Below, piece after piece: positions 1 to 64,000 of a stretch of 64,000 nt of DNA. Source of the DNA: Candidatus Dojkabacteria bacterium (GTDB lineage: Bacteria; Patescibacteriota; Dojkabacteria; B142; OLB20). The stretch covers positions 1,042,209 to 1,106,208 of the forward strand of contig CP129475.1 in NCBI GenBank assembly GCA_030583785.1, read 5' to 3'. Below the pieces are notes generated by a model. That model ran no database searches, had not been told where the DNA came from, and saw only the letters and a program-made list of their open reading frames with translations. Position 1 is the stretch's first letter. Each line of letters opens with the position of its first letter. The position numbers were made by a program, and so were the translations under genes.

Positions 1-584
1 GAGATAATAACTGATCTTGTGAATCGGCTTGCATTGTTTGCAAGAATTTCTTCAAGTGCTGCTAAATCAAAATGTGGAAAAACAAGTTTTTGTTCAGAAG
101 GAAGGTTTGCAAGTCTAATTCCGTCAATAATGCTTCTGTGATTTAGTTCGTCTGAGATAACCAAGGTATTGTTATCTACTAGTGAGTCTTTACTTTGTCC
201 TTTGCTCAAACTAAAGATTGCTGCCAGATTGGCTGCAAAAGCTGAAGAAAACACGATAGCGTCTTCACGGTTATGGAATTTTGCTAGCGATTTCTCTAAT
301 TGTCTATGAATATCAAAAGAACCGGAAATAAATCTGACTGCACCCGGGCCTGTTCCGTATCTTTCTGAGGCTTCGTGTTCGGCTTCAATTAGGGATCTGT
401 TATGTCTAAGTCCAAGATAGTCGTTTGAGTTGAAGATCGTATACTTGTTGCCATCGATAATTGTCTGAGTTGGTTTGTCTTTGATAAAGCCACTGATTAG
501 CTTTTCCTGTCGTTTTGTACTGTGGGCACTATCGATTCTGGCAACTTCTGCTGCTAAGGATTTAAAGAATTTTTGTTTTGACAT
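1..584 (-). CDS. kbl: 2-amino-3-ketobutyrate CoA ligase (glycine C-acetyltransferase). The N-terminal ~194 aa are in the window; the C-terminus runs off the left edge.
   Basis: Minus-strand translation from the ATG at 584 gives MSKQKFFKSLAAEVARID...YLGLRHNRSLIEAEHEASERYGTGPGAVRFISGSF...ISDELNHRSIIDGIRL. This is the typical N-terminus of the alpha-oxoamine synthase family (Kbl/BioF). It sits next to a tdh-like gene. It is absent from the ORF track because it has no in-window stop. Confidence 0.8.
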   Translation of the reverse strand, partial: MSKQKFFKSLAAEVARIDSAHSTKRQEKLISGFIKDKPTQTIIDGNKYTIFNSNDYLGLRHNRSLIEAEHEASERYGTGPGAVRFISGSFDIHRQLEKSLAKFHNREDAIVFSSAFAANLAAIFSLSKGQSKDSLVDNNTLVISDELNHRSIIDGIRLANLPSEQKLVFPHFDLAALEEILANNASRFTRSVII

Positions 585-605
585 GTTGTTTTTGTAATTT
601 GTTAA

Positions 606-1547
606 TTATTTCTCTAGTTTTGTTTTAATGCCATTGTACAAGGCCTGAGTCATTTCTGTGATGCCAAAATTGTGTTTCCATCCCCAGTCCGTTCTTGCTT
701 GCGAATCATCGATTGAATGTGGCCATGACTCAGCAATCGCCTGTCTAAAATCCGGTTTATAAGAAATCTTAAAGTCCGGAGAGATTATTAGAATTTCATC
801 GACAAGTTCTTGAGGAGTAAAGTTAATTGCGGCAAAGTTATAGCTGGTTCTAATAGAGATCTTTTCAGATGGTGCCTGCATAAGTGCAATTGTGCCAGAT
901 ATAGCATCATCCATGTACATCATCGGTAGTCGTGTGTCTGCTTTCAGGAAGCATTGATAGGAATTATTTTGCAACAATCCATAAAAGATATGTATTGCAT
1001 ATTCTGTAGTTCCGTCACCGGGTTTTGCTTTGTAACCGTTTAGTCCCGGATACCTAAGGCTACGAACATCGACCCCGTATTTCTTGTGGTAGTATTGGCA
1101 GAGAAGTTCGCCACTGACCTTATTTACTCCGTACATTGTGGTTGGTTCAAGTACGGTATGTTGAGGGACATTTGTTTTGGGAGTAGTTGGACCAAAAGCT
1201 GCAATTGAACTTGGCCAAAAAACTCGAAGTTTATGTTCTACTGCCAGATCCAGTACATATCTTAATCCATTAACATTGACATCCCAAGCTAGGGATGGAT
1301 TCTTTTCTCCACCGGCAGAAAGAAGCCCTGCTAGATGATATATTTCGTCAATGTCGTATTTTTTAATTAGCGATTCTAATAAGGTCTTGTCGGTTACATC
1401 GCCTTTTTCTAGGATTCCGTCAAATTCTTCACTTATGGTTTCGCGAGCCAGAGCAACAACACTTTCTTTACCATGTATCTTTTGTAGCTCAGGAACAAGA
1501 TCGCTGCCTACAAGACCAAATGCACCGGTAACTAGGATTCTGGACAT
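606..1547 (-). CDS. tdh: NAD-dependent epimerase/dehydratase family protein, probably L-threonine 3-dehydrogenase (SDR type). The ORF track's start at 1589 is an alternative.
   Basis: Rossmann motif ILVTGAFGLVGSDL next to an internal Met. The YxxxK region and overall pattern resemble UDP-glucose-4-epimerase-like TDH. It is adjacent to kbl, the classic tdh-kbl pair. Start at 1547 versus 1589 is uncertain, and 1589 lies inside a perfect palindrome. Confidence 0.7.
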   Translation of the reverse strand: MSRILVTGAFGLVGSDLVPELQKIHGKESVVALARETISEEFDGILEKGDVTDKTLLESLIKKYDIDEIYHLAGLLSAGGEKNPSLAWDVNVNGLRYVLDLAVEHKLRVFWPSSIAAFGPTTPKTNVPQHTVLEPTTMYGVNKVSGELLCQYYHKKYGVDVRSLRYPGLNGYKAKPGDGTTEYAIHIFYGLLQNNSYQCFLKADTRLPMMYMDDAISGTIALMQAPSEKISIRTSYNFAAINFTPQELVDEILIISPDFKISYKPDFRQAIAESWPHSIDDSQARTDWGWKHNFGITEMTQALYNGIKTKLEK

Positions 1548-1567
1548 AGATAGAGGATAACAATTAA

Positions 1568-1593
1568 GGTCATGGCGCAATTGCGCCATGACC
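1568..1593. promoter_or_regulatory. Perfect 26-bp inverted repeat GGTCATGGCGCAATTGCGCCATGACC in the divergent tdh / M20 intergenic region. Candidate operator or RNA hairpin.
   Basis: Read directly from the sequence. It has an 11-bp stem with a 4-nt centre and is GC-rich in an AT-rich spacer. Confidence 0.4.
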
Positions 1594-1697
1594 TATCTTA
1601 CAACTTACCCAGATTAATTTCCAGTCACTAATAAGTTGCTGAGAATTAAGCTATTAGGAGAGTTTGTTATATAATCTGTCTATTAAAATGCATTGCT

Positions 1698-3104
1698 GTG
1701 GGAATCGATCGGTTGCTAGGAACTCACAATCAATTATATGAACATAAGCCTTCAGCAGGTCTTAGTTTGGTTCCGCCAATTGATGCAGATCAGGTCAGAA
1801 GCTTTCTTGGTAAAAGTCATTTCTGGGAAGATGAAAATCTTCCTAATATTATTGCGGGTATTCTAGCAAGACTAGCTTTTTTCGATACCCAAACTACAAT
1901 ATATACTGATCCAAAACCTGGAGAAACAATTGGTAGAAGAAAAGATAATATGGTCGGTGGAAGCGACTTTGAAAGAGCTTATCTATTTCTCGAAGAAATA
2001 TTCGGAATCCACGAAGCTGATTCTGAAGTCGGAATTCAGTATTTTCCAGGGACGATTAATCCTCAAAGAAAGGGAGCTATTATATATCCCAAAGATTTGG
2101 AAGAAATAATCGAAAGGGTTGATAGTGTCTATTTCGCAGATGATGAAGTTGAGCCAATTGATCTATATCGACCAGTTATCCATTTTCATCTGGATACGGT
2201 AAGTGTAAATAATCAGAAAGGAAGTCTAGCGACACTTGAGACTCATATTGATAAGGAAACTGGATTAATCTATACAAGAGGAGCAAATGATATGAAAGGC
2301 CAAACTGCACTTGCGGCAGTTGTGATGGAAATGTGCAAACAAAACAACCTTCCGTTGCCCGTATTTCTAATTACCACAGACGAAGAGAAGGCAGGCAAAA
2401 ATGGAGGAACCAAACTAGCAAATTCTGTTAAGGGTAATGTATTCATAGATTGGGAGCCGGTTGCCGGGCTTGCAGGATGTTTTGTAAACGAAGTTGAACC
2501 AGTGCTGGGCGTAGGGCTAGGCACCTCCAGACAACTGGATTTAAAAGCTATGAAGCAAATACAATTAACTATCGGTCAGTTCTATTCTTCAGACCCGATA
2601 GCAAGTTGTAATGATCATGAGGTATTTGTATCTGTGAATCCTTCAAATTTTAATGAGCCTTCTAGAGCTACAATGGGAACCCTGCTTGCGATTCTTAGGA
2701 AGTATGCTAAGGGTGTTGAAGATCCAGGTATTTGCTATTATATCGATAATGAAAAGAAAAGGACCTCATACCTCAAAAAGCCACTTCTTTCAATTGTCGC
2801 TCAAGCTCTCAAGAACCACTATCCTTTACAAAAATCAGATCGACAGATCACTCGAGGTTCAAACACTAAGTTGCTAGGTGGTGTTTTTGGTCGTAGATTC
2901 AGGAGAGGAGCTTTTACAGGTAACATCAATACAATAGGTTTCTTTAATAAAGAGAGTATAAGTAATTATCTTGTCATGGGCGTTGACGAGGCGGGAGGTG
3001 GAAGGCACAGTAGTACAGAAGCTGTTTATCTACATCAATTAGTTCAGCTTCTTTTTACGACCTATAAGATTATTGAGCTTCTGAAGGCAGAAGATCAGAT
3101 TTGA
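1698..3104 (+). CDS. M20 family metallopeptidase/deacylase-like protein. The GTG start is uncertain; an internal Met start is possible.
   Basis: M20 motifs are present: HFHLDTVSV (HxDxV), GANDMKGQ (metal-binding Asp) and ITTDEEKAG (catalytic EE). Confidence 0.65.
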   Translation: MGIDRLLGTHNQLYEHKPSAGLSLVPPIDADQVRSFLGKSHFWEDENLPNIIAGILARLAFFDTQTTIYTDPKPGETIGRRKDNMVGGSDFERAYLFLEEIFGIHEADSEVGIQYFPGTINPQRKGAIIYPKDLEEIIERVDSVYFADDEVEPIDLYRPVIHFHLDTVSVNNQKGSLATLETHIDKETGLIYTRGANDMKGQTALAAVVMEMCKQNNLPLPVFLITTDEEKAGKNGGTKLANSVKGNVFIDWEPVAGLAGCFVNEVEPVLGVGLGTSRQLDLKAMKQIQLTIGQFYSSDPIASCNDHEVFVSVNPSNFNEPSRATMGTLLAILRKYAKGVEDPGICYYIDNEKKRTSYLKKPLLSIVAQALKNHYPLQKSDRQITRGSNTKLLGGVFGRRFRRGAFTGNINTIGFFNKESISNYLVMGVDEAGGGRHSSTEAVYLHQLVQLLFTTYKIIELLKAEDQI

Positions 3105-3146
3105 GTCTTTGTAAGCAGCCATTGTATAATGTCCTGCCATGAAGTT

Positions 3147-3218
3147 GGCCCTATCGTCTAACGGTTAGGACACAAGATTCTCAATCTTGCAATCGGGGTT
3201 CGATTCCCCGTAGGGTCA
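3147..3218 (+). tRNA. tRNA-Glu (anticodon CUC)
   Basis: Cloverleaf folded by hand: acceptor GGCCCTA/TAGGGTC, anticodon stem CAAGA/TCTTG with loop TTCTCAA, T-arm CGGGG-TTCGATT-CCCCG, 4-nt variable loop, and no encoded CCA. Confidence 0.85.
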
Positions 3219-3242
3219 TATAATCTTAAAGGTTTAATTAGA

Positions 3243-3755
3243 ATGGATTACACATTTCTTTTACTGCTTGTCGCTATTGCCTTCCTTGTATTTATTTTTC
3301 GAGAAAAGCTTTTGGGATCTAAGGTGCAAGAGCTATTTCCGTATAGTAAAAAGGAATATTTCTTAAATATTCCAGAGAGGAAGTTGTACTCCGAAATCAA
3401 TTCTATACTTCCTACTGATTTTGTTATCGTTCCCCAAGTCTTAATGAGTAGCATTGTTCAAGTTACGACTAAGAATAAAGATTTCTGGACATACCAAAAT
3501 AAAATTAATCGGAAAACAGTAGATTTCGTCATTTTTGATAGTATTTATCTAAAACCAATCTTAGTGATTGAATATGACGGTAAGAGTCACGCTCGAAAAG
3601 ATAGAGTATCTAGAGATACTTTTGTTGAAACAGTATTACAGAATGTTGAGATAGAATTTGTACGCATTGCTCACCATAAAAATCTTAACTATAAGGATAT
3701 CGCTGGACAAATCGTAGATTTTCTAAATAGTGCGGAGCCTCAGCAAGCTAACTAA
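3243..3755 (+). CDS. DUF2726-like protein (restriction-endonuclease-like fold) with an N-terminal transmembrane helix
   Basis: KTVDFVIFD...PILVIEYDGKSHARKDRVSRDTFVETVLQNVEIEFVRI matches the DUF2726 core pattern (DFv...IElDdssH...rD.fvd..l...gi.l.R). Confidence 0.55.
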   Translation: MDYTFLLLLVAIAFLVFIFREKLLGSKVQELFPYSKKEYFLNIPERKLYSEINSILPTDFVIVPQVLMSSIVQVTTKNKDFWTYQNKINRKTVDFVIFDSIYLKPILVIEYDGKSHARKDRVSRDTFVETVLQNVEIEFVRIAHHKNLNYKDIAGQIVDFLNSAEPQQAN

Positions 3756-3788
3756 CACCCCTTGCATCTTTTTTAGTTAAATAATATT

Positions 3789-3809
3789 ATATCCCCTATA
3801 GGGGGATAT
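3789..3809. promoter_or_regulatory. Candidate CsoR operator: inverted repeat ATATCCCC-TATA-GGGG(G)ATAT ending 3 nt before the csoR start
   Basis: A GC-core pseudo-palindrome flanked by AT, the style of known CsoR operators. Its position is consistent with autoregulation of the csoR-HMA-copA operon. Confidence 0.5.
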
Positions 3810-3811
3810 TT

Positions 3812-4087
3812 ATGAATCATAAACACGATAAAAGCGCTAAAACACGAGCCATTCACAGGATTAAAATCGTTAAAGGTCATTTGACTAAAATCCAGAAAAT
3901 GCTGGATAACGATGAGTACTGTGTTGGTATTGTGCATCAATCTCGCGCTGTGCAAAGTGCGCTTAAAAAACTTGATAGCCTGATCATCGAAAACCATCTT
4001 AAGACTTGTGTAATCGATCAAATACAAAATGGAGAAGAGGATCGAGTTGTGGCTGAACTGTTAAAATTATTTGATTACAAAGATTAA
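3812..4087 (+). CDS. csoR: CsoR/RcnR-family metal-sensing transcriptional repressor (copper)
   Basis: RAIHRIKIVKGHLTKIQKMLDNDEYCVGIVHQSRAVQSALKKLDSLIIENHLKTCV matches the CsoR pattern (R.RRIeGQvrgi.rMie.d.YC.diL.Q..Av..AL......ll.H...C). Confidence 0.85.
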   Translation: MNHKHDKSAKTRAIHRIKIVKGHLTKIQKMLDNDEYCVGIVHQSRAVQSALKKLDSLIIENHLKTCVIDQIQNGEEDRVVAELLKLFDYKD

Positions 4088-4091
4088 TAAT

Positions 4092-5501
4092 ATGTCAAAA
4101 CTTAAGGAATGCGTGTTATATGTGGATGGAATGCACTGTGCTGCCTGCGAAGTTTTAATCGAAAAAAAATTACTGGAGCAGTCCGGAGTAGAATCAGTAG
4201 ATGCCTCCTTGAAGGGCGCAAAAGTAACAGTACACTATTCTGGTGATAAAAAACCAAGTTTGCAAAGACTTAACAAGGAATTCGCAGGTTCGGGTTATGT
4301 GTTTTCTGAACAAAAAAGCTTCTCTAAAAGGCAAAGCTTAATATCAATCAAGAACGGTAAGCTGGTTTTGGATAAAGCCAGTTTCTATGGATTTTCAAGA
4401 GCTATCCTTCTAGCTGCAATTATCCTTGCTGCTTTCTTTATATTTGAAAGTCTTCACATCGGTCAGTTTGTAAGTATAGATGCATCATCTTCTCTGCCTG
4501 CATTTTTTGTTCTTGGGCTTGTAGCAGGAATATCTAGTTGTGCGGCTTTAATTGGCGGGTTGCTCTTGTCAATGACCAAGCAATGGCACGAGATTTACGC
4601 TCAGGCAGATGCCAGGACAGAAAGATCCAAACCGCATATAATGTTCCATCTCGGTAGAATAGTATCTTTTGCACTGCTTGGTGGTTTGTTAGGGCTTGCA
4701 GGTGAAACTATCTCGTTAAGTAATACAGTAGTTTTCTCTCTGTTAACTATTCTTGTATCACTTGTAATGTTGATCTTAGCTTTGCAAATGATAGGCGTTG
4801 AGTGGGCTCATAAATTTAGGTTAACCACTCCGAAATTTCTTTCCAGATTTGTTGCTGACGAGACCAATTTTCAAGGAAGGTATATGCCGGCAGTGATTGG
4901 AGCACTTACATTTATTCTTCCTTGTGGCTTTACATTAACAGCGCAAACAATTGCGCTGGCAAGTGGCTCTTTCCTACAGGGATCTCTAATTATGTTGTTC
5001 TTTGCACTGGGAACCTTTATTCCTCTAATGGGAATAAGTCTGGGCGGACTAATCTTCAACTCAAAAAAATCGTTAAGTCATAAATTTAATCTTGTTGCAG
5101 GAATCCTGGTTTTGTTTTTTGTTGTATACAACATCAATGGTCAGCTAAATGTCCTTGGACTCCCAAGTCTAAGCGATTTAATGACAACTTCACAGCAGGA
5201 TCAAGGTGTTGCTGGTAACGATGAGGATGGGGTGCAAATAATTTCGATTACAGCTCAAGGATTTGAATATACGCCTACCAGCTCTTTAACCATAAAAGCA
5301 GGACTCCCAGCTAAATTGATTGTTGATAATCAAGGTATTCAAGGTTGTGGAGCATTTATTGCCGCAAACGGTTTGATAGATGACTTCGTTGCCTTGAAAA
5401 AAGGAATTAATGAAATCGATTTAGGTTTACCTGCCAAAGGAAGTTACAAACTTACCTGTTCTATGGGCATGGTTAAGCCACTTACTATAAATGTTATTTA
5501 A
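4092..5501 (+). CDS. Heavy-metal-associated (HMA) domain membrane protein with a DsbD/CcdA-like polytopic core and a C-terminal Cys/Met-containing soluble domain. The ORF-track start at 4071 overlaps csoR.
   Basis: N-terminal LYVDGMHCAACEV (GMxCxxC HMA motif). About six TM segments carry conserved Cys (ISSCAAL, ILPCGF) in a DsbD-like arrangement. A C-terminal domain ends ...YKLTCSMGMV. Confidence 0.6.
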   Translation: MSKLKECVLYVDGMHCAACEVLIEKKLLEQSGVESVDASLKGAKVTVHYSGDKKPSLQRLNKEFAGSGYVFSEQKSFSKRQSLISIKNGKLVLDKASFYGFSRAILLAAIILAAFFIFESLHIGQFVSIDASSSLPAFFVLGLVAGISSCAALIGGLLLSMTKQWHEIYAQADARTERSKPHIMFHLGRIVSFALLGGLLGLAGETISLSNTVVFSLLTILVSLVMLILALQMIGVEWAHKFRLTTPKFLSRFVADETNFQGRYMPAVIGALTFILPCGFTLTAQTIALASGSFLQGSLIMLFFALGTFIPLMGISLGGLIFNSKKSLSHKFNLVAGILVLFFVVYNINGQLNVLGLPSLSDLMTTSQQDQGVAGNDEDGVQIISITAQGFEYTPTSSLTIKAGLPAKLIVDNQGIQGCGAFIAANGLIDDFVALKKGINEIDLGLPAKGSYKLTCSMGMVKPLTINVI

Positions 5502-5508
5502 ATGTTAG

Positions 5509-7818
5509 ATGGTTAAAAAGACTTTTCCAGTGATCGGTATTCATTGTGCTGCATGTAAGCAACTTCTGGAGAAAAGCGTCGGGTCGCTTGACGGTGTGTC
5601 CAAGGTCCATGTCAATTTTGCCACAGAAAACATAACCATTGAGTTCGACGAAACAAAAGTAAGCAATGGTGATCTTGAGCTTGCAGTTAGTAGCGTCGGA
5701 AAATACAGGTTGATCATCGAAGACCAACCTAAAGATCATCATGCCAAAATGCTCAAACAAGATGAATATAAAAGACAACTGAAAATCTTCAGATATGTTC
5801 TTCTAGGTAGTCTCCCGTTCTTTGTGATTATGCTCTTAATGTTTCTATCTCAGCTTGGACTTATAGAACTTGATCATAAACCTTTAGGAAAAATTATGTT
5901 CAGCGGAAGTGATTACGAAATCAATCTCTTTTTCCTAATTCAATTTCTGATTGCCACTCCATTGGTTTTTCTGGGGGGCAGGGATATTTTTGTGAGCGCT
6001 TATAATGCCTTGCGTGCAAGGACGGCAAACATGGACAGCCTGATTGCTCTGGGTACGGGCGCAGCGTGGTTGTTTTCGACTATCGTTACCTTTGTGCCTG
6101 ATGCTTTTTCCGAAATAAATGCCGATGTCTTCTTTGAAGCTGCGGTTTTTATCATCCTGTTTATTTTGCTTGGCCGACTTCTTGAAGCTAAGGCTAAAGG
6201 GCAGGCAAATGATGCAATCACAAAATTGCTTGAATTGCAGGCAAAAGATGCGACGGTAATTAGAGATGGCATAGAGGTCAGAATCCCAATCGAGCAGGTA
6301 ATAGTCGGAGATATTATTGTTGTTAGACCTGGTGAAAAAATCCCGGTTGATGGTGTTATCACTGAAGGTTCATCTACTCTTAACGAATCAATGGTTACCG
6401 GCGAATCTATTCCGGTTACAAAAAGTGCAGGAGATCAAGTAATAGGCTCCACAATTAACAAAACGAGCAGTTTTAAGTATAAGGCTGAAAAAGTTGGCAG
6501 CGATACTATGCTTGCCCAGATTATACAATTAGTTGAAGAAGCTCAAGGCACTACTGCTCCAATTCAAAAACTAGCCGATCAGGTATCTTCGGTTTTTGTC
6601 CCAATAATTATCCTTATCTCTATTACGGCTTTAGTATTTTGGTTGCTGATCGCTCCGCAGCTAGGTCTGATATATCCAGAAATAAATCCACTTAGACTTG
6701 CAGTTTATATTGCCGTAACAATTCTAATCATAGCCTGTCCCTGTGCTTTGGGACTAGCAACTCCAACGGCTTTAATGGTTGGAACAGGAAAAGCAGCCAG
6801 CAAGGGGATTTTAGTTAAGAATGCTCAGGCCTTAGAATATGCTCACAAAATAGACACCTTAATCTTTGATAAGACTGGTACTCTCACCAAAGGGTTCCCC
6901 GAAGTAAAAGAATTCATTTCTATCGATTCCAGTAAAAATGATGAAATCCTAAATCTGGCACATGCGGTAGAACATTTATCCGAACATCCTCTGTCTTTAG
7001 CAATAGAGAAATACGCGTTGGCAAATACAAAATCAATAGATAAGCAATCAAAAGTAAATGATTTTAAAATGCTTGAAGGACTTGGAGTCGAGGGAAAAGT
7101 TGGTAAAAACTCTGTTTCCATAGGGAACGCCAAACTAATGAATCTAAAACAAGTCTCTATTCAGCCAGAACTTGGTAAAAAGTCAGAAGAACTAACAAGA
7201 CTCGGCATGACAGTTATTTATCTGGCAGTGAATAATAATCATCTGGCAATTTTTGCCATTGCCGACACTATAAAAGAAGAATCTAAAGAAATAATTGAGA
7301 AGATTAAAAGCTTTGGGATTAAAACGGTCATGCTTACCGGAGACAATGAAGGTGCAGCAAATTACATTGCCAGGTCGCTTTCCTTGGATCAAGTATATGC
7401 AGATGTTTTGCCTGCAGAGAAATCACAGATAGTAAGCAGGTTGCGAGCAGAAAAAGGAGGGATAGTGGCAATGGTTGGTGACGGGATTAACGATGCTCTA
7501 GCACTTGCCAACGCAGATATCGGTATTGCTCTTGGTACAGGCACTGATATTGCTATTGAAGCTGCCGATATAGTTCTAATTAAAGGGAATTTACGAAAAG
7601 TATTGCAGACAATAGAACTATCGAATTCAACTCTAAGAGTAGTTAAACAGAACTTGATCTGGGCTTTTTCCTACAATGTTCTTGCGATTCCACTTGCTGC
7701 AGGAATATTATTTCCATTCACAGGGATTCTGCTTTCGCCTGTAATTGCAAGCGCAGCTATGGCATTCAGCTCTGTTTCGGTCGTTCTAAACAGCATAAGA
7801 TTAAAAGGCAAGATATAA
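5509..7818 (+). CDS. copA: Copper-translocating P1B-type ATPase
   Basis: N-terminal HMA (GIHCAACK), TM CPC motif ([13 protein letters not shown]), DKTGTLT phosphorylation site, and the GDGINDAL hinge. Confidence 0.95.
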
Positions 7819-7895
7819 GACTCTAAATAAATCTCAATGAAGCGATTATGTTCTGGCGCATCCTCTGGATAACCTGTTCGGTAGGTTCAAAACAG

Positions 7896-8669
7896 CTAAT
7901 TGGTTCCCTCTTTTTTTGACTTTGCCAATTCTTCCTTTAATTCTTTCATTTTGAGTTCTCGATGTACCATAGTTTTGGCAATCTCTGCTGATTCAGCCGA
8001 TACTCTTTCTAACTCCTGATTCTTTTGAAGTAGCTCTGAACTAGTATACTCAAGTTTCTTGATGTATTCTCCAAGTCGCTTATTTGCTGCAGAAATCTCA
8101 TCTTTTTGTTTTTCTAAAGATCTCTCGCTTGCCTTCCAAGCAGTTGCAAGAAGGTATATTAAAACTGCTAAGGATAAGTAACTGGCTAGATATGATAAGA
8201 AGGCTCGTATAGAGAATCCGGAAATCTCTGAAATATTAAGAGCGAAGAAATGTGTTGTAATAACAAACAAATATGTGAATACTGCTAATAGGGATAGGCG
8301 ATTTCTATTCATAAAGATTACTACTGCCGGAAATAGAAATGTCCAATAGACATCTTCGCTGAAGAGTCCTCCGGTAAAGTAGATTACAAACGATGAGTAG
8401 AAAAAAAGAATTATAAGTAGATATTTCTCTGGTCGTTTGTAATTATCTCTGATCATTCTTAGGCTGAGGATTAAGCTTATTACGGTGGATATCCCTATGA
8501 GAAGTGCTAGGAAGTAGTCTGAGAATAAGATTGAGATAACGACATAAACAACCTGTGATATTGCTCCTATGAGCATGAATATACCGAAATACTTGTTTTG
8601 CATTGACTTTATATTGCTTACCACAAATAGTCTAATAATCGTATAGAAATATTCTTGCATACAATTCAA
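7896..8669 (-). CDS. Polytopic membrane protein (~6 TM) with a C-terminal coiled-coil tail. Function unknown.
   Basis: A hydrophobic N-terminal 170 aa is followed by a heptad-rich K/E tail (EKQKDEISAANKRLGEYIKKLEYTSSELLQKNQELERV...). Confidence 0.5.
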   Translation of the reverse strand: MNCMQEYFYTIIRLFVVSNIKSMQNKYFGIFMLIGAISQVVYVVISILFSDYFLALLIGISTVISLILSLRMIRDNYKRPEKYLLIILFFYSSFVIYFTGGLFSEDVYWTFLFPAVVIFMNRNRLSLLAVFTYLFVITTHFFALNISEISGFSIRAFLSYLASYLSLAVLIYLLATAWKASERSLEKQKDEISAANKRLGEYIKKLEYTSSELLQKNQELERVSAESAEIAKTMVHRELKMKELKEELAKSKKEGTN

Positions 8670-8816
8670 CCGATGTCATTAACGGTGATTATTGTATTTA
8701 TTTGTTTTATGTTATAATCTTTTCAGCTACTGAAGCGTGTTAATAAAAATGACTGCTTTGAGTGAATTCTCCCAAGTAATTTGGCGTAGCGTGATTTTAT
8801 TTAATTTAGTTAAACG

Positions 8817-9122
8817 ATGAACAGCAAATTATTTGTTGGAAATCTTAGCTGGAATGTCGACAACGAAATGCTTCGTGAGGCATTCAGCGCCGTAGGTACT
8901 GTTGTAGAAGCAGTAGTCATTGTTGACAAATTCAAGAACCGATCAAAAGGTTTCGGATTTGTTACCATGTCTTCAGCCGCAGAAGCAGAGGCAGCAGTTG
9001 CCGAGCTTAATGGCAAAGAGGTAGACGGCCGCCCAATCCGCGTTTCAATCGCAGAAGAGCGTAAAGACCGTGGTCCAAGAAACAACAATCGTGGAAACGA
9101 TGGTTTCAGCCTCGAAGGCTAA
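8817..9122 (+). CDS. RRM-type glycine-rich RNA-binding protein
   Basis: RNP2 LFVGNL and RNP1 KGFGFVTM, with an RGG/RNNNRGNDG tail. Confidence 0.9.
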   Translation: MNSKLFVGNLSWNVDNEMLREAFSAVGTVVEAVVIVDKFKNRSKGFGFVTMSSAAEAEAAVAELNGKEVDGRPIRVSIAEERKDRGPRNNNRGNDGFSLEG

Positions 9123-9141
9123 TCCACAACCGCAATTAAAA

Positions 9142-9164
9142 GGCCGGCTATGCCGGCCTTTTTT
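9142..9164. terminator. Bidirectional rho-independent terminator (GGCCGGC-TAT-GCCGGCC + T6) between the convergent RRM gene and carD
   Basis: A perfect 7-bp GC stem flanked by an A-run upstream and a T-run downstream. Confidence 0.7.
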
Positions 9165-9182
9165 ATGCTTTACATCTTTTTC

Positions 9183-9650
9183 TTAGAGTTTGTCTGCAGC
9201 TCTTTTTCCAAGCACCATTTCAACTTCTAGTTTTAAGAAGTTCTCTGCTTTTTCGAGCGTATCTTGTTGAAAGCTGTTGAGCTTTTTGTCTTCTTTAGCC
9301 CGTTTTTTTGATAGTGATTTTAAAAAAGCAATAACCCAAGCAGCATCGGTTAAAGAGCCTGATTTCATTTTTAAGTCGATCTCAAGTTCTATTGCCTCAA
9401 GCTCGGAATCTTTGATTCGAAACTGTCTATCTAGTTCTTTAAGAGCATCTTTTACAGCAGCTTTGCTGGAAAGAGTTCTGATTCCAAAATCTGCAAATTT
9501 ATCCATAGGCACTGCTACAGATAAATTGGTGTTTTTAAACTCGATATGGCAATAATTTAAAGACTTGTCTCCAACTTCTTCGAGAGATATATCTGTTACG
9601 GTGCCTGGCCCGTATATGGGATACATTACGGTCAGTCCTTTTTTCAACAT
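9183..9650 (-). CDS. carD: CarD/CdnL-family RNA-polymerase-binding transcription regulator
   Basis: The N-terminus LKKGLTVMYPIYGPGTVTDI...YCHIEFKNTNLSVAVPMDKFADFGIRTL matches the CarD_CdnL_TRCF RNAP-interaction domain pattern. Confidence 0.75.
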   Translation of the reverse strand: MLKKGLTVMYPIYGPGTVTDISLEEVGDKSLNYCHIEFKNTNLSVAVPMDKFADFGIRTLSSKAAVKDALKELDRQFRIKDSELEAIELEIDLKMKSGSLTDAAWVIAFLKSLSKKRAKEDKKLNSFQQDTLEKAENFLKLEVEMVLGKRAADKL

Positions 9651-9762
9651 AATTCCATATTAATAAATTATTCCGGAAACTTTATTGGGGAGTACTCTTC
9701 TATTATACCATAATTTTAAGTAGTAAATTTGTATATCAATAATAGAATTCATTAAGTTATTA

Positions 9763-9792
9763 TTGTAAATAGGTGACATAGCCTGCTATAAT
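9763..9792 (+). promoter_or_regulatory. Candidate sigma70-type promoter for fusA (TTGTAA - 18 nt - TATAAT)
   Basis: Read from the sequence. It lies about 55 nt upstream of the fusA start. Confidence 0.3.
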
Positions 9793-9847
9793 ACACTGCC
9801 TCGAATTTGAGGAATATTGCAATTTCACTTTTTCAAGTCTAAATATT

Positions 9848-12001
9848 ATGGCTAATAAGGTTGACTATAACTCGGTTAAAGATTTGCAGCACTACAGAAA
9901 TATCGGCATTATCGCCCATGTAGATGCTGGTAAAACAACTACCACAGAAAGAATTCTTTACTATACAGGTAAAAAACATACAATCGGCGAAGTTCACGAT
10001 GGTGCATCCGAAATGGACTTCATGGACCAAGAAAAAGAAAGAGGCATTACTATTCAATCAGCTGCTACAACTTGTTTCTGGAGTCTTAACGATGTGCTTT
10101 ACAGAATCAATATTATCGATACTCCAGGTCATGTAGATTTCACTGCAGAAGTCGAAAGATCTCTTCGGGTTCTCGACGGAGCAGTTGTCATCTTCGACGG
10201 TAAAATGGGTGTAGAACCACAATCCAGTAAGGTATGGGGACAGGCAGACAAATATAATGTACCTAGAATGTGTTTCGTTAATAAGCTCAATCTTGTTGGA
10301 GGTAGCTTCGATATGAGTCTTAAATCCATTCAAGAAGAGCTAAGCGATGATGCCGTCGCAATTACATATCCTATCGGAATTGAGCACGAACTTCGTGGAT
10401 ATGTTGACCTTATCACCATGAAAGCCTATGAGTATGCAGAAGGTTCAGATAAACAAGAGTTTAAAGAAATCGAAATACCAGCAGACATTAAAGATAGAGT
10501 TCACGAATTACACGAAAAGTTGGTCGAAAAGCTTGCAGAAGCAGATGATGTCCTAATGGAAAAATATCTCGAAGATGGAGTGCTAGAAGTTGAAGAAATG
10601 TATACAGCACTGCGCATCCTTACTCTTGCCAGAAAAGTATTCCCAGTCACAGGCGGAGACTCCAGAATGGCAGACACAAAGGTTCTTCTTAATAATATTG
10701 TCAGATATCTTCCTTCTCCTTATCAAAAGGTTTATGCCTACGAAAATGCAGAAACCGGAGAAATGGAAGAATATACAGGTCAAATCGTTGGAATTAATCC
10801 TGACAACGACGAAAAAGTTGTTTGGGATGTTTCTGATACATCAGAATTCTGCGGTCTTGTCTTTAAAATTGCCGTAGATCCTCATGTCGGTCAAATTGCA
10901 TTTGCTCGTGTCTATAGCGGAAAGCTTGATGCCGGAAGTTTCGTTTATAACTCATCCAGAAGAAAGAAGGAAAGAATCGGAAGACTTCTTATGATGCACG
11001 CTAACGACAGAGAAGATATAACTTCAGTTAGAGCCGGAGACATTGTCGCCATTGTTGGACTTAAAGAGTCGTACACTGGAAACACAATATGTAGCGACTC
11101 TAAACCAATTTTAGTTGAAAGTATCGATTTCCCAGATCCAGTTGTTAGCTTGGCAATCGAGCCAAAAACAAAATCTGACCAAGAAAAAATGGGAGAAGCA
11201 TTACGCAAACTCATGCAAGAAGATCCAACCTTTAAAGCAGAGTCAGATAAAGAAACTGGACAAACAATTATTATGGGAATGGGAGAACTTCATCTTGATA
11301 TCAAAGTTGATATCATGAGAAGAACATACGGAATAGATGTCATTACCGGTGCTCCACAAGTTGCCTATCGCGAAACCATAGAAGTCGAAACAGAACACCA
11401 TGAACTCCTCAAAAAACAAACCGGAGGTTCTGGACAATTTGCTGACATTACTATTGTAGTTATGCCTCAAGAAAGAGGGAAAGGTTACGAGTTCATCAAC
11501 GAAATTAAAGGGGGAGCAATTCCTATGGAATTTATTCCATCAGTAGATAAAGGAATTCAAGAATCTCTACATAGTGGAGTACTTGGCGGATATCCCGTAG
11601 TTGATGTGGCAGTTAGATTAACAGATGGTTCTTACCACGAAGTTGACTCAAATACTGATACATTTAGAATTGCCGGATCAAGAGGCTTTAAAGAAGCTTG
11701 CAGAAAAGCCAAGCCAATCTTGCTCGAACCTATAATGAAGGTTGTCGTTACAACTCCAGATGATTACGCTGGAGATGTTACAGGTGCGCTATCATCAAAA
11801 AGAGGAGTAATTAAAGGAATGAATCCTAAAGGTAAGGTGCAAGAAATCACAGCATATGTTCCACTTGCAAATATGTTTGGCTGGATTAACGATTTAAGGT
11901 CTATGTCTAAAGGAAAAGCCAATAGTGTCATGGAATTTGGACACTACGAGAAGGTACCTGAGAATATAACTAACGAAGTACTTGGGGTTAAGACTAAATA
12001 A
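9848..12001 (+). CDS. fusA: Elongation factor G
   Basis: The G-domain AHVDAGKTTTTERIL, DTPGHVDF and NKLD. Full-length EF-G domain order is present. Confidence 0.97.
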   Translation: MANKVDYNSVKDLQHYRNIGIIAHVDAGKTTTTERILYYTGKKHTIGEVHDGASEMDFMDQEKERGITIQSAATTCFWSLNDVLYRINIIDTPGHVDFTAEVERSLRVLDGAVVIFDGKMGVEPQSSKVWGQADKYNVPRMCFVNKLNLVGGSFDMSLKSIQEELSDDAVAITYPIGIEHELRGYVDLITMKAYEYAEGSDKQEFKEIEIPADIKDRVHELHEKLVEKLAEADDVLMEKYLEDGVLEVEEMYTALRILTLARKVFPVTGGDSRMADTKVLLNNIVRYLPSPYQKVYAYENAETGEMEEYTGQIVGINPDNDEKVVWDVSDTSEFCGLVFKIAVDPHVGQIAFARVYSGKLDAGSFVYNSSRRKKERIGRLLMMHANDREDITSVRAGDIVAIVGLKESYTGNTICSDSKPILVESIDFPDPVVSLAIEPKTKSDQEKMGEALRKLMQEDPTFKAESDKETGQTIIMGMGELHLDIKVDIMRRTYGIDVITGAPQVAYRETIEVETEHHELLKKQTGGSGQFADITIVVMPQERGKGYEFINEIKGGAIPMEFIPSVDKGIQESLHSGVLGGYPVVDVAVRLTDGSYHEVDSNTDTFRIAGSRGFKEACRKAKPILLEPIMKVVVTTPDDYAGDVTGALSSKRGVIKGMNPKGKVQEITAYVPLANMFGWINDLRSMSKGKANSVMEFGHYEKVPENITNEVLGVKTK

Positions 12002-12028
12002 TTTTTTTAGCAAAGAATAGCCAAAAGC

Positions 12029-12057
12029 ATTGCACTAAATGGTAAAATTTGCTATAA
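12029..12057 (+). promoter_or_regulatory. Candidate promoter for tuf (TTGCAC - 17 nt - TATAAA)
   Basis: Read from the sequence in the 196-nt fusA-tuf spacer. Confidence 0.3.
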
Positions 12058-12196
12058 AGACTACTCAAGTTGTAGTATTAACTGCTTGTTGCCTTATTGA
12101 GTGATTACTTTTTTGTATTCTGCCCAATCCATCTGGCAGAGAAGTAAATACTCAATCGGTACAAGCTTTGTAATTTTAATTCTGTATTAACATACA

Positions 12197-13393
12197 ATGG
12201 CAGATAAAAAGTTTGAGAGAACAAAGCCTCATGTTAATGTCGGTACACTTGGTCATATTGACCACGGTAAAACAACATTAACTGCTGCTCTTATCGCTTA
12301 TGCAAAGCGATCCGGTCGAATTTCTTCAGAAAAAGGTTACGAAGAAATTGCCAAAGGTGGAGTCGTTCGTGACAAAACCAAAATTGTTACAGTTGCTTCA
12401 TCACATGTCGAGTACGAATCAGAAAAAAGGCACTATGCCCATATCGATTGTCCTGGACACAAAGATTACATTAAAAACATGATCACCGGTGCCGCCCAGA
12501 TGGATGGTGCAATTCTTGTTGTATCTGCAACTGATGGTCCAATGCCTCAAACAAAAGAGCATATCATTCTTGCAAGACAGGTTGGTGTTCAATACTTGGT
12601 AGTCTTTATCAATGTCTTCGATGACAGTATGGACGAAGATCTACTTATGCTTGTAGAAGAAGAGATCAGAGATCTACTTAGTAAGTACGAATACCCAGGC
12701 GACAAAATTAAAGTTGTTAAGGGTAGCGCACTTAAGGGATTAAACGGTGGCGACGAAGGAGATGCAACCATGAAAGAACTTATGGATGCATTAGATGTAG
12801 AAGTACCAGATCCAGTTCGCGAAATTGACAAACCATTCTTAATGTCAGTAGAAGATGTTTTCTCTATCGAAGGTAGAGGTACAGTTGCTACAGGTAGAAT
12901 CGAAAGAGGAGTTGTCAAAGTCGGAGAAGATGTCGAACAAATCGGTCTTGCAGAAGATGTTAAGAAATTAACAATCACTGGAGTAGAAATGTTCAACAAA
13001 CAGTTAGACGAAGGTCAAGCTGGAGACAATGTCGGTCTTCTAATCAGAGGTATTAAAAGAGACGAAATTAAAAGAGGTCAAGTTCTTGCTAAACCAGGAT
13101 CAATCAAACCTCATACAGAATTCGAAGCAGAAGCCTATATTCTTTCCAAAGATGAAGGTGGAAGACATACTGCATTCTTTACTGGATACAAACCACAGTT
13201 CTATATCAGAACAGCTGATGTTACTGGAGATGTTACACTTCCAGAAGGAACAGAAATGGTTATGCCTGGCGATAATGCAACTTTCGTAGTCAAGCTAAAT
13301 ACACAAGCTGCTATCGAAGAAAAGATGCGCTTCGCAATTCGTGAAGGTGGCAGAACAGTAGGAGCTGGTGTTGTTACAAAGGTGATTAAATAA
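12197..13393 (+). CDS. tuf: Elongation factor Tu
   Basis: [21 protein letters not shown], and an NKxD-equivalent. 398 aa. Confidence 0.97.
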
Positions 13394-13404
13394 ATGATTT
13401 TACT

Positions 13405-13433
13405 AAGGGGAGGTTGCAACGCCTCCCCTTTAG
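13405..13433 (+). terminator. Hairpin AAGGGGAGG-TTGCAACG-CCTCCCCTT between tuf and rpsJ. Probably a leaky terminator or attenuator, since its U-tract is weak.
   Basis: A 9-bp GC-rich stem followed only by TTT. Its position is analogous to an S10-leader attenuator. Confidence 0.4.
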
Positions 13434-13446
13434 ATCAACTAATAAA

Positions 13447-13746
13447 ATGCAGAGAATAAGAATCAAAATAAAAGGATATGACAGCAAAGTGGTTGACAAA
13501 GCCACAGAGCAAATAATTGATACAGCAGTTAGAACAGGTGCTAAGACTTTTGGCCCTATTCCTTTGCCTACCAAAAGTCGTCGATTTACTGTCCATAAGT
13601 CACCACATGTGGATAGCAAATCGAAAGATCATTTTGAACTTAATACACATAAAAGGCTTATTGATATTGTAGATCCTACAAGTAAGACAATCGACTCACT
13701 GACCCATCTACAGCTTGCTGCCGGTGTGTGGATAGAGATTAAATAA
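13447..13746 (+). CDS. rpsJ: 30S ribosomal protein S10. The ORF-track start at 13414 adds a spurious 11 aa.
   Basis: MQRIRIKIKGYD...GPIPLPTK...HKRLIDI is canonical S10. Confidence 0.95.
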   Translation: MQRIRIKIKGYDSKVVDKATEQIIDTAVRTGAKTFGPIPLPTKSRRFTVHKSPHVDSKSKDHFELNTHKRLIDIVDPTSKTIDSLTHLQLAAGVWIEIK

Positions 13747-13807
13747 TTTACTAGATAATTAACAGAGTCTTTCGGAATTTACCGAAAAGACAGCTAACCG
13801 AATAATT

Positions 13808-14419
13808 ATGAAAGCAATAATTGGCGAAAAAAAACAAATGACAAGAATCTTCAATGAAGATGGTCAAGTTGTTCCTGTAACAATTATTGATGTTAAAGGA
13901 TCAGTAATAGCCTTAGAAAAAACATTAGACAGAGATGGTTATAATGCCGTAGTTATCGGATTTGGTAAAAAGAATAAAGCAACAAAGGCAGAAACCGGAA
14001 AATACAAAAAACTTGGATTTGTTCCAATGGTTTCTATGGAAGCAAGAGACTTTAAACTAGATGCAGACGCAGGAACAGAATTAAAAGCAGGAATATTTGA
14101 AGTAAACGAAAAAATTGATGTTTCAGGTGTTAGCAAAGGAAAAGGCTTTCAGGGAGTTGTTAAAAAATGGGGTTTTAGCGGAGGACCAAAGACACATGGA
14201 CAATCAGATAGACATAGAGCTGCTGGTTCTATCGGCTCAGGTACTACTCCAGGTAGAGTCTATAAAGGCAAGAAAATGGCAGGAAGAATGGGTGGAGATA
14301 ACAAAACAGTAAAAAATCTTAGAATTGTTGCTATCGACGAAGCTAATGGATTGATTGCAGTTAAGGGTGCAATCCCAGGTGCTAAGGGATCAATAGTTAT
14401 GATTAAATCGGTAAATTAA
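13808..14419 (+). CDS. rplC: 50S ribosomal protein L3
   Basis: Sequence similarity to L3 and its position after S10. Confidence 0.95.
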   Translation: MKAIIGEKKQMTRIFNEDGQVVPVTIIDVKGSVIALEKTLDRDGYNAVVIGFGKKNKATKAETGKYKKLGFVPMVSMEARDFKLDADAGTELKAGIFEVNEKIDVSGVSKGKGFQGVVKKWGFSGGPKTHGQSDRHRAAGSIGSGTTPGRVYKGKKMAGRMGGDNKTVKNLRIVAIDEANGLIAVKGAIPGAKGSIVMIKSVN

Positions 14420-14420
14420 T

Positions 14421-15119
14421 ATGCAAGCTCAAACATTTACAAAAACTGGAACAAAAGCAAAAGAAGCAGTAAAGCTTGATAAGTCTGTCTTCGGAGCAGA
14501 AATTAATCAAGCATTGATTGATCAGTCTGTGTATGTATACTTAAGCAACCAAAGACAGGCTAATGCTCATAGCAAGAATCGTGGAGATGTCAGCGGTGGT
14601 GGAAAGAAACCTTGGAGACAAAAAGGTACAGGCCGTGCAAGACATGGATCAAGCAGAAGTCCAATCTGGACAGGAGGAGGAGTCACATTTGGTCCAACCA
14701 ATAACAGAAACTACAAAAAATCGTTATCTAAAAAAATGAAAAAGGCTGCTATGAGATCAGCACTTTCATACCTACAGGCGAATAATAAGGTATCTGTTTT
14801 TGAAGGATTTGATATCGCAGAAACAAAGAAAACAGCAGGATTAAAAGCAATTCTTAATAAAGCCGGAATAGAAGGCAAAACAATTGTCCTGCAAGGTAAG
14901 CTTGATGACGAACTATTGCTTGCAGCTAGAAACATTAAGTCGATTATTATGAGTCATGTCGGAGAAATTAATGTTTACAGCTTACTTAATGCAGATAATG
15001 TCATAATAATTGAATCCGCTCTAGAAGAAATAACTAACAAATGGGGAGAAAAGCAGGCTGTTGTTAAAGAAGAAAAGCCTAAAGTAGTAAAAGTATCTAA
15101 CAAATCAGAAAAGAAATAA
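14421..15119 (+). CDS. rplD: 50S ribosomal protein L4
   Basis: L4 pattern and its position in the S10 operon. Confidence 0.93.
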   Translation: MQAQTFTKTGTKAKEAVKLDKSVFGAEINQALIDQSVYVYLSNQRQANAHSKNRGDVSGGGKKPWRQKGTGRARHGSSRSPIWTGGGVTFGPTNNRNYKKSLSKKMKKAAMRSALSYLQANNKVSVFEGFDIAETKKTAGLKAILNKAGIEGKTIVLQGKLDDELLLAARNIKSIIMSHVGEINVYSLLNADNVIIIESALEEITNKWGEKQAVVKEEKPKVVKVSNKSEKK

Positions 15120-15121
15120 TT

Positions 15122-15409
15122 ATGAAAGTGGTACTTATCAGACCAATAATTACAGAAAAAACACTTATGCTTGCCGATAAGAATAATCAATTTACTTTTT
15201 TGGTAAATTCTAATGCAGGCAAGATAGAAATAGCTAAAGCAGTAACCGAAAAGTTCAATGTTAGTGTCCTATCAGTTTCTGTTGCTAACACTCTCGGAAA
15301 AAGAGTTAGATTCGGCAAAGCAAGAATAGAAGGACAAAGAGAGACAGCTAAAAAAGCAGTAGTCACTTTGAAAAAAGGAGATAAAATCTCAACTTTTGAA
15401 ATCAAGTAA
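15122..15409 (+). CDS. rplW: 50S ribosomal protein L23
   Basis: Size and position (L4-L23-L2), plus L23-like sequence. Confidence 0.9.
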   Translation: MKVVLIRPIITEKTLMLADKNNQFTFLVNSNAGKIEIAKAVTEKFNVSVLSVSVANTLGKRVRFGKARIEGQRETAKKAVVTLKKGDKISTFEIK

Positions 15410-15411
15410 TA

Positions 15412-16281
15412 ATGGCACTGAAATTATACAAACCAACAACACCAACTAGAAGACACACGATTCTTATAGATCACAGCAGTCTTACTAGGAAACAACCAGA
15501 AAAAAAACTGACAACTAAGATCGGTTACAATGCTGGCAGAAATTCTAGAGGTGTAATCACTATTAGACACAGAGGAGGCAGAGTTAAGAGAAAATACAGG
15601 CTTATTGACTTTGCAAGAGATAAGCATAATATTCCTGCAGTCGTAGAAGCTCTAGAATATGATCCAAATAGAACATCTTTCATTGCTCTATTAAAGTATG
15701 CAGATGGTGAAAGACGCTATATACTTGCACCAAACGGAATAAAAGTCGGGGACAAGCTTATGTCAGGAGACAAGGCAGAAATTAAAGTCGGAAACGCATT
15801 GCCATTAAAAAAGATTCCTGCAGCTACATTTGTACATAATGTTGAAATTCTACCAGGGAAAGGCGGAACGCTTGGAAGATCAGCTGGAACATTCATTCAG
15901 ATACAAGGTGGAGCTAAGGGGTACATTCAATTAAAAATGCCAAGTGGAGAAGTCAGACTTGTAAGAGAAGAATGTTATGCTACAATCGGGTCACTTAGTA
16001 ACGCAGAGAATAAAAACAAGAAACTTGGAAAAGCTGGCAGAAAAAGAAAGATGGGTTTTAGACCTACTGTCAGAGGTGTTGCAATGTCAGGCGGTACTCA
16101 CCCTCACGGAGACGGACAGGGTAAAAGCGGTAGACACGGCACAGGAGGACCAGCAAAAGATAAGTGGGGTAATACAGTTGGTACAAGAACTAGAAAAAAC
16201 AAGAGAACAAATAAATTCATTGTTCACAGAAGACCAAATAAAAAGGGTCGAAAAAGTAAGAAATATAAGACCATAATTTAG
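15412..16281 (+). CDS. rplB: 50S ribosomal protein L2
   Basis: The GGTHPHGDGQGKSG...G L2 signature. Confidence 0.97.
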   Translation: MALKLYKPTTPTRRHTILIDHSSLTRKQPEKKLTTKIGYNAGRNSRGVITIRHRGGRVKRKYRLIDFARDKHNIPAVVEALEYDPNRTSFIALLKYADGERRYILAPNGIKVGDKLMSGDKAEIKVGNALPLKKIPAATFVHNVEILPGKGGTLGRSAGTFIQIQGGAKGYIQLKMPSGEVRLVREECYATIGSLSNAENKNKKLGKAGRKRKMGFRPTVRGVAMSGGTHPHGDGQGKSGRHGTGGPAKDKWGNTVGTRTRKNKRTNKFIVHRRPNKKGRKSKKYKTII

Positions 16282-16293
16282 TAATAACATAGA

Positions 16294-16602
16294 ATGTCTA
16301 GATCAAGTAAAAAAGGGCCATTTGTTGACGAAAAGCTCGTAAAAAAAATTCATAAAATGAAGCAGACAGCTAAACATATGCCAATCAAAACTTGGGCAAG
16401 ATCTTCATCGATCTCTCCTGAGATGGTAGGTTTAACTTTCGAAGTTCATAACGGAAAAGAATTTATTAAAGTATTTGTTACAGAGTCCATGGTCGGTCAC
16501 AAGCTTGGGGAGTTTTCCTTGACTCGCAAATTCCAGGGTCACAGTAAAAAAGGTAAAATCGCTAAAGCAACCGGTACTGGTGGAAGAGTATTATCTGAAT
16601 AA
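16294..16602 (+). CDS. rpsS: 30S ribosomal protein S19
   Basis: [15 protein letters not shown]...[23 protein letters not shown]. Confidence 0.97.
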
Positions 16603-17078
16603 TGAACAATACAGTTTACGCTAAAACAAAATATGTCAGAATGTCTGCACAAAAGGTCAGACTTGTGGTGGATATGGTCAGAGGAAAGAATGCACTAGAA
16701 GCACTTGTAGAACTTAAGTTCGTTAACAAGTACGCAGCATTACCAGTGATTAAAACTATCGAATCTGCTGTTGCAAACGCAGTAAACAACGACGATGCAG
16801 ACAGAAAATCTCTAGTTATCGTTGAAGCTTTTGTTAACGAGGCTCCAACATTTAAACGAGGAAGAGCTGTCTCAAAGGGCCGATATCACAAAATTCTTAA
16901 GAGAAACAGCCATATTATAATTGGTGTTTCAGATCAAAAAAAAGAAGATACAAAGAAAGTAAAGAAAGAAGTAGCACCAGAAGCAAAGGTCGAAGTTAAA
17001 GAAATCAAGAAAAAATCAGAAACAAAAACAAAGTCAAAAGCTAAATCTAATTCTAATTCTAAGAAGAAACAAGACTAA
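16602..17078 (+). CDS. rplV: 50S ribosomal protein L22 with a Lys-rich C-terminal extension
   Basis: L22 core; the start overlaps the S19 stop (TAATG). Confidence 0.93.
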   Translation: MNNTVYAKTKYVRMSAQKVRLVVDMVRGKNALEALVELKFVNKYAALPVIKTIESAVANAVNNDDADRKSLVIVEAFVNEAPTFKRGRAVSKGRYHKILKRNSHIIIGVSDQKKEDTKKVKKEVAPEAKVEVKEIKKKSETKTKSKAKSNSNSKKKQD

Positions 17079-17728
17079 TGGGTCAAAAAGTAAACGCACA
17101 TGGATTCAGGTTAGGAGTTAATAAAGGCTGGAATTCAGTGTGGTACGCACCAAAAGATCAATACGCAGACTTACTTCTTGAAGATGTCAAAGTCAGGGAG
17201 TTTATTCGTGAGAAACTGCAGAATGCAGGTGTAGATACCGTAAAAATCAAAAGATCAATGAATAGAATTACAATAGAAGTTACGGTTGCCAGACCAGGAG
17301 TTGTTATTGGTAGAGGCGGAGCAAGTATCGAGGATCTAAAAAAGAAAGTTAGCAGAATGGTTAAGGGCGATGTAGATTTGAAAATCTTTGAAGCCAAAAG
17401 ACCAGAAACACTTGCCAGATTAATTGCAGAAAATGTAAAAAATCAGGTTGCCAGGCGTATAGTTCCCAAATATGCTATGAGCAGAGAAATCGAAAACGCT
17501 AGGAATTCTGGACAAGTTAAAGGAATTAGAATTTGGGTCAGTGGAAGAATTAAAGGTGCAGAAATTGCCAGAACAGAAAAATCACAATGGGGATCAATTC
17601 CATTGCAGACTCTTAGAGCAGATATTGATTATGCATTCACAGAAGCCCAGGTGCCAAACGCCGGTAAGCATGGTATTAAAGTCTGGGTATATACAGGTGA
17701 AAAAATGGGAATAGAGGATTCTGAATAG
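17078..17728 (+). CDS. rpsC: 30S ribosomal protein S3
   Basis: MGQKVNAHGFRLGVNKGWNSVWYA with a KH domain. Confidence 0.97.
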   Translation: MGQKVNAHGFRLGVNKGWNSVWYAPKDQYADLLLEDVKVREFIREKLQNAGVDTVKIKRSMNRITIEVTVARPGVVIGRGGASIEDLKKKVSRMVKGDVDLKIFEAKRPETLARLIAENVKNQVARRIVPKYAMSREIENARNSGQVKGIRIWVSGRIKGAEIARTEKSQWGSIPLQTLRADIDYAFTEAQVPNAGKHGIKVWVYTGEKMGIEDSE

Positions 17729-17746
17729 TTAGTTAAATAAGAAATT

Positions 17747-18154
17747 ATGTTACAACCAAGGAAAACAAAACATAGAAAAGAATTCAGAGGCCAAATGAAA
17801 GGTCAGGCTATGAAGGGAAACAAAGTTACCGTAGGTGACTTTGGACTACAAGCCACTACCAGAAGCTGGATTAATGGGAGACAAATAGAAGCAGCTAGAA
17901 AAGTAATCGTTCGCGAGATGAAAAGAAAAGGTAAGCTGTGGATCAGAATCTTTCCACATAAACCATATACCAAGAAACCAGCAGAAGTAAGAATGGGTAA
18001 GGGTAAAGGTGATGTAGAAGGTTATGTAGCAGTTGTCAAACCAGGAAGAGTTATGTTTGAAATCGGTGGAGTTACAGAAGAAACAGCTCATGAAGCTCTC
18101 AGAAAAGCAGCTCAGAAGCTACCGGTTTTAACAAAAATAATTGAAAAGAATTAA
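17747..18154 (+). CDS. rplP: 50S ribosomal protein L16
   Basis: [15 protein letters not shown]... is canonical L16. Confidence 0.97.
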
Positions 18155-18156
18155 TC

Positions 18157-18429
18157 ATGAAATCAAAAGAGCTAATTAAGCAAACAAAATCACAATTGCA
18201 AAATAGATTGGCAGACAAAAAGAATGAGCTTGCATCTGTTTTGTATGATATAAAGATTGGTCAAGAAACCAACTTTAGTGTTACCAGAAAGATTAGAAAA
18301 GAAATAGCTCGAATAATGACAGCTCTAAACATGAATACTTTTAGTAAAGAAGAAGTTACTGAACCTAAAGAAACAAGTAAAAAAGATAGCAAAAAGGTGT
18401 CTAAATCTGATAAAATCACGAAGTCCTAA
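18157..18429 (+). CDS. rpmC: 50S ribosomal protein L29 with a K/S-rich C-terminal tail
   Basis: Size, position (L16-L29-S17) and L29-like helical sequence. Confidence 0.85.
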   Translation: MKSKELIKQTKSQLQNRLADKKNELASVLYDIKIGQETNFSVTRKIRKEIARIMTALNMNTFSKEEVTEPKETSKKDSKKVSKSDKITKS

Positions 18430-18437
18430 ACATAATA

Positions 18438-18719
18438 ATGAAAGCAGATAAAAGAAAAACAACAACAGAAAATCGAAAACCTAAGTGGTTCGTAGGTGAA
18501 GTCGTAAAGAATTCAGCAGAGAATACTATTGTAGTAAAGGTTGAATCTAAATATGCACATCCAAAATATGGAAAAATCATTAAAGTGCATAAAACATATC
18601 AGGCACACTGTGAAGATAAAACTGTTACAGTCGGTGATATCGTTATGATCGAAGAAGGTAGACCAGTAAGTAGACATAAGTCATTCTATTTTAGAAACAA
18701 GGTAGAGAAGAAAAGCTAA
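18438..18719 (+). CDS. rpsQ: 30S ribosomal protein S17
   Basis: S17 OB-fold pattern ([17 protein letters not shown]...). Confidence 0.92.
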
Positions 18720-19102
18720 TGGTACAATCATTATCCAGATTAAAAGTTGCAGATAATAGCGGTGCCAAAGAAATCATGGTTATTCAGGTTCTAGGCAGAA
18801 AAAAGGGTGGTATGTATCAAAGATATGCTCATGTTGGTGACATTGTGAGTGCATCTGTAAAGAAAGCTCTTCCAAACGGAAACATGACACCAGGTGATGT
18901 CGTACACGCTGTCATTGTTAGAACAACAAAAGAGACAAGAAGAAAAGATGGCTCATATATTCGGTTTGACGACAATGCAGCAGTAATAATTGATAAAGAT
19001 AAAAAAGATCCAAAAGCAACTCGTATTTTTGGACCTGTTGCTCGAGAACTCAGAGAAAAAGGATTTATGAAAATTGTTAGTTTAGCACCAGAGGTACTGT
19101 AA
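18719..19102 (+). CDS. rplN: 50S ribosomal protein L14
   Basis: [24 protein letters not shown] is canonical L14. Confidence 0.97.
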
Positions 19103-19407
19103 TGAAAATTAAAAAAGGAGACACAGTAAAAGTAATAACAGGAAAAGAAAAAGGCAAAACCGGAAAAGTTAACAGAGTATTTCGTGAAAGCGAAAGAGTT
19201 GTTGTAGAGGGTGTGAATATTGCAAAGAGGCACAGAAAAGCAACTTCGCAAAATACAAAATCAGGAATAATTGAATTTGAATCACCAATCGCAATTTCCA
19301 ATGTGATGCTGATCGACTCTAAGACTGGTAAAACAAGTAGAGTCGGATTCAAGTTTGAAAACAATAAAAAATTTCGTGTAGCTAAGAAATCAGGAGAGAA
19401 AATATAA
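19102..19407 (+). CDS. rplX: 50S ribosomal protein L24
   Basis: [23 protein letters not shown] is the KOW domain of L24. Confidence 0.95.
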   Translation: MKIKKGDTVKVITGKEKGKTGKVNRVFRESERVVVEGVNIAKRHRKATSQNTKSGIIEFESPIAISNVMLIDSKTGKTSRVGFKFENNKKFRVAKKSGEKI

Positions 19408-19985
19408 TGTCCAAAGATAAATCAAGACTACAACTTAAGTACGAAAACGAAATAAGACAAGATTTAATGAAAGAGCTTGGTATAACTAATGTTATGGCTG
19501 CTCCAACAGTAACCAAAATTGTTGTAAACTCAGGACTTGGAGAAGCAAAAGTTGATCATGGAGTAATCGATGAAATGGTCAGAGATATTGCATTAATTAC
19601 AGGTCAAAAGCCAGTAGTTACTCGAAGTAGAAAAGCAATATCAAACTTTAAAATCAGAGAAAACATGGATATCGGAGTTAAAGTCACACTCAGAAATGAT
19701 ATGATGTGGCATTTTCTAGATAGACTTATTTCGATTTCTTTACCTAGAATCAGAGACTTCAGGGGAATATCTGACAGAGCTTTTGACAAGAAAGGAAATT
19801 ATTCTTTAGGAATCAAAGAGCATACTGTTTTCCCAGAGGTTGATGCTACAAAAGTTTCTAAGCTTAGAGGTTTGCAGATAATAATTAATACATCTGCAAG
19901 GAACGATAACGATGCTCTACTTCTCTTAAAGAAGCTTGGAATGCCTTTTGTTAAAAGAGAGAAAAAAAATAATCAAGCTGAATAA
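19407..19985 (+). CDS. rplE: 50S ribosomal protein L5
   Basis: L5 pattern and its position in the spc operon. Confidence 0.95.
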   Translation: MSKDKSRLQLKYENEIRQDLMKELGITNVMAAPTVTKIVVNSGLGEAKVDHGVIDEMVRDIALITGQKPVVTRSRKAISNFKIRENMDIGVKVTLRNDMMWHFLDRLISISLPRIRDFRGISDRAFDKKGNYSLGIKEHTVFPEVDATKVSKLRGLQIIINTSARNDNDALLLLKKLGMPFVKREKKNNQAE

Positions 19986-19994
19986 TAAATAACA

Positions 19995-20189
19995 ATGTCA
20001 ACAACAGCTCAAGAAGCAAAAGAAAAAAGATTAAAAAAGAAAAGCAAATACTCATCCCGAGTATTTAATAGATGTCAAATGTGCGGCAGAGCCAGAGGCT
20101 ATCACCGTATGTTTAAATTGTGCAGAATTTGTCTTAGAGACAAAGCACTCGCTGGAGATATTCCAGGTTTGCGTAAATCATCTTGGTAA
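19995..20189 (+). CDS. rpsZ: 30S ribosomal protein S14 type Z (zinc-binding)
   Basis: A 64-aa protein with a CxxC...CxxC zinc motif (CQMCGRARGYHRMFKLCRIC). Confidence 0.95.
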   Translation: MSTTAQEAKEKRLKKKSKYSSRVFNRCQMCGRARGYHRMFKLCRICLRDKALAGDIPGLRKSSW

Positions 20190-20206
20190 TTAATTAGAAA
20201 GAAATA

Positions 20207-20608
20207 ATGGTAAACGATCCAATAGCAGACATATTAACAAGAATAAGAAATGCAGTTATGCGAAACCTTAAAGAGGTTAGAGTTCCTAAATCAAGGATGG
20301 TTGAATCTATAGTCAAGATTCTTGAACAAGAAAATCTAATTGAAGGGTTCACTGTTGCTTCTGAAACAACAGGAAATCAAGCAGAATTGGTAGTAAATTT
20401 GAAGTACAACGAAGATGGCTCATCTGTAATCAGTAAATTGATCCGTGTTTCAAAGCCCGGTCTAAGAGTCTATACAGGTTACAAAGATATTAAACCAGTA
20501 CTTAATAACATGGGAATTGGGATTTTTTCGACACCCAAGGGTATATTGACTAACAAACAAGCAATAGCCGAAAAAGTCGGAGGAGAATATTTGTGTCAAA
20601 TTTGGTAA
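20207..20608 (+). CDS. rpsH: 30S ribosomal protein S8
   Basis: MVNDPIADILTRIRNA is canonical S8. Confidence 0.97.
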   Translation: MVNDPIADILTRIRNAVMRNLKEVRVPKSRMVESIVKILEQENLIEGFTVASETTGNQAELVVNLKYNEDGSSVISKLIRVSKPGLRVYTGYKDIKPVLNNMGIGIFSTPKGILTNKQAIAEKVGGEYLCQIW

Positions 20609-20610
20609 TA

Positions 20611-21171
20611 ATGTCAAAGATCGGAGAAAAACAAATTAATATTGATTCAGCAAAGATTTCTGTAGAAATCACTAAGGGTGGAGATTTCAATCATCTATTG
20701 GTGACAATCAAGGGACCAAAGGGAGAACTTAAGCAATCCATAGAAAAAGGAATTGAAGTCAAATTAGAAGACGGAATATTAACAGTAGAAAGAAAGTCTG
20801 AAGAAAAAGAAATAAAAAGCCTACATGGTCTATACAGATCACTCTTGGCAAATATGGTTGAAGGTGTAACTAACGGATATGAAAAGAAACTAGAAATTCA
20901 TGGAGTAGGTTTTAGAGGTGTCCAAAAGGGAAAGGCAATTGAATTCGCACTTGGATTTAGCCATCCAGTTCTTTATGAAGCACCAGAAGATATCGAGATC
21001 ACTATGGAAGGTCAAGAAATTGTTATTGTTAGAGGAGTTGATAAGCAAAGAGTTGGTCAAATTGCTGCCGAAATTAGAGCTATCAGAAAACCAGAACCAT
21101 ATAAGGGTAAAGGCGTAAGATACCAGGGCGAGCAAGTTAAGAGAAAGGCCGGTAAAGCCGGAGGATCATAA
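20611..21171 (+). CDS. rplF: 50S ribosomal protein L6. The ORF-track start at 20593 overlaps S8; the internal ATG at 20611 is preferred.
   Basis: MSKIGEKQINI... shows the two-domain L6 pattern. Confidence 0.93.
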   Translation: MSKIGEKQINIDSAKISVEITKGGDFNHLLVTIKGPKGELKQSIEKGIEVKLEDGILTVERKSEEKEIKSLHGLYRSLLANMVEGVTNGYEKKLEIHGVGFRGVQKGKAIEFALGFSHPVLYEAPEDIEITMEGQEIVIVRGVDKQRVGQIAAEIRAIRKPEPYKGKGVRYQGEQVKRKAGKAGGS

Positions 21172-21187
21172 TCTAGAATTTAAAGTA

Positions 21188-21532
21188 ATGAAAAATCTTA
21201 AAACAGAAAAAAGATTAAGAAGAAAAAGTAAGATCAAGAATAGAATCAGAGGCACGAAAGAAATGCCTAGATTAACTGTATATAGATCGAATAAGCATAT
21301 TTATGCTCAATTAATAGATGATTCTATCGGAAAAACAATAGTTGCCGCTTCTGATGCAAAAGTAAAAAAAAGATCTGCGACAGAAAAAGCAATTAGTGTC
21401 GGAGCTGATATTGCCAAAGCAGCTCTTGCTAAAAAAGTGAAAAAAGTTCGATTTGATAGAAACGGATACAAGTATCATGGTAGAGTTAAAGCTTTAGCAG
21501 ATGCTGCTAGAGGAGAAGGTTTATCATTCTAA
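21188..21532 (+). CDS. rplR: 50S ribosomal protein L18
   Basis: L18 pattern (RLTVYRSNKHIYAQLIDD). Confidence 0.93.
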   Translation: MKNLKTEKRLRRKSKIKNRIRGTKEMPRLTVYRSNKHIYAQLIDDSIGKTIVAASDAKVKKRSATEKAISVGADIAKAALAKKVKKVRFDRNGYKYHGRVKALADAARGEGLSF

Positions 21533-21545
21533 ATTAATAATTAAC

Positions 21546-22163
21546 ATGGCCGATCAAGACAAGAAAAATACAAAACCAGAAGTTAAGAAACCTGATACAA
21601 AGGGGACTGCAGAAAATGCTCCTGTAAGAGGTGATAGAAGAAATATGCAGACCCAGAAAAGAAGACCAGATTCAAGAGGCAGAAGAGGTAAAAAGGAGAA
21701 CTCAGACGGTGTAGACAAAAAGATTGTTTCAATTAGAAGAGTCTCAAGAACATATTCAGGAGGAAAGCGTATGAGACTTAGTGTCTTGGTTGTCGCAGGG
21801 GACAAAAACGGAAGAGTTGGAGCAGCCCTTGCTAAAGCTGCCGATGTTAGAACAGCCGAGGATAAAGCATTCAGTTTAGCCAAAAAGAAGATGGTAAAAG
21901 TTTCTCTTCGCGGAGGAACAATACCTCATCAAGTAACTTACAAAAAAGGTGCAGCCAGAATCTTTATGAAACCAGCAGCACCTGGAACTGGAGTTATTGC
22001 CGGTGGAGCTATGAGAGCAGTATTAGAACTTGTAGGTGTTAAAGACATTCTTACAAAAGTAATCGGATCATCTAACAATATCTCAAATGTATATGCAGCT
22101 ATAGAAGCTTTGCAATCACTTAAACCAGTTAAGAGAAGCAATAATGTTAAAGAATCTAAGTAA
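21546..22163 (+). CDS. rpsE: 30S ribosomal protein S5 with a basic N-terminal extension. The ORF-track start at 21501 is probably spurious.
   Basis: S5 dsRBD and C-terminal domain (VVAGDKNGRVGAALAKAADV...). Confidence 0.93.
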   Translation: MADQDKKNTKPEVKKPDTKGTAENAPVRGDRRNMQTQKRRPDSRGRRGKKENSDGVDKKIVSIRRVSRTYSGGKRMRLSVLVVAGDKNGRVGAALAKAADVRTAEDKAFSLAKKKMVKVSLRGGTIPHQVTYKKGAARIFMKPAAPGTGVIAGGAMRAVLELVGVKDILTKVIGSSNNISNVYAAIEALQSLKPVKRSNNVKESK

Positions 22164-22593
22164 ACATTCACAAAAGAAATCAAAAAGAGTAGGTAGAGGC
22201 TATGGCTCTGGAAAAGGAGGACACACTTCCTCACGAGGTCAAAAAGGTCAAAAATCAAGAGCAGGTTATAAACCAGCCAGAAAAGCTTTTGAAGGAGGCT
22301 CAATGCCACTTTCCAGAAGATTACCTAAATTCAGAGGATTTAGAAGAGGATATTTCAAATCAAGATATAATCAAATAATACTTTCGTTAAGTGATTTAGA
22401 TGTATTCAAATCTGGCGAAACTGTATCTTTTGAAACACTTACATCTAAGAACATGATACCTGCAAAGAGCAAAAAAAATTCAATAAAAATTCTTGGAAAC
22501 GGTAAACTCAACAAAAAACTAAACATTAGCGGTATTGAACTATCCGAATCTGCAAAAGGTAAAATCTTGGCAGAGGGTGGCAGTGTCGAGTAA
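22144..22593 (+). CDS. rplO: 50S ribosomal protein L15. It overlaps the 3' end of rpsE, and no L30 gene lies between S5 and L15.
   Basis: KRVGRGYGSGKGGHTSSRGQKGQKSR is canonical L15. Confidence 0.93.
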   Translation: MLKNLSKHSQKKSKRVGRGYGSGKGGHTSSRGQKGQKSRAGYKPARKAFEGGSMPLSRRLPKFRGFRRGYFKSRYNQIILSLSDLDVFKSGETVSFETLTSKNMIPAKSKKNSIKILGNGKLNKKLNISGIELSESAKGKILAEGGSVE

Positions 22594-22614
22594 TTATTTT
22601 AGTGATCGCCAATA

Positions 22615-24087
22615 TTGAAAAAGCGACTAGGATCTATTCTCAAAGCTCCTTTATTATTATTAAAACGCCCAGGTGGGGTGGTGACAAAGAAATTTGCTAA
22701 GGCTACCGGTAGTATCTCTCTTTTTGATTCTCTTAAAAATCCAAGTATCAGAAAAAAAATCCTGTTCACATTTGGTATTCTTGTTGTTTATAGAATACTA
22801 GCAGCTATTCCTTTGCCGGGCATTGATGTTCGCTTATTTACCGAGGTATTTGGGAATAATCCTTTAACAAATATTTTTACTCTAGTTACGGGCGGAAGAC
22901 TTGATAATCCATCGCTTGTCGCTATAGGTCTTGGTGCTTACATTAATGCTTCAATTATCATTCAGCTATTACAGACAGTAATTCCTAAGTTCGAAGAACT
23001 TTCCAAAGAGGGTGAAAGAGGCAGGCAAACATTAAATCAATATACCCGACTACTCGCAGTTCCATTAAGCGCTGTTCAAGCATTCGTAATCTTCACTATT
23101 CTGCAAAATGCTGGCTCTTCTGTACCACAGTTGGCCGGTATTGTAGATAACATTACTACACTCGAAATCGTAACCATGATTGTTGCTCTCACAGCAGGTA
23201 GTATAGTTTTGATGTGGCTTGGTGAATTAATCACAGAAAATGGTATTGGTAATGGAATCTCAATTCTAATTACTGTTAGCATTCTAACAGCCGTTCCGGG
23301 GCTTATCGCCAGAGATTTCTTTTTTGTTTCTCAAGATTTACAACTTCTCGCTGCCGGTAATTTCAATGTACTATTGAATGAAAACTTTACTTTGATATAC
23401 GCAGTTACTATTGGTCTGGTACTTCTGGTACTAGGAGTAGTAGCTATCAATGAAGCGGTACGCAAAATATCTATACAATATGCACGCAGGTTTAGAGGAG
23501 ATGGTGCGCAAAGTAGTTACCTGCCTTTAAAAATCAATCAGGCCGGAGTTATTCCTGTAATCTTTGCATCAGCTTTGCTTACATTCCCACAAATTATTGC
23601 GCAGTTTATGATAAGTTCAGCAGACATGGATTCGTTCATATTTAAATTAGGAACTCGGATTAATGAGTCATTTTTAGGTGCTTCGATAGTCGATAGAACA
23701 GCAGAACAGGATTTCTATTACTTCGCATTCTACGCGATTTTAATCATAGCTTTCGCTTTCTTCTATACATTCGTAACTTATAAGCCGTCAGAAACTGCAG
23801 ACAATCTTAAAAAGAGCGGTGGATTTATCCCTGGACTAAGGCCAGGCAAGGCAACACAAACATTCATTACTAATGTATTAATAAGATTAACATTTGTCGG
23901 TAGCATATTTCTTGCAGTTATTGCCCTGATTCCTCAGTTGGTAACCTTAACTCCCCAAGGAGCTAATCTTACTCTTTTAAGCGCTGTTGGAGGGACGAGT
24001 TTGTTGATTATCGTTGGCGTGATTCTTGATACAATCAGGCAAATGAAATCATTAACCGTTTCGATTAGTTACGATCAGTACAAATAA
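22615..24087 (+). CDS. secY: Preprotein translocase subunit SecY (TTG start)
   Basis: Ten-TM SecY pattern and its position after L15. Confidence 0.95.
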   Translation: MKKRLGSILKAPLLLLKRPGGVVTKKFAKATGSISLFDSLKNPSIRKKILFTFGILVVYRILAAIPLPGIDVRLFTEVFGNNPLTNIFTLVTGGRLDNPSLVAIGLGAYINASIIIQLLQTVIPKFEELSKEGERGRQTLNQYTRLLAVPLSAVQAFVIFTILQNAGSSVPQLAGIVDNITTLEIVTMIVALTAGSIVLMWLGELITENGIGNGISILITVSILTAVPGLIARDFFFVSQDLQLLAAGNFNVLLNENFTLIYAVTIGLVLLVLGVVAINEAVRKISIQYARRFRGDGAQSSYLPLKINQAGVIPVIFASALLTFPQIIAQFMISSADMDSFIFKLGTRINESFLGASIVDRTAEQDFYYFAFYAILIIAFAFFYTFVTYKPSETADNLKKSGGFIPGLRPGKATQTFITNVLIRLTFVGSIFLAVIALIPQLVTLTPQGANLTLLSAVGGTSLLIIVGVILDTIRQMKSLTVSISYDQYK

Positions 24088-24089
24088 TT

Positions 24090-24842
24090 GTGGCCGCAGT
24101 AATAAAGACCAAAGCAGAGATTGCATCTATGCGCAAGGGAGGAAGGCTACTTGCAGAAATATTGTCTGATATAGTTGCAGAAGTGAAACCTGGAATAACT
24201 ACAGAAGACTTAGATAATCGTGCCAGAGCTCTTTGTAAAAAACATAGTGTTAAACCTGCATTTTATGGTTATTTTGATTATCCTGCTTATATTTGTGTTG
24301 GGATAGACGATGTTGCTATCCACGGGATGCCAAGTAAAAGCGATGTGCTAGTCGAAGGTCAGATCATAAGTATTGATATGGGTATTATCTTTGAAGACCT
24401 GTATTTAGATCATGCAACCACCGTTGCTGTTGGATCAATTGATTCAAAGGCAGAAAGGTTTTTAAGTTCTTCAAAACTTGCTCTTCAGGCAGGTATTAAG
24501 AATGCGAAAGTAGGTGGCTTTGTCGGTGATATTAGCAATGCCATCGAGACGGTAGCTTCCATGTCTGGATATTCAGTAATAACCGAAATGACCGGCCATG
24601 GAGTTGGACGAAGTCTCCATGAAGATCCTTCAATACCATGTTTCGGCAAAAAAGGTACCGGAGAAATGCTTAAAGAAGGAATGACACTTGCAATTGAGGC
24701 CATGATTAACGAAGGTGACTCAGAGTTAATCCACCTCGATGATGGATGGACTACTCTGACAGCAGATGGGAAACGGTCTGCTTTGTATGAACATACTGTT
24801 TTGATAAGTAAAAAAGGACCCGAAATTTTGACAATTAGGTAG
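24090..24842 (+). CDS. map: Methionine aminopeptidase type I. It follows secY directly with no adk in between.
   Basis: MAP pita-bread motifs. 250 aa. Confidence 0.93.
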   Translation: MAAVIKTKAEIASMRKGGRLLAEILSDIVAEVKPGITTEDLDNRARALCKKHSVKPAFYGYFDYPAYICVGIDDVAIHGMPSKSDVLVEGQIISIDMGIIFEDLYLDHATTVAVGSIDSKAERFLSSSKLALQAGIKNAKVGGFVGDISNAIETVASMSGYSVITEMTGHGVGRSLHEDPSIPCFGKKGTGEMLKEGMTLAIEAMINEGDSELIHLDDGWTTLTADGKRSALYEHTVLISKKGPEILTIR

Positions 24843-24869
24843 TATAAGTGTTGTATGTGGAAGCCGCAT

Positions 24870-24878
24870 TTGCTATAA
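24870..24878 (+). promoter_or_regulatory. Possible internal extended -10 promoter element (TGcTATAAT) upstream of infA
   Basis: Read from the sequence in the map-infA spacer. Confidence 0.25.
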
Positions 24879-24947
24879 TCTGCGGAGCGCTTTATTAGCG
24901 CTATTTCATTTGCGCACCAAGTGATATTTGCTTTTTGTAGATTATTA

Positions 24948-25202
24948 ATGGCAATAGTTAAAAACTCAAATAAAAGTTTAGATCCTAAGAAAACCTTCAA
25001 GGTTAGAGGAACAATTATTGAAACTATGCCAGGTACCAAATTTAAGATAGGTATTAAGCTGCAAGAACAAGAGCACGAAATCACCGGATACATATCCGGT
25101 AAAATGAGAATGCACTATATTAAATTACAAGTAGGAGACGAGGTTGAAGTCGAAATGACACCTTACGATCTCAAAAAGGGAAGAATAATTTATCGATACT
25201 AA
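24948..25202 (+). CDS. infA: Translation initiation factor IF-1. The ORF-track start at 24921 adds a spurious 9 aa.
   Basis: [11 protein letters not shown]...VRGTIIE...[34 protein letters not shown] is canonical IF-1. Confidence 0.95.
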
Positions 25203-25333
25203 TGAAAGTAAAAGCATCTGTAAAAAAACGCTGTGAATATTGTTACCTTGTTAAAAGAAGAAATTCGAAAGGGGTCACAGTAACTTATGTATATTGCAAG
25301 CGCAATGCTCGCCATAAGCAAAGACAAGGTTAA
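25202..25333 (+). CDS. rpmJ: 50S ribosomal protein L36. This small gene is not in the ORF track.
   Basis: Translated by hand: [43 protein letters not shown], with C-x2-C...C-x-x-x-x-H zinc-ribbon spacing. Its ATG overlaps the infA stop (TAATG). Confidence 0.85.
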
Positions 25334-25354
25334 TTATTTATTATTAATTAATAA

Positions 25355-25735
25355 GTGGCACGTATAGCAGGAGTAGAACTACCAATCAATAAAAGAGTTG
25401 AAATCGCTCTAACTTATATTCATGGAGTTGGTTTAACAACTTCTCAAAAGATTTTAAAGCAAACTAATATCTCAACAGATATCAGGGTTAAAGACCTTTC
25501 GGAGGCACAGATTAAAAGAATCTCAAGCGTTTTGTCAGGAATGCCACTAGAAGGAGAGCTTAAAGAGATTGTATTTAGAAATGTGAAACGCTTAAAAGAT
25601 ATTCGAGCATACAGAGGTATCAGACACAAATTAGGTCTTCCTGTTAGAGGACAAAGGACGAGAACAAATGCAGTTACTCGAAAGGGAAGGAATAACGCTG
25701 TCGGAGGACTAAAGAGAAAACTCGAAAAAACATAA
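25355..25735 (+). CDS. rpsM: 30S ribosomal protein S13 (GTG start)
   Basis: MARIAGVELPINKRVEIALTYIHGVG is canonical S13. Confidence 0.95.
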   Translation: MARIAGVELPINKRVEIALTYIHGVGLTTSQKILKQTNISTDIRVKDLSEAQIKRISSVLSGMPLEGELKEIVFRNVKRLKDIRAYRGIRHKLGLPVRGQRTRTNAVTRKGRNNAVGGLKRKLEKT

Positions 25736-25757
25736 TTTGAATTCTTAACATAATTAA

Positions 25758-26195
25758 GTGGCAAAAAAGTCAGAAAAAAAAGCAAAAAAAGAGAACACAA
25801 TGAAGGCGAAAGCCGTTGCACCAGCAAAGAAAAAAAAGAAGATACAGGTGCAAAAAGGTACAGTGTTCGTAAAATCAAGTTATAACAATACTATCATCTC
25901 GATTTCAGATCAGGCAGGTAATGTTCTTTCTTGGAGTAGCCCTGGAGTAATCGGTTTTACCGGTTCCAAAAAGAGCACAGCTTACGCTGCTACAAGAGCA
26001 GCAGAGGATGCTGTAGAAAAGGCTCAAAAATACGGACTAAAAGAAGCGAATGTAATCATTAAAGGTACAGGACTTGGAAGACAGGCAGCAGTCAAAGGTT
26101 TGCGTTCTGCAGGACTTAGAATATCAACTCTATCGGATCATACTCCTATTCCCCATGGAGGTACAGTTCCTAGAAAGAAACCAAGGGGATCATAA
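25758..26195 (+). CDS. rpsK: 30S ribosomal protein S11 with a Lys-rich N-terminus
   Basis: S11 core (GTVFVKSSYNNTIISISDQAGNVLSWSS...). Confidence 0.95.
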   Translation: MAKKSEKKAKKENTMKAKAVAPAKKKKKIQVQKGTVFVKSSYNNTIISISDQAGNVLSWSSPGVIGFTGSKKSTAYAATRAAEDAVEKAQKYGLKEANVIIKGTGLGRQAAVKGLRSAGLRISTLSDHTPIPHGGTVPRKKPRGS

Positions 26196-26220
26196 ATTAA
26201 TTATCGGTAATTATTGAACA

Positions 26221-26805
26221 ATGGCAAGATATACAGGACCAAAATGGAAGATCAGCAGAAGAGAAAACGCTGATGTTTATGGAAGCGAAAAATGGAGAAA
26301 AAGATCAACTGCTCCAGGTGTTCATCCTGTCTCAAGAGGAAGATCATCTGAGTATGCGGTGCAGTTTAGAGAGAAGCAAAAGGTTAAAAGGACATACGGA
26401 CTTTTAGAAAGACAATTTCACAATCTTTATAAGAAAGCTATTCGACTTGATGGAAACTCAGGAACTAACCTGCTTCAGCTATTAGAAACCAGATTAGATA
26501 ATGTTGTCTACAAACTTGGACTTGCAAAAACAAGACAACAAGCAAGACAATTTGTAACACATGGACATATCAAGGTAAATGGAAATAAAGTTGATATCGC
26601 ATCTTACAGTGTTAAGGTCGGAGACGAAATCAGTTACTCCGATAAATTTGCAAAATCAGACATTGCAAAGGTAATAAAAGCAGAAAATAAAAATGTTCAG
26701 GTTCCTGAATGGTTGACTGGTAACCAGTTAAAAAGTATACCAACCAGGGATTTGCTCGATCAATCAATTAACGAACAGTTAATAATCGAGCTTTATTCTA
26801 GATAA
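26221..26805 (+). CDS. rpsD: 30S ribosomal protein S4
   Basis: MARYTGPKWKISRRE is canonical S4. Confidence 0.95.
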   Translation: MARYTGPKWKISRRENADVYGSEKWRKRSTAPGVHPVSRGRSSEYAVQFREKQKVKRTYGLLERQFHNLYKKAIRLDGNSGTNLLQLLETRLDNVVYKLGLAKTRQQARQFVTHGHIKVNGNKVDIASYSVKVGDEISYSDKFAKSDIAKVIKAENKNVQVPEWLTGNQLKSIPTRDLLDQSINEQLIIELYSR

Positions 26806-26826
26806 TTTTATAAAGGTTTGTAAATT

Positions 26827-27768
26827 ATGATCAAACTAGACCAGTTTAAAGTAACAGCTCAACAAGAGACAGATACATTCGGAGCTTTTCAGATTGGACC
26901 ATTGCCAAGAGGTTACGGTCATACTCTAGGAAATTCTCTTAGAAGAATTCTTCTCTCATCAATTCCAGGTGCTGCAGTAACGGCAGTTAAAATTGATGGA
27001 GTTAAGCATGAATACAGCACACTAGATGGATTACAAGAAGATATCATTTCCATTTTGCTTAGACTTAAAGAGCTTGCAATTAAAAACTATTCAGAAGATC
27101 CACAAATAATCCGCTTAAAAGTTAAGGGAAAAAAGGGTGATTTAGTAAAAGTTACAGCAGATGATTTTGAACTTCCAAGCGAGGTAGAAATTGTTGACAA
27201 GGATTTCGAGCTGGCAACACTAACCAAAGATGTAAGCTTGGATATGGAAATAACTGTCGAGTCCGGAGAAGGTTATGCTTATGCAGACGAGGCAAAAAGA
27301 AAAGAAATCGGGATAATTCCTTTGGATTCTGTCTTTAGTCCTGTCAAGCTTGTGCGAGCCGATGTTGTTCCTGCCCGTGTAGGTCAGTATACAAACCTCG
27401 ATCAAATCAATATCGAGATTACAACTAACGGAACAATCAAGCCATCAGAAGCTTTGTTACAAGCTGCAAACATCTACGACGAAATTGCAAACAGACTTGT
27501 AGACATGTTAGGCGGTGATTCTCAATTAGCACAAGAGCAATTAAAGAAAGAATCGTTCGAAGTTCAAGAAACAGAAAAGGTTCTAGTGAGCGATCTTAAT
27601 CTTTCCACTAGATTAACAAATGCTTTACTAAATGCTGGAGTTACAGATTTGCATGATCTAAGTGCTCACAGCAGAGATGAAGTTGCCAATTTCAGAGGAA
27701 TGGGCAAAAAATCTCTTACAGAATTAGATGATATTATGGCTGAGCATGCTGTCAGCTTTGGTAAATAA
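26827..27768 (+). CDS. rpoA: DNA-directed RNA polymerase alpha subunit
   Basis: Alpha NTD and CTD, and its position between S4 and L17. Confidence 0.95.
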   Translation: MIKLDQFKVTAQQETDTFGAFQIGPLPRGYGHTLGNSLRRILLSSIPGAAVTAVKIDGVKHEYSTLDGLQEDIISILLRLKELAIKNYSEDPQIIRLKVKGKKGDLVKVTADDFELPSEVEIVDKDFELATLTKDVSLDMEITVESGEGYAYADEAKRKEIGIIPLDSVFSPVKLVRADVVPARVGQYTNLDQINIEITTNGTIKPSEALLQAANIYDEIANRLVDMLGGDSQLAQEQLKKESFEVQETEKVLVSDLNLSTRLTNALLNAGVTDLHDLSAHSRDEVANFRGMGKKSLTELDDIMAEHAVSFGK

Positions 27769-27770
27769 TA

Positions 27771-28301
27771 ATGAACTCAAAAATATCTACAAAAAAACTT
27801 GGTGTAAAAAAATCTCATAGAAAGGCATTAAAGGCTAATCTACTTACGAGCTTAGTTTTGTATGAGCATATTACAACTACTCGAGCAAAGGCAAAAGCTG
27901 TTCTGCCAATGTTTGACAAGCTTATTAAGCAGGCAAAAAAAGGTGGCTATCTTGCTTCGAGAAGTTTAGAGCAGTCGTTAAACGATGCAAATGCTGTACG
28001 CAAGGTACAAGATGTTTATCTTGAAAGATTCAAAAAAGATAACAACGGATTAGTTCATGTATTCAAGCTTGGAAACAGAAAAGGTGATAATGCACCTATG
28101 GTAAAACTTATGGTTAAGGGTTACGAGTATAAAGAGATCGGAACAAAGAAAGATAAAAAGGCTGACAAAAAAGAAGAAAAGCAAGACACAGTAGAAGTTA
28201 AACAATCAAGACCTATCGATGCTAAGAAGGATTTGACTGCAAAAAGTCAGACAAGTTCTGCTTCTGCACTAGGAAAAGCTAAATCAAGATCAGGAATATA
28301 A
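27771..28301 (+). CDS. rplQ: 50S ribosomal protein L17 with a K/E-rich C-terminal extension
   Basis: L17 pattern (HRKALKANLLTSLVLYEHITTT). Confidence 0.93.
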   Translation: MNSKISTKKLGVKKSHRKALKANLLTSLVLYEHITTTRAKAKAVLPMFDKLIKQAKKGGYLASRSLEQSLNDANAVRKVQDVYLERFKKDNNGLVHVFKLGNRKGDNAPMVKLMVKGYEYKEIGTKKDKKADKKEEKQDTVEVKQSRPIDAKKDLTAKSQTSSASALGKAKSRSGI

Positions 28302-28303
28302 CT

Positions 28304-28738
28304 ATGAACCATACAAGATCAATTAAAAAGAGTGAAGTCAGTCAAGCTTGGTTTCTAGTGGATGCCAAGGGAGTTAGACTAGGCAAACTAGCATCAGAAA
28401 CTGCTAAACTTCTTCTCGGAAAGCATAAAGTTACTCGAGCAGAAAATATGATTACTGGTGATGCAGTAGTTGTAATTAATGCATCAGAGGTAGATGTTCA
28501 TACAAGAAAACTTTCTCAAAAGAAGTATTATAAGCATTCGGGTTACATCGGGGGCTTGAAAGAAGAATCACTTGAAGAATTACTGAAGACTAATCCAACA
28601 AGAGTCATCGAAACTGCCATAAAAGGCATGCTTCCTAAGACAAAACTTGGTCGTGCAATAGCAAAAAATTTATATGTATACGCAGGTGATGAGCACAAGC
28701 ACGAAGCTCAACAACCTTCTAAACTAGAGATTAAATAA
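28304..28738 (+). CDS. rplM: 50S ribosomal protein L13, contiguous with the alpha operon
   Basis: L13 pattern. Confidence 0.93.
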   Translation: MNHTRSIKKSEVSQAWFLVDAKGVRLGKLASETAKLLLGKHKVTRAENMITGDAVVVINASEVDVHTRKLSQKKYYKHSGYIGGLKEESLEELLKTNPTRVIETAIKGMLPKTKLGRAIAKNLYVYAGDEHKHEAQQPSKLEIK

Positions 28739-28740
28739 CA

Positions 28741-29145
28741 ATGGCAGATACAAAATTAGAAAAATATACTTACGCAATTGGTAGAAGAAAAACAGCAACA
28801 GCTACTGTTAGACTCTTTCTTGGAAAAGGAGTTTCTACAGTAAATAATAAGCCAGTCAACGAGATGTTCCCATCAAAGATTGATCAGAAAAAAATTGCTT
28901 CTCCATTCAAGGCAATTGGCAAAGAAACAGATTTCTACTTCACTGCCGTTACTAACGGAGGCGGAACAACTGGTCAATCAGGAGCAGTTAGACATGCCCT
29001 ATCAAGAGCTCTCGCCGAACTTAATCCAGACTATCGTCTTGCGTTAAAACCTCTCGGATACCTAACAAGGGATCCTCGAATGGTTGAAAGAAAGAAAACC
29101 GGTCTGAGAAAAGCTCGCAAATCAGAGCAGTACTCCAAGCGTTAA
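28741..29145 (+). CDS. rpsI: 30S ribosomal protein S9
   Basis: S9 C-terminus GLRKARKSEQYSKR. Confidence 0.95.
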   Translation: MADTKLEKYTYAIGRRKTATATVRLFLGKGVSTVNNKPVNEMFPSKIDQKKIASPFKAIGKETDFYFTAVTNGGGTTGQSGAVRHALSRALAELNPDYRLALKPLGYLTRDPRMVERKKTGLRKARKSEQYSKR

Positions 29146-29160
29146 TCTACAGATCATATA

Positions 29161-29189
29161 TTCACTTAGCAATCTTCAATTGCTATAAT
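29161..29189 (+). promoter_or_regulatory. Candidate promoter (TTCACT - 17 nt - TATAAT) immediately downstream of rpsI, in front of the PEGA/secretion-like cluster
   Basis: Read from the sequence. Confidence 0.3.
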
Positions 29190-29208
29190 TTCACATACCC
29201 TATTTGGG

Positions 29209-29904
29209 GTGAAATTTTGCGTAAACATGCTTAAAAAACTGCTTGCCGTAATCATTTTAATAATTATTCTTGCGGCTCTTGCGTTTTGGTCTCCTTGGCA
29301 GAAATGGGATTTGAGTTTTTCAAGACTGCTCGGGATTGATGCCAGAGAAGAGTTTGCTGCACTCAAGGTTAAATCATTAGCCGGGGATCTTGATGTATAT
29401 CTGGACGGAGAGCTTGTGGGTCAAGTTTCAGCAGAAGAGGACTTTCTAGAAGTATTTCCCATTGACCCTGGTGAGCATACAGTAAAACTAGTAAGAAATT
29501 CTACAATCTCTTATCCAGAAGTTATTAAGAAGCTGAACTTTGAGCCTGCAGTGGATGTGATTATCGGTTACGAGATTGGCCCAAATGAAGCCTTCTCAGA
29601 GGGGCATATCTTATATGCCAGAAGAAGTTATACAGCTAACGAAAATCCACTTCTAGAGATATATTCTGTACCAGAAGCTGTTCGGGTTCTATTAAATGGC
29701 GAAGAGATCGGACAGACACCTCTAAGAAGCATTTCTCTACCTTTAGACACAAAACATAAGCTTAGATTCGAAAAAGATGGATACGATTCTTTAGAAATCG
29801 AGATATTGCCCGACAATCAATCAGATAGAGAAAAACTTAAAAATACAGTCTTAACATTAGAGGTAAACTTATTTGCCCAGCCTATACCAATTGTTGAACA
29901 ATAA
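29209..29904 (+). CDS. Membrane-anchored PEGA-domain protein. The start may be the ATG at 29227.
   Basis: An N-terminal TM helix followed by two PEGA-like beta modules (YSVPEAVRVLLNGEEIGQTPL; DVYLDGELVGQVS). Confidence 0.55.
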   Translation: MKFCVNMLKKLLAVIILIIILAALAFWSPWQKWDLSFSRLLGIDAREEFAALKVKSLAGDLDVYLDGELVGQVSAEEDFLEVFPIDPGEHTVKLVRNSTISYPEVIKKLNFEPAVDVIIGYEIGPNEAFSEGHILYARRSYTANENPLLEIYSVPEAVRVLLNGEEIGQTPLRSISLPLDTKHKLRFEKDGYDSLEIEILPDNQSDREKLKNTVLTLEVNLFAQPIPIVEQ

Positions 29905-32900
29905 TGTCGCAAAAACTAAACAATACAAGTAAATACCCAACCTCTCTGTTAGTTTCGGGAGGCGATGCCTTGGGGATAGAAATTGCCAAATCATTACTAG
30001 AACAGGGTGGATATGTAATTATAATTGACAATATTTCTCAGAGAGCTCAAGAGATTTATTCTCAGCTCGGGAGCTATGAATTATTGACACTTCTAGATTA
30101 TGATTCGATTGCTACTCTGGACGACGACCTGCGAAGGCTTGATTATGTTTTCTATTTTAAACATCAGTCGAGCGATCTGTTTGAGTCGTTATCATCCCAA
30201 GATTTTTTGCAGGCATCCAATTACCTTGATGCAGTTCTAGATCTAACAACAAAATTTGAGGCAAAGTTCTTGCTGACAACCTCGATCAAGGCTCATCAAT
30301 TTGCCATTGAATCAGGAGAGACAAAAAAAACAAATAAATACTCAGATATTGAAATACAAAAGTACAGCGAAGGATTGGTCGAGGAGTATCGAGATCAAGT
30401 TGGTATAGATGCCAGAATAGTTAGGCTCGGTGAACTACTGGGCAAGGGAATGGATATTGCAGCGAATACAAAGCTAGTAAAAATGATGTATCAAGCCATA
30501 AACGGAGAACATCTTACATTACCTGGCGATGGCCTTGAAAGTGATTACTATGTTCATTATCTTGATGCTGCCTACGGCATATTAAAGGCACAATTCTCTA
30601 TGAACACGAGAGCAAAAACATTCTCTTTGGCGAATGACGAAGAAGTCACCTTGCTGTCAATAGCCTATAAACTACTTGAACTAGAGCCTGATGCTAAAGA
30701 GATTATCTTTAACCAAAACGATAATAAACTTCCACCAATCAAGATTTATCATCCTGCCCCGAATCTTAATACCATCGGCTGGAAGCCGAGAGTTAGTCTT
30801 GAACGGGCTCTAGTTCAGTCTTTGGACTACATGCGAATAGAACAAGAAAAAGAGACAAAGGTTCCAGATGCCCCTTCTGGCGATAATCAACCAGAAGCTA
30901 GAATCGAAAAAAAAGGCTTCTTAGAACTAATTCGTGGTTTTTTTTTCGTTCAAACTAAGCAAAGCAAAAATGAGAGCGAAGAAGATCAATCAATAGACGG
31001 GGCTCTGCAACGACTTGTTCAGGAGAGAAAGATGCAAGAAAGAATGCGCAAAGGAAGTATTGTCCTTGCCAATTCCAAAATCCGTCAAAGACTAAAACCA
31101 CAAAAGCAACTTACTACCCTCGAAAGATTTGCAAAACAGTTGAATAAGTCATTTTCTTCACTAAAAAAGCATTTCTATTTTTTAAGAAATATTACTCTCG
31201 GCGATTTTGCACTTATCATTGGGGGTTTAATTGCCTTTTCAATTCTCTATTTTTTGATAGTTTCCCCGATTTTAAGTCTGGGTAGAAATATATATTTCAT
31301 CTCTACAAATTCAGACGGTCTTGTTAATGCCCTTCAGGCTTATGATATCGATTCCGCCACAGAGCGTGCCGAAAACATAAATACTAATCTTGCTGAGGCG
31401 CAACTCCGATTAGCAGACATAAACTTTCTTTTCGGCCTCTTGCAACAAAGGGACGAGTACCTTCAATACCAAACTCTACTTGCAGATGGGAAAGAGTATT
31501 CTGCTGGTTTAATCGATACCTTAAGAGCTCTTCAACCCTTTTCCCAACTAGTTAAAGAGTTTGAGCCAAATGTTGTCTATCGCATTAGTGAAGGAAATTT
31601 ACTCGCCGCAAGTCCTGCTCCTATCATGGCCACTTTAATTGAAGATATTAATAACAATTCTGCGGCAATTCGAATCGGGGTCGCCAGAATGGAGAAAAGT
31701 AAAGAACGATTAATTGCTGGTATCGAGAACTCACCAGATTTTCTTAAGCAGATTATTAAACCTTCGATTATTGATATTAATGGCTATTATCAAAACTTTT
31801 CTTCCTTAGCGACCTCCTATGAGTTTATGCCAAAGCTATTAGGCAGAAATTCTCAAAAAGCATATCTTCTTGTTGTCCAAGATAATGCAAGATATACAGC
31901 TGGAGGTGGTGAAATTGTCGGGTTTATATATTTCCAGGTGAAAGATGGATCTTTAGCGGGAATATCTGCGATTCCTATCTCCAGTAATCTAAATGCAGAT
32001 CTTCCCTTGTCCAGTAAGGCAATTTCCTCAATAAATCTTCTCTCGAACAAAGATGTTAATTCAGAAAATGCATTACTTAGCGATGTGGCACTTATTGGAA
32101 ACACTGATTTGCGATTACAGGCCTTAAAAGAAATATTTATGGCTAATGAAAACAAACCTGTCGATATCATTGCTTCTGTTAATCTTAATCTTCTTGAAGA
32201 GTTTTTAAGATACAGAGGTGCGGTTGAATATCAGCAGGTAAATTTTTCTGATGATAACTTACTGTCAGGTATAAACTTATTAATGGGTTCAACACAAACA
32301 AAGAGTAATAGGGATAATATCATTCTGAACTTGTATTCAAAAACAATTGCTCGAGAGTTTAATAATCTGAGTGACGACTTTCTAAATACAGTTCAGATTG
32401 TTGCTCAAGCAAGAGAATCTGGTGATTTGCACCTTTACTCAGAAGAGATTGATCTAAAAAATTATTTGATAGCTACATCAACTTCTCCTTCTCAGGCATC
32501 AGATAGAATTAGTTTCGGACTAAATTATGATCAAGAGAAAATCCTGATTAATAAATATCCGATTATTAATATATCTGTGATTGTTGATGTAAACAAAGAC
32601 TTAAGTACTAGTAAGCAAATAATAGTATCTGCAGCTGGCACAGAAGGCTTGCAGAATATTTATGTTTGTAATCCTAACGGATCGAAAAACTTCACTTATC
32701 CAGGGGTAGATCCCTTGCTTGTTACAAATACTTTCAGTTCCGACATCTTTTGTACTATCTTCCTAGAAGACGATGATATTCGCTATGAAATGTTCTTTGA
32801 TACTCTGACCTTTGAAAATAGTTCCTCAACAGGTTATAATTACAATCTGGAGTTAGTAAAGAATCCAGGGATAAGCGCAAACTACGACATAGAGTTTCGC

Positions 32901-33020
32901 TTTAATCCTGAACTAGAGGTAAACCCCCAAAGCGTAGACTATTTAGAGCAGGGTGGTTCATTCATTTACTCCGGCGTCCTTAAAGGCGATTTAAGATTTA
33001 GATTTGATATTAAACAATAA
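29904..33020 (+). CDS. 1038-aa bitopic protein of unknown function. It has a degenerate Rossmann/epimerase-like cytoplasmic domain, a single TM near aa 430-455, and a ~580-aa extracytoplasmic domain.
   Basis: N-terminal LLVSGGDALGIEIAKSLLEQGGYVIIID is a GxGxxG-like Rossmann motif. The central hydrophobic helix is FALIIGGLIAFSILYFLIVSPIL. The large C-terminal region has no recognisable motifs. Confidence 0.6.
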   Translation: MSQKLNNTSKYPTSLLVSGGDALGIEIAKSLLEQGGYVIIIDNISQRAQEIYSQLGSYELLTLLDYDSIATLDDDLRRLDYVFYFKHQSSDLFESLSSQDFLQASNYLDAVLDLTTKFEAKFLLTTSIKAHQFAIESGETKKTNKYSDIEIQKYSEGLVEEYRDQVGIDARIVRLGELLGKGMDIAANTKLVKMMYQAINGEHLTLPGDGLESDYYVHYLDAAYGILKAQFSMNTRAKTFSLANDEEVTLLSIAYKLLELEPDAKEIIFNQNDNKLPPIKIYHPAPNLNTIGWKPRVSLERALVQSLDYMRIEQEKETKVPDAPSGDNQPEARIEKKGFLELIRGFFFVQTKQSKNESEEDQSIDGALQRLVQERKMQERMRKGSIVLANSKIRQRLKPQKQLTTLERFAKQLNKSFSSLKKHFYFLRNITLGDFALIIGGLIAFSILYFLIVSPILSLGRNIYFISTNSDGLVNALQAYDIDSATERAENINTNLAEAQLRLADINFLFGLLQQRDEYLQYQTLLADGKEYSAGLIDTLRALQPFSQLVKEFEPNVVYRISEGNLLAASPAPIMATLIEDINNNSAAIRIGVARMEKSKERLIAGIENSPDFLKQIIKPSIIDINGYYQNFSSLATSYEFMPKLLGRNSQKAYLLVVQDNARYTAGGGEIVGFIYFQVKDGSLAGISAIPISSNLNADLPLSSKAISSINLLSNKDVNSENALLSDVALIGNTDLRLQALKEIFMANENKPVDIIASVNLNLLEEFLRYRGAVEYQQVNFSDDNLLSGINLLMGSTQTKSNRDNIILNLYSKTIAREFNNLSDDFLNTVQIVAQARESGDLHLYSEEIDLKNYLIATSTSPSQASDRISFGLNYDQEKILINKYPIINISVIVDVNKDLSTSKQIIVSAAGTEGLQNIYVCNPNGSKNFTYPGVDPLLVTNTFSSDIFCTIFLEDDDIRYEMFFDTLTFENSSSTGYNYNLELVKNPGISANYDIEFRFNPELEVNPQSVDYLEQGGSFIYSGVLKGDLRFRFDIKQ

Positions 33021-33027
33021 ATAAACG

Positions 33028-33492
33028 ATGCAACCAAAATTATTACTTACACAAGAAGGGTTTGATGAGCTAGAAAAAGAGCTAAACGAAAGGATTAGCG
33101 TGACACGCAACAAGATTGCAGATGATATCGATCATGCTAGACAGCAGGGAGATCTTTCTGAAAACGCTGCCTATAAGGCAGCTATGGAGGCTAAGGAATT
33201 CAACGAAAATCGTATTGCTAAAATCGAAGACATGCTAAAGAATGCAGAAATTTCTGTTGCTTCTAAAGGCAAAAAGGTCGATATCGGAAAAACTGTCACT
33301 CTAGTAATTAAGGGGGACAGCAAACCTATAGAATTTCAAATTGTCGGCCACAGCGAAGCTGATCCAGCTCAAAGAAAAATCTCGCCAGAGTCTCCAATTG
33401 GTTCTGCTCTTATGGGTAAAAAAGAAGGAGACAAAGTTTTAGTAGAACTTCCTGCTGGCTCTGTTGAATATCTCATAAAAAAGGTAAACTAG
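33028..33492 (+). CDS. greA: Transcription elongation factor GreA
   Basis: LTQEGFDELEKELNE... coiled-coil plus FKBP-like C-terminal domain. Confidence 0.9.
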   Translation: MQPKLLLTQEGFDELEKELNERISVTRNKIADDIDHARQQGDLSENAAYKAAMEAKEFNENRIAKIEDMLKNAEISVASKGKKVDIGKTVTLVIKGDSKPIEFQIVGHSEADPAQRKISPESPIGSALMGKKEGDKVLVELPAGSVEYLIKKVN

Positions 33493-33519
33493 GATTAGTA
33501 AATAGAGTAACCAATACAA

Positions 33520-34758
33520 ATGGAACGACATTCTGTCCCACAGAACATCATGGATGTTGAATTCAAGTTGTTCGGATCGTTCACTATCAAACAATTTGCT
33601 TATCTTGCAGCAGGCTTCATTGGAGCCTTGGTTGTATTCGTGTCGCCATTTCCTGACTTACTAAAGATGATACTGTTGCCTATGAGCATGATTCTAGGCA
33701 TATTTCTTGGAGTAATAAAAATTAATGGCCAACCATCAAGTGTGTTCTTGAGTAATTTCATAGCAGCTCTTTTCTCATCTCAAACAAGAATTTGGCAAAA
33801 GAGCTCAAAGACACCAGAAATGCTTCAAGAAGCTAGGGCTGCAATTAACCCAAAAGATGTTGAGGTTTTACAAGTTGCTACAAAAACATTAAATCGAAGC
33901 TCTAAACTGATGCCACTGCAGAGTCTAGTTATTGAAGAAGAGAACGAACTAGATAAAGAGGAATCAGATCGTCTTGAACAGATTGAAAAGCATTTCAATT
34001 TTGCCGTTGGAGATCTAGAAAAGGAGACAATGAGAGCTGAAATTGAAACAAAAAAAGTAAGTCCTCCAAAGTTGCCATCTCCTCCAGATACAGCAATAGA
34101 GCAGCCTCCGATTTTTCATATTGATCCCGAAGCCGATAATTTGGCAGGATCTATTGCACATAAAGAATTACAAGGTGAGCCAATTTTAAGAACAAATAAA
34201 TATGCAACCATCTATAAACAGATGCAGTCGCAAACAAATAGACCAATTGTTGAGGAAACTTCACAGCCTAAAGCTGAAGAAATAGTACAAGAACAGTTAC
34301 CAGAGCAGGTACAAGGGCAGGTACAAGAGCAGGTAAAGGAACAAGAAGTTGTAACCGACTCGGTGACTAATGCAGATGCTCAAGTTCAGGCAGAGCCCTC
34401 AGTATCTGTAGAAACCGAGAATAAGGTGGAAAATAAAGAGGCAATTGTGACACAAGTTCAGACAAATATTCCAAGTCCACCACTTATTCCTCAGCACAGA
34501 AAACCAAATATTGTTGCTGGAATTGTTGTTGATAAGAACGACAAGCCTATTGCTCATGCCACCATCGAGTTTAAAGATGAGAGAGAACAACTTCTAAGAA
34601 AGGTCACGACAACAGTAAATGGTACATTTGGATTAAGTACCCCTCTTCCTAACGGAACATACCGGGTTGATATTAATGCTGAAGGCTTTAAGTTTAATCG
34701 TTTTGAGCTTATACTTTCAGGAACGGCATTGCCTAATTATAAATTTAAGGCCAAATAA
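33520..34758 (+). CDS. PrgI/VirB3-like two-TM conjugation/T4SS protein fused to a long low-complexity (Q/E/V-repeat) region and a C-terminal carboxypeptidase-regulatory-like beta-sandwich domain
   Basis: N-terminal VPQNIMDVEFKLFGSFTIKQFAYLAAGFIGALVV...MILLPMSMILGIFLGV matches the PrgI/TcpE/VirB3-like hairpin-TM pattern. A QVQGQVQEQVKEQ repeat follows. The C-terminal domain is IVAGIVVDKNDKPIAHATIEFKDE...VNGTFGL...GTYRVDINAEGF. Confidence 0.5.
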   Translation: MERHSVPQNIMDVEFKLFGSFTIKQFAYLAAGFIGALVVFVSPFPDLLKMILLPMSMILGIFLGVIKINGQPSSVFLSNFIAALFSSQTRIWQKSSKTPEMLQEARAAINPKDVEVLQVATKTLNRSSKLMPLQSLVIEEENELDKEESDRLEQIEKHFNFAVGDLEKETMRAEIETKKVSPPKLPSPPDTAIEQPPIFHIDPEADNLAGSIAHKELQGEPILRTNKYATIYKQMQSQTNRPIVEETSQPKAEEIVQEQLPEQVQGQVQEQVKEQEVVTDSVTNADAQVQAEPSVSVETENKVENKEAIVTQVQTNIPSPPLIPQHRKPNIVAGIVVDKNDKPIAHATIEFKDEREQLLRKVTTTVNGTFGLSTPLPNGTYRVDINAEGFKFNRFELILSGTALPNYKFKAK

Positions 34759-34763
34759 GATAG

Positions 34764-35480
34764 ATGGGACTTTTCACACAATCAACAGTTAGCACACAGG
34801 CTCATCTACCTATCGAAGATGTTAGAGATGACCTAGTTGTATTAAAGAATGGGAATGTATCTTTAGTACTAGAAACAACTGCACTTAACTTTGAACTCCT
34901 TTCAGAAAGAGAACAAGATGCCAAGATCCTATCTTTTGCAGGGTTACTAAATTCTCTTGGTTTCCAAATGCAGATTGTAATTATGACCGAAAGAACAGAC
35001 ATGTCAATATACATTGACAGGCTTAGAGCTTATAGGGAGTCACAAATATCAAATTCGTTGCGAAAACAGATCGATATTTACATGAGGTTCATCAATAATC
35101 TAACTATTAATACAGAGGTTTTAGATAAAAGGTTTTTTGTGATAATTCCAGAAATTGTTGCAGAAGTCCAAAGAACTAGTATGATCAAACAGCTATTTGG
35201 CAAACCTGTCAAGATCACAAATATTAGAAGTATTCTTGATAGAGCCAAAGCTAGGGTCTATCCAAAAAGAGACCATTTGATCAAGCAATTCCAAAAAATG
35301 GGTATTTCAGCGCGGCAATTAAATAACGAAGAATTGATTCGTTTGTACTACTCAATCTACGATCCAGATAAGGCGGGAGTTTCAAAGTTAGAGCTCAATC
35401 CATCAGAGATAACAACAGGAATGGTTGGCGCCCTCAAGACAGAGATAGAAGATAAACAATTATCAGAAGTAAAAAAATAA
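34764..35480 (+). CDS. Hypothetical protein between the VirB3-like and VirB4-like genes. It may be related to the VirB4 N-terminal domain.
   Basis: Tightly packed with its neighbours (6-nt and 1-nt gaps). The motif LVVLKNGNVSLVLETTALNFELLSEREQDAKILSFAGLLNSLGF...QIVIM resembles the early-partition region of TraC/VirB4 proteins. No catalytic motifs are present. Confidence 0.4.
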   Translation: MGLFTQSTVSTQAHLPIEDVRDDLVVLKNGNVSLVLETTALNFELLSEREQDAKILSFAGLLNSLGFQMQIVIMTERTDMSIYIDRLRAYRESQISNSLRKQIDIYMRFINNLTINTEVLDKRFFVIIPEIVAEVQRTSMIKQLFGKPVKITNIRSILDRAKARVYPKRDHLIKQFQKMGISARQLNNEELIRLYYSIYDPDKAGVSKLELNPSEITTGMVGALKTEIEDKQLSEVKK

Positions 35481-35481
35481 G

Positions 35482-37440
35482 ATGGGATTAATTCCTTTTA
35501 TCGGAAAAAAGAAAATACAGAAACCTGAAGTCCAAAACGGAAATTTGGCTCAGTCGACTGCATCTCAAGCAAAAAATCATACAAACTCTGTAAGTGTGCA
35601 AATGCAAGGTCAGCCGATAGCTCAAGAAAATAAAGCTGTACAAATGTTCTCTCAGGGCGTGCTGGATGTAAAGGATATAATTGCACCACCGGCTATTGAA
35701 ATTGACTTTAACCATCTTCTTGTAGGAGGAACTTACTTTCGAACTTTCTTTGCTACCGGATTTCCTAGATGGGTAGGCGCTAATTGGTTAGCACCACTGA
35801 TCAATTTTGAGAAACCTTTAACAATTAGTACATTCTATTATCCTGTGGATTCTGCGTTAATAATGCAAAGGTTAAAAAGAAAGATTGCAGAAATGCAGGC
35901 GACGCTAAATCTTGATATTGAGGCCGGAAAAATTCCTGATCCAAGCGTTAAAGTTGCGCTCAGAGACGCAGAAGATTTGCAGGATCAAATAGCCAGTGGC
36001 AACGAAAAGTTCTTCCACTTCGGCTTGTATGTTACTGCGAGAGCAAAGAATCTTAAAGAGCTTGAAAGAATATCCAGAAATGTAGAGTCAACTCTATCTG
36101 CCATTGGTGTTATTGTGAAAATTGCCTCACTTCAACAAGAAGAAGGGTTCATTACTTCTATGCCGTTAGCAGAAGATCGAATTCATTTGACCAGAAATAT
36201 GGATACGACTTCTCTGGCAACAACATTTCCTTTCGTCTCTTCAGAGCTCAGCATGGATGACGGCATTATGTATGGCGTAAACAAGCACAATAAAAGCCTT
36301 ATTGTCTTTGATCGCTTTCAGATGCCGAATGCAAATATGGTAATCTTTGCTACATCCGGAGCAGGAAAATCATACTTTGTTAAACTCGAGGCGATGCGAA
36401 GCCTTATGCTTGGAACCGATGTCATAATTATTGACCCTGAAAAAGAATACGAAAAGATGACCACCACAATAGGTGGAGAATATATTTCCTTCAGCCAGGA
36501 TGGAGATCAGAAACTTAATCCGTTCGAGTTATCAGGAATGTTTGATAAAGATGAAGACGAACTTCGTTTCAAGATTCTTTTCCTTCAGGGTTTAATAAAG
36601 ATTATGGTTGGTGGAAGTCTTAGCCCGATTGAAACGGCAATCTTAGATAGAGCTTTAATCCTTACCTACAAAGAAAAAGGTATTTCCCCTGATCCGGCAA
36701 CTCAAAGAAGAGAACCACCACTGCTAGAGGATCTTTATAAGGTACTCAATGCGATGGCCGAACCGGAAGCACATAATCTTGCTCAGCGACTTGAAAGGTA
36801 CCTTAAAGGTAGCGCAGCAGGTATCTTTGATAGAAGGTCAAATGTAGAAATCAAAAATACTTTTACGGTATTTAGTATTCGAGATCTGACCGATGAAATG
36901 CGACCTATCGCAATGGCAATGATGCTTGATTATATCTGGACTAGAGTTAAAAAAGATCGTCGACAAAGAATATTGATAATTGACGAGGCATGGTGGATGA
37001 TGCAGTATCCTGATGCTGCAAGATTCGTATATTCTGTTGCCAAAAGAGCTAGAAAATATGCACTTGGGCTTACTACGATCAGTCAGGATGTTGAAGATTT
37101 TCTTGATTCAGATTTTGGAAAAGCAGTAGTAACTAACTCGTCTATTCAAATCCTTCTTAAACAAAGTCCTGCAGCCGTTGATCGAATTAAAGAGGTATTC
37201 TACCTTTCAGATGGAGAGAGAGATTACTTGTTAAGTGCAGGGGTTGGAGAGGGATTATTCTTTGCAGGAAACAATCATGTTGCAATGCAGGTAATTGCCA
37301 GTGAGAACGAACATAATCTTATCACTACAAATCCAAAGGAGTTGCTTAAGAAAGAAGCAGAAGAAAAAGCGCTGGCTGGGCAGGCAGAGAATGCTCAACC
37401 GGCAAGGGCAGACTTAGCTTTAAATAGTAGCGAGCAATAA
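35482..37440 (+). CDS. VirB4/PrgJ/TrsE-family type IV secretion ATPase (Gram-positive conjugation type)
   Basis: Walker A FATSGAGKSY, Walker B RILIIDEAWWMM, and an N-terminal APPAIEIDFNHLLVGGTYFRTFFATGFPRWVGANWL block typical of TrsE/PrgJ/VirB4. Confidence 0.8.
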   Translation: MGLIPFIGKKKIQKPEVQNGNLAQSTASQAKNHTNSVSVQMQGQPIAQENKAVQMFSQGVLDVKDIIAPPAIEIDFNHLLVGGTYFRTFFATGFPRWVGANWLAPLINFEKPLTISTFYYPVDSALIMQRLKRKIAEMQATLNLDIEAGKIPDPSVKVALRDAEDLQDQIASGNEKFFHFGLYVTARAKNLKELERISRNVESTLSAIGVIVKIASLQQEEGFITSMPLAEDRIHLTRNMDTTSLATTFPFVSSELSMDDGIMYGVNKHNKSLIVFDRFQMPNANMVIFATSGAGKSYFVKLEAMRSLMLGTDVIIIDPEKEYEKMTTTIGGEYISFSQDGDQKLNPFELSGMFDKDEDELRFKILFLQGLIKIMVGGSLSPIETAILDRALILTYKEKGISPDPATQRREPPLLEDLYKVLNAMAEPEAHNLAQRLERYLKGSAAGIFDRRSNVEIKNTFTVFSIRDLTDEMRPIAMAMMLDYIWTRVKKDRRQRILIIDEAWWMMQYPDAARFVYSVAKRARKYALGLTTISQDVEDFLDSDFGKAVVTNSSIQILLKQSPAAVDRIKEVFYLSDGERDYLLSAGVGEGLFFAGNNHVAMQVIASENEHNLITTNPKELLKKEAEEKALAGQAENAQPARADLALNSSEQ

Positions 37441-38009
37441 TGGACCAATTATTTCAGCAAGAATTCACTTTTACTCTAACCGGAACCGCTCTTTTAGGAG
37501 TTGTTCTATTTTTTATCGTTGCATCGCTTGCATTGGTAATACTGATTTTCTCTTTGATTCGAAAAATTCAGTTATTGCAAAAACCAAAGTACGGTTTTCT
37601 TGGAAAACCTATCTTCTCTGTGCTTGCACTTGTTGGAATTGCTACCACAATGATCTATTTTAGCTACTCCTTCTCAAATCAACCGGATTTTCAAATCAGT
37701 GCGAATCGAACTGTTAATGCAAGTATAGAATACAGGCAGGTTGGAATTAGTGGCACAAAGAAACTTGTGGAATTTCAAGCAGTTCCAGTCGTAGATAATC
37801 GCGAGTATGGATTAAGCTCTGATCGCTTCGAGATTCTTTGGAGGGTAAATAATGTCGATGGAACAGAAAGAATTGAGTATGAACGAACTAAGAATAACCC
37901 CAGTGCCGTATATATTGAACTTGATCCAGGTTCGTATACAGTAAGTGCTATAATCGTTTTTGAGGGTAAATCATATCAGTTTGTTGAACCGGTTATAATA
38001 AATCCCTAA
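37440..38009 (+). CDS. Small two-TM protein with a beta-rich ectodomain, translationally coupled to the VirB4-like gene
   Basis: Its ATG overlaps the VirB4-like stop. N-terminal hydrophobic helices are followed by a soluble C-terminal domain. Confidence 0.5.
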   Translation: MDQLFQQEFTFTLTGTALLGVVLFFIVASLALVILIFSLIRKIQLLQKPKYGFLGKPIFSVLALVGIATTMIYFSYSFSNQPDFQISANRTVNASIEYRQVGISGTKKLVEFQAVPVVDNREYGLSSDRFEILWRVNNVDGTERIEYERTKNNPSAVYIELDPGSYTVSAIIVFEGKSYQFVEPVIINP

Positions 38010-38026
38010 TTAGCCCAGAAGTGTTA

Positions 38027-38396
38027 TAATTATTGCACCAATTCAGGCAGCTGCGCATTCATTTATGAATGTGAGGAAAGTCCGGACTCCTTCGTTGGCA
38101 ACAGCGAAATGGGCACTGTGGAGACACAGGTGGGCGTGAGCTTACGGAATAAAGGGCAACAGAAAAGATACCGCCTCTTGTTTGAGGTAAGGTTGAAAAG
38201 GTGAGGTAAGAGCTCACCGGTCGACTTGGCAACAAGTCGATGCATTGTAACCCCTGCTCGGAGCAACCTGGCAAATTCAGGGCATCCTTAGGGAACCTTA
38301 GGTAATTACAGAAGCTTAGTAATTTCCGCAGGTAGAGAAATAGCTGTCTAGTTCAAGCAAAGCTTGAATCAAACAGAATCCGGCTTATGAATTGGT
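38027..38396 (+). ncRNA. rnpB: RNase P RNA (bacterial type A)
   Basis: P4 strands GAGGAAAGTCCGGACTCC and ACAGAATCCGGCTTAT are present. GGTAAGGTTGAAAAGGTGAGGTAAGAGCTCACC matches the conserved P10-P12 region. A P1 helix forms by ACCAATTCA/TGAATTGGT. The ORF-track ORFs at 38059-38274 (-) lie inside this RNA and are artifacts. Confidence 0.85.
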
Positions 38397-38403
38397 TAAA
38401 GAA

Positions 38404-38435
38404 AGAACCCGCTTTTAAAGCGGGTTCTTCGTTTT
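38404..38435. terminator. Bidirectional terminator hairpin (AGAACCCGC-loop-GCGGGTTCT + T-run) between rnpB and the convergent yugP-like gene
   Basis: A 9-bp stem with TTCGTTTT downstream and an A-run upstream. Confidence 0.6.
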
Positions 38436-38436
38436 A

Positions 38437-39135
38437 TTAATCGTTTCTGCGCACTCCAGATGCTTGCATGGCAAAATATGCGAGCTGACCAAGAGATTGC
38501 AAAACTGCCGCAACATATGTTAGAGCAGCCGCAATTAGAACCTTTCTAACTCCTCCAAGCTCGGTTGCATCAAGAAGTCTAAGTTCGGTAATCATGCGCA
38601 TTGCTCTTCTGCTGGCATCTAACTCTATTGGTAGGGTGATCAGTGTGAATAAAGTAGTACCGGCAAAGAATAAGACTCCTATCCAAGCAAGTTGAGAAAT
38701 GCCAATAACAATACCGGCCATAAGTAATATCATTCCTAGGTTGCTACCGATTGATACAACTGGGGCAATAGTGGTTCGAATTGCCATGAGAGCGCTTCCG
38801 CTAATGTGTTGCTCAACATGACCAAGTTCGTGAGCAGCGATTCCAACAGAAGTTATTGAGCGTTCATTGGCAACTGCCATTGAAAGAGTAACGGTTTTGT
38901 TTAGCGGGTTGTAATTGTCTCCGAGTTCTTGGTCTGTGATTGCCATGCTTATCGGAAAACCTTTAGCTTGAGCAATCTTTTGGAGGACATCGGCGCCGCT
39001 AAGACCTTGAGAATTGATTCTTCTTCGATTCTCGTCGGTCCAGATTCTAAGCAGGAACATAGCAACAATGGTTACTAATAACCCCGGCAGTAAAAAGATA
39101 ATATATAAAGGGTCTATAAACGGAACGAATGGCAT
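38437..39135 (-). CDS. YugP-family membrane zinc metallopeptidase
   Basis: HELGHVEQH (HExxH), an N-terminal TM and hydrophobic C-terminal helices. The pattern matches Zn_peptidase_2/YugP. Confidence 0.8.
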   Translation of the reverse strand: MPFVPFIDPLYIIFLLPGLLVTIVAMFLLRIWTDENRRRINSQGLSGADVLQKIAQAKGFPISMAITDQELGDNYNPLNKTVTLSMAVANERSITSVGIAAHELGHVEQHISGSALMAIRTTIAPVVSIGSNLGMILLMAGIVIGISQLAWIGVLFFAGTTLFTLITLPIELDASRRAMRMITELRLLDATELGGVRKVLIAAALTYVAAVLQSLGQLAYFAMQASGVRRND

Positions 39136-39249
39136 GTCTATTAATTAATATATAATTTCATTCTTTTGCATCCTGCAATTATTATGGCTTCACAGAAAGC
39201 CTCTTAATGAGTTAGAATGTACAATCATTTTAGCAGTTAGACTCATTTT

Positions 39250-39930
39250 ATGAAAAATCTATCTACCAAAACCGTGCTGTTTGCATCATTAATTATCGGT
39301 GTTTTGTTCCTTGCCGGTATTGTGCTTGCAGCAGGTAATCAAAAAGATTCGGGTCCTGCACCAACGCTTCCCATACTCCTCGAAGAGTTCAGCGACTTTC
39401 AGTGTCCTGCTTGCGGTGCTTACTTTGGACTCATCGAAGAAGTGCTTGATGAATATGGTTCAGATATTGAATTCGTCTACAAGCATTTTCCTCTAAGAAC
39501 AATCCATCCAAACGCTTTCGCTGCAGCAATTGCTTCAGAAGCAGCCAGAGAACAAGGTAAATTTATGGAGTACGCAGAAGAACTATTTGCCAACCAAAGA
39601 AACCTTGGAGATGAAACTTATGTAGCAATCGCAGCCAAACTCGAGCTAGATATAGACAAATTTGAAAGTGACCGTAAAAGTCCAGATATTATTGCCCGAG
39701 TTAATGCAGATATTGCAGACGGAAACTCAAGAGGTGTTAATGCAACACCAACTTTCTATATTGAAGGTAAAAAAGTTAATTTCGGAACAAGCGATCCTGC
39801 ACTTAAACTCAGAGAGCTTCTTGACGAACAAATCCGAAAGGCAAAAGAGGCTGTTAGTTATACAGATTCAATAACTCCAACCGAAGTAGATCAGCTAGGT
39901 GAAGAAGAATCCGTTGAAGATAATCAATAA
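39250..39930 (+). CDS. Membrane-anchored thioredoxin-fold thiol:disulfide oxidoreductase (DsbA-like)
   Basis: An N-terminal TM, the FSDFQCPACGAY CxxC active site, and a DsbA-family pattern. Confidence 0.75.
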   Translation: MKNLSTKTVLFASLIIGVLFLAGIVLAAGNQKDSGPAPTLPILLEEFSDFQCPACGAYFGLIEEVLDEYGSDIEFVYKHFPLRTIHPNAFAAAIASEAAREQGKFMEYAEELFANQRNLGDETYVAIAAKLELDIDKFESDRKSPDIIARVNADIADGNSRGVNATPTFYIEGKKVNFGTSDPALKLRELLDEQIRKAKEAVSYTDSITPTEVDQLGEEESVEDNQ

Positions 39931-39932
39931 AA

Positions 39933-40493
39933 ATGAATGTATATTTTGCGGCATCAACTCGCAACTTAAGTCAAAACAGAACAAAGTTTGTTAAGCTTTT
40001 AGAAGTGTTTAAAGAGCTTGGTCATGTCGTACTTCCTTCGTGGATAGTAGAAAAACTTTACAGTAAAGAATCTTCAGATAAAAGACCTCAAGAGCTGGTT
40101 CTAGATAATACACAACTTGTTCAGGAATCTGATCTTGTTGTTATAGACTTAAGTACTCCGTCTTTTGGAGTAGGCTATCTTTTTGGACAGGCACTGGCAA
40201 ATCATAGACCTATACTCTGCTTGTATCCAGAAACAGTTTCTTTGGAGAGTATTTCGGAAATTGTAAAAGGCTCCACTTCTTCGCTTGTTACGCTCAAGTC
40301 TTATTCGGAAAGCAATGTCCGTGATATAATCAGGGACTATTTAGCAGGAATGAGTTTAGATTCTCTTCGCAAGTTCAATTTTATTGCATCCGAAGAAATC
40401 ATGAGATTCATAGAAGATGGATCAGTCAAAGAAGGTAAATCTAAATCCGAATTCTTGCGAGATAAAATACTTAATGAATTGATTACAAAATAA
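39933..40493 (+). CDS. 2'-deoxynucleoside 5'-phosphate N-hydrolase (DNPH1/Rcl)-like protein of the nucleoside 2-deoxyribosyltransferase superfamily, with the catalytic Glu apparently replaced
   Basis: VYFAASTRNLSQNR...DLVVIDLSTPSFGVGYLFGQALANHRPILCLY aligns with DNPH1 IYFCGSIRGGR...DVVVAEVTQPSLGVGYELGRAVAFNKRILCLF. The GYELG nucleophile Glu is Leu here (GYLFG). Confidence 0.6.
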   Translation: MNVYFAASTRNLSQNRTKFVKLLEVFKELGHVVLPSWIVEKLYSKESSDKRPQELVLDNTQLVQESDLVVIDLSTPSFGVGYLFGQALANHRPILCLYPETVSLESISEIVKGSTSSLVTLKSYSESNVRDIIRDYLAGMSLDSLRKFNFIASEEIMRFIEDGSVKEGKSKSEFLRDKILNELITK

Positions 40494-40517
40494 TATCTGC
40501 CCGATATTTTTTTTGAT

Positions 40518-41327
40518 ATGGAACGGGCAACTTCGCAATACCCAAAAATTGATCTAGGTTTGGTCAACGCTTCTTCAAATAGACAGCTAATGATATTACC
40601 ACGGGAAATTAAGCCAGAACCAGCTTTTGAACAAACTAGAGGCAATGCAATAGTTAGATTGAGTGGCAATATTATTGATTATGAACTATCTGGACTCCCC
40701 TATAGAGATCATCCTTTTTATGGATATCAGCCTGCTTGGGGAGAGTTCCGCGAATTTGTTCTAGCAGGGTGTCTCTTTAATGGAATTCATCTCGTGTGTA
40801 ATCTTGCTGATCGAATTCATGTGGACAGAATGAACCATTTTATCGAAGATGGTGCAAAAGCAGATATTGAATATAATTTCTCAATACCTCAACAAGGTTT
40901 CCCCTTTGAGCCTGAATATATGTCTTTGCGAGTAATAACATATCCAGAAGGTATTGTTCGTGAGTATCATGGTGATGGAGGTAAAGTATTCGTTTCTTTG
41001 TTGGATACTTTTAACATTGTGCGCTATTATCATGCCGTTAATGAGATCGCTTCAGATGGAGCAGAGATTATTATTGATGAATTTATAGGTCCAGCAGGTT
41101 TTACGACCACTTCAGAATTCAGGGCGATTCTTGAGGAAGCCGGTTTCGAAATTGTAGAAGAAGCTAGATATCTCCAAGATGAAGAAGTACCAGAACAGAT
41201 AAGGGATAAAAATTGTCAACCTAGATATGGTGCCATTGCTCGAATCGTCTGCCGAAGACCTCAAGATGACGATGATGTAGATGATTACTCAACCATTCCA
41301 GATGGTGGAATTGGTGTTTTTGCCTAG
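40518..41327 (+). CDS. Hypothetical protein, a paralog of the next gene. Acidic C-terminus.
   Basis: Shares a C-terminal block with 41403..42167 (IIIDEFIGPAGFTTTSEFRAILEEAGFEI versus SISSEDFIGPGGYSSREQCLQLFRNAGFTC). No other motif was recognised. Confidence 0.45.
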   Translation: MERATSQYPKIDLGLVNASSNRQLMILPREIKPEPAFEQTRGNAIVRLSGNIIDYELSGLPYRDHPFYGYQPAWGEFREFVLAGCLFNGIHLVCNLADRIHVDRMNHFIEDGAKADIEYNFSIPQQGFPFEPEYMSLRVITYPEGIVREYHGDGGKVFVSLLDTFNIVRYYHAVNEIASDGAEIIIDEFIGPAGFTTTSEFRAILEEAGFEIVEEARYLQDEEVPEQIRDKNCQPRYGAIARIVCRRPQDDDDVDDYSTIPDGGIGVFA

Positions 41328-41402
41328 AAAATTTTCTTGACCAAGATTTATATACAGGATATAATACCCATTACTTTTTATGGCGCCATGGCGCAATGAA
41401 TA

Positions 41403-42167
41403 GTGGCTGGTGTAGCAACATTAGAAACAAGTGTCGATAATCTCACGGACTACCTAAGGTATCACTCGGGGAAAGAAGTTATCTTGTCAATTGGTTGTGG
41501 TAGAGAAATAACAACACCTAGACATTTTGACCCGAAAAACCAAGTATTAATCGGAATGGATCCACAATTGGACTACCATGATGCAGATGGATCTATAATA
41601 GGAATAAAGGATGGTTATTGTCATGTTGATCGTAGACTTAATATACCATCTCGTATTGCTGATAGAGTTGAGACTCATGCAACCATTGCTTACATTGCGT
41701 CTTATCCTCTGGATCCCTTTTCGTCGAATAGCTATTCTATGGAAATTTTTGAGGAAATTCGATCATTAGATAATAATGGTCTTTACCGAGAGTCTAGAAC
41801 AAGATATAACACTAGCAGGATATACGATATTCAAGGTATGCAGGTCGTCTATCAGCGAAGCGTTATGACAGGTAACGATCAATGGAGAGTTATTGACGCT
41901 TCTCATATGATTAATTGGACTCGAGAGCTTGCAAGAATAATTAAGCATGGTGGTTCAATCTCAAGCGAGGATTTTATTGGACCTGGAGGTTATTCATCGC
42001 GAGAACAGTGTCTACAATTATTTAGAAATGCTGGGTTTACTTGTCCGACATTGAGGGAAATAAGGGATCCTCAACAATCTGCTTCTCAGACAATAAGGGA
42101 TAACCAAATTGAAGGAAACGGTTATGGTCAACCCGTTAGCATTTCAGCTAGAGTATTCCATCCTTAG
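41403..42167 (+). CDS. Hypothetical protein with a divergent class I SAM-methyltransferase-like pattern
   Basis: VILSIGCGRE (motif I-like), an acidic VLIGMDPQ (motif II-like), and a C-terminal HGGSISSEDFIGPGG...AGF region. Confidence 0.4.
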   Translation: MAGVATLETSVDNLTDYLRYHSGKEVILSIGCGREITTPRHFDPKNQVLIGMDPQLDYHDADGSIIGIKDGYCHVDRRLNIPSRIADRVETHATIAYIASYPLDPFSSNSYSMEIFEEIRSLDNNGLYRESRTRYNTSRIYDIQGMQVVYQRSVMTGNDQWRVIDASHMINWTRELARIIKHGGSISSEDFIGPGGYSSREQCLQLFRNAGFTCPTLREIRDPQQSASQTIRDNQIEGNGYGQPVSISARVFHP

Positions 42168-42176
42168 TTCAATTTG

Positions 42177-45116
42177 CTAGTTTCTTACCAGAACTGCCTT
42201 ACCGTTGGCTACATCGGCTTCAACCTTTTTGTACTTGACATCTTTTTTAACGGTACCGTCGCTGTAGCGCACAGTAACCTTATCGTTGCGACCTATTTGA
42301 GTCTGTTTATCTTTTTTGACTGTGGCTTGTGTTTTTCCAAGCGTTTTGGCCTGTTCTTGCAGCTCTTTTCCCTTATGAAGCAAATCGGTAAGTCTGGCAG
42401 TCATCTCTCTGGTTCCTGTGTTTACATCTGAGACTTCGTCTTCGTTTGTTCTGATTTGCACTTGGGGCATTTGTCTGGCAACTCTTTGAATCTTGAGAAT
42501 TCTTCTGGCAATTTGATTATTAATTGCTCCAATAAACCTTTCGAAAAGAATGAAAGCTTCGTTCTTGTATTCAACCAAAGGATCCTTTTGAGCATAACTT
42601 CGTAAACTGATTCCTTCTCGTAGGTCTCCAATGGCATTAAGATGTTCTGTCCACAACTCGTCCATGCTTTGCAGGGCGGTTATTCTGTAGATTTCCGGAA
42701 GCGATGCTGCAAACTCTTTGACTTTTTCGTCAAGGATTACGCGAATAATTTTGCTTAAGGCATCTATAATCTCTTCTGGCCCAAGTTTTTCTAGAATAGA
42801 GACAAGCTTATCTGTTGGGGTATTTTGGAGGGCATCTTTATAGGTTACTTTGATGGCTTTGTCTATCAGATTGTCGTCTGCGAGATCCAAGAAGTCTTTG
42901 ATTAGTTGTTTATGATCGAATTCATCGCTTTCTGCTGCAAAGAAATGCTTTTTGACAATTGCTTCAATTTCGTCAACAAGAATTTTGTCGATGTCTGTTT
43001 TTATTTCGGATAACATTTCGACCTTTGTATCTTCGCTATCTGCTTTAACTGCCATTTCTGCTTTTCGCAGGATGTTGTATCTGCGGGTATAGAAGATTTC
43101 GCGCTGTTGATTCATTACATTGTCGTAGTCGACAAGTCGTTTTCGTACATCAAAATTGTGACCTTCCATCTTTTTTTGAGCAGATTCGATTGTTCTGCTG
43201 ATGATTGGATTTTGGATTGGAATGTCGTCTGGAATCTTTGTCGCATTCATGATTTTTTGCACAATCTCACCACCTTGAATGCGCATGATTTCGTCGTTAA
43301 GTGCCACAAAGAATTGCGTTGTTCCCGGTTGTCCTTGTCTTCCGCCTCGACCTCTAAGCTGGTTGTCAATTCTTCTGGCTTCGTGTCGTTGTGCACCAAT
43401 TATGTAAAGTCCGCCAAGCTCTTCTACGCCTTTTCCAAGTGGAATATCTGTTCCTCGACCTGCCATATTTGTGGCAACTGTAACTGCGCTCATTGCACCG
43501 GCTTTGGCTACGATTTGAGCTTCTCGTTCGTGATACTTGGCATTGAGAACCTCGTGTGTGATTGCTTTTTTATCGAGTAATCCAGATAAGTATTCAGAAT
43601 CTTCTATTGAGGCTGTTCCGACAAGAATAGGCCTTTTTGTTTTGTTTATGGTAATGATTTCTTCGACGATTGCTTTAAACTTTGCTTCTCTATCTTTGTA
43701 GATTTTATCCTGCTTGTCTGAGCGTACTACGGGCTTATTTGTTGGAATTGCGTAGGACTCTAAATTGAAGATTTTGGCAAATTCTTCTGCTTCGGTAATG
43801 ATTGTTCCTGAACCTCCGGCAAGCACTTTGTAAAGCTTAAAGAAGTTCTGGAAAGTGATAGTTGCCATGGTTCTTGAAGCTCGTTTGATTTCGACACCTT
43901 CTTTAGCTTCTATCGCTTGATGAAGTCCTTCTGAGTAGCGTCTACCTGGCAGTACTCTTCCGGTGAATTCATCTACAATAAGGACTTCGCCATTGTCTAC
44001 TATGTATTCGTCATCAATCTTATAGAGGACTTCTGCCTTGAGTGCATTGTCTAGGTGGTGAGCATTTTGGTAATCTTCCCACAGGTTAGTTACACCGAGT
44101 AGTTGTTCTGCGTAAGCAACGCCTTCTTCGTTAAGAGTTACTGATCTTGTTTTCTCGTCTACATCGTAGTGCTTATCTTTAGTAAGCTTTTTCACCATGC
44201 GTGCAAACTTTTCGTATAAATCATTTGATTGCTCAGCAGGTGCTGAAATAATTAAGGGAGTTCTGGCTTCGTCTATTAGAATTGAGTCTGCCTCGTCGAC
44301 AATTACAAAATATAGCTCTTTTTGAACTCTATCTGCTGTGTTGTAGGCCATATTGTCGCGCAGATAGTCAAAACCGAATTCGTTGTTGGTTCCATAGACG
44401 ACATCGCAAGAGTAGGCATCTTCTTTAGAGCAGGTGATAAGATTAACGCCTTTCATGTCTGCCAGTTCGGCAATATTTATACCTTTTCTTTCTTCGGCTG
44501 CTTCTTTACCCTTTACGGATTCTAATTCGCTGTCTGGAACAAATTTATATGATGATTGCGGAGTGATAATACCGACGCTAATACCTAGGTCAGCCATTGC
44601 GTGTCCTGCGTATTCACCGTCTCTACGGGCAAGATAATCGTTAACTGTAATTACATGAGAACCTCTGCCGGTAAGTCCATAAAGTGCTGCTGGCAAATGA
44701 AATACCTGAGTTTTTCCTTCTCCTGTTTTAAGTTCTGCAAGTTTATTGCCTTGTGCCAAAATAACTGAAGCGATTAACTGTACTCGAAAATGGGGTTTCC
44801 CGAATTTTCGTCTATTTACTTCTCGAAGAATTGAAAATAGCTGAGGTATGTGCTTTTGAAGCTCTGCCACAACTTCTGATTCAAGAGATTTGTACTTTTC
44901 TTTATTGTCTTGGCTAAGAGCTGTTCTGGCTTCTTCGGGGATCTTATCGAGGATCGGTTGAATGGATTTTCTGATATCCGTAACTTTGGCTCGCAGGTCT
45001 TCGAGAGATAGATTTTTAAGTTCTTCTTCGAGAGTAAAAATTGAATCAACAACCGGAGTAGCCTCGCGAATTGCTGCCTCGGCAGGGTCGAACATTTTTT
45101 TTAAGAAACTAAGCAT
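42177..45116 (-). CDS. secA: Preprotein translocase ATPase SecA (979 aa) with an atypical Lys-rich C-terminal tail lacking the Cys-rich zinc finger
   Basis: DEAD motor motifs, PPXD and HWD regions, and the start MLSFLKKMFDP. The C-terminus is ...VTVRYSDGTVKKDVKYKKVEADVANGKAVLVRN. Confidence 0.97.
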   Translation of the reverse strand: MLSFLKKMFDPAEAAIREATPVVDSIFTLEEELKNLSLEDLRAKVTDIRKSIQPILDKIPEEARTALSQDNKEKYKSLESEVVAELQKHIPQLFSILREVNRRKFGKPHFRVQLIASVILAQGNKLAELKTGEGKTQVFHLPAALYGLTGRGSHVITVNDYLARRDGEYAGHAMADLGISVGIITPQSSYKFVPDSELESVKGKEAAEERKGINIAELADMKGVNLITCSKEDAYSCDVVYGTNNEFGFDYLRDNMAYNTADRVQKELYFVIVDEADSILIDEARTPLIISAPAEQSNDLYEKFARMVKKLTKDKHYDVDEKTRSVTLNEEGVAYAEQLLGVTNLWEDYQNAHHLDNALKAEVLYKIDDEYIVDNGEVLIVDEFTGRVLPGRRYSEGLHQAIEAKEGVEIKRASRTMATITFQNFFKLYKVLAGGSGTIITEAEEFAKIFNLESYAIPTNKPVVRSDKQDKIYKDREAKFKAIVEEIITINKTKRPILVGTASIEDSEYLSGLLDKKAITHEVLNAKYHEREAQIVAKAGAMSAVTVATNMAGRGTDIPLGKGVEELGGLYIIGAQRHEARRIDNQLRGRGGRQGQPGTTQFFVALNDEIMRIQGGEIVQKIMNATKIPDDIPIQNPIISRTIESAQKKMEGHNFDVRKRLVDYDNVMNQQREIFYTRRYNILRKAEMAVKADSEDTKVEMLSEIKTDIDKILVDEIEAIVKKHFFAAESDEFDHKQLIKDFLDLADDNLIDKAIKVTYKDALQNTPTDKLVSILEKLGPEEIIDALSKIIRVILDEKVKEFAASLPEIYRITALQSMDELWTEHLNAIGDLREGISLRSYAQKDPLVEYKNEAFILFERFIGAINNQIARRILKIQRVARQMPQVQIRTNEDEVSDVNTGTREMTARLTDLLHKGKELQEQAKTLGKTQATVKKDKQTQIGRNDKVTVRYSDGTVKKDVKYKKVEADVANGKAVLVRN

Positions 45117-45203
45117 TTGAGTACGATAATCTATTAAGATAGCAGGCAGAATACCGTATATAATAGCACAGTAGTAAATGCTTTTTTAAGGGGGATTAAA
45201 TGC

Positions 45204-46040
45204 TTAGATTCTCTTTCCGATTGTAATTAATCGATGAGAACTGCTTCCCAGAGGTGTGCAGGTGATAATTTTTACCAGATCGTCGTCTGCTGCGTTAAAG
45301 ATAGCCATGTCGTCACCCTCGCGAACTGCTTGAGCCACAATTGAGTATTCATAGGATTGGCCATTGTCTGATTCTAGTCTAATGACATCGCCGACTTTGG
45401 CTCTATCAATGAACCAGCATGATCTTGGATCGTTAGGTCCAAAGTATCTACGATGGCAGAGAAGTATCTTTTCCCCTTTGGCGTAAGATGTCGGGTATAA
45501 CCACATTCCCTGATCGAGTGCAGCATCTCCATCTGAACCTTGTATTACAGGTGAGTTAATATTAATAGAGTCGATTACAATGCGAGAGATTCCTGTTGCT
45601 AAAGGATGAGGAGTAGATTTTACAGTTTCGGCATATGCTTTGATTTCTGTGGTTACAAGATTATCACGAATTCCGGATACTACAACCTCTTGTTGCTTAG
45701 GTAACTCAACCTGATTATTGGTGCTGATTCCTGCAACATTTTGGTCATATCGAGATAGTGACTCAGCTCTCGCAACAACAGAAGTTGCATTGAATGTTTT
45801 ATACGGAATAAAGAATCCGTAATCGAACTGAGCGTTAGTTTCGATGGCTAAAGGTGCATACTGCTGAACTTGTTGATTTTCGTTGTTGCTGGAATATGTT
45901 GGTCTTACGCCAATAATTGATGGTAAATCTGCTCCACCAAGCATGCCTAGGACAATGGAGAGTATGCCAAAGAAGGCAACCAACAATGCCCCAATCATTA
46001 TGAAGATGAAGAATATTCCAGATTTATTCGAATTTTCCAT
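45204..46040 (-). CDS. Sortase-family transpeptidase (membrane-anchored)
   Basis: An N-terminal TM, a His in LLCHRRYFG, the catalytic-Cys motif LVKIITCTP (TLxTC-like), and a downstream Arg. Confidence 0.6.
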   Translation of the reverse strand: MENSNKSGIFFIFIMIGALLVAFFGILSIVLGMLGGADLPSIIGVRPTYSSNNENQQVQQYAPLAIETNAQFDYGFFIPYKTFNATSVVARAESLSRYDQNVAGISTNNQVELPKQQEVVVSGIRDNLVTTEIKAYAETVKSTPHPLATGISRIVIDSININSPVIQGSDGDAALDQGMWLYPTSYAKGEKILLCHRRYFGPNDPRSCWFIDRAKVGDVIRLESDNGQSYEYSIVAQAVREGDDMAIFNAADDDLVKIITCTPLGSSSHRLITIGKRI

Positions 46041-46175
46041 ATCTTATAGTAATCAGATACTACTTATTATAGCATAATCGGCATTTTCTAAATAATCATC
46101 ATATATATAGATTATGGAGATAGCCTATAATGTGATATAATCAAATATATTTATTATGTATCTGTTTTATATCCT

Positions 46176-47660
46176 ATGAAAACAGTCATATTTGAGTCAC
46201 ATAAAGACAAACAACTTCGTAAAGGGCTTATCGCTTATTCGGTTGTCCTTTTGGCAGGCTTGTTTGTCGCACTATCAGCAGTTCTATTTGCTGGAAGTTC
46301 AGAGGCCTTAGTTGTAGACAGGGGAATCTCTTGTAGCGGTGCCGCTAGAAGTGGAGCTGAATGCAATGTTTTAGGCTATCCCCAAAATGTAAACCACATG
46401 TTTGGTTGCTATAACAAAGGTGCAGGTTTTAAGTGTTACGAAGTTCCTGCAAACTCTAACGAAGCTTTGCCAGGCTGCTTCCTTGACACAGATGGTCAAT
46501 GGAAGAACTGCGGTTGTGATATTGCAGCTTGCGAAAATGCCTGCAGAAATAACAATGCCAACAATCCAGGTAGCCATACCCAAGGATGGACATGTAATGG
46601 CTGCGGACAAAACTTCTTATGTGGATGTACTGTATCTCCAACAATTGTTCCAACTACAGGCACACCAACTCCACCACCTCAGGGATGTCCAAGCACACAA
46701 GCTAGATTTTTGGTCGGAAATAGCGGTCTTGTAAAAAGTGGTCAGTTCCAGTTAACTTCTGTCCCACCTTTTGAATATAGTGTTCTTATTAATGGAGATG
46801 TTAACCAGAAGTTTCAGGGAACTGTAGTATTAACTACACCAAATACATCCAGAACACATAATAATGGTGATACCAGACAAGTACCAACACCTCATGTTGC
46901 CGGGAACTACAGATTAGTTGCCAGTCTAAACGGCGAGGTTTGCGATACTGCAGAAGTTAGACTCATTAACGCAGAGATTACTAATCTGCAATGCTGGGAA
47001 ACAGGATGTAACGATTCTGATAAACAATGTGCTCCTGGATCGGGACTTAGCTGTGTAAATAATCGCTGTGTAAATCCACAGTATCCAAACAATCCCGATT
47101 GTAAACCAGATGTCACTCTCAAGTGCTGGGAAACAGGATGTTCAACTCAAGGTAATGTTTGTGAGAACGGCCTGAGCTGTTTAAACAATCGCTGTGTAAA
47201 CCCGCAGTATCCTGAAAATCCAACATGTGAGGCTGTTCCAGGCATTACATTAGATAAAATGACACCAAATGGTCCCGGACCATACAATGTCGGTCAAATT
47301 GTTCCGTTTAGAATTACAATTACTAATACAGGACAAACAACCTATTCAGTAATTAGTTTTAGAGACAGCTGGAATACAAGTAGGCTCGATTTCATTCGAA
47401 TAATAAATAACGCCAACGGCAACGATGTAACTTCTAACTTCACAATAAACCGAACTATGGGAGTTGTGAGTAGTAATGACATCACCACATTTCTTGGAGA
47501 TCTTGGACCAGGACAGTCTTACAATCTGAGATTCGAGTTTAGAGCATTGGCAGCTACAAATCGAACCTGTAATGATGTTTCGATAGTGCCAAACGGAGGA
47601 AATCAAATGACTGACGATGCTTGTGTATCGATAAATCAACCTCCACCAACAGATATGTAA
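46176..47660 (+). CDS. Signal-anchored Cys-rich secreted/surface protein with two tandem 44-aa CWETGC...NNRCVNPQYP modules and a C-terminal DUF11/CARDB-like beta domain. No LPXTG motif.
   Basis: An N-terminal TM (LIAYSVVLLAGLFVALSAVLFAG), about 40 Cys, tandem repeats, and a C-terminal ITITNTGQTTYSV...GPGQSYNLRFEF segment. Confidence 0.6.
   Translation: MKTVIFESHKDKQLRKGLIAYSVVLLAGLFVALSAVLFAGSSEALVVDRGISCSGAARSGAECNVLGYPQNVNHMFGCYNKGAGFKCYEVPANSNEALPGCFLDTDGQWKNCGCDIAACENACRNNNANNPGSHTQGWTCNGCGQNFLCGCTVSPTIVPTTGTPTPPPQGCPSTQARFLVGNSGLVKSGQFQLTSVPPFEYSVLINGDVNQKFQGTVVLTTPNTSRTHNNGDTRQVPTPHVAGNYRLVASLNGEVCDTAEVRLINAEITNLQCWETGCNDSDKQCAPGSGLSCVNNRCVNPQYPNNPDCKPDVTLKCWETGCSTQGNVCENGLSCLNNRCVNPQYPENPTCEAVPGITLDKMTPNGPGPYNVGQIVPFRITITNTGQTTYSVISFRDSWNTSRLDFIRIINNANGNDVTSNFTINRTMGVVSSNDITTFLGDLGPGQSYNLRFEFRALAATNRTCNDVSIVPNGGNQMTDDACVSINQPPPTDM
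46986..47249 (+). repeat. Intragenic tandem duplication (2 x ~132 nt) encoding the Cys-rich CWETGC modules
   Basis: Read from the sequence: ...TGCTGGGAAACAGGATGT...AATCGCTGTGTAAATCCACAGTATCC... occurs twice in succession. Confidence 0.6.
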
Positions 47661-47677
47661 TTGAGATTTATTAAGAG

Positions 47678-47712
47678 AAGGGGTTTGCAAGCTTTGCTTG
47701 CAAACCCCTTTA
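47678..47712. terminator. Strong bidirectional terminator (AAGGGGTTTGCAAGC-TTTG-CTTGCAAACCCCTT + T-run) between convergent genes
   Basis: A 14-15-bp perfect stem. Confidence 0.75.
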
Positions 47713-47721
47713 AGTTTCTGC

Positions 47722-48321
47722 CTAAAGAGCAATTCTTTGTATTTCTTTGTAAGTAGATCCTTTTGCGTTAAGTGTACTTGCAACCAGAGAGAAATGCTGC
47801 GGTTCAAAACTTGGAACCTCTCCGAAATTCGTCTGTTCGATTTTTGCTTTTATTGCTCTACTTTGTGCTCTGCTCATTCCTCGTTTGGTTCGTGCAATCG
47901 TGATGTGATGAATGAGCTTGGCATGGTCTTTGTAGCGTTTGATGTCTTCTACATTAAGCGATCTGGCAATATCATGAACCTGCGTAGTAAGGTCTTTCAG
48001 CTCTTTGTTTTCGACTATATCCCAGAAGAGGAGAGAAGGCATGTTCTGAGAAGGAAAGCCAAAATTAAGAGTAGACAATGTAAGTTTCGGTTTGGCAAAA
48101 TTTCCGGATTGTTGTTGCAGGGCTTCGGTAAGCAAGTCTAGACTATCGTTTGATACTGAATTGCCAAGAAATTCGAGTGTAAGATGAAGTTGGTCAATAG
48201 GTACAAAATTGAAATTTCTGGCATCTTTACTGAATGTGCGAATAGAGTCTCGCAGATATGAACGCATATTTTCATCTGGAAAAATGGCGATGAAGAGCCT
48301 ATTATGCTGAGATTGATCCAT
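47722..48321 (-). CDS. thpR: RNA 2',3'-cyclic phosphodiesterase (2H phosphoesterase, LigT/ThpR)
   Basis: Two H-x-T-x motifs (HLTLEFLG and HITIAR). Confidence 0.8.
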   Translation of the reverse strand: MDQSQHNRLFIAIFPDENMRSYLRDSIRTFSKDARNFNFVPIDQLHLTLEFLGNSVSNDSLDLLTEALQQQSGNFAKPKLTLSTLNFGFPSQNMPSLLFWDIVENKELKDLTTQVHDIARSLNVEDIKRYKDHAKLIHHITIARTKRGMSRAQSRAIKAKIEQTNFGEVPSFEPQHFSLVASTLNAKGSTYKEIQRIAL

Positions 48322-48324
48322 TGT

Positions 48325-48906
48325 TTAGCCGTTCTTAGGTTCAACCAGACCGTATCCACCGTTTTCGCGCTTGTAAAGCATTGAATACTTGCCTGATTCA
48401 ATATTCTTAAATAGAAAGCTATTGTATCCTAGAAGCTCCATTCGTTCAATGGCCTCTGCTGGGTAGATCGGAGATTCGTCTTCGTATTGTTTGCGCTTAA
48501 TTTGTGGAACATAATCTAAATACGTATCTGGTTCGAGAGGGGCTGAATGCTCATCAAGAGTTTCTTGTATTTCTGTTGCCTTCCAAGGAGTTTCTTTTGA
48601 CCAGCGCTTGAATTGGTCGTTATATCTTTTTAGTTTGCGTTTAAGTATGTAGTCAATGTTATCAGTAATGCTTTCAATGTCTGAACCCTTACTCGAAGCC
48701 TTGATATAAGCATGAGGCATGTTTACCAGTAGTTCGATTTTTATTCTGGAATCTGCATTACTATGAGAGCTATGGTGTTCTACAACAACAGAAATTGAGG
48801 TAGCTTTGTCTAGGAGCTTTTTATGCTTGCCAATTTTTTTAATGATATGCTTTTGCTGGGCAGAAGAAAGGGAAATATTGCGAGTAGAGAAGGTTACTTC
48901 AGTCAT
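48325..48906 (-). CDS. hpf: Ribosome hibernation-promoting factor (long HPF)
   Basis: An N-terminal RaiA/HPF fold (TFSTRNISLSSAQQKHIIKKIGKHKK...) plus the C-terminal dimerisation domain. Confidence 0.85.
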   Translation of the reverse strand: MTEVTFSTRNISLSSAQQKHIIKKIGKHKKLLDKATSISVVVEHHSSHSNADSRIKIELLVNMPHAYIKASSKGSDIESITDNIDYILKRKLKRYNDQFKRWSKETPWKATEIQETLDEHSAPLEPDTYLDYVPQIKRKQYEDESPIYPAEAIERMELLGYNSFLFKNIESGKYSMLYKRENGGYGLVEPKNG

Positions 48907-48922
48907 TAAGAAAGAATAAAAA

Positions 48923-49738
48923 TTAAACTACTCCATACATTAAAACGATAAAGATTAAAAATACTACAAAATATTCTCCGATAATTGCCTTGCTCAGCGA
49001 ACTTACTTGCTGATGGTGGAATACAGCTACAACGAAATAGAATAGTAATGTGGATAACAAGGCAACTGCAAAGTTATTAAATCTAAATGACTGAAGTACT
49101 AATAGAAATGCAATTAATAATAAAGCACCAACGACAAGTGTTTGCAGGCTTCTATTGTTAATCTGCTGTTTTCTAATTAATAACAGCATTGAAAGAACTG
49201 TGTAGGCGATCAAGATCGCTGCTAGAGTTACCCAGCCACTGCTACCCAAAAATCCGAATGTTTGCAGTGCCGAATCAGAAGAGACGAACATCATGATTAT
49301 GACAATGATGTCGTAAATTGCGTGTGTACCTTGCTCAAGTTTGAATTTGTCTTCGTAGTAGGCCCTTACATTGGTAAATAATATCGAAAAGATAATGAAT
49401 ATTATTGCCAGAATTATTAAGTGGGTGGATTTCTGGTGATTGAAAAAGACGAATAGAACAAAAGAGAAGTATGCAAAGCTAGGCAGAATAAAATGATGGA
49501 TTAAATGGATTAGTTTATCTTTCTCGTCAACTTGTGGTAATTGAAATTGATCGAGTAGTCTTCTGGCGTAGTACTTAGTACTATAAAGCTCGAATAATAG
49601 AATTAGATATAGAAATACACTACCAACAAAATAAAATCTATCTGGAAGGTTTTCTAGCAAGGAAATTAAAAACCAAAAACCAGAAGTGATTACTAAAGCA
49701 TAAACTAGGGGGCGTTTTTTCCAATTTATAATATTCAT
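48923..49738 (-). CDS. Polytopic membrane protein (about 7-8 TM), function unknown
   Basis: Hydrophobicity pattern only. Confidence 0.5.
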   Translation of the reverse strand: MNIINWKKRPLVYALVITSGFWFLISLLENLPDRFYFVGSVFLYLILLFELYSTKYYARRLLDQFQLPQVDEKDKLIHLIHHFILPSFAYFSFVLFVFFNHQKSTHLIILAIIFIIFSILFTNVRAYYEDKFKLEQGTHAIYDIIVIIMMFVSSDSALQTFGFLGSSGWVTLAAILIAYTVLSMLLLIRKQQINNRSLQTLVVGALLLIAFLLVLQSFRFNNFAVALLSTLLFYFVVAVFHHQQVSSLSKAIIGEYFVVFLIFIVLMYGVV

Positions 49739-51165
49739 TATGACCCTAATCCAGTAAGAATATTTCCACTAATACTTCCAATTAAAACTACAATCAAAAG
49801 AACGGCTAGTATTGAAAAATGCAGATGCGAGCTGTTCCTTTTGGGGACTCCACTCATACCGGTTTTGTGCAGAACATAAAAATCAATGCCGAATAGTGAC
49901 ATAAGAAAGACAATAAACATCATATTTATTTGCACTTTTGCATCTTGACTCGTGATATTTGCGGCTAATGATTCCAGCACACCTTCGGAAAATGTAGTGG
50001 GTTTTGGCGATATTGTTTCTATTGATAAGACCTGTGCCATTAGTTGTCCTGTCGGTAGTTCTATGCTGGAACTGTTTCCGGCAAGATCAATTGCGGTCAA
50101 CTTTATGTTGCTAACCTGTCCAAGCAGGCTTTTTGAGGCTTCCCCTTCCCAGTTGTTGAGCGATCCTCGAAAAGTAAGTCCGGGAATGTTCGACTCGATC
50201 ACTGAAGCATCTGAATCTGTCTTTAGATTGATTATTACAGCATCATCTTCGTTGTAGCTAAGAGAAGCGACCCTTATGCTTTCTTTAATAATTTCAGGAG
50301 CGACCGTATCGACAGTAACTTGTACTTCGTTAGAAAAAGCTTGCAAGGTGTTGTTTTGGTAGGCTAATGCCTTAAATATGCTTGCTCCGTCTGGATAGGG
50401 CTCTGAAGGTCTAAAGGTAAATGATTCTCCTTGTGCTTCAACTCTCCCTTGTAGTTCGTTGTTGCGTTCAATTGCAACTTCTGAGTTAGGAATTGTCTTT
50501 CCGGAAATAGGAAAAGAATTGTCGTTTGTTACATATCCATTTTCAGGATTGTCGATTGTGATTTTGTTGCTACCCTGTAGAGTGTTGCCGTCTGATCCAG
50601 GCAGGTTTGATCCACTAAAGCTTCGTGAACCAAAATGGACAACTACTATTGTGTTATTGCGAACTCCTTGATAATTACCATAGGCAAAACCAATTCCAAT
50701 CTCTGTGAACTCGCCTTTAAGAACATTTTCACGATGGGTAGGACTGTTCATCCAGGCATTCATAACTGCACCGTTTTCTCTAAAGCCTTCGGCAAGGTTC
50801 TCTCCGGCAAAAACATAGGTGTATCCTGCGCTGTCAAAGAAATCCCAAGGTGATTTGCCTTCTGGACAGAAATGTGACCAGCAATCGGCTTGAAGCATCG
50901 CATTGGCCTTGTTTGTGGCTGAAACTATTAGGGAAGTATTGACACTTAAAGGTTTTAATCCAAATCTTTGTCTTTCTTCGTTATGCAATTGATATAGAGC
51001 CGATGCATCGACTGCAGCAGATACCGGGCTGACGATAGACCCGCTGAAAACAACATTAATTAGGATAAGCGCTACAAGGTAAAGCGACAAAGTAGCACTT
51101 CTGATTAGATACGGATGATAATTGTTATGTTCGTTTGGAATAACGAGAGAAATGAGCTTATTCAT
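49738..51165 (-). CDS. CAP/SCP/PR-1 domain protein with an N-terminal signal anchor and C-terminal TM helices
   Basis: CAP-domain motifs (HNEERQRFGLKPL...NAWMNSPTHRENVL...EIGIGF...VVHFG), then a beta-rich region and a hydrophobic C-terminus. Confidence 0.7.
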   Translation of the reverse strand: MNKLISLVIPNEHNNYHPYLIRSATLSLYLVALILINVVFSGSIVSPVSAAVDASALYQLHNEERQRFGLKPLSVNTSLIVSATNKANAMLQADCWSHFCPEGKSPWDFFDSAGYTYVFAGENLAEGFRENGAVMNAWMNSPTHRENVLKGEFTEIGIGFAYGNYQGVRNNTIVVVHFGSRSFSGSNLPGSDGNTLQGSNKITIDNPENGYVTNDNSFPISGKTIPNSEVAIERNNELQGRVEAQGESFTFRPSEPYPDGASIFKALAYQNNTLQAFSNEVQVTVDTVAPEIIKESIRVASLSYNEDDAVIINLKTDSDASVIESNIPGLTFRGSLNNWEGEASKSLLGQVSNIKLTAIDLAGNSSSIELPTGQLMAQVLSIETISPKPTTFSEGVLESLAANITSQDAKVQINMMFIVFLMSLFGIDFYVLHKTGMSGVPKRNSSHLHFSILAVLLIVVLIGSISGNILTGLGS

Positions 51166-51261
51166 GTCTCCTATTGTACTGCCTGTTTAAGCTTAAATCC
51201 ATATTATTAGAATGCATCTGGAGCAAAATTGCAAAATACGATATAATTGTGTTGCTTCTAC

Positions 51262-51333
51262 GCGGGCGTAGTATAGCGGTCATTATGTCAGTTTTCCAAA
51301 CTGAAGATACGGGTTCGATTCCCGTCGCCCGCT
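51262..51333 (+). tRNA. tRNA-Gly (anticodon UCC). CCA is encoded at 51334-51336.
   Basis: Hand-folded: acceptor GCGGGCG/CGCCCGC, U73 discriminator (Gly identity element), anticodon stem TCAGT/ACTGA with loop TTTCCAA, a 4-nt variable loop, and T-arm ACGGG-TTCGATT-CCCGT. The ORF at 51174-51428 is spurious. Confidence 0.85.
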
Positions 51334-51438
51334 CCAAAAAATTATCCCTACACAGTAAACCGATTCAGCTTTATGGTAATCGTCCGCTCGAACTTCTTGG
51401 TTGTTTGATTTATAATAACCTTAGTTAAAAATTGAAAT

Positions 51439-52476
51439 ATGCCATTCAAAAAATTACACAAACTTATGCGCGGAGATAAAGTAGCAATATTATCTCCATC
51501 TTTCGCCGCACCTGGTAAATGGCCGCATGTATATGAATTAGGACTTAAGAGAATCAGAGAGGTTTTCGAACTAGAACCTGTGGAATTTCCAACAACATCA
51601 AAGATAGGTGCTTCTAAAGAAGAAAGGGCAAAAGATTTAATCGATGCTTTTGAAAATAAAGAAATAAAGGCTGTTATAGCCTCACTCGGTGGTAATGATC
51701 AAGTAACTTATGTAAAGAATCTGCCTTCCGAACCTTTCGTGAATAATCCGAAACCATTTTTCGGTTTTTCAGATAATACTCACTTCATGAATCATCTCTG
51801 GCTGAATGGAGTTCCTTCCTATTATGGAGGAGCTGTCCTAACTCAATTTGCTATGCAAGGAGAGATGGATGAGTTTACGGTAAATTATCTAAAAAAAGCT
51901 TTATTTGAAGAAGGGGAATTTGAACTTAATTCTAGTAAAAAATATAACGATATTGGGTTAAATTGGAATGATCCAGAAACATTAAAAGCTAGAAGGACTT
52001 ATGAAGATAATGATGGCTGGTTTTGGGACGGAGCTCAAAGTGCAGAAGCTATCACTTGGGGTGGTTGTCTCGAATCTATTGATGAATTATTAAGGCATGG
52101 GATAGATATTCCAACATTGGAGCAATTTGAAGATATCGTTCTTTTTGCTGAGACATCAGAAGAGATTCCTAGCCATGAATATGTTCGAAGAGTTTTTAGA
52201 GCTTTAGGAGAGAGAGGAATTTTGGCAAGAGTAAAGGGCGTATTAATTGGAAGACCAAAAGCATGGGAATTCGATAAACCTAATATAGCTGAAGAAAAAG
52301 TTAGGTATAGAGAAAATCAGAGAAATACAATTCTTGAGACTGTAAGAGTTTACAATGAGTCAATACCAATCGTGCAGAATTTAGATTTTGGGCATTCTGA
52401 TCCTCAGATATGTTTACCTATGGGCATGACGACTAAAATTGATGTAGACTCAAAGACTATCAAGATTAACTTTTAA
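51439..52476 (+). CDS. LD-carboxypeptidase (peptidase S66, LdcA-like)
   Basis: Nucleophile-elbow GFSDNTHF, AVIASLGGNDQ (the GGYGS-equivalent region), and an N-terminal GDKVAILSPS substrate-pocket pattern. Confidence 0.65.
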   Translation: MPFKKLHKLMRGDKVAILSPSFAAPGKWPHVYELGLKRIREVFELEPVEFPTTSKIGASKEERAKDLIDAFENKEIKAVIASLGGNDQVTYVKNLPSEPFVNNPKPFFGFSDNTHFMNHLWLNGVPSYYGGAVLTQFAMQGEMDEFTVNYLKKALFEEGEFELNSSKKYNDIGLNWNDPETLKARRTYEDNDGWFWDGAQSAEAITWGGCLESIDELLRHGIDIPTLEQFEDIVLFAETSEEIPSHEYVRRVFRALGERGILARVKGVLIGRPKAWEFDKPNIAEEKVRYRENQRNTILETVRVYNESIPIVQNLDFGHSDPQICLPMGMTTKIDVDSKTIKINF

Positions 52477-52628
52477 GAATTATCTATATAGAAGCGCAGT
52501 TCGAACTTCGTGCAGTAGCCCGCTCCAATCCTTAATATTGCTTTCTATTTTCAGATTCTTACATCTTGGATCAAGGCATATCAATCTTAAATCTAATGAG
52601 TTAAGAAGTATCGTGTATAATAAATCTA

Positions 52629-52982
52629 ATGAAAGAACACAAGATTTATACTATGAGTTTTGGCAGAGTTTACCCTCTATATGTTGCGAAACTTGCTAGA
52701 AAAGGGCGAACTCAACTAGAGCTTGACGAGGTCATATTCTGGTTAACAGGATACAGCAAGCAAGACATAAATCGAATACTTCAAGAAGAAACTGACTTTA
52801 GATCCTTCTTTGCTAATGCACCAAGATTGAATCCAAAAAGAAAAGAAATTACAGGCAAAATCTGTGGTGTAAAAGTTGAAGAAATCGAAGATCCGCTTAT
52901 GCAAAACATTCGTTACCTAGATAAACTGGTTGATGATTTAGCAAGAGGAAAGAAACTTGAGGCTTTGCTTAAGAATCGCTAA
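52629..52982 (+). CDS. DUF2200-family protein
   Basis: IYTMSFGRVYPLYVAKLARKGRTQLELDEVIFWLTGY...GVKVEEIEDPLMQNIRYLDKLVDDLARGK matches my recollection of the DUF2200 family pattern. Confidence 0.5.
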   Translation: MKEHKIYTMSFGRVYPLYVAKLARKGRTQLELDEVIFWLTGYSKQDINRILQEETDFRSFFANAPRLNPKRKEITGKICGVKVEEIEDPLMQNIRYLDKLVDDLARGKKLEALLKNR

Positions 52983-54546
52983 GCTCTTGAATTAACAAAC
53001 TCTCTCCGCTCATTATCGCTGGCTTTTTAATCCCCATGAGATCTAAGATTGTTGGAGCAACATCTGCTAATGTCTCTCGAGGATCGAGTTTAACATTCAA
53101 GTTACTGACTAAGATAAAGGGAACAGGCGCTGTTGTATGCTGAGTATGAGGCTGATTATTTTCAAAGTCCCACATCATGTCTGAATTGCCATGATCTGCA
53201 GTAATTATCAGTGCATAGTCATCGAGTCGACCTTTAATTGCATTATAGATTCTGCCCAGACAGTAGTCGATTGATTCAGCAGAGATAACTGCTGCGTGGT
53301 AATTTCCTGTATGACCCACCATATCAGGAGAGGGTAGGTTGGCAATAATGAAGTCGAACTCGTCTGCGTCGATTGCTTGGATGATTCTTTTGGTGATGTC
53401 AAAATTCCTCATGCTAGGCTCGTAGTTATAGAAAGGTTTTACATATCTATTTGATTCGACCATAACCCATTCTTCGCCACTTAATTCTTTTTCGCGTTCT
53501 CCATTCAAGAAGAAAGTTAAATGAGCATATTTCTCGGTTTCGGTAATATGTAGTTGTTTCTTGCCAGCTTTGGAGACTGTCTCAGCTAAGGTTGATTCAA
53601 TTCTTTCTTTTGGAAAAGCTACATTAACAGTTTTAAATTCGTCGCTGACTTTAACAAAGGTCGTGAAGTTAACAGACTTTGGTGCAGATGTCAGCATCTG
53701 GCTTACCAGCTGATACAGTCTATCTGTTCGATAATTGAAAAAAATAACACTATCATTTTCTTGGAGCTTTGCTTGATTGTTAAGAACATATTGCGGAAAG
53801 AACTCATCAGTAATATTTTGATTGTATTCAAAGTTGATAATCGCTCTCCAGTCAGAAGCTTCTTTGCCGTTGCCGTTAATGATTAGTTCAACAGCGGTTT
53901 TGGATTTGTCCCAGTCACGATCTCGATCTAGAAAATATCTTCCTTGGATTGTTGCAATCGATATTTTCAGATTCTTGAACTTTTGAATTTCTTGATCAAG
54001 TCTTTGCAGGTATTTCTCGGCAGATTTAGGTGGAGCATCTCGACCATCTGTGAAAAGATGTAAATAAACATCATTTGAAAATTTAGATCCATCGATGAGC
54101 TTGAATAAAGCAAATAAATGCTTATCAAGTGAATGGACTCCACCATCTGACAAGAGTCCAATAAGGTGCAAAGCACCATTGTTATCTTCTGCTTTGGCGA
54201 TTGAGTCTTTTAGTATCTGGTTCGTAAAGAAGGTGCCAGTTGCAATGTGGTCGTTGATTTTTGGAAGTTCTTGTAATATGACTCGTCCTGCACCGATTAT
54301 TGTATGATTGACTTCAGATGTACCAGGTTGACCTTCTGGTAAACCTACAGCAAGCCCATCGGATTTTAATCGAGTATTAGGGTATTCTCGAACGAGTTTG
54401 TCGTAGTTTGGTGTTTTAGCGTTATCGATTGCATTAAATTCTCCTGCAGGGGATAATCCCCATCCGTCGATAATTAGACAGATTACTTTCTTACTTTTAC
54501 TCATTGTTCGATAATAACAAATCAGAATACAAAGCAATCTTATCAT
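52969..54546 (-). CDS. gpmI: 2,3-bisphosphoglycerate-independent phosphoglycerate mutase
   Basis: IIDGWGLSP...; the catalytic Ser and Mn-binding pattern; 525 aa. Confidence 0.93.
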   Translation of the reverse strand: MIRLLCILICYYRTMSKSKKVICLIIDGWGLSPAGEFNAIDNAKTPNYDKLVREYPNTRLKSDGLAVGLPEGQPGTSEVNHTIIGAGRVILQELPKINDHIATGTFFTNQILKDSIAKAEDNNGALHLIGLLSDGGVHSLDKHLFALFKLIDGSKFSNDVYLHLFTDGRDAPPKSAEKYLQRLDQEIQKFKNLKISIATIQGRYFLDRDRDWDKSKTAVELIINGNGKEASDWRAIINFEYNQNITDEFFPQYVLNNQAKLQENDSVIFFNYRTDRLYQLVSQMLTSAPKSVNFTTFVKVSDEFKTVNVAFPKERIESTLAETVSKAGKKQLHITETEKYAHLTFFLNGEREKELSGEEWVMVESNRYVKPFYNYEPSMRNFDITKRIIQAIDADEFDFIIANLPSPDMVGHTGNYHAAVISAESIDYCLGRIYNAIKGRLDDYALIITADHGNSDMMWDFENNQPHTQHTTAPVPFILVSNLNVKLDPRETLADVAPTILDLMGIKKPAIMSGESLLIQELSDS

Positions 54547-54622
54547 AATTACATCAAGTTAGTAGACTTGCCTTGAACATGGATTGAAGTAGTAATATAC
54601 TCTAACCACTTATTTAGCAAAT

Positions 54623-55933
54623 ATGGCAGACTCAATTCAGCATAAAGAGACACAAAACGCAATTCGTAACTTTCCGAATACATTGCATCCGGCTCTTCCA
54701 GAGCTTGTTAACGCTTTAATCATGATCAAGAAAGCTGCCGCTCTGGCCAACAAGAAAGCCGGAAATTTAGAAGGTAAGATCGCAGATGCAATAGTCGAAG
54801 TCTCTGATCAGTTGCTAAATAGAAGAGACGATTCAAAATTCCAGACCCATGCAATTCAAGGTGGAGCAGGAACTTCAATAAATATGAATGTAGACGAGGT
54901 GATCGCAACTTTAGCATCAGAAAAAGTCGGATTGAATGTCTTACCACTTGATCATGTCAATCTTAGCCAATCAACCAACGATGTAAATCCATCCGCTCTA
55001 AAGCTGGCTCTGTTGATTATTCATCAGTCATTACTAACAGAAATTGATCAGTTGGTTTCGGTTTTAAACGAAAAAGCCACAAAGTTTCAAGATGTAATCA
55101 AGCTCGGGAGAACGCATCTGCAAGATGCGGTTCCATTCAATCAGGGACAGGAATTTAAGGCATTTGCCGATACGATTTCCAGAGATACACAAAAACTCAA
55201 AGCCTCTGCTGAGTATTTGTTAGAACTAAATCTGGGTGGGACTGCTGTTGGAAATTCCGTTAATGCTTCCAAAGAATACATTAAACAGGTCTATATAGAA
55301 CTAAACGAGCTTACTGGCCTTGATTTTAAGCCTGCTTTGAATATGATTGCCCTAACGAGCTCGGGTTCAGATTTTACAAGTTATCAATACAGTTTACTTG
55401 TTCTATTTTCTGATCTGTCTAAAATGGCCACAGATCTACGGGTGTTAAGTAGCGGTCCTGCAGGCGGGATCGGAGAAATTATTTTACCAAGAGTGCAGGC
55501 TGGTTCATCAATAATGCCCGCCAAGGTTAATCCGGTTATGCCAGAATACATTAATCAGGTTTTTTATTATATAGCAGGAAAATCTCAAACCGCTTTACAA
55601 GCAGCTGAAGCCGCAAGTTTGCAACTAGGTATTATGTTCCCCGTTCTAGCTGATTCATTGTTAAATTCTGCAAAACTTGCCCATGATTCCATTCGTGCAT
55701 TTAGGGAAAACTGTGTTTCTGGAATTGAGTTAAATATTGAAAGAATTGAGAGAAATCTTCATGGTTCGTTTGCCTATGCAGCTTTACTGACTCCGGTCCT
55801 TGGTTATGAAAAGGTCGCAGAATATGTATCTAAAGCTATCAAGCAAAGCAAAGAGCTTAGAACGATTGTTCTAGAAAACGAAGAACTTACCGCAGAAGAA
55901 TTTGATAAACTTTTATCTATAGATAATTCTTAG
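54623..55933 (+). CDS. Class II fumarase/aspartase-family lyase (aspartate ammonia-lyase-like)
   Basis: The GSSIMPAKVNPVMPE signature (GSSxMPxKxN). Confidence 0.8.
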   Translation: MADSIQHKETQNAIRNFPNTLHPALPELVNALIMIKKAAALANKKAGNLEGKIADAIVEVSDQLLNRRDDSKFQTHAIQGGAGTSINMNVDEVIATLASEKVGLNVLPLDHVNLSQSTNDVNPSALKLALLIIHQSLLTEIDQLVSVLNEKATKFQDVIKLGRTHLQDAVPFNQGQEFKAFADTISRDTQKLKASAEYLLELNLGGTAVGNSVNASKEYIKQVYIELNELTGLDFKPALNMIALTSSGSDFTSYQYSLLVLFSDLSKMATDLRVLSSGPAGGIGEIILPRVQAGSSIMPAKVNPVMPEYINQVFYYIAGKSQTALQAAEAASLQLGIMFPVLADSLLNSAKLAHDSIRAFRENCVSGIELNIERIERNLHGSFAYAALLTPVLGYEKVAEYVSKAIKQSKELRTIVLENEELTAEEFDKLLSIDNS

Positions 55934-55943
55934 GGCAAATATA

Positions 55944-56696
55944 TTGACCGCTTCAGACTTTTCACTACATGATGCACTGTCTTTAAAGAAGAGTGACACC
56001 ATATTCGAGGTTCTTGGCAAGATGCAGTATCTTGAATCTACAATTTTACAAACGAGAGAATATTCTAATATCTTGCCATTTCACCATACATACTTCTTGA
56101 TTACAATGTCAGTTGTGGATCATACCTATCGGGCAGACGACTTTACAGGAGAGAAAGCTATCCAAAAGTTAGATGTGATTTTTGCAAAAAAGTATTTAGA
56201 CGCACTGTCTGCTTTTATCAATAATGGTGAGCTAAAAAGCCCTTGGAAGCAATTCTTTACTCTTGTATCTGAAACTGATCCTGATCCATTTGCTGTGCTA
56301 CTTGCTGGAATAAATGCTCATATCAATGGAGATCTTGCTATGAGCCTGGTGGATGCAGATTATCTACATTACGAAAAAGATTTCAAGTATGTGAATTCAA
56401 TTTTGTTGGACGAAATACCAAAGGTGATGTCCTTCTTGGTCAAGAATCAACAAAGTATTTTAGCTGCTGGGGCGTACATGTTGCCTTCATTAACAAAATA
56501 CGAATTTGAAAAGATAATCGTCAGATGGCGAAATGAGGCCTGGATAAACGCTGGACAGCTTCAATCTAAGAAGATAAATATCGAACAGATTCATGATAGA
56601 GCCGAAGAAATAGGAAAGCAGATTTGTAGTATCGTCAAGATTACCAAATTACCCGGTTTTCTATCGGATCTTGAACGATTAAGTTCGCTTGTCTAG
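55944..56696 (+). CDS. Hypothetical protein
   Basis: The ORF has no recognisable motif. Its start is uncertain. Confidence 0.4.
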   Translation: MTASDFSLHDALSLKKSDTIFEVLGKMQYLESTILQTREYSNILPFHHTYFLITMSVVDHTYRADDFTGEKAIQKLDVIFAKKYLDALSAFINNGELKSPWKQFFTLVSETDPDPFAVLLAGINAHINGDLAMSLVDADYLHYEKDFKYVNSILLDEIPKVMSFLVKNQQSILAAGAYMLPSLTKYEFEKIIVRWRNEAWINAGQLQSKKINIEQIHDRAEEIGKQICSIVKITKLPGFLSDLERLSSLV

Positions 56697-56709
56697 TCAG
56701 TAGTCTGTA

Positions 56710-57552
56710 TTAGCTAGTTACAGGTTGAATAAAGTCGAAATCCGGTTCGTCCTCTTTAATATCGCTGTGGTATTCTGCCTTTGCTGCCAAATTATTGATC
56801 ATACCTTTTGTTATACCTGGAAAGAAACGATACATAAGTGCAAAGTTTCTGGTTAATGCAGGAATTAGTAAGCGTTGCTTTTTTGTAAAGGCAAGTTTAT
56901 GAATGGCATTAGATAGATCTCGGACTTCAATAGCTTCTCCCATTTTTGAGATATCGATATTTGCTTTGTCGGCGTCAAAGAACTCTGTCTTAACTGGACC
57001 TGGATGAACAGTACTAACAAGAACTCCGTGAGGTTCAAGCTCTGGTCTAATACAATCTGCAAAACCTGTGATTGCCCACTTTGACGCAACATAAATTGAC
57101 CATTCTGGCAGTGTCACTAGCCCGGCCAAAGAAGATACCATAATCAGGTGCCCATGCTTTTGTCTTGTAAATACCTCTGTAGCATATTTTGATACCATTA
57201 TCATTCCTGTAATGTTGACATCGATTACGCTTTGGATTTGCTCGGTCGAAAGTTGGTAAATCTTCCCGATGTGTCCAAGTCCAGCATTATTTAATACCAA
57301 GTCTAATGTCCTGCCACTTTTTGCTATATGAAGGAACATACTTTTAATTTGATCGACTTTAGTTACATCGCAGGCAATAACTTCGGCAGTTCCTCCGACT
57401 TTTTCAACTTCTGCTTTAACAGATTCAAGCTTGTCGATGCTTCTAGATGCAAGATAAATGTGGGCGCCATCTTCGGCAACTCTAAGGGCAAAGTCTTTTC
57501 CGATGCCACTTGATGCACCGGTAATTAATACAGTCTTACTCTGGAATTTCAT
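56710..57552 (-). CDS. Short-chain dehydrogenase/reductase (SDR)
   Basis: TVLITGASSGIGK Rossmann motif, NAG, and a Y-x3-K (YVASKWA) active site. Confidence 0.85.
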   Translation of the reverse strand: MKFQSKTVLITGASSGIGKDFALRVAEDGAHIYLASRSIDKLESVKAEVEKVGGTAEVIACDVTKVDQIKSMFLHIAKSGRTLDLVLNNAGLGHIGKIYQLSTEQIQSVIDVNITGMIMVSKYATEVFTRQKHGHLIMVSSLAGLVTLPEWSIYVASKWAITGFADCIRPELEPHGVLVSTVHPGPVKTEFFDADKANIDISKMGEAIEVRDLSNAIHKLAFTKKQRLLIPALTRNFALMYRFFPGITKGMINNLAAKAEYHSDIKEDEPDFDFIQPVTS

Positions 57553-57605
57553 TAAGAATAGATAAAGAATTACAACATTATAGCGAATAAATAATCCCTG
57601 TCTAG

Positions 57606-57947
57606 TTATCGGTTGGGATAGGAATCGGGAGTATTTGATGGGTTTTGGTTGTTGCCTCCATCAATCTGTTGAATTTGATAATCAATGATTTTACTTATAC
57701 CTGTTTGATCGAGAAGATCATTGATAATCGGAACGGCAGATAATGAATTTACAAAAGATGCGAGGTAGAAGAGTACTAAGGTAAATCCGATGGTCGCCCC
57801 AAGTGCTGTAAAGATTCCGGTAAGTAGACTGCGAATAATTACTTGTCCTCTAGAATAATACTTGTTCTGCCTTTCTAGGTTTCTGTTCATTCTGAGAAGC
57901 TGATCTTTAAGATCAAGTTTTTCTGGAGTGGTTTCGGATTTCTTCAT
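57606..57947 (-). CDS. Small membrane protein, unknown function
   Basis: A single strong TM helix (IFTALGATIGFTLVLFYLASFV). Confidence 0.4.
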   Translation of the reverse strand: MKKSETTPEKLDLKDQLLRMNRNLERQNKYYSRGQVIIRSLLTGIFTALGATIGFTLVLFYLASFVNSLSAVPIINDLLDQTGISKIIDYQIQQIDGGNNQNPSNTPDSYPNR

Positions 57948-57968
57948 AGCAAATATTAGCAGAAAGTT

Positions 57969-57992
57969 AGGGGCGGCGCGAGCGCCGCCCCT
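57969..57992 (-). terminator. GC-rich hairpin (AGGGGCGGCG-CGAG-CGCCGCCCCT) just downstream of the thrS stop
   Basis: A perfect 10-bp GC stem in an AT-rich context. The following U-tract is weak. Confidence 0.35.
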
Positions 57993-57998
57993 AAACAG

Positions 57999-59768
57999 TT
58001 AAAACCCAAGTTCAATTTCGCTATCTCTAGATGCAATATTATCCTTGAGTTGTGAAAGTAGCTTTTCAAAATCTACTCCTCTGACTTCTTTTCCGTTTCT
58101 GTAGCGAAGGGATACAGTGTTATCTGCTTCTTCTTTCTTGCCAACGATAAGCATATATGGAACCTTCATTTTTTGTGCTTCTCGAACTTTTGCCTGCATT
58201 CTTTCGCTGTTAGAATCAACACTGCTTCTAATTCTAGCTTTGTTCAGTTCAGAGTTTAGTTTTTCTGCATAAGTTAGGTTGTCTTCAGAAATTGGAATTA
58301 TTCGGACTTGCTCAGGTGCCAACCACGCCGGAAAGTTTCCTCCGAAATGCTCAATTAAGAATGCCATAAACCTTTCATGAACTGATAATGGAGCCCTATG
58401 TATAACAAATACCTCGTTATTGTCTTGGCCGTCTTTATCGGTATAGCTGAGTCCGAATCGTTCTTTGGCGAGAAAGTCTAACTGGATTGTGCTCATAGTT
58501 TCTTCTCGTCCAATAACCGACTTAAATTGGACATCAACTTTTGGTCCGTAAAATGCAGCTTCGTCATCTGCCTCAATAAAATTTACATCCATCTCCTGAA
58601 GCACTTCACGGAGAATCTGTTCAGAGTATTCCCAGTTTTTTGGCTCGTTAATGTATTTTTCAGTATGTTTTGGATCCCATTTAGAAAGTCTGAACCAGAA
58701 ATCTTTTAGGTTAAAGAGTTCAAAATAATCTGTTGTAAGTTTAAGAACTTTCTTAAACTCATCTTTGATCTGGTCCTTTCTCAAATAAATATGTGCATCG
58801 TTCATTTCTAGCCCTCTGACTCGAAGTAGTCCTGCCAATGTCCCGGATAATTCGTTTCTATAAACCATACCGTATTCTGCAATTCTTAACGGTAAATCTT
58901 TGTAACTTTTTGGCTTATGTAAATAAATCTGATGATGATGGGGACAATTCATTGCTTTGAGATAGTAGGTGCCGTCATCCATCTCCATTCCTGGATACAT
59001 ATCCTTCTCATAATAAGGAAGATGTCCGGATTTTAAAAAGAGTTCTTTCTTCGCAATGTGCGGAGTAGAGACTCTAACATATCCTGCCTTTTCTTCCATT
59101 TCACATGCCAGCTTTTCGACCTCGTTCTTCATTATGGTTCCATTTGGAAGCCACATGACAAGACCTTTTCCTACGACCTCGTCGATATAATATATTTCTA
59201 GTTCTTTACCAATCTTGCGATGATCTCTTTCTTTGGCCAGTTCTTTTTGTTTCAGAAACTCGTCTAGGTCTTCTGAGGTTGTGAAAGCAGTTCCGTATAT
59301 TCTCGTGAGCATTGTGTTTTTTTCGTCGCCTCTCCAGTAGGCACCAGCCAGTGATAATAATTTAAAATGCTCTAATTCTTTTGATGGATTTTCGACATGG
59401 CCACCTCTACAAAGGTCGCTGAATTCTCCGGAATCATAGAACGAGATAATTTCCCCTGCTTGCGAGAATTCATTTATCAATTCAGTTTTGTATTCGTTTC
59501 CTTTACATTCTTTAAGTGCTTCGTCTTTTGAAAGCTCTCTTCTTTTGAAACCTTTCCAATTTTTGACGATTTCTTTCATTTTCTTTTCGATGCTTTCTAG
59601 ATCATCGGCAGATATTGGGTTGCTAAACTCAAAGTCATAGTAAAAGCCATCATCTATTGCCGGCCCGATAGTTCTTTTGGTATCTGGCCATAAATCCATA
59701 ACGGCGGCTGCAAGCAGATGTGCAGCAGAATGTCTTAGTTTCTCAAGATACTCTTTGTCTTTGTTCAT
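57999..59768 (-). CDS. thrS: Threonyl-tRNA synthetase (589 aa), short N-terminus with no TGS domain
   Basis: Starts in the second additional (SAD/editing) domain with RHSAAHLL. Class II motifs 1-3 and a C-terminal anticodon-binding domain are present. Confidence 0.95.
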   Translation of the reverse strand: MNKDKEYLEKLRHSAAHLLAAAVMDLWPDTKRTIGPAIDDGFYYDFEFSNPISADDLESIEKKMKEIVKNWKGFKRRELSKDEALKECKGNEYKTELINEFSQAGEIISFYDSGEFSDLCRGGHVENPSKELEHFKLLSLAGAYWRGDEKNTMLTRIYGTAFTTSEDLDEFLKQKELAKERDHRKIGKELEIYYIDEVVGKGLVMWLPNGTIMKNEVEKLACEMEEKAGYVRVSTPHIAKKELFLKSGHLPYYEKDMYPGMEMDDGTYYLKAMNCPHHHQIYLHKPKSYKDLPLRIAEYGMVYRNELSGTLAGLLRVRGLEMNDAHIYLRKDQIKDEFKKVLKLTTDYFELFNLKDFWFRLSKWDPKHTEKYINEPKNWEYSEQILREVLQEMDVNFIEADDEAAFYGPKVDVQFKSVIGREETMSTIQLDFLAKERFGLSYTDKDGQDNNEVFVIHRAPLSVHERFMAFLIEHFGGNFPAWLAPEQVRIIPISEDNLTYAEKLNSELNKARIRSSVDSNSERMQAKVREAQKMKVPYMLIVGKKEEADNTVSLRYRNGKEVRGVDFEKLLSQLKDNIASRDSEIELGF

Positions 59769-60040
59769 GATAATAAAATAATAAAAAAAATGACCCCTAG
59801 CTATAGAGCTAAGGGTCTTTGAAAATCATCGACGGTCCCACCTAATTTTTAACTTGATTTGCTATTAAGTTGTTGGTATTTCCCGATTTAACTTTCGGGA
59901 TAAGCTTAGGAAATTCGCACCTTACTATTTCCTTCTCTGGTAATAATGGATATTATAATATATATCCGTTTCAAATAAAACAGGGTAGTTATGTGCCGAG
60001 TTTTCGGTTCTAATGAATTGAATATCAAAATCATCGTAAT
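59769..60040 (-). promoter_or_regulatory. Candidate T-box riboswitch leader of thrS. It has a T-box-like sequence AAAUUAGGUGGGACCGUCG (minus strand, plus coordinates ~59830-59848) and an intrinsic terminator GACCCUUAGCUC-UAUA-GCUAGGGGUC + U8 ending 4 nt before the ATG.
   Basis: Read on the minus strand. The T-box consensus is AAUUAGGGUGGUACCGCG. The terminator-then-aaRS arrangement is typical. Stem I and the specifier loop were not resolved, and antiterminator pairing was not convincingly found. Confidence 0.4.
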
Positions 60041-60049
60041 TACTGCCGT

Positions 60050-61282
60050 ATGAACAAATTGAAAGTACTAATGTTCGGCTGGGAATATGCGCCAATCGTT
60101 TCTGGCGGACTTGGCGTCGTTTGCCGCTCCATTGCTCAAAACCTCATCAAGCAAAATGTTAAGCTAACATTTGTGCTTCCCCGCTTGCCAAGTAAGATTT
60201 CTGTAGACAACATGACCTTAATCAATGCCAATGAAACGCAGTATCATGTTCAAGCCGACACAATTATTGAGATTGAAACACAAATCTCTCCTTATATGAG
60301 CAAAAAAGAATTTGAAGAAATTAAGAATTCTCTCAGACTAAAAAGGGAAGCTGGTGATTCTAACGACATGTACGGAGTTGATCTATTCGAAGAGGTGATT
60401 AAATACGCAGCCAGAGCAACTGAAATAGCTGCCAATAATCCTCACGATGTTATTCATGCTCATGACTGGATGACAGCACAAGCCGCAATTAACGCTCGGT
60501 CAGTTTCTAACAAACCTTTTATCCTTCACATTCACTCCACAGAGATAGAGCGAACCGCAGGAAGCCCTCATCCAATAATCTTCAACTACGAAAAAGAAGG
60601 AATGTTAAAGGCCGATAAAATAATCGCCGTCAGTGAAAGAACCAAAGAAATTATTTCAGATAGTTACGGGATTGATCGTAACAAGATTGAAGTAGTTCAC
60701 AATTCTGTCGACGATTGTTCTACGAATCTGGATAGTAATACTATCCCAGAAAATGTCAGCCCATCAGTGCTATTTTTAGCCAGACTTGCTCCATCTAAAG
60801 GCGCAGATTATTTGCTTAGAGCAGGACAAAAGGTGATACAGGTAATGCCCGATGTTAAGTTCATATTTATCGGAAAAGGTAGTATGAAAGACGAATTGGT
60901 AGATCTTAGCAGAGAGCTTGGTATAGAAGATAATGTGATCTTTCCCGGTTTCTTAAACCATGAACAAGTGGATATGGCATACAAAAGAGCAAGCTTGTTT
61001 GTTATGCCTTCAATTTCTGAGCCCTTCGGGATAACAGCCTTAGAGGCAATCAGAAATGGTACACCGGTACTTATGTCTAAACAATCCGGAGCAGGAGAAG
61101 TTGTCCGAAATGTATTAAAGGTTGATTTCTGGGACACTGATGAAATGGCTAATAAGATAATGGCAGTAATAAAGCATAAAACTCTAGCCTCGGAGCTTAG
61201 AAAAAACAGCATAAACGAATTACAAAGACTTAATTGGGAACAACAAACAGAAAAGATTATTCAGATTTACCACACTCTTTAG
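60050..61282 (+). CDS. Glycogen/starch-synthase-like glycosyltransferase (GT5/GT4 type)
   Basis: N-terminal WEYAPIVSGGLGVV resembles the E-x-AP-x-x-KTGGLGDV motif of glycogen synthases. It has a GT-B C-terminal half and is followed by GH57 and debranching-enzyme genes. Confidence 0.65.
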   Translation: MNKLKVLMFGWEYAPIVSGGLGVVCRSIAQNLIKQNVKLTFVLPRLPSKISVDNMTLINANETQYHVQADTIIEIETQISPYMSKKEFEEIKNSLRLKREAGDSNDMYGVDLFEEVIKYAARATEIAANNPHDVIHAHDWMTAQAAINARSVSNKPFILHIHSTEIERTAGSPHPIIFNYEKEGMLKADKIIAVSERTKEIISDSYGIDRNKIEVVHNSVDDCSTNLDSNTIPENVSPSVLFLARLAPSKGADYLLRAGQKVIQVMPDVKFIFIGKGSMKDELVDLSRELGIEDNVIFPGFLNHEQVDMAYKRASLFVMPSISEPFGITALEAIRNGTPVLMSKQSGAGEVVRNVLKVDFWDTDEMANKIMAVIKHKTLASELRKNSINELQRLNWEQQTEKIIQIYHTL

Positions 61283-61291
61283 TATTAATAC

Positions 61292-62494
61292 ATGCCCAAG
61301 AGTCAAGCAAAGAAAGTACTTATATACTTCAAGGTACATCAGCCATATTATCTTGCTGATTATAAATTCTTTCAAAAAAGATCATTTGCAAAGTACGATG
61401 CATATTTTAAGACACTGAATAAGCAAAACGGCTTTGCTCGAAGAATTATTGAAGAGAACTATTATCCTTTAAATGAACTACTTCTTAGGTTGTTAAGCAA
61501 TAATGAAAACCTGTACTTACATTTCGGGTTTTCCGGAGTGACTTTAGAACAATTTCAGAAGTATGACCCTGAGCTTATAACCGGTTTTAAGCAGATGGTA
61601 TCTACCGGTAGAGTCAATGTTGGAGCATCTACTTACTATCACTCTAGAAGTTGGGATTACTCTCGCCAAGAGTTTGTCAAGCAAGTTATTATGCAGCGGA
61701 ATCTGATCTGGGACATATTTCGAGTTAAGGCTAACTGGTTTACCGATTCGGTTCATCACTATAGTAACGAGCTTGCAAAATTCCTAAAAGGTATTGGATT
61801 TGATAGCTATTTAACCACATCAAATCTTGGTGAGTCTCTAATTTACGAGAATCAAGATGTTCAATTAGACGATGAAACACAAGAAATTATGTTAAAAAAC
61901 AGGTTTTCGGACAAAAGAAGTAAAAGGCTACATGTATTCAATCTAGGTAGGGTCGGTGCTTTAGATAAAGTCATTTTTGACCAATCTCTCCTGGATACAT
62001 TTCTTAGCACCACAGAAGTTTCTGACATTGGAATAACATTTGATTACAATTATGCTGCATTCGACCCTTCAAAAAGAAATAGGTACTTTAGATTTATTAC
62101 AGATCTTCTTGAAAATGATAATTTTAATATAAATAGTATTTCGGTCACCGATAAACAACACAGAAATAATCAAGTTACGGAACACAATGTATCTTCATAT
62201 AACGACTTAACAAAAAGCAATCAGCTTCAATTAGAAGCTATCTCTGAGCTTTACAAACTTGAAGAGTACTTATCCAGAATAGAAAGGAAGCGAAAACCTT
62301 TAGCTGTTAAGAGAAATGTATTTGAAGCCTGGAGAAGGCTACAGAGTTTCGATCATATTGAATTCATGGACACACATAACTGGGAATCAAAACAAAATGA
62401 GAGCAGAATACCTTATGATTCACCTTATGATGCCTATATCAATTTTATGAATATCGTTCAGGACTTTAATGAAGAGCTTAAAAAAATTACCTAA
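61292..62494 (+). CDS. Glycoside hydrolase family 57-like protein
   Basis: N-terminal ...LIYFKVHQPYY (the HQP region of GH57). It is in a glycogen-metabolism context. Confidence 0.5.
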   Translation: MPKSQAKKVLIYFKVHQPYYLADYKFFQKRSFAKYDAYFKTLNKQNGFARRIIEENYYPLNELLLRLLSNNENLYLHFGFSGVTLEQFQKYDPELITGFKQMVSTGRVNVGASTYYHSRSWDYSRQEFVKQVIMQRNLIWDIFRVKANWFTDSVHHYSNELAKFLKGIGFDSYLTTSNLGESLIYENQDVQLDDETQEIMLKNRFSDKRSKRLHVFNLGRVGALDKVIFDQSLLDTFLSTTEVSDIGITFDYNYAAFDPSKRNRYFRFITDLLENDNFNINSISVTDKQHRNNQVTEHNVSSYNDLTKSNQLQLEAISELYKLEEYLSRIERKRKPLAVKRNVFEAWRRLQSFDHIEFMDTHNWESKQNESRIPYDSPYDAYINFMNIVQDFNEELKKIT

Positions 62495-64000
62495 AAATAT
62501 CGAGAAAGAGTATTTGGTTACAAATGCACTCGGTGGATACTGTTCTTCGGATCCATTGCAGGGAAATACTCGAAAGTATCATGGCTTGTTAGTAGTTGCA
62601 GATTCTGATCTAAATAGAATCAATCTCGTCAACAGGCTAGATGAACGCATTGAACTTGAAGGAAGAGAATTCAGTTTAACTGCTAGTCATTTCCAGAATG
62701 TATTCAAGACTGATTTAAAATACATTCTCTCTGATTACACTAATAATTCTTATCCTGAGTGGACCTATAACCTTCCTGGGTTAGTTATACAGAAGGCATA
62801 TGTTATGGAACGGCTGGCTAATCGAACTGTTGTTCGCTATACATTTTCTGCCGACAGAGAGGCGACAATGAATGTTGTGCCATTAATCACATACAGAAAT
62901 ATGCATGATCTGCGAAAGTTCTCTACATATAATTTCGGACAATTCAACGGCAATAATTCTGTAGTGATTAAAACCCAGCAAGAAAAGTATCTGCGTATAA
63001 ATTACAAAGGTTTTCGTTATATTCAGGATCAAGATGTCTATCACGATTTCTTCTATCCAATCGAAGAGGCCAGAGGATATGAAGCAAACGAGGATCTATT
63101 AAAGCCGGGTTTGTTTCAAGCAAGAATCCCTGCCGGTCATTCTGAAATGTTTATTTCGTTTTTATGGACAGATAATTACTCTGAGACTGAAACAGAGAAT
63201 TACGGAGATTACTTTTCTGCATTTGCAAACAGATCACAGCTTCTTTCTGATTATTATCATGACGCCAAGGATATTCGCAGGAGTAAATTGTCAGAATTAC
63301 TCAGTAGGCAGACCGATCAGTTCGTGATCAATACAGAAACAGGGATTTCCGTTATTGCCGGATATCACTGGTTTGAAGATTGGGGGAGGGATACATTCTT
63401 ATCTTTTCAAGGACTATTTCTCACAACTAATCGCTTCAGCGAAGCTGCAAATCTTCTTTTACGATGGTCAAAGTTATTTAAGAACGGACTATTGCCTAAT
63501 CGTCCTTTTGTAGAGGATTATAATTCGATTGATGCAGTCTTTTGGTATGCAGTAGCGGTATATGAATACTACCAAGCAACCGAAGATACAGATACAGTAT
63601 CGAAAATTATACCTACACTTGAGACCGCCTTTCTCTATCTCCAAGAAGACGACGAAAGTCTATCGATAACTCCTGACGGATACTTATACGATCATACAAA
63701 TTCCGCAATGACTTGGATGGATGCAAAGATTGACAATGTTCCTGTTATTGATCGTTCTGGTAAAGCTGTTGAAATTCAGGGGCTTTGGTACAACTTTTTA
63801 AGAACAGTTATCTATTTGAAAGAAAGTATTGGTGATCATACGCATCTTGTTCCAATGAGATCAATAGCAGCCAAGTTAGAAAGAAATTTTGAACAGGATT
63901 TCTTCAATCCGGACACCGGTTGTTTATTTGATTCGATTAAAACTGATAAAAAAGATCCGTCTATCAGACCTAATCAAATTATTCTCCTGTCACTTCCTTA
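62469..64000 (+). CDS. Glycogen debranching enzyme (amylo-alpha-1,6-glucosidase, GDE_N/GDE_C type). The 3' end runs off the window.
   Basis: Translated by hand: MKSLKKLPKNIEKEYLVTNALGGYCSSDPLQGNTRKYHGLLVV... and GYHWFEDWGRDTFLSFQGL... and MTWMDAKIDNVPVIDRSGKAVEIQGLWYN. The reading frame is open to position 64000, so it is absent from the ORF track (no stop). Confidence 0.85.
   Translation, partial: MKSLKKLPKNIEKEYLVTNALGGYCSSDPLQGNTRKYHGLLVVADSDLNRINLVNRLDERIELEGREFSLTASHFQNVFKTDLKYILSDYTNNSYPEWTYNLPGLVIQKAYVMERLANRTVVRYTFSADREATMNVVPLITYRNMHDLRKFSTYNFGQFNGNNSVVIKTQQEKYLRINYKGFRYIQDQDVYHDFFYPIEEARGYEANEDLLKPGLFQARIPAGHSEMFISFLWTDNYSETETENYGDYFSAFANRSQLLSDYYHDAKDIRRSKLSELLSRQTDQFVINTETGISVIAGYHWFEDWGRDTFLSFQGLFLTTNRFSEAANLLLRWSKLFKNGLLPNRPFVEDYNSIDAVFWYAVAVYEYYQATEDTDTVSKIIPTLETAFLYLQEDDESLSITPDGYLYDHTNSAMTWMDAKIDNVPVIDRSGKAVEIQGLWYNFLRTVIYLKESIGDHTHLVPMRSIAAKLERNFEQDFFNPDTGCLFDSIKTDKKDPSIRPNQIILLSLP

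Follow-up and report, generated by a model that had tools for sequence, protein, structure and literature searches.

The ultra-small Patescibacteria carry a chromosomal type IV secretion system (T4SS) whose core consists of PrgI, TrsD and VirB4. It is free of relaxase and comes from the MPF_FATA conjugation systems of monoderm bacteria (PMC12102498). The three proteins are widespread in the clade (Quinonero-Coronel et al. 2025, PMC12102498), and the dataset of that study includes Dojkabacteria assemblies, with VirB4 scored ‘Yes’. For Southlakia, the T4SS was found by Tn-seq to be essential for epibiotic growth (Wang et al. 2023, PMC10633639). Published patescibacterial systems often have their coupling protein (T4CP) or other parts encoded elsewhere in the genome.

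We describe the same core in a Dojkabacteria (WS6) genome. The window, that is, the whole stretch of DNA that was analysed, is 64 kb long, and our gene inventory covers this window only. An earlier note had proposed a VirB3/VirB4 T4SS-like cluster here, and HMM membership tests bear this out, in agreement with three published accounts (PMC12102498, PMC10633639, PMC12857230). Since the core of the Patescibacteria T4SS has already been published as PrgI-TrsD-VirB4, the T4SS interpretation was right and the system, described between 2023 and 2025, is not new. The region is in all likelihood the chromosomal, vertically inherited core of this T4SS. Its features are as follows.

29161..29189, + strand: promoter-like site TTCACT-17-TGcTATAAT in the spacer between rpsI and the PEGA gene (putative promoter)
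29209..29904, + strand: bitopic PEGA-domain membrane protein (PF08308)
29904..33020, + strand: 1038-aa protein with an Epimerase-like (SDR-like) N-terminus, a transmembrane helix (TM) and DUF4012
33028..33492, + strand: greA, transcript cleavage factor (TIGR01462, 162.8 bits against a cutoff of 139)
33520..34758, + strand: PrgI/VirB3-like protein, 412 aa (PF12666; PF13620)
34764..35480, + strand: TrsD-like protein, 238 aa, corresponding to the VirB4 N-terminal domain but encoded on its own (NCBIfam TrsD)
35482..37440, + strand: VirB4-family ATPase, C-terminal motor part, CD1110/MPF_FATA type, 652 aa (NF045971)
37440..38009, + strand: 189-aa membrane protein with two TMs and an FN3/Ig-like domain
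38038..38399, + strand: rnpB, RNase P RNA (Rfam RF00010, 166 bits), the downstream boundary, outside the system
38403..38429, + strand: intrinsic terminator after rnpB (12-bp stem with 6 G-C pairs, then a T-run)

The seven open reading frames (ORFs) between rpsI and rnpB are closely packed on one strand, with intergenic gaps of -1, 7, 27, 5, 1 and -1 nt, and both the tight block and the rnpB gene behind it had been recognized before. Upstream, the promoter-like site agrees with the consensus at 10 of 12 positions and includes an extended -10. TATAAT was seen by eye ~25-70 nt 5′ of the PEGA gene in 10 of 12 Dojkabacteria loci, in six of them as TGnTATAAT, and it is kept although the rpsI-PEGA spacer ranges from 64 to 1566 nt. 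The block is thus predicted to have its own conserved TATAAT promoter. From rpsI to 38429 the terminator after rnpB is the sole convincing one. Across the window GC content stays level, without anomaly.

The ATPase scores 398.6 bits with the NCBIfam model NF045971 (‘conju_CD1110’, cutoff 325), and Walker A (FATSGAGKSY) and Walker B (ILIIDEAWWMM) motifs are intact in the translation, as expected from the earlier claim of a VirB4-type ATPase. Its best solved structural relative is the C-terminal domain of VirB4 from the Firmicute Thermoanaerobacter (4AG5, E 1.8e-46), while a TraD-type coupling-protein model reaches just E 0.0025. The 238-aa protein, previously listed as unknown, is TrsD-like and resembles the N-terminal domain of VirB4. 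It matches TrsD (NF041427) at E 2.6e-8 and 33.9 bits, under the curated cutoff of 200, and aligns to positions 103-282 of the 894-position VirB4_plasma model (E 1.5e-10); the virB4 ORF covers the consecutive positions 292-893. A PDB search with the TrsD family profile did not recover the TrwK N-terminal domain. The TrsD-like gene lies immediately 5′ of virB4 in 83 of 86 loci.

For the protein that had been called a two-TM VirB3/PrgI homologue, the family assignment holds and the size does not: at 412 aa it is three times as long as the usual VirB3. Residues 6-90 form the two-TM hairpin (PF12666, 34.6 bits against a gathering score of 27), followed by a long acidic, Q-rich linker and a C-terminal CarboxypepD_reg-like beta-sandwich at 332-391 (PF13620, 41.8 bits against 32.3). 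The beta-sandwich is kept in 18 of 20 long PrgI proteins, which come from Dojkabacteria-type loci and two WWE3-type loci (L027 and L029); the remaining 54 PrgI proteins compared are all 126-167 aa. Because the termini of VirB3 are cytoplasmic (PMC12857230), we place the extension in the cytoplasm, provisionally.

The locus thus combines an MPF_FATA VirB4, adjacent TrsD and PrgI, and a chromosomal position without relaxase or T4CP. It resembles the Patescibacteria T4SS, including that of Southlakia epibionticum (SEML1_0006-0019), in the order PrgI/VirB3, TrsD, VirB4 and in the type of its VirB4; like these it also lies near translation-related genes, with no relaxase or T4CP nearby, in a reduced-genome patescibacterium. 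It differs from Southlakia and many other classes in having no VirB6, VirB2-like pilin array or peptidase/lysozyme genes near virB4. It further differs from these systems in the 300-aa PrgI extension ending in a beta-sandwich, in the two-TM FN3-like gene that follows virB4 and was met in this analysis only in Dojkabacteria-type genomes, and in the co-orientation of the core with PEGA, SDR-like/DUF4012 and greA genes in one block.

Among monoderm MPF_FATA systems (pGO1 TrsC/TrsD/TrsE, pCF10 PrgI/PrgJ, CTn2 CD1110), the shared traits are a VirB4 above the CD1110 cutoff and a PrgI-family VirB3; pGO1 too encodes TrsD as a separate protein. Unlike the conjugative members, this locus has no T4CP, relaxase, VirB6 (PrgH), VirB1 (PrgK/TrsG) or VirB8-like protein (PrgL), stands off mobile elements and is conserved in the manner of housekeeping genes. 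Outside Patescibacteria, the VirB4 nearest to ours (37% identity, covering 87% of the query) is encoded on the 898-kb replicon of Pontibacillus sp. ALD_SL1 (NZ_CP062975.1, 351-361 kb), which PLSDB typing gives as non-mobilizable, a point of likeness. There a TrsD-like protein (27% identity, E 2e-24) is likewise encoded directly 5′ of virB4. The Pontibacillus order of pilin-like, polytopic, small protein, TrsD, VirB4 and M23 hydrolase genes was counted as the same order; its flanking genes for a pilin-like, a 780-aa and a small protein and a 1051-aa DD-metalloendopeptidase have no counterpart in the window.

Components beyond the core were sought throughout the window. Pfam scans of the block and of the window ORFs scanned outside the ribosomal-protein and translation-factor operons turned up neither relaxase nor coupling protein, no VirB6 and no cell-wall hydrolase; SLT, CHAP, amidase and M23 domains were likewise missing from them. 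Profiles of families that neighbour the T4SS in other Patescibacteria, including the polytopic family F6, had no match among window ORFs of at least 50 aa. There is no VirB6-like polytopic protein or small two-TM array (VirB2-like pilins) beside the core, and no VirB8-like protein or VirB2-like pilin in the 64 kb; VirB6 and such pilins near virB4 are frequent, not universal, in Patescibacteria T4SSs. The lack of a coupling protein, relaxase, VirB6 and hydrolase had been remarked before, and the Pfam scans and neighbour-family profiles agree. With relaxase and coupling protein absent beside the core, this is not a conjugation module, in keeping with the earlier judgement that it is not a standard one. 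With VirB6-, VirB1-, VirB8-, VirB2-like and T4CP genes absent from the window, a complete channel is not reconstructible from the visible genes, and the minimal machine suggested earlier is no more than a possibility.

The same absence of relaxase and T4CP from the window scans bears on function. The T4SS might be a nucleic-acid import machine, like archaeal Ced or Helicobacter ComB, feeding a parasite without nucleotide synthesis. DNA or macromolecule import is favoured by the authors of PMC12102498, and a 2026 preprint reports host-RNA uptake by a cultivated patescibacterium and suggests that T4SS pili occur where the cells meet (10.64898/2026.06.21.733656). Archaeal Ced also has a VirB4-like ATPase without a relaxase and is a possible functional analogue for import, and our VirB4 weakly matches CedB (E 6e-14) and CedD (E 3e-7). 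However, a CedB score of 51.5 bits lies far below the cutoff of 700 and excludes the protein from Ced; the block has no CedA-type partner or ComEC-like gene. For the authors of the Southlakia study, protein export is just as possible (PMC10633639), and transport direction is not indicated by sequence. We regard a dedicated nucleic-acid importer as a tentative and somewhat unlikely reading.

A second alternative concerns the other genes of the block, each of which had been described correctly in outline. The PEGA ORF opens at GTG 29209, gene callers choosing ATG 29227 for a product of 225 aa; the protein has a single N-terminal TM and PF08308 at residues 149-202 (E 1e-10), and its gene is first in the conserved block in every Dojkabacteria case. 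The 1038-aa protein, earlier read as a Rossmann-like domain, a TM and an ectodomain, has by AF2 and Foldseek (mean pLDDT 85) a cytoplasmic SDR/epimerase-fold domain, a disordered linker, one TM (~residue 429), a helical stalk, DUF4012 and C-terminal beta-sandwiches. For residues ~1-320, Foldseek finds UDP-xylose synthase and UDP-glucose epimerases as matches (E 5e-16; TM-score by target, 0.74-0.83). The fold matches but the extended SDR epimerase/dehydratase signature (GxxGxxG, S/T...YxxxK) does not: the glycine motif is cut down to G19x4G24 and YxxxK is replaced by Y146xxxE150, with Glu in 49 of 52 sequences. With YxxxK lost, the domain is probably not an enzyme. DUF4012 was found in 13 of 13 ectodomains. 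The protein has 207 homologs of ~1040 aa, all from Dojkabacteria where the name is informative.

GreA is recognizable by its coiled-coil tip GDLSENA as well as by its TIGR01462 score, which bears out its earlier placement within the cluster. It is a housekeeping passenger inside the operon; its gene adjoins the PrgI gene in all Dojkabacteria loci and in none of other classes. The start of the 189-aa gene overlaps the virB4 stop by 1 nt, in line with the translational coupling suggested before. The AF2 model (pLDDT 87) has helices at 15-46 and 56-78 and a seven-strand sandwich at 92-187, the FN3/Ig-like domain, predicted to be extracellular. This was the sole candidate for a VirB8-like NTF2-fold bitopic protein, and the model shows that it is not one. 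The family has an invariant GFLGK loop and comprises 218 clusters among 1.84 billion proteins, its 150 listed members spanning 127-199 aa, and in this analysis it is confined to Dojkabacteria-type genomes. Another 17 Dojkabacteria-type loci, distinct in sequence, have its gene behind virB4, and rnpB stands 3′ of this gene in six of the seven other Dojkabacteria loci tested. The protein probably serves as an accessory subunit peculiar to this lineage.

With the exception of greA, the seven genes could then encode one lineage-specific machine, in which the PEGA, SDR-like/DUF4012 and 189-aa proteins would be envelope parts replacing VirB6, VirB8 and VirB1, and the PrgI beta-sandwich a cytoplasmic substrate receptor replacing the coupling protein. 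The block from PEGA to the 189-aa gene is contiguous and has its own conserved TATAAT, while both flanks vary. The SDR-like domain is probably non-enzymatic and the PrgI extension is put in the cytoplasm from the VirB3 termini. In other classes, polytopic, SLT/amidase and M23 genes neighbour virB4, the hydrolase genes following it, and these are missing here. A TM+PEGA+beta-propeller family is also encoded there 1-4 genes 3′ of virB4 in 17 loci; hhalign relates it to the Dojkabacteria PEGA family (88% probability, E 3e-6), but sequence-to-profile comparison of the two is not significant (E 0.03 to 0.5), and PEGA domains are common as surface beta-sandwiches. The DUF4012 family belongs to the envelope of monoderm bacteria in general, with enrichment in Patescibacteria, and its links are with capsule/EPS loci, not with T4SSs (PMC6744442, PMC5412050). 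None of the PEGA, 1038-aa and 189-aa proteins has homology to any known T4SS subunit, and VirB6 could be encoded elsewhere in the genome. Compact genomes often co-pack unrelated genes, as greA in mid-operon illustrates. We therefore consider a single machine improbable; the PEGA and SDR-like/DUF4012 proteins are envelope proteins with a possible part in the T4SS.

Vertical inheritance of the core is indicated by its distribution. The virB4 gene has 438 relatives in GTDB genomes, of which the best 80 were kept (46-88% identity); almost all of these are labelled as Patescibacteria or have their gene order, many labels being generic or automatic. The nearest among them is candidate division WS6 OLB20 (88%). 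The nearest genomes are all Patescibacteria MAGs, which suits the earlier proposal of a reduced-genome, host-associated organism. PrgI, TrsD and VirB4 genes are adjacent in ~80 loci of many classes, and the whole block from PEGA to the 189-aa gene lies between ribosomal genes and rnpB in ~20 species-level Dojkabacteria genomes, the linkage of PEGA, giant, VirB3-like and VirB4-like genes that the earlier note had proposed to look for. The block is intact despite a missing rpsI neighbour (L010, L026) or genes inserted 5′ (L014, L021, L024). Gaps are mostly -29 to +51 nt, and larger in L024, L025, L018 and the fragmented L007. In matching genome pairs VirB4 identity is 64-88%, against 45-79% for RpoA (excluding the outlier locus L018, with RpoA at 37%) and 35-67% for L17, L13 and S9, which points to strong purifying selection on VirB4.

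These data bear on the idea that an integrated conjugative element decayed here and left the cluster behind. Recognizable T4SS genes are down to three, and the closest relatives outside Patescibacteria are VirB4s from plasmids and elements of monoderms: non-patescibacterial matches reach only 28-37% identity, and the top plasmid matches, in the same range, come from monoderm bacteria only (Firmicutes, Actinobacteria). However, position and order are constant in the ~20 genomes, VirB4 is conserved above RpoA and above the ribosomal proteins of the adjoining upstream genes (L17, L13, S9), its Walker motifs are intact, GC is native, and no integrase, relaxase or repeats were seen in the window. 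This reading is largely refuted and very unlikely, and the earlier argument against a recently acquired mobile element accords with the flat GC, the synteny and the VirB4 conservation. The chance that the ATPase is really a HerA, an FtsK or a member of another non-T4SS family, with a spurious PrgI match, is negligible and already refuted: the match to the HerA central domain (Pfam DUF87, E 8.6e-9) is common to VirB4 proteins, the NCBIfam HerA equivalog (cutoff 970) gives 11.9 bits and E 0.059 where CD1110 gives 398.6 bits, the PrgI score exceeds the gathering score, and the 4AG5 match is strong, so that the T4SS interpretation survives the check set for it in the earlier note.

By analogy with solved T4SSs, the vertically inherited core may work as follows. 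PrgI, a VirB3-like hairpin of two helices, would sit in the cytoplasmic membrane. TrsD would stand for the N-terminal part that a full-length VirB4 carries, made here as a separate protein, and the 652-aa VirB4 would be the ATPase motor. VirB4 oligomers would dock on VirB3 at the membrane, and their use of ATP would drive the assembly and powering of an envelope-spanning channel or pilus. The core makes up the downstream half of the seven-gene unit, which has a predicted promoter of its own. Judging from its described relatives, the T4SS most likely serves an epibiotic or parasitic association with a bacterial host, through which host macromolecules may be imported or proteins exported.

The seven open reading frames reported in the earlier note between rpsI and rnpB were all found, on the forward strand. 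The block and its flanks are laid out as follows (window positions):

28741-29145, rpsI, the upstream flank of the block
29209-29904 (+), PEGA protein (Pfam PEGA)
29904-33020 (+), 1038-aa protein with an Epimerase-like N-terminus and DUF4012
33028-33492 (+), greA (NCBIfam)
33520-34758 (+), PrgI/VirB3 (Pfam)
34764-35480 (+), TrsD-like 238-aa protein (NCBIfam)
35482-37440 (+), VirB4 (NCBIfam CD1110 equivalog)
37440-38009 (+), 189-aa membrane protein
38038-38399, rnpB, the RNase P RNA (Rfam, 166 bits)
38403-38429, intrinsic terminator after rnpB with a 12-bp stem, the single strong one in the region

Intergenic gaps across the block are -1, 7, 27, 5, 1 and -1 nt, and its GC content (0.36-0.39) is the same as that of the remainder of the window. 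Ahead of the PEGA gene, 10 of 12 loci have a TATAAT element at a distance of ~25-70 nt (judged by eye), six of them in the form TGnTATAAT, and the element is kept despite upstream spacers ranging from 64 to 1566 nt. This conservation backs the promoter that had been proposed at 29161-29189 and indicates that the seven genes form a predicted unit separate from the ribosomal operon. Among virB4 loci from related genomes, the block is unbroken where the rpsI neighbor is absent (L010, L026) and where extra genes have been inserted upstream (L014, L021, L024); rnpB lies downstream of it in six of the seven further Dojkabacteria loci tested. An extended -10 of its own (TGTTATAAT) precedes rnpB by a few bases, at 38023-38031. 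[quoted passage not shown]

Three products of the block scored above the thresholds of their models: VirB4 reached 398.6 bits with the NCBIfam CD1110 equivalog (cutoff 325), PrgI/VirB3 34.6 bits with Pfam (gathering score 27) and GreA 162.8 bits with NCBIfam (cutoff 139). VirB4 fell short of the models for HerA (E 0.059), the coupling protein TraD (E 0.0025) and archaeal CedB (51.5 bits, cutoff 700). The earlier note had set its T4SS proposal against a HerA/FtsK-type ATPase and a lack of VirB3/PrgI homology; with CD1110 VirB4 and PrgI matched and HerA not, the scores favor a T4SS, and a HerA/FtsK identity is ruled out. Among solved structures, the motor is closest to the C-terminal domain of Thermoanaerobacter VirB4 (4AG5, E 1.8e-46).

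The 238-aa protein, previously listed as unknown, is indeed encoded but is TrsD-like (E 2.6e-8, under the curated cutoff of that model). It covers positions 103-282 of the full-length VirB4 model, and the VirB4 gene covers 292-893 of the same model. Such consecutive coverage implies that the two genes together amount to one canonical VirB4, which on this sequence basis is encoded here in two pieces, one protein for the N-terminal domain and one for the motor. A 25-sequence TrsD profile matched nothing in the PDB, solved VirB4 N-terminal domains included, so it is the NCBIfam models and the literature that link TrsD to that domain.

PrgI here is 412 aa long, with a CarboxypepD_reg-like domain fused at its C-terminus. 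The same beta-sandwich domain ends 18 of 20 long PrgI proteins, a set drawn from Dojkabacteria-type loci and two WWE3-type loci (L027, L029); the PrgI proteins of other classes (n=54) measure 126-167 aa. Both termini of VirB3 proteins are cytoplasmic (PMC12857230) and the flanks of the PrgI hairpin are rich in lysine and arginine, from which the extension is predicted to lie in the cytoplasm.

The virB4 stop and the start of the 189-aa gene share one base. The family of the 189-aa protein forms 218 clusters among 1.84 billion representatives, with sizes of 127-199 aa among the 150 matches listed, and is found solely alongside Dojkabacteria-type loci. The AF2 model (pLDDT 87) has two TM helices, connected by a loop in which the motif GFLGK is invariant, and after them a seven-strand sandwich. 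The protein likely participates in the T4SS machine. It was rejected as a VirB8 or PrgL analogue: hhalign shows no tie to the small proteins encoded downstream of virB4 in other classes (19% for the F4 family).

VirB4 relatives are encoded in 438 stretches of GTDB species genomes; among the best 80, the closest are from candidate division WS6 OLB20 (88%) and other Dojkabacteria, and remoter ones (46-59%) from WWE3, Falkowbacteria, Berkelbacteria and other Patescibacteria. The identical VirB4 sequence also occurs on many metagenome contigs in the same gene order. Synteny was assessed over 86 loci together with 30 kb of the window, by tblastn and clustering of all ORFs. PrgI-TrsD-VirB4 is the core common to all classes, and the full order from PEGA to the 189-aa gene is kept in ~20 Dojkabacteria genomes with VirB4 identities of 64-88%. 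Compared across the same pairs of genomes, VirB4 identity exceeds that of RpoA, L17, L13 and S9, and in closer genomes so does TrsD identity; against OLB20 the values are 87% for VirB4 and 81% for TrsD, compared with 79% for RpoA, 65% for L17, 67% for L13 and 67% for S9. This ranking argues for strong selection on the motor genes and disfavors a decaying mobile element.

A T4SS has already been described in Patescibacteria, and the locus is a further member rather than a new kind of system. [quoted passage not shown] That survey includes Dojkabacteria assemblies with VirB4 scored 'Yes', and the accessible part of its supplement has no PEGA, DUF4012 or greA entries. In Southlakia epibionticum, Tn-seq showed that epibiotic growth requires the T4SS genes (PMC10633639; reviewed in PMC12857230), and for a cultivated representative a 2026 preprint (10.64898/2026.06.21.733656) describes uptake of RNA from the host and suggests T4SS pili. 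In line with this work, the earlier note was correct in proposing a non-conjugative T4SS-like machine in a reduced-genome, host-associated bacterium; its view that the cluster is not a recent mobile element likewise agrees with the literature and with the strong conservation of VirB4.

The best matches to VirB4 in a plasmid database were all from monoderm bacteria (28-37% identity, annotated as CD1110-family VirB4), an independent check in agreement with the published work. The closest non-patescibacterial VirB4 (37% identity) is from Pontibacillus (L087; NZ_CP062975.1, 351-361 kb), beside flagellar genes on an 898-kb Firmicute replicon typed 'non-mobilizable'. There the same split TrsD-VirB4 arrangement is found (TrsD-like protein 27% identity, E 2e-24), and the gene order is similar to that in Patescibacteria: a pilin-like gene, then a 780-aa protein, a small protein, the TrsD-like protein, VirB4 and an M23 hydrolase. 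The core is flanked there by the pilin-like gene, the 780-aa protein and the M23 endopeptidase.

Pfam scans of the window ORFs outside the ribosomal-protein and translation-factor operons found no VirB6, VirB1, T4CP or relaxase, bearing out the first impression that coupling protein, relaxase, VirB6 and hydrolase are not visible; no small two-TM pilin array is present. Two polytopic proteins were rejected as a hidden VirB6, the 271-aa 9-TM protein (48923-49738, -) and a 257-aa 5-TM protein (7896-8669, -): neither had an informative Pfam match even at E 10, neither was recovered with a profile of F6, the polytopic virB4-neighbor family of other classes, and the 9-TM family lacks profile similarity to F6.

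Two gene neighborhoods recur around virB4 (~6 kb on each side) in other Patescibacteria classes (L035, L041, L056 and more). One has a 6-9-TM polytopic protein of ~900 aa and a 400-500-aa protein upstream, and SLT+amidase, TM+PEGA+beta-propeller and M23 proteins downstream; the main text of PMC12102498 does not mention the PEGA+propeller protein by name. The other has a small (205-aa) bitopic protein and a RadA/Sms-like ATPase downstream. Profile searches detected no homolog of these neighbor families among the window ORFs.

The 271-aa gene, which has no family match, is translationally coupled (1-nt overlap) to a gene for a 475-aa protein (49738-51165, -) with a CAP/SCP domain, a Big_13 domain and three TM segments, and is followed by a ribosome hibernation factor (48325-48906, -). 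The CAP/SCP-nine-TM group lies 2-12 kb from virB4 in four further Dojkabacteria loci, L017, L021, L024 and L025; in the last two it is directly downstream of the 189-aa gene, and only there among the four was the hibernation factor detected. Elsewhere in the window, a sortase (45204-46040, -) adjoins the divergent gene (46176-47660, +) of a 494-aa cysteine-rich protein with an N-terminal TM, a weak DUF11-like C-terminal domain and no terminal LPXTG motif. The stretch 4071-7818 (+) encodes a DsbD_2/HMA/cupredoxin-like membrane protein and, after it, a P-type heavy-metal ATPase; the two resemble a copper-handling pair, in a genome that is otherwise minimal.

It is possible, though doubtful, that the PEGA and 1038-aa proteins also take part in the T4SS machine. 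The operon from PEGA to the 189-aa gene is unbroken, but it also contains greA, a plain housekeeping gene. The PEGA protein (domain E 1e-10, Pfam; single N-terminal TM) has counterparts in 17 loci of other classes, where a bitopic PEGA-domain protein of different layout is encoded beside virB4. The two PEGA families match profile to profile (88% probability, hhalign); however, the sequence-to-profile match is non-significant and PEGA is a common surface fold. The 1038-aa protein models well (AF2 pLDDT 85), its residues ~1-320 adopting the extended-SDR fold of UDP-xylose synthase and UDP-glucose epimerase; SDR relatives of this domain dominate the Foldseek matches. In the SDR-like domain (29904-30900) the catalytic YxxxK reads YxxxE (Glu in 49 of the 52 homologs) and the glycine motif has degenerated, so the domain is probably non-catalytic; it would be a conserved pseudo-enzyme joined to an envelope protein of the membrane. 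The window has a separate gene for a canonical epimerase at 606-1589 (-). DUF4012 was found in all 13 tested ectodomains of the family, with no sequence relative in the PDB; one weak LytR_cpsA_psr match (E 0.073, 1/13 members) is not evidence. DUF4012 is an envelope family of monoderm bacteria, enriched in Patescibacteria and observed in a Bifidobacterium EPS locus (PMC6744442, PMC5412050); its ties are to envelope polysaccharide loci, not to T4SSs.

Still less probable, and in our view unlikely, is a structurally distinct Dojkabacteria T4SS with lineage-specific envelope parts and VirB3-tethered substrate recruitment. The motor would then work with the PEGA, non-catalytic SDR-like/DUF4012 and two-TM FN3-like proteins in place of VirB6, VirB8 and VirB1, and the beta-sandwich on the cytoplasmic VirB3 end would recruit substrates instead of a coupling protein.

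The block encodes a VirB3-like hairpin together with a separate protein for the VirB4 N-terminal domain and an intact VirB4 motor, all strongly constrained. By analogy with solved T4SSs, VirB4 oligomers would dock onto VirB3 at the membrane and supply the energy to assemble a channel or pilus across the envelope or to transport through it. Literature on other Patescibacteria suggests that the machine may serve host-bacterium interaction, importing host nucleic acid or other macromolecules, or exporting proteins, as candidate substrates.

The feature is real, well conserved and was correctly interpreted at first reading, and its lineage-specific features are worth recording. The T4SS is among the few machines kept by nearly all Patescibacteria and is essential for growth on the host in the sole genetically tractable species. 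This locus is a clean Dojkabacteria example, in which the motor genes are more constrained than neighboring ribosomal proteins and the usual channel, pilin and hydrolase genes do not adjoin the motor. Three features are candidates for adaptations of the machine in this class: the beta-sandwich fused to PrgI, the 189-aa protein with its gene coupled to virB4, and the fixed PEGA/DUF4012 operon.

What the first reader, a model, noticed from the sequence alone, without database searches (positions are those of the whole stretch)
29904..33020. 1038-aa bitopic protein with a degenerate NAD-binding (epimerase-like) cytoplasmic domain and a large unknown ectodomain
The N-terminal ~310 aa look like an extended-SDR/epimerase Rossmann domain (SGGDALG...YVIIID). 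It lacks an obvious YxxxK catalytic pair. A charged linker follows, then one TM helix and 580 aa of extracytoplasmic sequence with no recognisable motif. The protein is co-located and co-oriented with the VirB3/VirB4-like genes and overlaps the PEGA gene stop. A pseudo-enzyme domain used as a cytoplasmic scaffold of a trans-envelope complex is a plausible but untested role.
Basis: inference. Interest (0 to 1): 0.6.

Follow-up and report, generated by a model that had tools for sequence, protein, structure and literature searches.

The report
Dead sugar-enzyme fused to wall-ligase-fold ectodomain
This is a conserved membrane protein of tiny "candidate phyla" bacteria that joins an inactivated sugar-nucleotide enzyme inside the cell to an outside domain with the fold of cell-wall polymer ligases, and its gene has long travelled with a secretion machine these bacteria need to live on their hosts.

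Summary
The 1038-aa ORF (29904-33020, +) is real and has more than 100 full-length homologues in Candidatus Dojkabacteria. The N-terminal ~320 aa descend from UDP-glucuronate decarboxylase (UXS)-type SDRs. They lack the catalytic Tyr and Lys, and the NAD glycine motif is degenerate, so the "pseudo-enzyme" reading holds. The claim that the ectodomain has no recognisable motif is wrong. It is a complete DUF4012 ectodomain: a helical stalk, an α/β core and a β-sandwich. I show that the core has the LytR-CpsA-Psr (LCP) wall-glycopolymer-ligase fold, but without the LCP arginine cluster. SDR+DUF4012 fusions are widespread in Patescibacteria, and every one examined lacks the catalytic Tyr. Relatives outside Dojkabacteria keep the NAD motif and the canonical DUF4012 motif; Dojkabacteria have diverged in both halves. 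PEGA→fusion→GreA is near-universal in Dojkabacteria. Adjacency to PrgI-TrsD-VirB4 is ancestral there, was lost once, and recurs as a tight four-gene block in a second deep clade, but it is absent from most other clades. Stand-alone DUF4012 genes sit in glycan clusters. Best reading: a non-catalytic trans-membrane envelope adaptor derived from glycopolymer-assembly proteins, probably serving the T4SS-like machine. The function itself is untested.

The parts
29161..29189 (+). Promoter-like site (TTCACT-17-TATAAT with an extended TG) in the 63-nt gap between rpsI (S9) and the PEGA gene
   Evidence: This is a consensus match only, and the number of promoter-like sites in the region is not above the shuffled expectation.
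29209..29904 (+). Partner gene: a bitopic PEGA-domain protein of about 225-231 aa with an N-terminal membrane anchor and two extracytoplasmic β-sandwich-like modules. Its stop codon shares one base with the start codon of the fusion gene.
   Evidence: PF08308, E 1e-10. Hydrophobic N-terminus and sequence. It lies directly upstream of the fusion gene in 54 of 55 evaluable Dojkabacteria loci.
29904..33020 (+). The 1038-aa fusion gene: pseudo-SDR, linker, TM helix and DUF4012 ectodomain
29904..30863 (+). Cytoplasmic UXS-type extended-SDR-like domain (residues 1-320), catalytically degenerate
   Evidence: PF01370, E 4.6e-8. Profile against PDB: UXS1 2b69/4gll, E 4e-42. Motif analysis. It is by far the best-conserved part of the protein: 49% mean column identity against 27-32% for the ectodomain.
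30864..31196 (+). Charged cytoplasmic linker (residues 321-431) containing a conserved juxtamembrane segment (GALxRLIAERKxQExxRxGSIxxAN; L371, R375 and A389 nearly invariant)
31197..31283 (+). Single transmembrane helix (residues about 432-460)
   Evidence: Hydropathy scan and flanking charge bias
31284..31838 (+). Extracytoplasmic helical-bundle 'stalk' (residues 461-645), in the position of the LCP accessory domain
   Evidence: AF2 model with pLDDT 91.5. It aligns with the equivalent region of canonical DUF4012 proteins.
31830..32498 (+). DUF4012 α/β core with the LCP (LytR-CpsA-Psr) fold (residues 643-865). It includes QDNARYTAGGG (D660, R663, G668, G669), D754 and R803.
   Evidence: Core model with pLDDT 93.4 and pTM 0.90. 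In Foldseek against PDB, ranks 1-29 and 31 are LCP structures; E reaches 2.6e-5 and TMq is 0.38-0.56. hhalign against a real LCP profile gives P 2.3e-5, well above shuffled controls.
32499..33017 (+). C-terminal β-sandwich domain (residues 866-1038). C922 and C950 are invariant across the Dojkabacteria family and probably form a disulfide.
   Evidence: Weak structural matches to ribophorin and M1-aminopeptidase β-sandwich domains.
33028..33492 (+). greA, the conserved downstream neighbour. It belongs to the syntenic triad, but a functional link is not implied.
   Evidence: Directly downstream in 50 of 55 evaluable loci.
33520..38009 (+). Adjacent T4SS-like cluster: PrgI/VirB3-like with a C-terminal CarboxypepD_reg β-sandwich (33520-34758), TrsD/TraC-like (34764-35480), VirB4-like ATPase (35482-37440) and a membrane protein with a β-rich ectodomain (37440-38009)
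   Evidence: Conserved downstream of the fusion in all early-branching Dojkabacteria lineages and in the P0230-like clade.
38403..38429 (+). The only strong intrinsic-terminator-like hairpin (12-bp stem) downstream of the PEGA promoter-like site. This is compatible with one transcription unit running from 29209 to 38009.
   Evidence: pattern match only

Best explanation
The gene encodes the Dojkabacteria form of a Patescibacteria-wide bitopic envelope protein. Inside the cell it has a UXS-derived (UDP-sugar-enzyme-type) SDR domain that lost its catalytic tyrosine before the fusion family diversified. In Dojkabacteria this domain has also lost the catalytic lysine and the glycine-rich NAD loop. 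Outside the cell, after one TM helix, it has a complete DUF4012 ectodomain made of a helical stalk, a core with the fold of LCP wall-glycopolymer ligases, and a disulfide-stabilised β-sandwich. Both halves have also lost the signature polar residues of their parent families: YxxxK and GxxGxxG in the SDR half, ELRPTGG and RDxNW in the DUF4012 half, and the LCP arginine cluster. I therefore infer that it acts as a non-catalytic, or heavily re-tooled, trans-membrane adaptor rather than as an enzyme. Its ectodomain, together with the translationally coupled PEGA partner, would engage the wall or lipid-linked glycopolymer layer. The strongly conserved cytoplasmic domain would provide a docking or ligand-sensing surface. 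The gene is ancestrally in one co-oriented block with PrgI-TrsD-VirB4, so the most likely cellular role in this organism is as an envelope-facing accessory of the T4SS-like machine, recruited from the glycopolymer-assembly toolkit. Shown: architecture, topology, homologies, fold, motif states and synteny. Inferred: absence of catalysis, glycopolymer or wall engagement, and the functional tie to the T4SS-like system.
For: Architecture and homologies. LCP fold of the core: ranks 1-29 and 31 of the PDB hits are LCP structures, with probability 0.85-1.00 and a sharp drop for everything else; an independent profile-profile hit at the ID-x5-N[LF]-xx[LF] motif scores 42 against a maximum of 22.6 in 80 shuffles. 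The domain order matches the LCP layout of TM, accessory domain, core and C-terminal domain described in PMC7831098. Loss of catalytic residues: in Dojkabacteria Y and K are replaced by E/D148 and Q152 and the Gly motif is degenerate, while the same genome's stand-alone epimerase keeps both motifs. Every one of the roughly 30 alignable non-Dojkabacteria fusions lacks Tyr at position K-4. An intact Gly motif co-varies with a retained Lys. The DUF4012 canonical invariants E277, R279, N341, W342, K499 and R548 are replaced in the window protein. Selection: the N-domain is far more conserved than the ectodomain. Glycopolymer link: DUF4012 lies between the priming GT and wzz in the B. longum EPS locus; it is the last gene of a Wzx/GT/Wzy cluster in L074; Wzz lies directly upstream of the CPR3 fusion in L068; a genuine LCP gene lies directly upstream of PEGA-fusion in L070; a PMT glycosyltransferase lies upstream in L002. 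T4SS link: VirB4 lies within 8 kb downstream in 21 of 43 evaluable Dojkabacteria loci; on the tree these are all the early-branching lineages, with a single loss. In 9 metagenome loci of a distant clade the fusion is followed within 4-76 nt by PrgI-TrsD-VirB4. In L091 this block is bounded by opposite-strand genes (RNase H, dnaN) that are unrelated to the Dojkabacteria flanks. L079 shows the same arrangement with a stand-alone DUF4012.
Against: There is no experimental datum for any DUF4012 protein. Loss of canonical residues does not prove loss of all activity: D660, R663, G668-G669, D754 and R803 are conserved and could form a different site. The T4SS adjacency is absent in a whole Dojkabacteria subclade that retains PEGA-fusion-GreA among housekeeping genes, and in most other fused and stand-alone clades. 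In several lineages both gene sets lie near the replication origin (dnaN, yidC, rnpA), so part of the proximity could reflect a conserved ori-proximal neighbourhood rather than function. In Dojkabacteria greA sits between the fusion and prgI. The T4SS survey of Patescibacteria does not list this protein as a component. The tree is a quick NJ tree on a divergent domain, and the metagenome sample was ranked by similarity to one seed.
Confidence: 0.45

Rival explanations
1. It is a general cell-envelope glycopolymer assembly or attachment factor, working with the PEGA partner and unrelated to secretion. On this reading the neighbourhood with the T4SS-like genes is historical, or reflects co-expression in a highly expressed region.
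For: LCP fold. DUF4012 genes in EPS/Wzx-Wzy clusters and next to Wzz, LCP and PMT genes. The PEGA-fusion-GreA triad persists without any T4SS gene within about 10 kb in 22 of 43 loci, next to Mur ligase and BacA/UppP. The N-domain derives from a UDP-sugar enzyme. CPR T4SS genes are often ori-proximal, as are the fusions in L065, L069, L079 and L091.
Against: The fusion-PrgI junction is kept (gaps of 4-76 nt, same strand, bounded by opposite-strand genes) in a clade whose ectodomain is only about 15-20% identical to the Dojkabacteria one and whose outer flanks differ completely. Adjacency is the ancestral state across deep Dojkabacteria divergence. No glycan-synthesis cluster is present around the gene in this window.
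Confidence: 0.33
2. It is a genuine bifunctional enzyme: a membrane-anchored nucleotide-sugar decarboxylase or epimerase feeding an extracellular LCP-type ligase.
For: Both halves derive from enzyme families. The Ser at the catalytic S/T position (S127) and the β2 Asp (D42) are kept, and Y146, Q152, R/K153 and E156 are invariant or nearly so. Non-Dojkabacteria fusions keep GGAGFIGSH, the Lys and the canonical DUF4012 motif.
Against: No fusion examined has the catalytic Tyr at K-4. In Dojkabacteria the Lys is Gln and the middle Gly of the NAD loop is Asp, Asn or Ser. The LCP arginine cluster (PRD, RxR, DFDRARRQQ), conserved at 0.8-1.0 in 100 real LCPs, has no counterpart. Canonical DUF4012 invariants are replaced.
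Confidence: 0.1
3. It is a signalling device. The cytoplasmic Tyr-less SDR domain would sense NAD(H) or a UDP-sugar, in the manner of NmrA-type atypical SDRs, and transmit the state across the membrane to the ectodomain or the reverse.
For: The cytoplasmic domain is strongly conserved despite loss of catalysis. The NAD motif and Lys are retained in most non-Dojkabacteria fusions. The juxtamembrane segment is conserved.
Against: In Dojkabacteria the two NAD-contacting features are lost together, so dinucleotide sensing is unlikely in this particular protein. No output domain is evident. A single TM helix is a weak conduit unless the protein oligomerises.
Confidence: 0.1

Closest known systems
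LytR-CpsA-Psr (LCP) glycopolymer transferases (Cps2A, TagT/U/V, LcpA; PF03816)
   Same: The α/β core has the same fold (Foldseek probability about 1.0, TMq up to 0.56 over the whole domain). It shares the ID-x5-N[LF]-xx[LF]-xxx-h-xxx-G strand-helix motif. The layout is the same: an N-terminal TM anchor, an accessory domain, an extracellular core and a C-terminal domain. The genes occur in polysaccharide clusters.
   Different: There is no PF03816 match by sequence. The phosphate-binding arginine cluster and the second Mg-binding Asp are not conserved. DUF4012 has its own signature (QNNxELRPTGGF, RDxNWxPDFP), and the Dojkabacteria branch has in turn altered that signature. DUF4012 also has a much larger helical stalk and a β-sandwich domain.
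DUF4012 family (PF13196), e.g. BL105A_0406 in the Bifidobacterium longum 105-A EPS locus
   Same: The whole three-domain ectodomain is homologous (hhalign probability 100%, E 2.5e-47 over 553 columns). 49 of 52 family ectodomains match the Pfam model.
   Different: The window copy scores just under the Pfam cut-off. Most canonical invariant polar residues are replaced. It also carries about 430 cytoplasmic residues, whereas typical members (about 650 aa) have only an N-terminal anchor.
UDP-glucuronate decarboxylase / UDP-xylose synthase (UXS1; extended SDR, PF01370)
   Same: Full-length homology of the N-domain (E 4e-42). The Rossmann β2 Asp and the catalytic-site Ser/Thr position are kept.
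   Different: The catalytic Tyr and Lys are replaced by D/E148 and Q152. UXS Glu120 is replaced by K129. GxxGxxG is degenerate. The domain is tethered to the membrane and fused to an ectodomain.
Atypical (non-catalytic) SDRs such as NmrA/HSCARG. This comparison rests on my own knowledge and was not tested here.
   Same: An SDR Rossmann fold retained without the catalytic Tyr, used for binding rather than catalysis.
   Different: Those proteins are soluble regulators that keep dinucleotide binding. In Dojkabacteria even the glycine loop and the Lys are lost.
Bitopic inner-membrane T4SS subunits (VirB8/PrgL, VirB10). This is a working analogy only.
   Same: Topology with the N-terminus in the cytoplasm, one TM helix and a large extracytoplasmic domain. 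The gene lies next to virB3/virB4 homologues.
   Different: There is no sequence or fold similarity. Pfam and Foldseek hits are to SDR and LCP proteins, not to VirB proteins. The protein is not listed among CPR T4SS components.

Membership tests
Extended SDR / UXS-type NAD-dependent epimerase-dehydratase (PF01370) | Detectable sequence homology over the Rossmann and substrate-binding domains | tested here: met
   PF01370 scores 33.2 bits against a cut-off of 20.9. The family profile matches UXS1 at E 4e-42 over residues 11-328.
Extended SDR / UXS-type NAD-dependent epimerase-dehydratase (PF01370) | Glycine-rich NAD-binding loop TGxxGxxG | tested here: not met
   The window protein reads S18-G-G-D21-A-L-G24. 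The family consensus is [RKG]-G-x-[DNS]-x-L-G, so the first and middle Gly are lost. The motif is intact in non-Dojkabacteria fusions.
Extended SDR / UXS-type NAD-dependent epimerase-dehydratase (PF01370) | Acidic residue at the end of β2 (adenosine ribose contact) | tested here: met
   D42 is invariant in 101 of 101 sequences.
Extended SDR / UXS-type NAD-dependent epimerase-dehydratase (PF01370) | Catalytic Ser/Thr ... Tyr-x-x-x-Lys triad | tested here: not met
   The Ser is kept (S127; 87 of 101). The Tyr position holds D148 (family E/D/Q) and the Lys position holds Q152 (invariant), by ungapped HMM alignment to UXS1. An alternative MAFFT alignment to GalE pairs Y146 with the Tyr, but then puts E150 at the Lys position. 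No alignment gives an intact YxxxK.
DUF4012 (PF13196) | Match to the Pfam model at or above the gathering score | tested here: inconclusive
   The window copy scores 26.7-27.8 bits against a cut-off of 28. However, 49 of 52 family ectodomains match (best E 1.5e-28), and hhalign to canonical DUF4012 proteins gives probability 100% and E 2.5e-47. Homology is therefore certain even though the score is borderline.
DUF4012 (PF13196) | Canonical signature residues (QNNxE-L-R-P-T-G-G-F; R-D-x-N-W-x-P-D-F-P) | tested here: not met
   E277 is replaced by R663, R279 by T665 and N341/W342 by V/A. Only the GG pair, D754 and G989 are kept. These invariants were defined on 18 stand-alone sequences only.
LCP / LytR-CpsA-Psr (PF03816) | LCP α-β-α fold of the extracellular core | tested here: met
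   Ranks 1-29 and 31 of the PDB hits are LCP structures. E reaches 2.6e-5, probability is 0.85-1.00 and TMq is 0.38-0.56. All other hits have probability ≤0.38.
LCP / LytR-CpsA-Psr (PF03816) | Sequence-model membership (PF03816) | tested here: not met
   There is no PF03816 hit at E ≤ 1. Only a local profile-profile match is found (P 2.3e-5, 46 columns).
LCP / LytR-CpsA-Psr (PF03816) | Conserved Arg cluster binding the lipid pyrophosphate (Cps2A R267, R362, R374) plus D371/Q378 and the Mg-binding D234/D246 | tested here: not met
   Real LCPs conserve PRD, RxR and DFDRARRQQ at 0.8-1.0. DUF4012 conserves only one basic position (R803, K/R 0.87) and one acidic residue at the end of β1 (D660, 0.68). 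Residue-level structural superposition was not available.
LCP / LytR-CpsA-Psr (PF03816) | Hydrophobic tunnel for the polyprenyl chain; phosphotransferase or pyrophosphatase activity | not testable with these tools
Type IV secretion system component | Homology to a known T4SS subunit family | tested here: not met
   No Pfam or NCBIfam T4SS family is hit. Fold hits are to SDR and LCP proteins only. 'Epimerase' and 'PEGA' are absent from the CPR T4SS survey.
Type IV secretion system component | Conserved gene neighbourhood with virB4 | tested here: inconclusive
   VirB4 lies within 8 kb in 21 of 43 Dojkabacteria loci (the ancestral state, with one loss). The genes abut directly in 9 loci of a second clade and in L079. 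Adjacency is absent in most other clades.

The most novel reading that the evidence does not exclude
The SDR-DUF4012 fusion is a previously unrecognised, integral envelope-spanning subunit of the Patescibacteria T4SS-like machine, which is reported as essential for epibiotic growth in Saccharibacteria. It would have been recruited from a wall-glycopolymer ligase lineage. Its LCP-fold ectodomain, with PEGA and CarboxypepD_reg β-sandwich partners, would anchor or open the wall around the channel. Its Tyr-less SDR domain would dock on, or report nucleotide or UDP-sugar status to, the VirB4/TrsD ATPase side. As a corollary, DUF4012 as a whole (at least 6,700 50%-identity clusters) would be an unrecognised sister family of LCP enzymes with its own active site.
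Probability: 0.25. Interest if true: 0.85.

Novelty: new variant of a known kind. Interest (0 to 1): 0.66.

Why it matters
There are three reasons. (1) The work assigns a fold, and a testable biochemical neighbourhood (lipid-pyrophosphate-linked glycopolymer handling), to DUF4012. This is a very large orphan family: 6,729 50%-identity cluster representatives match at E≤1e-3. It has been noted as enriched in CPR and Gram-positive bacteria and sits in capsule/EPS loci, yet only three papers in the searchable library mention it and none gives it a function. (2) It defines a widespread Patescibacteria fusion in which an SDR domain lost its catalytic tyrosine early and then decayed stepwise while remaining under strong selection. 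In Dojkabacteria the extracellular half diverged in parallel. This is a clean natural series for studying how enzymes become scaffolds or sensors. (3) It nominates a concrete candidate for the missing envelope-facing part of the CPR T4SS-like system. The known parts of that system (VirB4, TrsD, VirB3, VirB6) are all at the membrane, and how it crosses the wall is unknown. The conserved fusion-PrgI-TrsD-VirB4 block makes this testable in the few genetically tractable Patescibacteria.

Tried and rejected
- **GalE alignment.** I replaced this with the ungapped HMM alignment to UXS1, whose sequence was returned by the tool. Either alignment leaves no intact YxxxK.
- **First structure job.** I rebuilt the alignment from exact substrings of returned proteins.
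- **Ectodomain profile against PDB sequences.** It returned only coiled-coil noise.
- **Single-sequence hhalign.** Comparing one LCP sequence with the ectodomain profile found nothing. A 100-sequence LCP profile was needed.
- **Greedy extension of the LCP alignment.** Extending the hhalign match beyond the 46-column motif gave no confident columns.
- **Full-length stand-alone DUF4012 alignment as a metagenome seed.** A 9-sequence core alignment worked.
- **Short contigs.** Four context look-ups landed on contigs too short to be informative.
- **Searches of the window for relevant genes.** I looked for an LCP gene or a glycan cluster and found none. The GT4+GH57 pair at 60050-62494 looks like glycogen metabolism.
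- **My intermediate conclusion.** I had concluded that the T4SS adjacency was incidental ('half of loci'). I abandoned this after L079, the metagenome loci and the tree showed that it is ancestral in Dojkabacteria and recurs in a second clade.
- **Pseudogene or spurious ORF.** Rejected because of the deep conservation.

Full report
**1. Observation.**
The ORF at 29904-33020 (+) is real: 1038 aa with an ATG start. A single hydrophobic segment lies at about residues 432-460. It is preceded by 9 K/R in 37 residues and followed by an acidic stretch, which gives an N-in/C-out topology. The upstream PEGA gene (PF08308, E 1e-10) ends in a TAA whose last base is the A of the target's ATG. The locus follows a ribosomal-protein/rpoA operon (S13-S11-S4-RpoA-L17-L13-S9). 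It is followed by greA and then by four further genes: PrgI/VirB3-like, a 238-aa TraC/TrsD-like protein, a VirB4-like ATPase and a 189-aa membrane protein. A database protein is 99% identical, and more than 100 full-length homologues exist. Where a source names the organism, it is Candidatus Dojkabacteria.

**2. The cytoplasmic half.**
Pfam finds Epimerase (PF01370) above threshold. A profile of 51 N-domains matches human UDP-glucuronate decarboxylase UXS1 over its whole length (E 4e-42), ahead of other extended SDRs. The motif states, in ungapped alignment to UXS1, are as follows:
- The UXS YxxxK pair falls on family E/D/Q148 (D148 in the window) and invariant Q152.
- The UXS catalytic Thr aligns with S127.
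- UXS Glu120 aligns with K129.
- The NAD loop GGAGFVG reads [RKG]-G-x-[D/N/S]-x-L-G.
- The β2 Asp (D42) is invariant.

The same genome's stand-alone epimerase (606-1589, −) keeps GxxGxxG and YxxxK, so this is not compositional drift. Despite the degeneration, this domain is the best-conserved part of the protein.

**3. The extracytoplasmic half.**
It is not motif-less. The window copy scores 26.7-27.8 bits on PF13196 (DUF4012; cut-off 28), and 49 of 52 family ectodomains match, down to E 1.5e-28. hhalign against 18 canonical stand-alone DUF4012 proteins gives probability 100% and E 2.5e-47 over 553 columns, so the whole ectodomain is a DUF4012 ectodomain.

An AlphaFold2 model built from a 43-sequence alignment is confident (pLDDT 91.5, pTM 0.86). 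It shows a helical bundle, an α/β core and a β-sandwich carrying two cysteines (C922, C950) that are invariant across the Dojkabacteria family.

A whole-ectodomain Foldseek search gave weak, mixed hits that included LCP proteins. I therefore modelled the core alone (pLDDT 93.4, pTM 0.90). In that search, ranks 1-29 and 31 of the PDB hits are LytR-CpsA-Psr structures: Cps2A, YvhJ, LcpA, TagT/U/V, LytR, BrpA and MsrR. E-values reach 2.6e-5, probabilities are 0.85-1.00, and TMq is 0.38-0.56 over essentially the whole domain. All other hits have probability ≤0.38.

There is independent sequence-level support. A DUF4012 profile aligned to a profile of 100 genuine LCPs (all PF03816-annotated) matches at the ID-x5-N[LF]-xx[LF]-xxx-h-xxx-G strand-helix motif (P 2.3e-5). 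The score is 42, against 17.6 for the reversed profile and a maximum of 22.6 in 80 shuffles.

The LCP domain order (TM, accessory domain, core, optional C-terminal domain; PMC7831098) is mirrored here. The LCP active site is not retained, however. Real LCPs conserve PRD, RxR and DFDRARRQQ at 0.8-1.0, whereas DUF4012 conserves G668-G669, G682, R803, D754 and D660. In addition, the window protein has replaced most invariant polar residues of canonical DUF4012: E277→R663, R279→T665, N341/W342→V/A, K499→L and R548→Y.

**4. The fusion family.**
An exhaustive profile search finds 6,729 cluster representatives of the ectodomain family at E≤1e-3. Among the representatives new in that search, all 68 of ≥900 aa carry the SDR-like N-domain, against 3 of 18 of the 500-800-aa proteins. 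Fusions outside Dojkabacteria (CPR3, other Patescibacteria and metagenome loci) score strongly on both Pfam models. They keep GGAGF[IV]GSH, the Lys (E-A-K-R-F) and the canonical ELR[PA]TGGF motif. None of those that could be aligned at this motif (about 30) has Tyr at K-4. An intact glycine loop co-varies with a retained Lys, and a degenerate loop co-varies with Gln. The order of events therefore appears to be: the catalytic Tyr was lost early, and later, in the Dojkabacteria lineage, the NAD-contacting features and the DUF4012 signature diverged together.

**5. Gene neighbourhood.**
In 55 evaluable, de-duplicated Dojkabacteria loci, a PEGA-like gene lies directly upstream in 54 and greA directly downstream in 50. 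VirB4 lies within 8 kb downstream in 21 of 43. On an approximate NJ tree, the VirB4-adjacent loci comprise all the early-branching Dojkabacteria lineages, including this window. The non-adjacent loci form one derived subclade, in which the triad sits among ATP synthase, GatB, Mur ligase and BacA genes.

A metagenome scan seeded with canonical DUF4012 cores returned 80 loci. In the clade nearest the seed, the gene is again a ~1040-aa fusion. In 9 of those loci it is followed within 4-76 nt by PrgI-TrsD-VirB4. In L091 this four-gene block is bounded by opposite-strand genes (RNase H upstream, dnaN and yidC downstream) that are unrelated to the Dojkabacteria flanks. L079 shows the same arrangement with a stand-alone DUF4012. 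Three other fusions have VirB4 5-8 kb upstream. Most other clades, whether fused or stand-alone, show no VirB4 within about 9 kb.

Glycan-related neighbours also recur:
- DUF4012 lies between the priming GT and wzz in B. longum.
- It is the last gene of a Wzx-GT-Wzy-GT cluster in L074.
- Wzz lies directly upstream of the CPR3 fusion.
- A genuine LCP gene lies directly upstream of PEGA-fusion in L070.
- A PMT glycosyltransferase lies upstream in L002.

A survey of Patescibacteria T4SS reports VirB4 in 2,417 of 3,035 assemblies. It lists VirB4, TrsD, VirB3, VirB6 and VirB2-like components, notes their frequent ori-proximal location, and does not mention this protein.

**6. Interpretation.**
The following are shown: the architecture, topology, homologies, LCP fold, motif states and synteny. 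The rest is inferred. Both halves lack the signature catalytic residues of their parent families while remaining conserved. The protein is therefore most likely a non-catalytic or re-tooled trans-membrane adaptor. Its ectodomain, with the PEGA partner, would engage the wall or glycopolymer layer, and its cytoplasmic domain would be a docking or sensing surface. The conserved block with PrgI-TrsD-VirB4, seen in two deep clades with different outer flanks, makes a role as an envelope-facing accessory of the T4SS-like system the leading hypothesis for this organism (confidence about 0.45). A T4SS-independent envelope-glycopolymer role is a strong rival (about 0.33). A genuinely bifunctional enzyme is unlikely (about 0.1). 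The main caveats are the shared ori-proximal location in some lineages, one clean loss of adjacency, an approximate tree, a seed-biased metagenome sample, and the absence of any experimental data for DUF4012.

**7. Novelty.**
Automated annotation already labels these proteins 'NAD(P)-dependent oxidoreductase' or 'DUF4012 domain-containing protein'. I found no paper that assigns DUF4012 a fold or function, and none that links the fusion to the CPR T4SS. The finding is a new variant built from known kinds: an LCP-superfamily fold joined to a pseudo-SDR domain. It is not a categorically new system.

Noticed in passing
window 33520-34758 (+): The PrgI/VirB3-like protein (two TM helices at its N-terminus) carries a long Q/E/P-rich low-complexity linker and a C-terminal CarboxypepD_reg β-sandwich. 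The same fusion is seen in L002 and in the distant L091. Together with the PEGA partner and the β-rich ectodomain of the 189-aa membrane protein, the locus therefore encodes several extracytoplasmic β-sandwich modules.
   Followed up: partly
window 34764-35480 (+): This 238-aa protein has no Pfam hit here, but homologues are annotated as TraC-like (PF26593). It probably corresponds to TrsD (remote homology to the VirB4 N-terminus), which the Patescibacteria T4SS preprint reports as the most abundant CPR T4SS component.
   Followed up: partly
window 33028-33492 (+): greA is wedged between the fusion gene and prgI in nearly all Dojkabacteria (50 of 55 loci). It stays with PEGA-fusion even where the T4SS genes are gone, and it is absent from the equivalent junction in the second clade. 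The reason a transcription-elongation factor is locked to this pair is unexplained.
   Followed up: partly
L070 3081-4688 (+): In one Dojkabacteria genome a genuine LCP gene (PF03816, E 4.5e-29) lies immediately upstream of the PEGA-fusion pair. A canonical LCP and the LCP-fold DUF4012 fusion are therefore adjacent there.
   Followed up: partly
L072 1-655 (−): A second, stand-alone DUF4012 paralogue (715 aa) lies about 7 kb from the fusion gene, in a genome of the Dojkabacteria subclade that lacks T4SS adjacency. Its own neighbours could not be seen.
   Followed up: no
L012 10001-13131: In the WS6 OLB20 genome the fusion gene is split. The N-domain ORF stops after 369 aa and the ectodomain continues in another ORF starting at about 11014. 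This is either a frameshift or assembly error, or a recent pseudogene.
   Followed up: no
L065 9393-9896, L069 9467-9907, L079 4787-5191, L091 7008-7406: An RNase H (RVT_3/RNase_H) gene recurs next to, or within about 2 kb upstream of, the DUF4012 gene in four non-Dojkabacteria loci. In L079 and L091 this is near dnaN, yidC and rnpA, which suggests a conserved origin-proximal neighbourhood.
   Followed up: partly
window 606-1589 (−): A canonical stand-alone extended-SDR epimerase/dehydratase (PF01370, E 8e-33) with intact GxxGxxG and YxxxK. I used it as an internal control. Its substrate is unknown.
   Followed up: partly
window 45204-47660: A sortase gene (45204-46040, −) lies divergent from a 494-aa cysteine-rich secreted protein (46176-47660, +) that contains repeated CWETGC...NNRCVNPQYP modules and a weak DUF11 match. 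No clean C-terminal LPXTG sorting signal was found.
   Followed up: partly
window 4071-7818 and 39250-39930: A DsbD-like membrane protein with an N-terminal heavy-metal-associated domain (4071-5501) sits next to a copper-type P-type ATPase (5509-7818). A DsbA-like thioredoxin lies at 39250-39930. Extracytoplasmic disulfide formation fits the conserved Cys pair in the fusion's β-sandwich.
   Followed up: no
window 40518-42167, 48923-49738, 7896-8669: Four ORFs of 254-271 aa have no Pfam match at E≤0.01: 40518-41327 (+), 41403-42167 (+), 48923-49738 (−) and 7896-8669 (−).
   Followed up: no
L108, L109, L115, L126 (metagenome loci): Some ~830-aa DUF4012 proteins still match the SDR N-domain profile, but their NAD loop is unrecognisable (FSEPCAFTLY) and the catalytic region is deleted. 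This is a more extreme stage of N-domain decay than in Dojkabacteria.
   Followed up: no

What the first reader, a model, noticed from the sequence alone, without database searches (positions are those of the whole stretch)
33520..34758. VirB3/PrgI-like membrane hairpin fused to a Q/E/V low-complexity spacer and a carboxypeptidase-regulatory-like beta-sandwich
PrgI/VirB3-type proteins are normally about 100-150 aa. This one is 412 aa. After the conserved N-terminal two-TM hairpin it has a long acidic, Gln/Val-rich repeat stretch (QVQGQVQEQVKEQ; nt ~34264-34340 shows short tandem nucleotide repeats). It ends in a prealbumin-like domain (IVAGIVVDKNDKPIAHATIEFKDE...GTYRVDINAEGF). Such a domain would be exposed outside the membrane. 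This suggests the secretion ATPase complex is coupled to a surface or cell-wall-binding module.
Basis: partly seen in the sequence, partly recalled or inferred. Interest (0 to 1): 0.6.

Follow-up and report, generated by a model that had tools for sequence, protein, structure and literature searches.

The report
VirB3/PrgI secretion subunit with tethered beta-sandwich
This gene encodes the small membrane anchor (VirB3/PrgI) of the chromosomal type IV secretion system of a Candidatus Dojkabacteria (Patescibacteria) genome; it carries a long flexible tail ending in a transthyretin-like beta-sandwich, a layout that is normal for this lineage, and the tail most likely lies inside the cell rather than on its surface.

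Summary
ORF 33520..34758 (412 aa) has a PrgI/VirB3 domain (aa 6-90, above Pfam's cut-off) and two transmembrane helices. A helical then disordered acidic linker follows, containing a 12-nt x4.2 repeat. The protein ends in a CarboxypepD_reg/transthyretin-like beta-sandwich (AF2 pLDDT ~97).

It is the first gene of a tight operon: PrgI fusion, TrsD-like, VirB4 ATPase, then a 2-TM/Ig-like protein. The operon sits in housekeeping DNA of a Candidatus Dojkabacteria genome, and the protein is identical to WKZ27889.1. This is the published Patescibacteria-type T4SS.

The fusion is the lineage norm. The sandwich is present in 182 of 208 collected homologues and 62 of 65 genome loci. Linkers range from 79 to 453 aa. 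Near-identical strains differ by exactly one 4-aa repeat unit.

No homologue has a third membrane segment. Charge bias and the established VirB3 topology (both ends cytoplasmic, N-terminus wrapping VirB4) put the tail in the cytoplasm. That is a prediction, and it conflicts with the mostly extracellular habit of this domain type, so the location remains the open question.

No paper searched describes the extension. It is a new variant of a known kind, of moderate interest.

The parts
33520..34758 (+). Whole gene: PrgI/VirB3-like protein with C-terminal extension (412 aa). It is identical to NCBI WKZ27889.1 from Candidatus Dojkabacteria.
33520..33585 (+). N-terminal motif MERHxVPQNIMDVEFKLFGxxT (aa 1-22), the most conserved part of the family. 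It is inferred to be the cytoplasmic contact with TrsD/VirB4.
   Evidence: Nearly invariant columns. The role is inferred from R388 VirB3, which wraps the VirB4 N-domain.
33586..33714 (+). Transmembrane hairpin: helix aa 23-41, turn SPFPD, helix aa 46-65.
   Evidence: Hydropathy; AF2 pLDDT >90.
33736..33819 (+). Amphipathic helix (aa 73-85) and the conserved basic R-x-W-x-K...P motif (aa 90-99). This is the end of the PrgI homology region.
33820..34032 (+). Helical, partly conserved segment (aa ~101-171; helices at 111-130 and 143-171; motif D..E..RL.QIEKHF.F).
   Evidence: AF2; conservation among close relatives.
34033..34503 (+). Disordered acidic linker rich in Q/E/V/P (aa 172-328), hypervariable in length and sequence.
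   Evidence: pLDDT 40-60. Linker length is 79-453 aa across the family, with no Cys. Substitutions between strains cluster here.
34285..34335 (+). 12-nt tandem repeat (consensus GTACAAGAGCAG, 4.2 copies), which varies in copy number between strains.
   Evidence: TRF. Three of 12 near-identical proteins lack exactly one 4-aa unit, at two different positions.
34504..34755 (+). C-terminal transthyretin-like / CarboxypepD_reg beta-sandwich (aa 329-412), always at the extreme C-terminus.
   Evidence: Pfam; AF2 pLDDT ~97. Foldseek matches CnaB2 8bdw and the carboxypeptidase D/N transthyretin-like domains. The domain ends a median of 1 residue from the C-terminus.
34764..35480 (+). TrsD-like protein (238 aa), corresponding to the N-terminal domain of VirB4 encoded as a separate protein. 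It has no membrane segment.
   Evidence: NCBIfam TrsD 33.9 bits (below cut-off) and VirB4_plasma positions 103-282. Homologues carry PF26593 TraC-like. Hydropathy.
35482..37440 (+). VirB4-family ATPase (652 aa).
   Evidence: NCBIfam conju_CD1110 398.6 bits (cut-off 325); Pfam P-loop_TraG.
37440..38009 (+). 189-aa operon partner with two TM helices, an invariant basic loop LQKPKYGFLGKP and a C-terminal Ig/FN3-like beta domain predicted to face outward.
   Evidence: It is found downstream of VirB4 in 20 of 65 loci.
29904..33020 (+). Conserved upstream neighbour: epimerase domain, one TM helix, then DUF4012 (1038 aa).
   Evidence: Pfam; TM at aa 435-453. It lies within 1.5 kb upstream in 28 of 46 loci that have TrsD.

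Best explanation
The gene encodes the VirB3/PrgI subunit of the chromosomal, Patescibacteria-type (monoderm, MPF-FATA-derived) type IV secretion system of a Candidatus Dojkabacteria bacterium.

Shown: it has PrgI homology and a two-helix membrane hairpin. It is co-linear with TrsD-like and VirB4 genes, with minimal gaps. It ends in a confidently modelled transthyretin-like beta-sandwich joined by a linker of very variable length. This layout is the rule in its subfamily.

Inferred from VirB3 biology: the conserved N-terminal motif and the hairpin clamp the TrsD/VirB4 ATPase ring to the membrane, one copy per central VirB4, six per machine. Both protein ends face the cytoplasm.

Inferred further: the helical segment at aa 100-171 extends the contact with TrsD/VirB4. 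The flexible acidic tether lets the terminal sandwich move around the cytoplasmic ATPase barrel. There it would act as a docking or gating module, recruiting a substrate or adaptor or capping the distal end of VirB4. These systems usually have no relaxase and no coupling protein near virB4, and monoderm systems have no VirB11.

The Q/E/V repeat only sets tether length and changes by slippage.
For: Identity: PrgI and CarboxypepD_reg both score above Pfam's cut-offs. VirB4 scores above the NCBIfam cut-off, and the TrsD-like match covers the VirB4 N-domain region.

Operon: gaps between genes are 5 nt, 1 nt and a 1-nt overlap. The only strong terminator-like site (a 12-pair stem at 38403-38429) follows the RNase P RNA.

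Published system: VirB4, TrsD and PrgI/VirB3 are widespread and chromosomal in Patescibacteria, mostly without a relaxase, and PrgI is essential in S. epibionticum (PMC12102498; PMC10633639).

Conservation: 82 homologues, nearly all carrying both domains. The N-terminal 105 aa alone found 1783 cluster representatives, and 102 of 126 new top hits carry the sandwich. Of 65 genome loci, 62 have the sandwich and 55 have TrsD plus VirB4 directly downstream.

Topology: there are no hydrophobic segments beyond aa ~80 in the 82 homologues checked. K+R counts are 2.9, 0.9 and 4.7 for the N-tail, loop and post-TM2 region. VirB3 has two TM helices with short cytoplasmic N and C extensions, wraps the VirB4 N-domain and is sometimes fused to VirB4. 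The neighbouring 189-aa protein shows what a genuine C-out hairpin looks like in this organism: an acidic N-tail and five K/R in a 16-aa loop.

Cytoplasmic transthyretin-like folds exist among the Foldseek matches, including 5-hydroxyisourate hydrolase, transhydroxylase and catechol dioxygenases. The sandwich is dispensable in some lineages with the same synteny (L020, L022, L023), which fits an accessory rather than a core channel part.
Against: CarboxypepD_reg and CnaB-type sandwiches are overwhelmingly extracytoplasmic. The best structural matches are surface pilins, adhesins and secreted carboxypeptidases.

The linker composition (P/Q/E/T/S-rich, Cys-free) also fits wall-spanning regions of monoderm surface proteins.

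The charge bias is modest when only the 15 residues next to each helix are counted, and the short loop carries a conserved Lys.

Topology was not measured, and no dedicated predictor or multimer model was available. No partner of the sandwich is known, so the docking or gating role is conjecture.

The N-terminal profile found no solved VirB3 structure by sequence. The VirB3 equivalence therefore rests on the Pfam PrgI family and on synteny.
Confidence: 0.6

Rival explanations
1. The hairpin is oriented N-out/C-out, or only one helix truly spans the membrane. The linker then crosses the wall or S-layer, and six sandwiches form or bind an outer structure. The protein would act as a VirB10/TonB-like arm coupling the ATPase to the envelope.
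For: The domain type and best structural neighbours are extracellular. The linker length varies widely (79-453 aa), as might be expected if it tracked envelope thickness. Monoderm T4SSs have no known VirB10 equivalent (PMC12857230). The conserved neighbours are envelope proteins: DUF4012, a PEGA protein and the 189-aa protein. TM1 is only weakly hydrophobic in some distant homologues.
Against: It would put the most conserved N-terminal motif and the basic R-x-W-K-K segment outside, away from TrsD/VirB4. That contradicts the known VirB3 topology and the existence of VirB3-VirB4 fusions. The charge distribution favours N-in/C-in. AF2 models both helices confidently as a tight hairpin. There is no wall-binding, sortase or lipobox signal. 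Some lineages with the same operon lack the sandwich.
Confidence: 0.25
2. The extension has no ligand of its own. It would be a cytoplasmic spacer or self-association element that only stabilises or spaces the VirB3/VirB4 ring, or a tolerated lineage-specific appendage.
For: The linker is hypervariable and changes by repeat slippage. Three loci keep the operon without the sandwich, and about 19% of top subfamily representatives lack it.
Against: The sandwich is retained at the exact C-terminus, at a constant size of 85-90 aa with conserved residues, across Dojkabacteria, WWE3, Woesebacteria and others, at 21-56% overall identity. In genomes this reduced, that argues for selection on a specific function.
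Confidence: 0.1
3. The tail starts in the cytoplasm, but the C-terminal sandwich is threaded through the machine's own channel. It would end up outside while still tethered to VirB3.
For: This would reconcile the cytoplasmic exit of the chain with an extracellular-type domain. The domain always ends the protein, and T4SS signals are typically C-terminal (general knowledge). The tether is long.
Against: There is no precedent. The last 10 residues are only weakly basic, with mean net charge +1 and 41% of sequences at +2 or more. A stably folded sandwich is a poor translocation substrate, and six tethered chains would block the channel.
Confidence: 0.05

Closest known systems
PrgI of Enterococcus pCF10 / VirB3 (TrwM of R388, TraL of F): the small inner-membrane T4SS subunit
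   Same: It matches the Pfam PrgI family above the cut-off. It has a two-helix hairpin near the N-terminus followed by an amphipathic helix. Its gene lies directly upstream of the VirB4 module.
   Different: It is 412 aa rather than about 100-150. It has an added helical segment, a tether of about 160 aa and a beta-sandwich. It has no detectable sequence similarity to any solved VirB3 chain. VirB4 is split into TrsD-like and ATPase proteins.
Patescibacteria-type T4SS (Quinonero-Coronel et al. 2025, PMC12102498; essential in Southlakia epibionticum, Wang et al. 2023, PMC10633639)
   Same: It has the same chromosomal PrgI/VirB3, TrsD and VirB4 arrangement within housekeeping genes. No relaxase or coupling protein was seen in the window.
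   Different: Those papers' main texts do not mention a C-terminal carboxypeptidase-regulatory or beta-sandwich extension of PrgI. No VirB6 or VirB2-like pilin genes were recognised in this 64-kb window, although I did not scan with dedicated models.
CarboxypepD_reg / transthyretin-like and CnaB domains (carboxypeptidase D/N, Gram-positive pilins, SusC N-terminal extension)
   Same: It matches the Pfam family above the cut-off, and the modelled fold superposes at 1.8-2.9 A over about 85 residues.
   Different: Here the domain is attached behind a two-pass membrane hairpin whose C-terminal side is predicted to be cytoplasmic. It has no signal peptide or sorting signal of its own.
VirB10 / TonB-type envelope-spanning arms
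   Same: Both have a membrane anchor, a long proline- or acid-rich linker and a C-terminal beta domain. Both are associated with the T4SS energising complex.
   Different: VirB10 and TonB are single-pass (N-in, C-out), whereas this protein has two helices. There is no sequence or fold similarity to the VirB10 barrel, so the resemblance is in layout only.

Membership tests
PrgI / VirB3 T4SS subunit | Match to the PrgI family model (PF12666) above the curated cut-off | tested here: met
   34.6 bits against a cut-off of 27, covering aa 6-90 and profile positions 2-89 of 91.
PrgI / VirB3 T4SS subunit | Two transmembrane helices followed by a C-terminal helix | tested here: met
   Hydropathy. AF2 helices at 23-41, 46-65 and 73-85 with pLDDT 80-98.
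PrgI / VirB3 T4SS subunit | Gene adjacent to and upstream of virB4 | tested here: met
   TrsD-like and VirB4 follow with 5-nt and 1-nt gaps. The same order occurs in 55 of 65 related loci.
PrgI / VirB3 T4SS subunit | Small size (10-15 kDa) with only short terminal extensions | tested here: not met
   The protein is 412 aa. The subfamily median is 364 aa, range 121-873. The definition is from PMC12857230.
PrgI / VirB3 T4SS subunit | N- and C-termini in the cytoplasm; 1:1 binding to the VirB4 N-domain | not testable with these tools
   Only indirect evidence is available: charge bias and the absence of a third TM. No multimer modelling or experiment was possible.
CarboxypepD_reg / transthyretin-like fold | Match to PF13620 above the cut-off, and a seven-stranded beta-sandwich | tested here: met
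   41.8 bits against 32.3. AF2 gives seven strands at pLDDT ~97. Foldseek E-values are 2e-5 to 1e-3 against CnaB2 and the carboxypeptidase D/N transthyretin-like domains.
Patescibacteria-type T4SS | Chromosomal VirB4, TrsD and PrgI/VirB3 cluster without a relaxase nearby | tested here: met
   The flanking genes are ribosomal protein genes, GreA, RNase P RNA and SecA. The description is in PMC12102498.
Patescibacteria-type T4SS | VirB6-like polytopic protein and VirB2-like pilins | tested here: inconclusive
   None was recognised by Pfam among the ORFs scanned. A 9-TM ORF with no family match at 48923..49738 (-) was not resolved. Dedicated MPF profiles were not available.
VirB10 / TonB-like envelope-spanning arm | Single N-terminal membrane span (bitopic, C-terminus outside) | tested here: not met
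   Two helices form a tight hairpin.

The most novel reading that the evidence does not exclude
The VirB3 extension is an envelope-reaching arm. Either the hairpin has an unconventional orientation, or the tail passes through the machine itself. In either case six transthyretin-like domains would sit outside the membrane of a monoderm T4SS and couple ATPase movements to the wall, S-layer or host contact site. That would be a functional stand-in for the missing VirB10/outer complex in the essential Patescibacteria system.
Probability: 0.2. Interest if true: 0.75.

Novelty: new variant of a known kind. Interest (0 to 1): 0.42.

Why it matters
The Patescibacteria T4SS is essential for epibiotic growth in the one species tested, and its function and substrates are unknown. 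Its VirB3 subunit carries a strongly conserved, tethered beta-sandwich in most members of this subfamily, and the T4SS papers I searched do not discuss it. If the domain is cytoplasmic, it is a candidate substrate- or adaptor-docking site in a system that usually has no coupling protein next to virB4. If it is extracellular, it would be the first VirB3 known to reach into the envelope. Either answer gives a concrete handle on the system, through deletion, pull-down or reporter fusion. For this particular window, however, the gene is an ordinary, already auto-annotated member of that subfamily.

Tried and rejected
- A homologue search with the sandwich alone (88 aa) returned only one protein. 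It is the C-terminal fragment of the frameshifted WS6 OLB20 gene, so the search said nothing about the domain's origin.
- A profile of 26 N-terminal regions against all PDB sequences found no VirB3 chain; the only hit was a capsid protein at E = 0.97. A full-length sequence search of the PDB gave only a weak SdrD B-domain match.
- Mossey et al. 2010, the experimental VirB3 topology paper, is not held in the library. The topology statement is therefore taken from reviews and the R388 structure paper.
- The 189-aa neighbour has only four homologues in the indexed search. Its model is moderate (pLDDT 70), and Foldseek gives only generic Ig/FN3 matches, none at E <= 0.001. I did not assign it to VirB8 or any other T4SS family.
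- The promoter scan did not exceed chance (22 found against 23.1 expected), and terminator-like sites were near expectation (8 against 6.5). Only the 12-pair stem after the RNase P RNA is used as context.
- The idea of a basic C-terminal secretion signal is weak: mean net charge is +1 and 41% of tails reach +2 or more.
- I considered and rejected a mobile-element or conjugative origin for the locus. The flanks are EF-G, EF-Tu, ribosomal protein genes, rpoA, GreA, RNase P RNA and SecA, with the same synteny in many genomes.

Full report
**The observation**

The ORF at 33520..34758 (+) encodes 412 aa. Pfam places a PrgI domain at aa 6-90 (34.6 bits, cut-off 27) and a CarboxypepD_reg domain at aa 332-391 (41.8 bits, cut-off 32.3). 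The stretch between the two domains is acidic and rich in Q/P/S/T/N: 18% D+E, 10% K+R, 35% QPSTN. VirB3/PrgI proteins are normally 10-15 kDa, and pCF10 PrgI is 117 residues (PMC12857230).

One refinement applies. In the AlphaFold2 model (54-sequence alignment), aa 100-171 form two helices with motifs conserved among close relatives. Only aa ~172-328 are disordered.

**Genomic context**

The next ORF (34764..35480, 238 aa) matches the TrsD/TraD model and positions 103-282 of a full-length VirB4 model. It is thus the VirB4 N-domain encoded as a separate protein. The ORF after it (35482..37440, 652 aa) is a VirB4-family ATPase, scoring 398.6 bits on conju_CD1110 against a cut-off of 325. A 189-aa ORF overlaps the VirB4 stop by one base. 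No strong terminator-like site occurs until a 12-pair stem after the RNase P RNA at 38038-38399.

The rest of the window is housekeeping DNA. It includes EF-G, EF-Tu, ribosomal protein genes, GreA, SecA, a sortase, DsbA-like and glycolytic genes. The protein is identical to WKZ27889.1, annotated [quoted passage not shown], on a 1.17-Mb contig.

This is the chromosomal Patescibacteria-type T4SS described by Quinonero-Coronel et al. 2025. In that system VirB4, TrsD and PrgI/VirB3 are widespread, there is mostly no relaxase, and PrgI is essential in Southlakia epibionticum (PMC12102498; PMC10633639).

**How common the fusion is**

- A full-length search returned 82 homologues of 264-699 aa. Nearly all are annotated with both Pfam domains, and the named ones come from Dojkabacteria/WS6, Gottesmanbacteria and other Patescibacteria.
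- The N-terminal 105 aa alone found 1783 cluster representatives at E <= 1e-3 among 1.84 billion. Most of the best 150 are 250-870 aa.
- An HMM of the C-terminal domain detects the sandwich in 102 of 126 new representatives and in 182 of 208 sequences overall. The domain ends a median of one residue from the C-terminus.
- A scan of species-representative genomes found 135 genomes with a relative, from Dojkabacteria, WWE3, Woesebacteria, Woykebacteria and others.
- Among 65 loci with enough downstream sequence, 62 have the sandwich, 61 of them in the same ORF. TrsD plus VirB4 lie directly downstream in 55. Ten are orphans with no ATPase nearby. Three keep the operon but lack the sandwich.

The long form is therefore the rule in this subfamily, not a peculiarity of this gene.

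**Variation**

The linker ranges from 79 to 453 aa (median 204) and contains no cysteine. The sandwich stays at 85-90 aa.

Within the 12-member 90%-identity cluster of the window protein, three proteins are 408 aa. Each lacks exactly one four-residue unit inside QEQLPEQVQGQVQEQVKEQ, at two different positions. All amino-acid differences between strains fall at aa 230-357 and none in aa 1-229.

**Structure**

The model gives a tight hairpin (helices 23-41 and 46-65, pLDDT >90). It is followed by an amphipathic helix (73-85), two further helices, a disordered stretch, and a seven-stranded sandwich at pLDDT ~97.

Foldseek against the PDB matches CnaB2 (8bdw), the transthyretin-like domains of carboxypeptidases D, N and M, Gram-positive pilins and the SusC N-terminal extension. 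It also matches cytoplasmic transthyretin-like folds such as 5-hydroxyisourate hydrolase and dioxygenases. The fold assignment is sound, but the fold alone does not fix the compartment.

**Topology, the crux**

None of the 82 homologues has a hydrophobic segment beyond the first ~80 residues. The two ends must therefore lie on the same side of the membrane.

Family-averaged K+R counts are 2.9 in the N-tail, 0.9 in the five-residue loop and 4.7 in the 34 residues after helix 2. That last stretch includes the conserved R-x-W-K-K motif. This favours N-in/C-in, although the margin is small if only the immediate flanks are counted.

The literature agrees:
- In the R388 structure, VirB3 wraps the N-domain of the cytoplasmic central VirB4 (PMC9259494).
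- VirB3 is sometimes fused to VirB4 (PMC12624023).

The most conserved part of this protein is its N-terminal motif. This fits a contact with the conserved cytoplasmic partners.

The neighbouring 189-aa protein offers an internal contrast. It has an acidic N-tail, a 16-residue loop with five K/R that is invariant (LQKPKYGFLGKP), and a beta domain after helix 2. That is the signature of a genuine C-out hairpin.

On this basis I put the probability that the extension is cytoplasmic at about 0.7. This is not a measurement. The usual extracellular habit of the domain and the surface-protein-like linker composition keep the alternative alive, at about 0.25.

**Most likely mechanism**

Shown: PrgI homology, the hairpin, operon linkage to TrsD/VirB4, the fold of the terminal domain, its conservation, and the variability of the tether.

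Inferred from VirB3 biology: six copies clamp the TrsD/VirB4 ring to the membrane.

Conjecture: the helical segment extends that interface, and the tethered sandwich works on the cytoplasmic side as a docking or gating element. These systems usually have no relaxase and no coupling protein near virB4, and monoderm systems have no VirB11. Loci that keep the operon without the sandwich suggest an accessory part rather than a core channel part.

Rivals:
- An envelope-reaching, VirB10-like arm.
- A ligand-free spacer or oligomerisation element.
- Self-threading of the tail through the channel.

**Comparison with known systems, and novelty**

The protein passes three of the four sequence- and layout-based criteria for PrgI/VirB3 that could be tested and fails the size criterion. 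It is a member of the family with an added module. The T4SS type is published.

The extension is visible in automatic annotations. However, no paper in the searched library mentions VirB3 or PrgI together with a carboxypeptidase-regulatory domain, and the main text of the Patescibacteria T4SS paper does not mention the extension. I rate it a new variant of a known kind, of moderate interest. The gene in this window is an ordinary member of its subfamily, but the subfamily-wide feature is an undescribed and testable handle on an essential system of unknown function.

Noticed in passing
window 29904..33020 (+); also L001, L003, L057, L063 and others: A 1038-aa protein (NAD-epimerase domain, one TM helix at aa 435-453, then DUF4012) lies just upstream of the PrgI gene. 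In Dojkabacteria only GreA separates them, and in WWE3-type loci it is directly adjacent. It is within 1.5 kb upstream in 28 of 46 loci that have TrsD. The main text of the Patescibacteria T4SS paper does not mention DUF4012, so this may be an unrecognised envelope partner of the system.
   Followed up: partly
window 37440..38009 (+): The 189-aa last gene of the operon has two TM helices, an invariant basic loop LQKPKYGFLGKP and an Ig/FN3-like C-terminal domain predicted to face outward. It has no family match and is present after VirB4 in 20 of 65 related loci. If the operon has an outward-facing beta-sandwich, this protein is the better candidate.
   Followed up: partly
L024, L026, L027, L029, L032, L033, L041, L047, L054, L065; L084: A divergent subgroup of PrgI-sandwich genes (about 25-27% identity) stands alone, with no TrsD or VirB4 nearby. 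In L026 it is followed by a very long ORF that starts with a TM helix and runs off the locus. In L084 it sits among SecG and glycolysis genes.
   Followed up: partly
L005 6001-7306 (candidate division WS6 bacterium OLB20): The orthologue is split by a frameshift into a 312-aa PrgI-plus-linker protein (P0005) and a 122-aa sandwich protein (P0209). This could be a sequencing error or a real disruption.
   Followed up: no
window 38038-38399 (+) and 38403-38429: The RNase P RNA (class A, 166 bits) follows the T4SS operon directly on the same strand and is closed by a 12-pair terminator-like hairpin. The RNA may be co-transcribed with the operon.
   Followed up: no
window 40518..41327 (+) and 41403..42167 (+): Two adjacent ORFs of 269 and 254 aa have no Pfam match but share a C-terminal motif (FIGPAGFTTTSEFRAILEEAGF and FIGPGGYSSREQCLQLFRNAGF). 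They look like tandem paralogues of unknown function.
   Followed up: no
window 48923..49738 (-): A 271-aa protein has about nine hydrophobic segments and no family match. It was not resolved whether it could be a VirB6-like polytopic component.
   Followed up: no
window 45204..46040 (-) and 46176..47660 (+); 29209..29904 (+): A sortase lies next to a 494-aa DUF11-repeat protein with an N-terminal TM or signal sequence, a likely sortase substrate. A PEGA-domain membrane protein heads the gene string upstream of the T4SS operon. Both point to a monoderm surface-protein repertoire.
   Followed up: no
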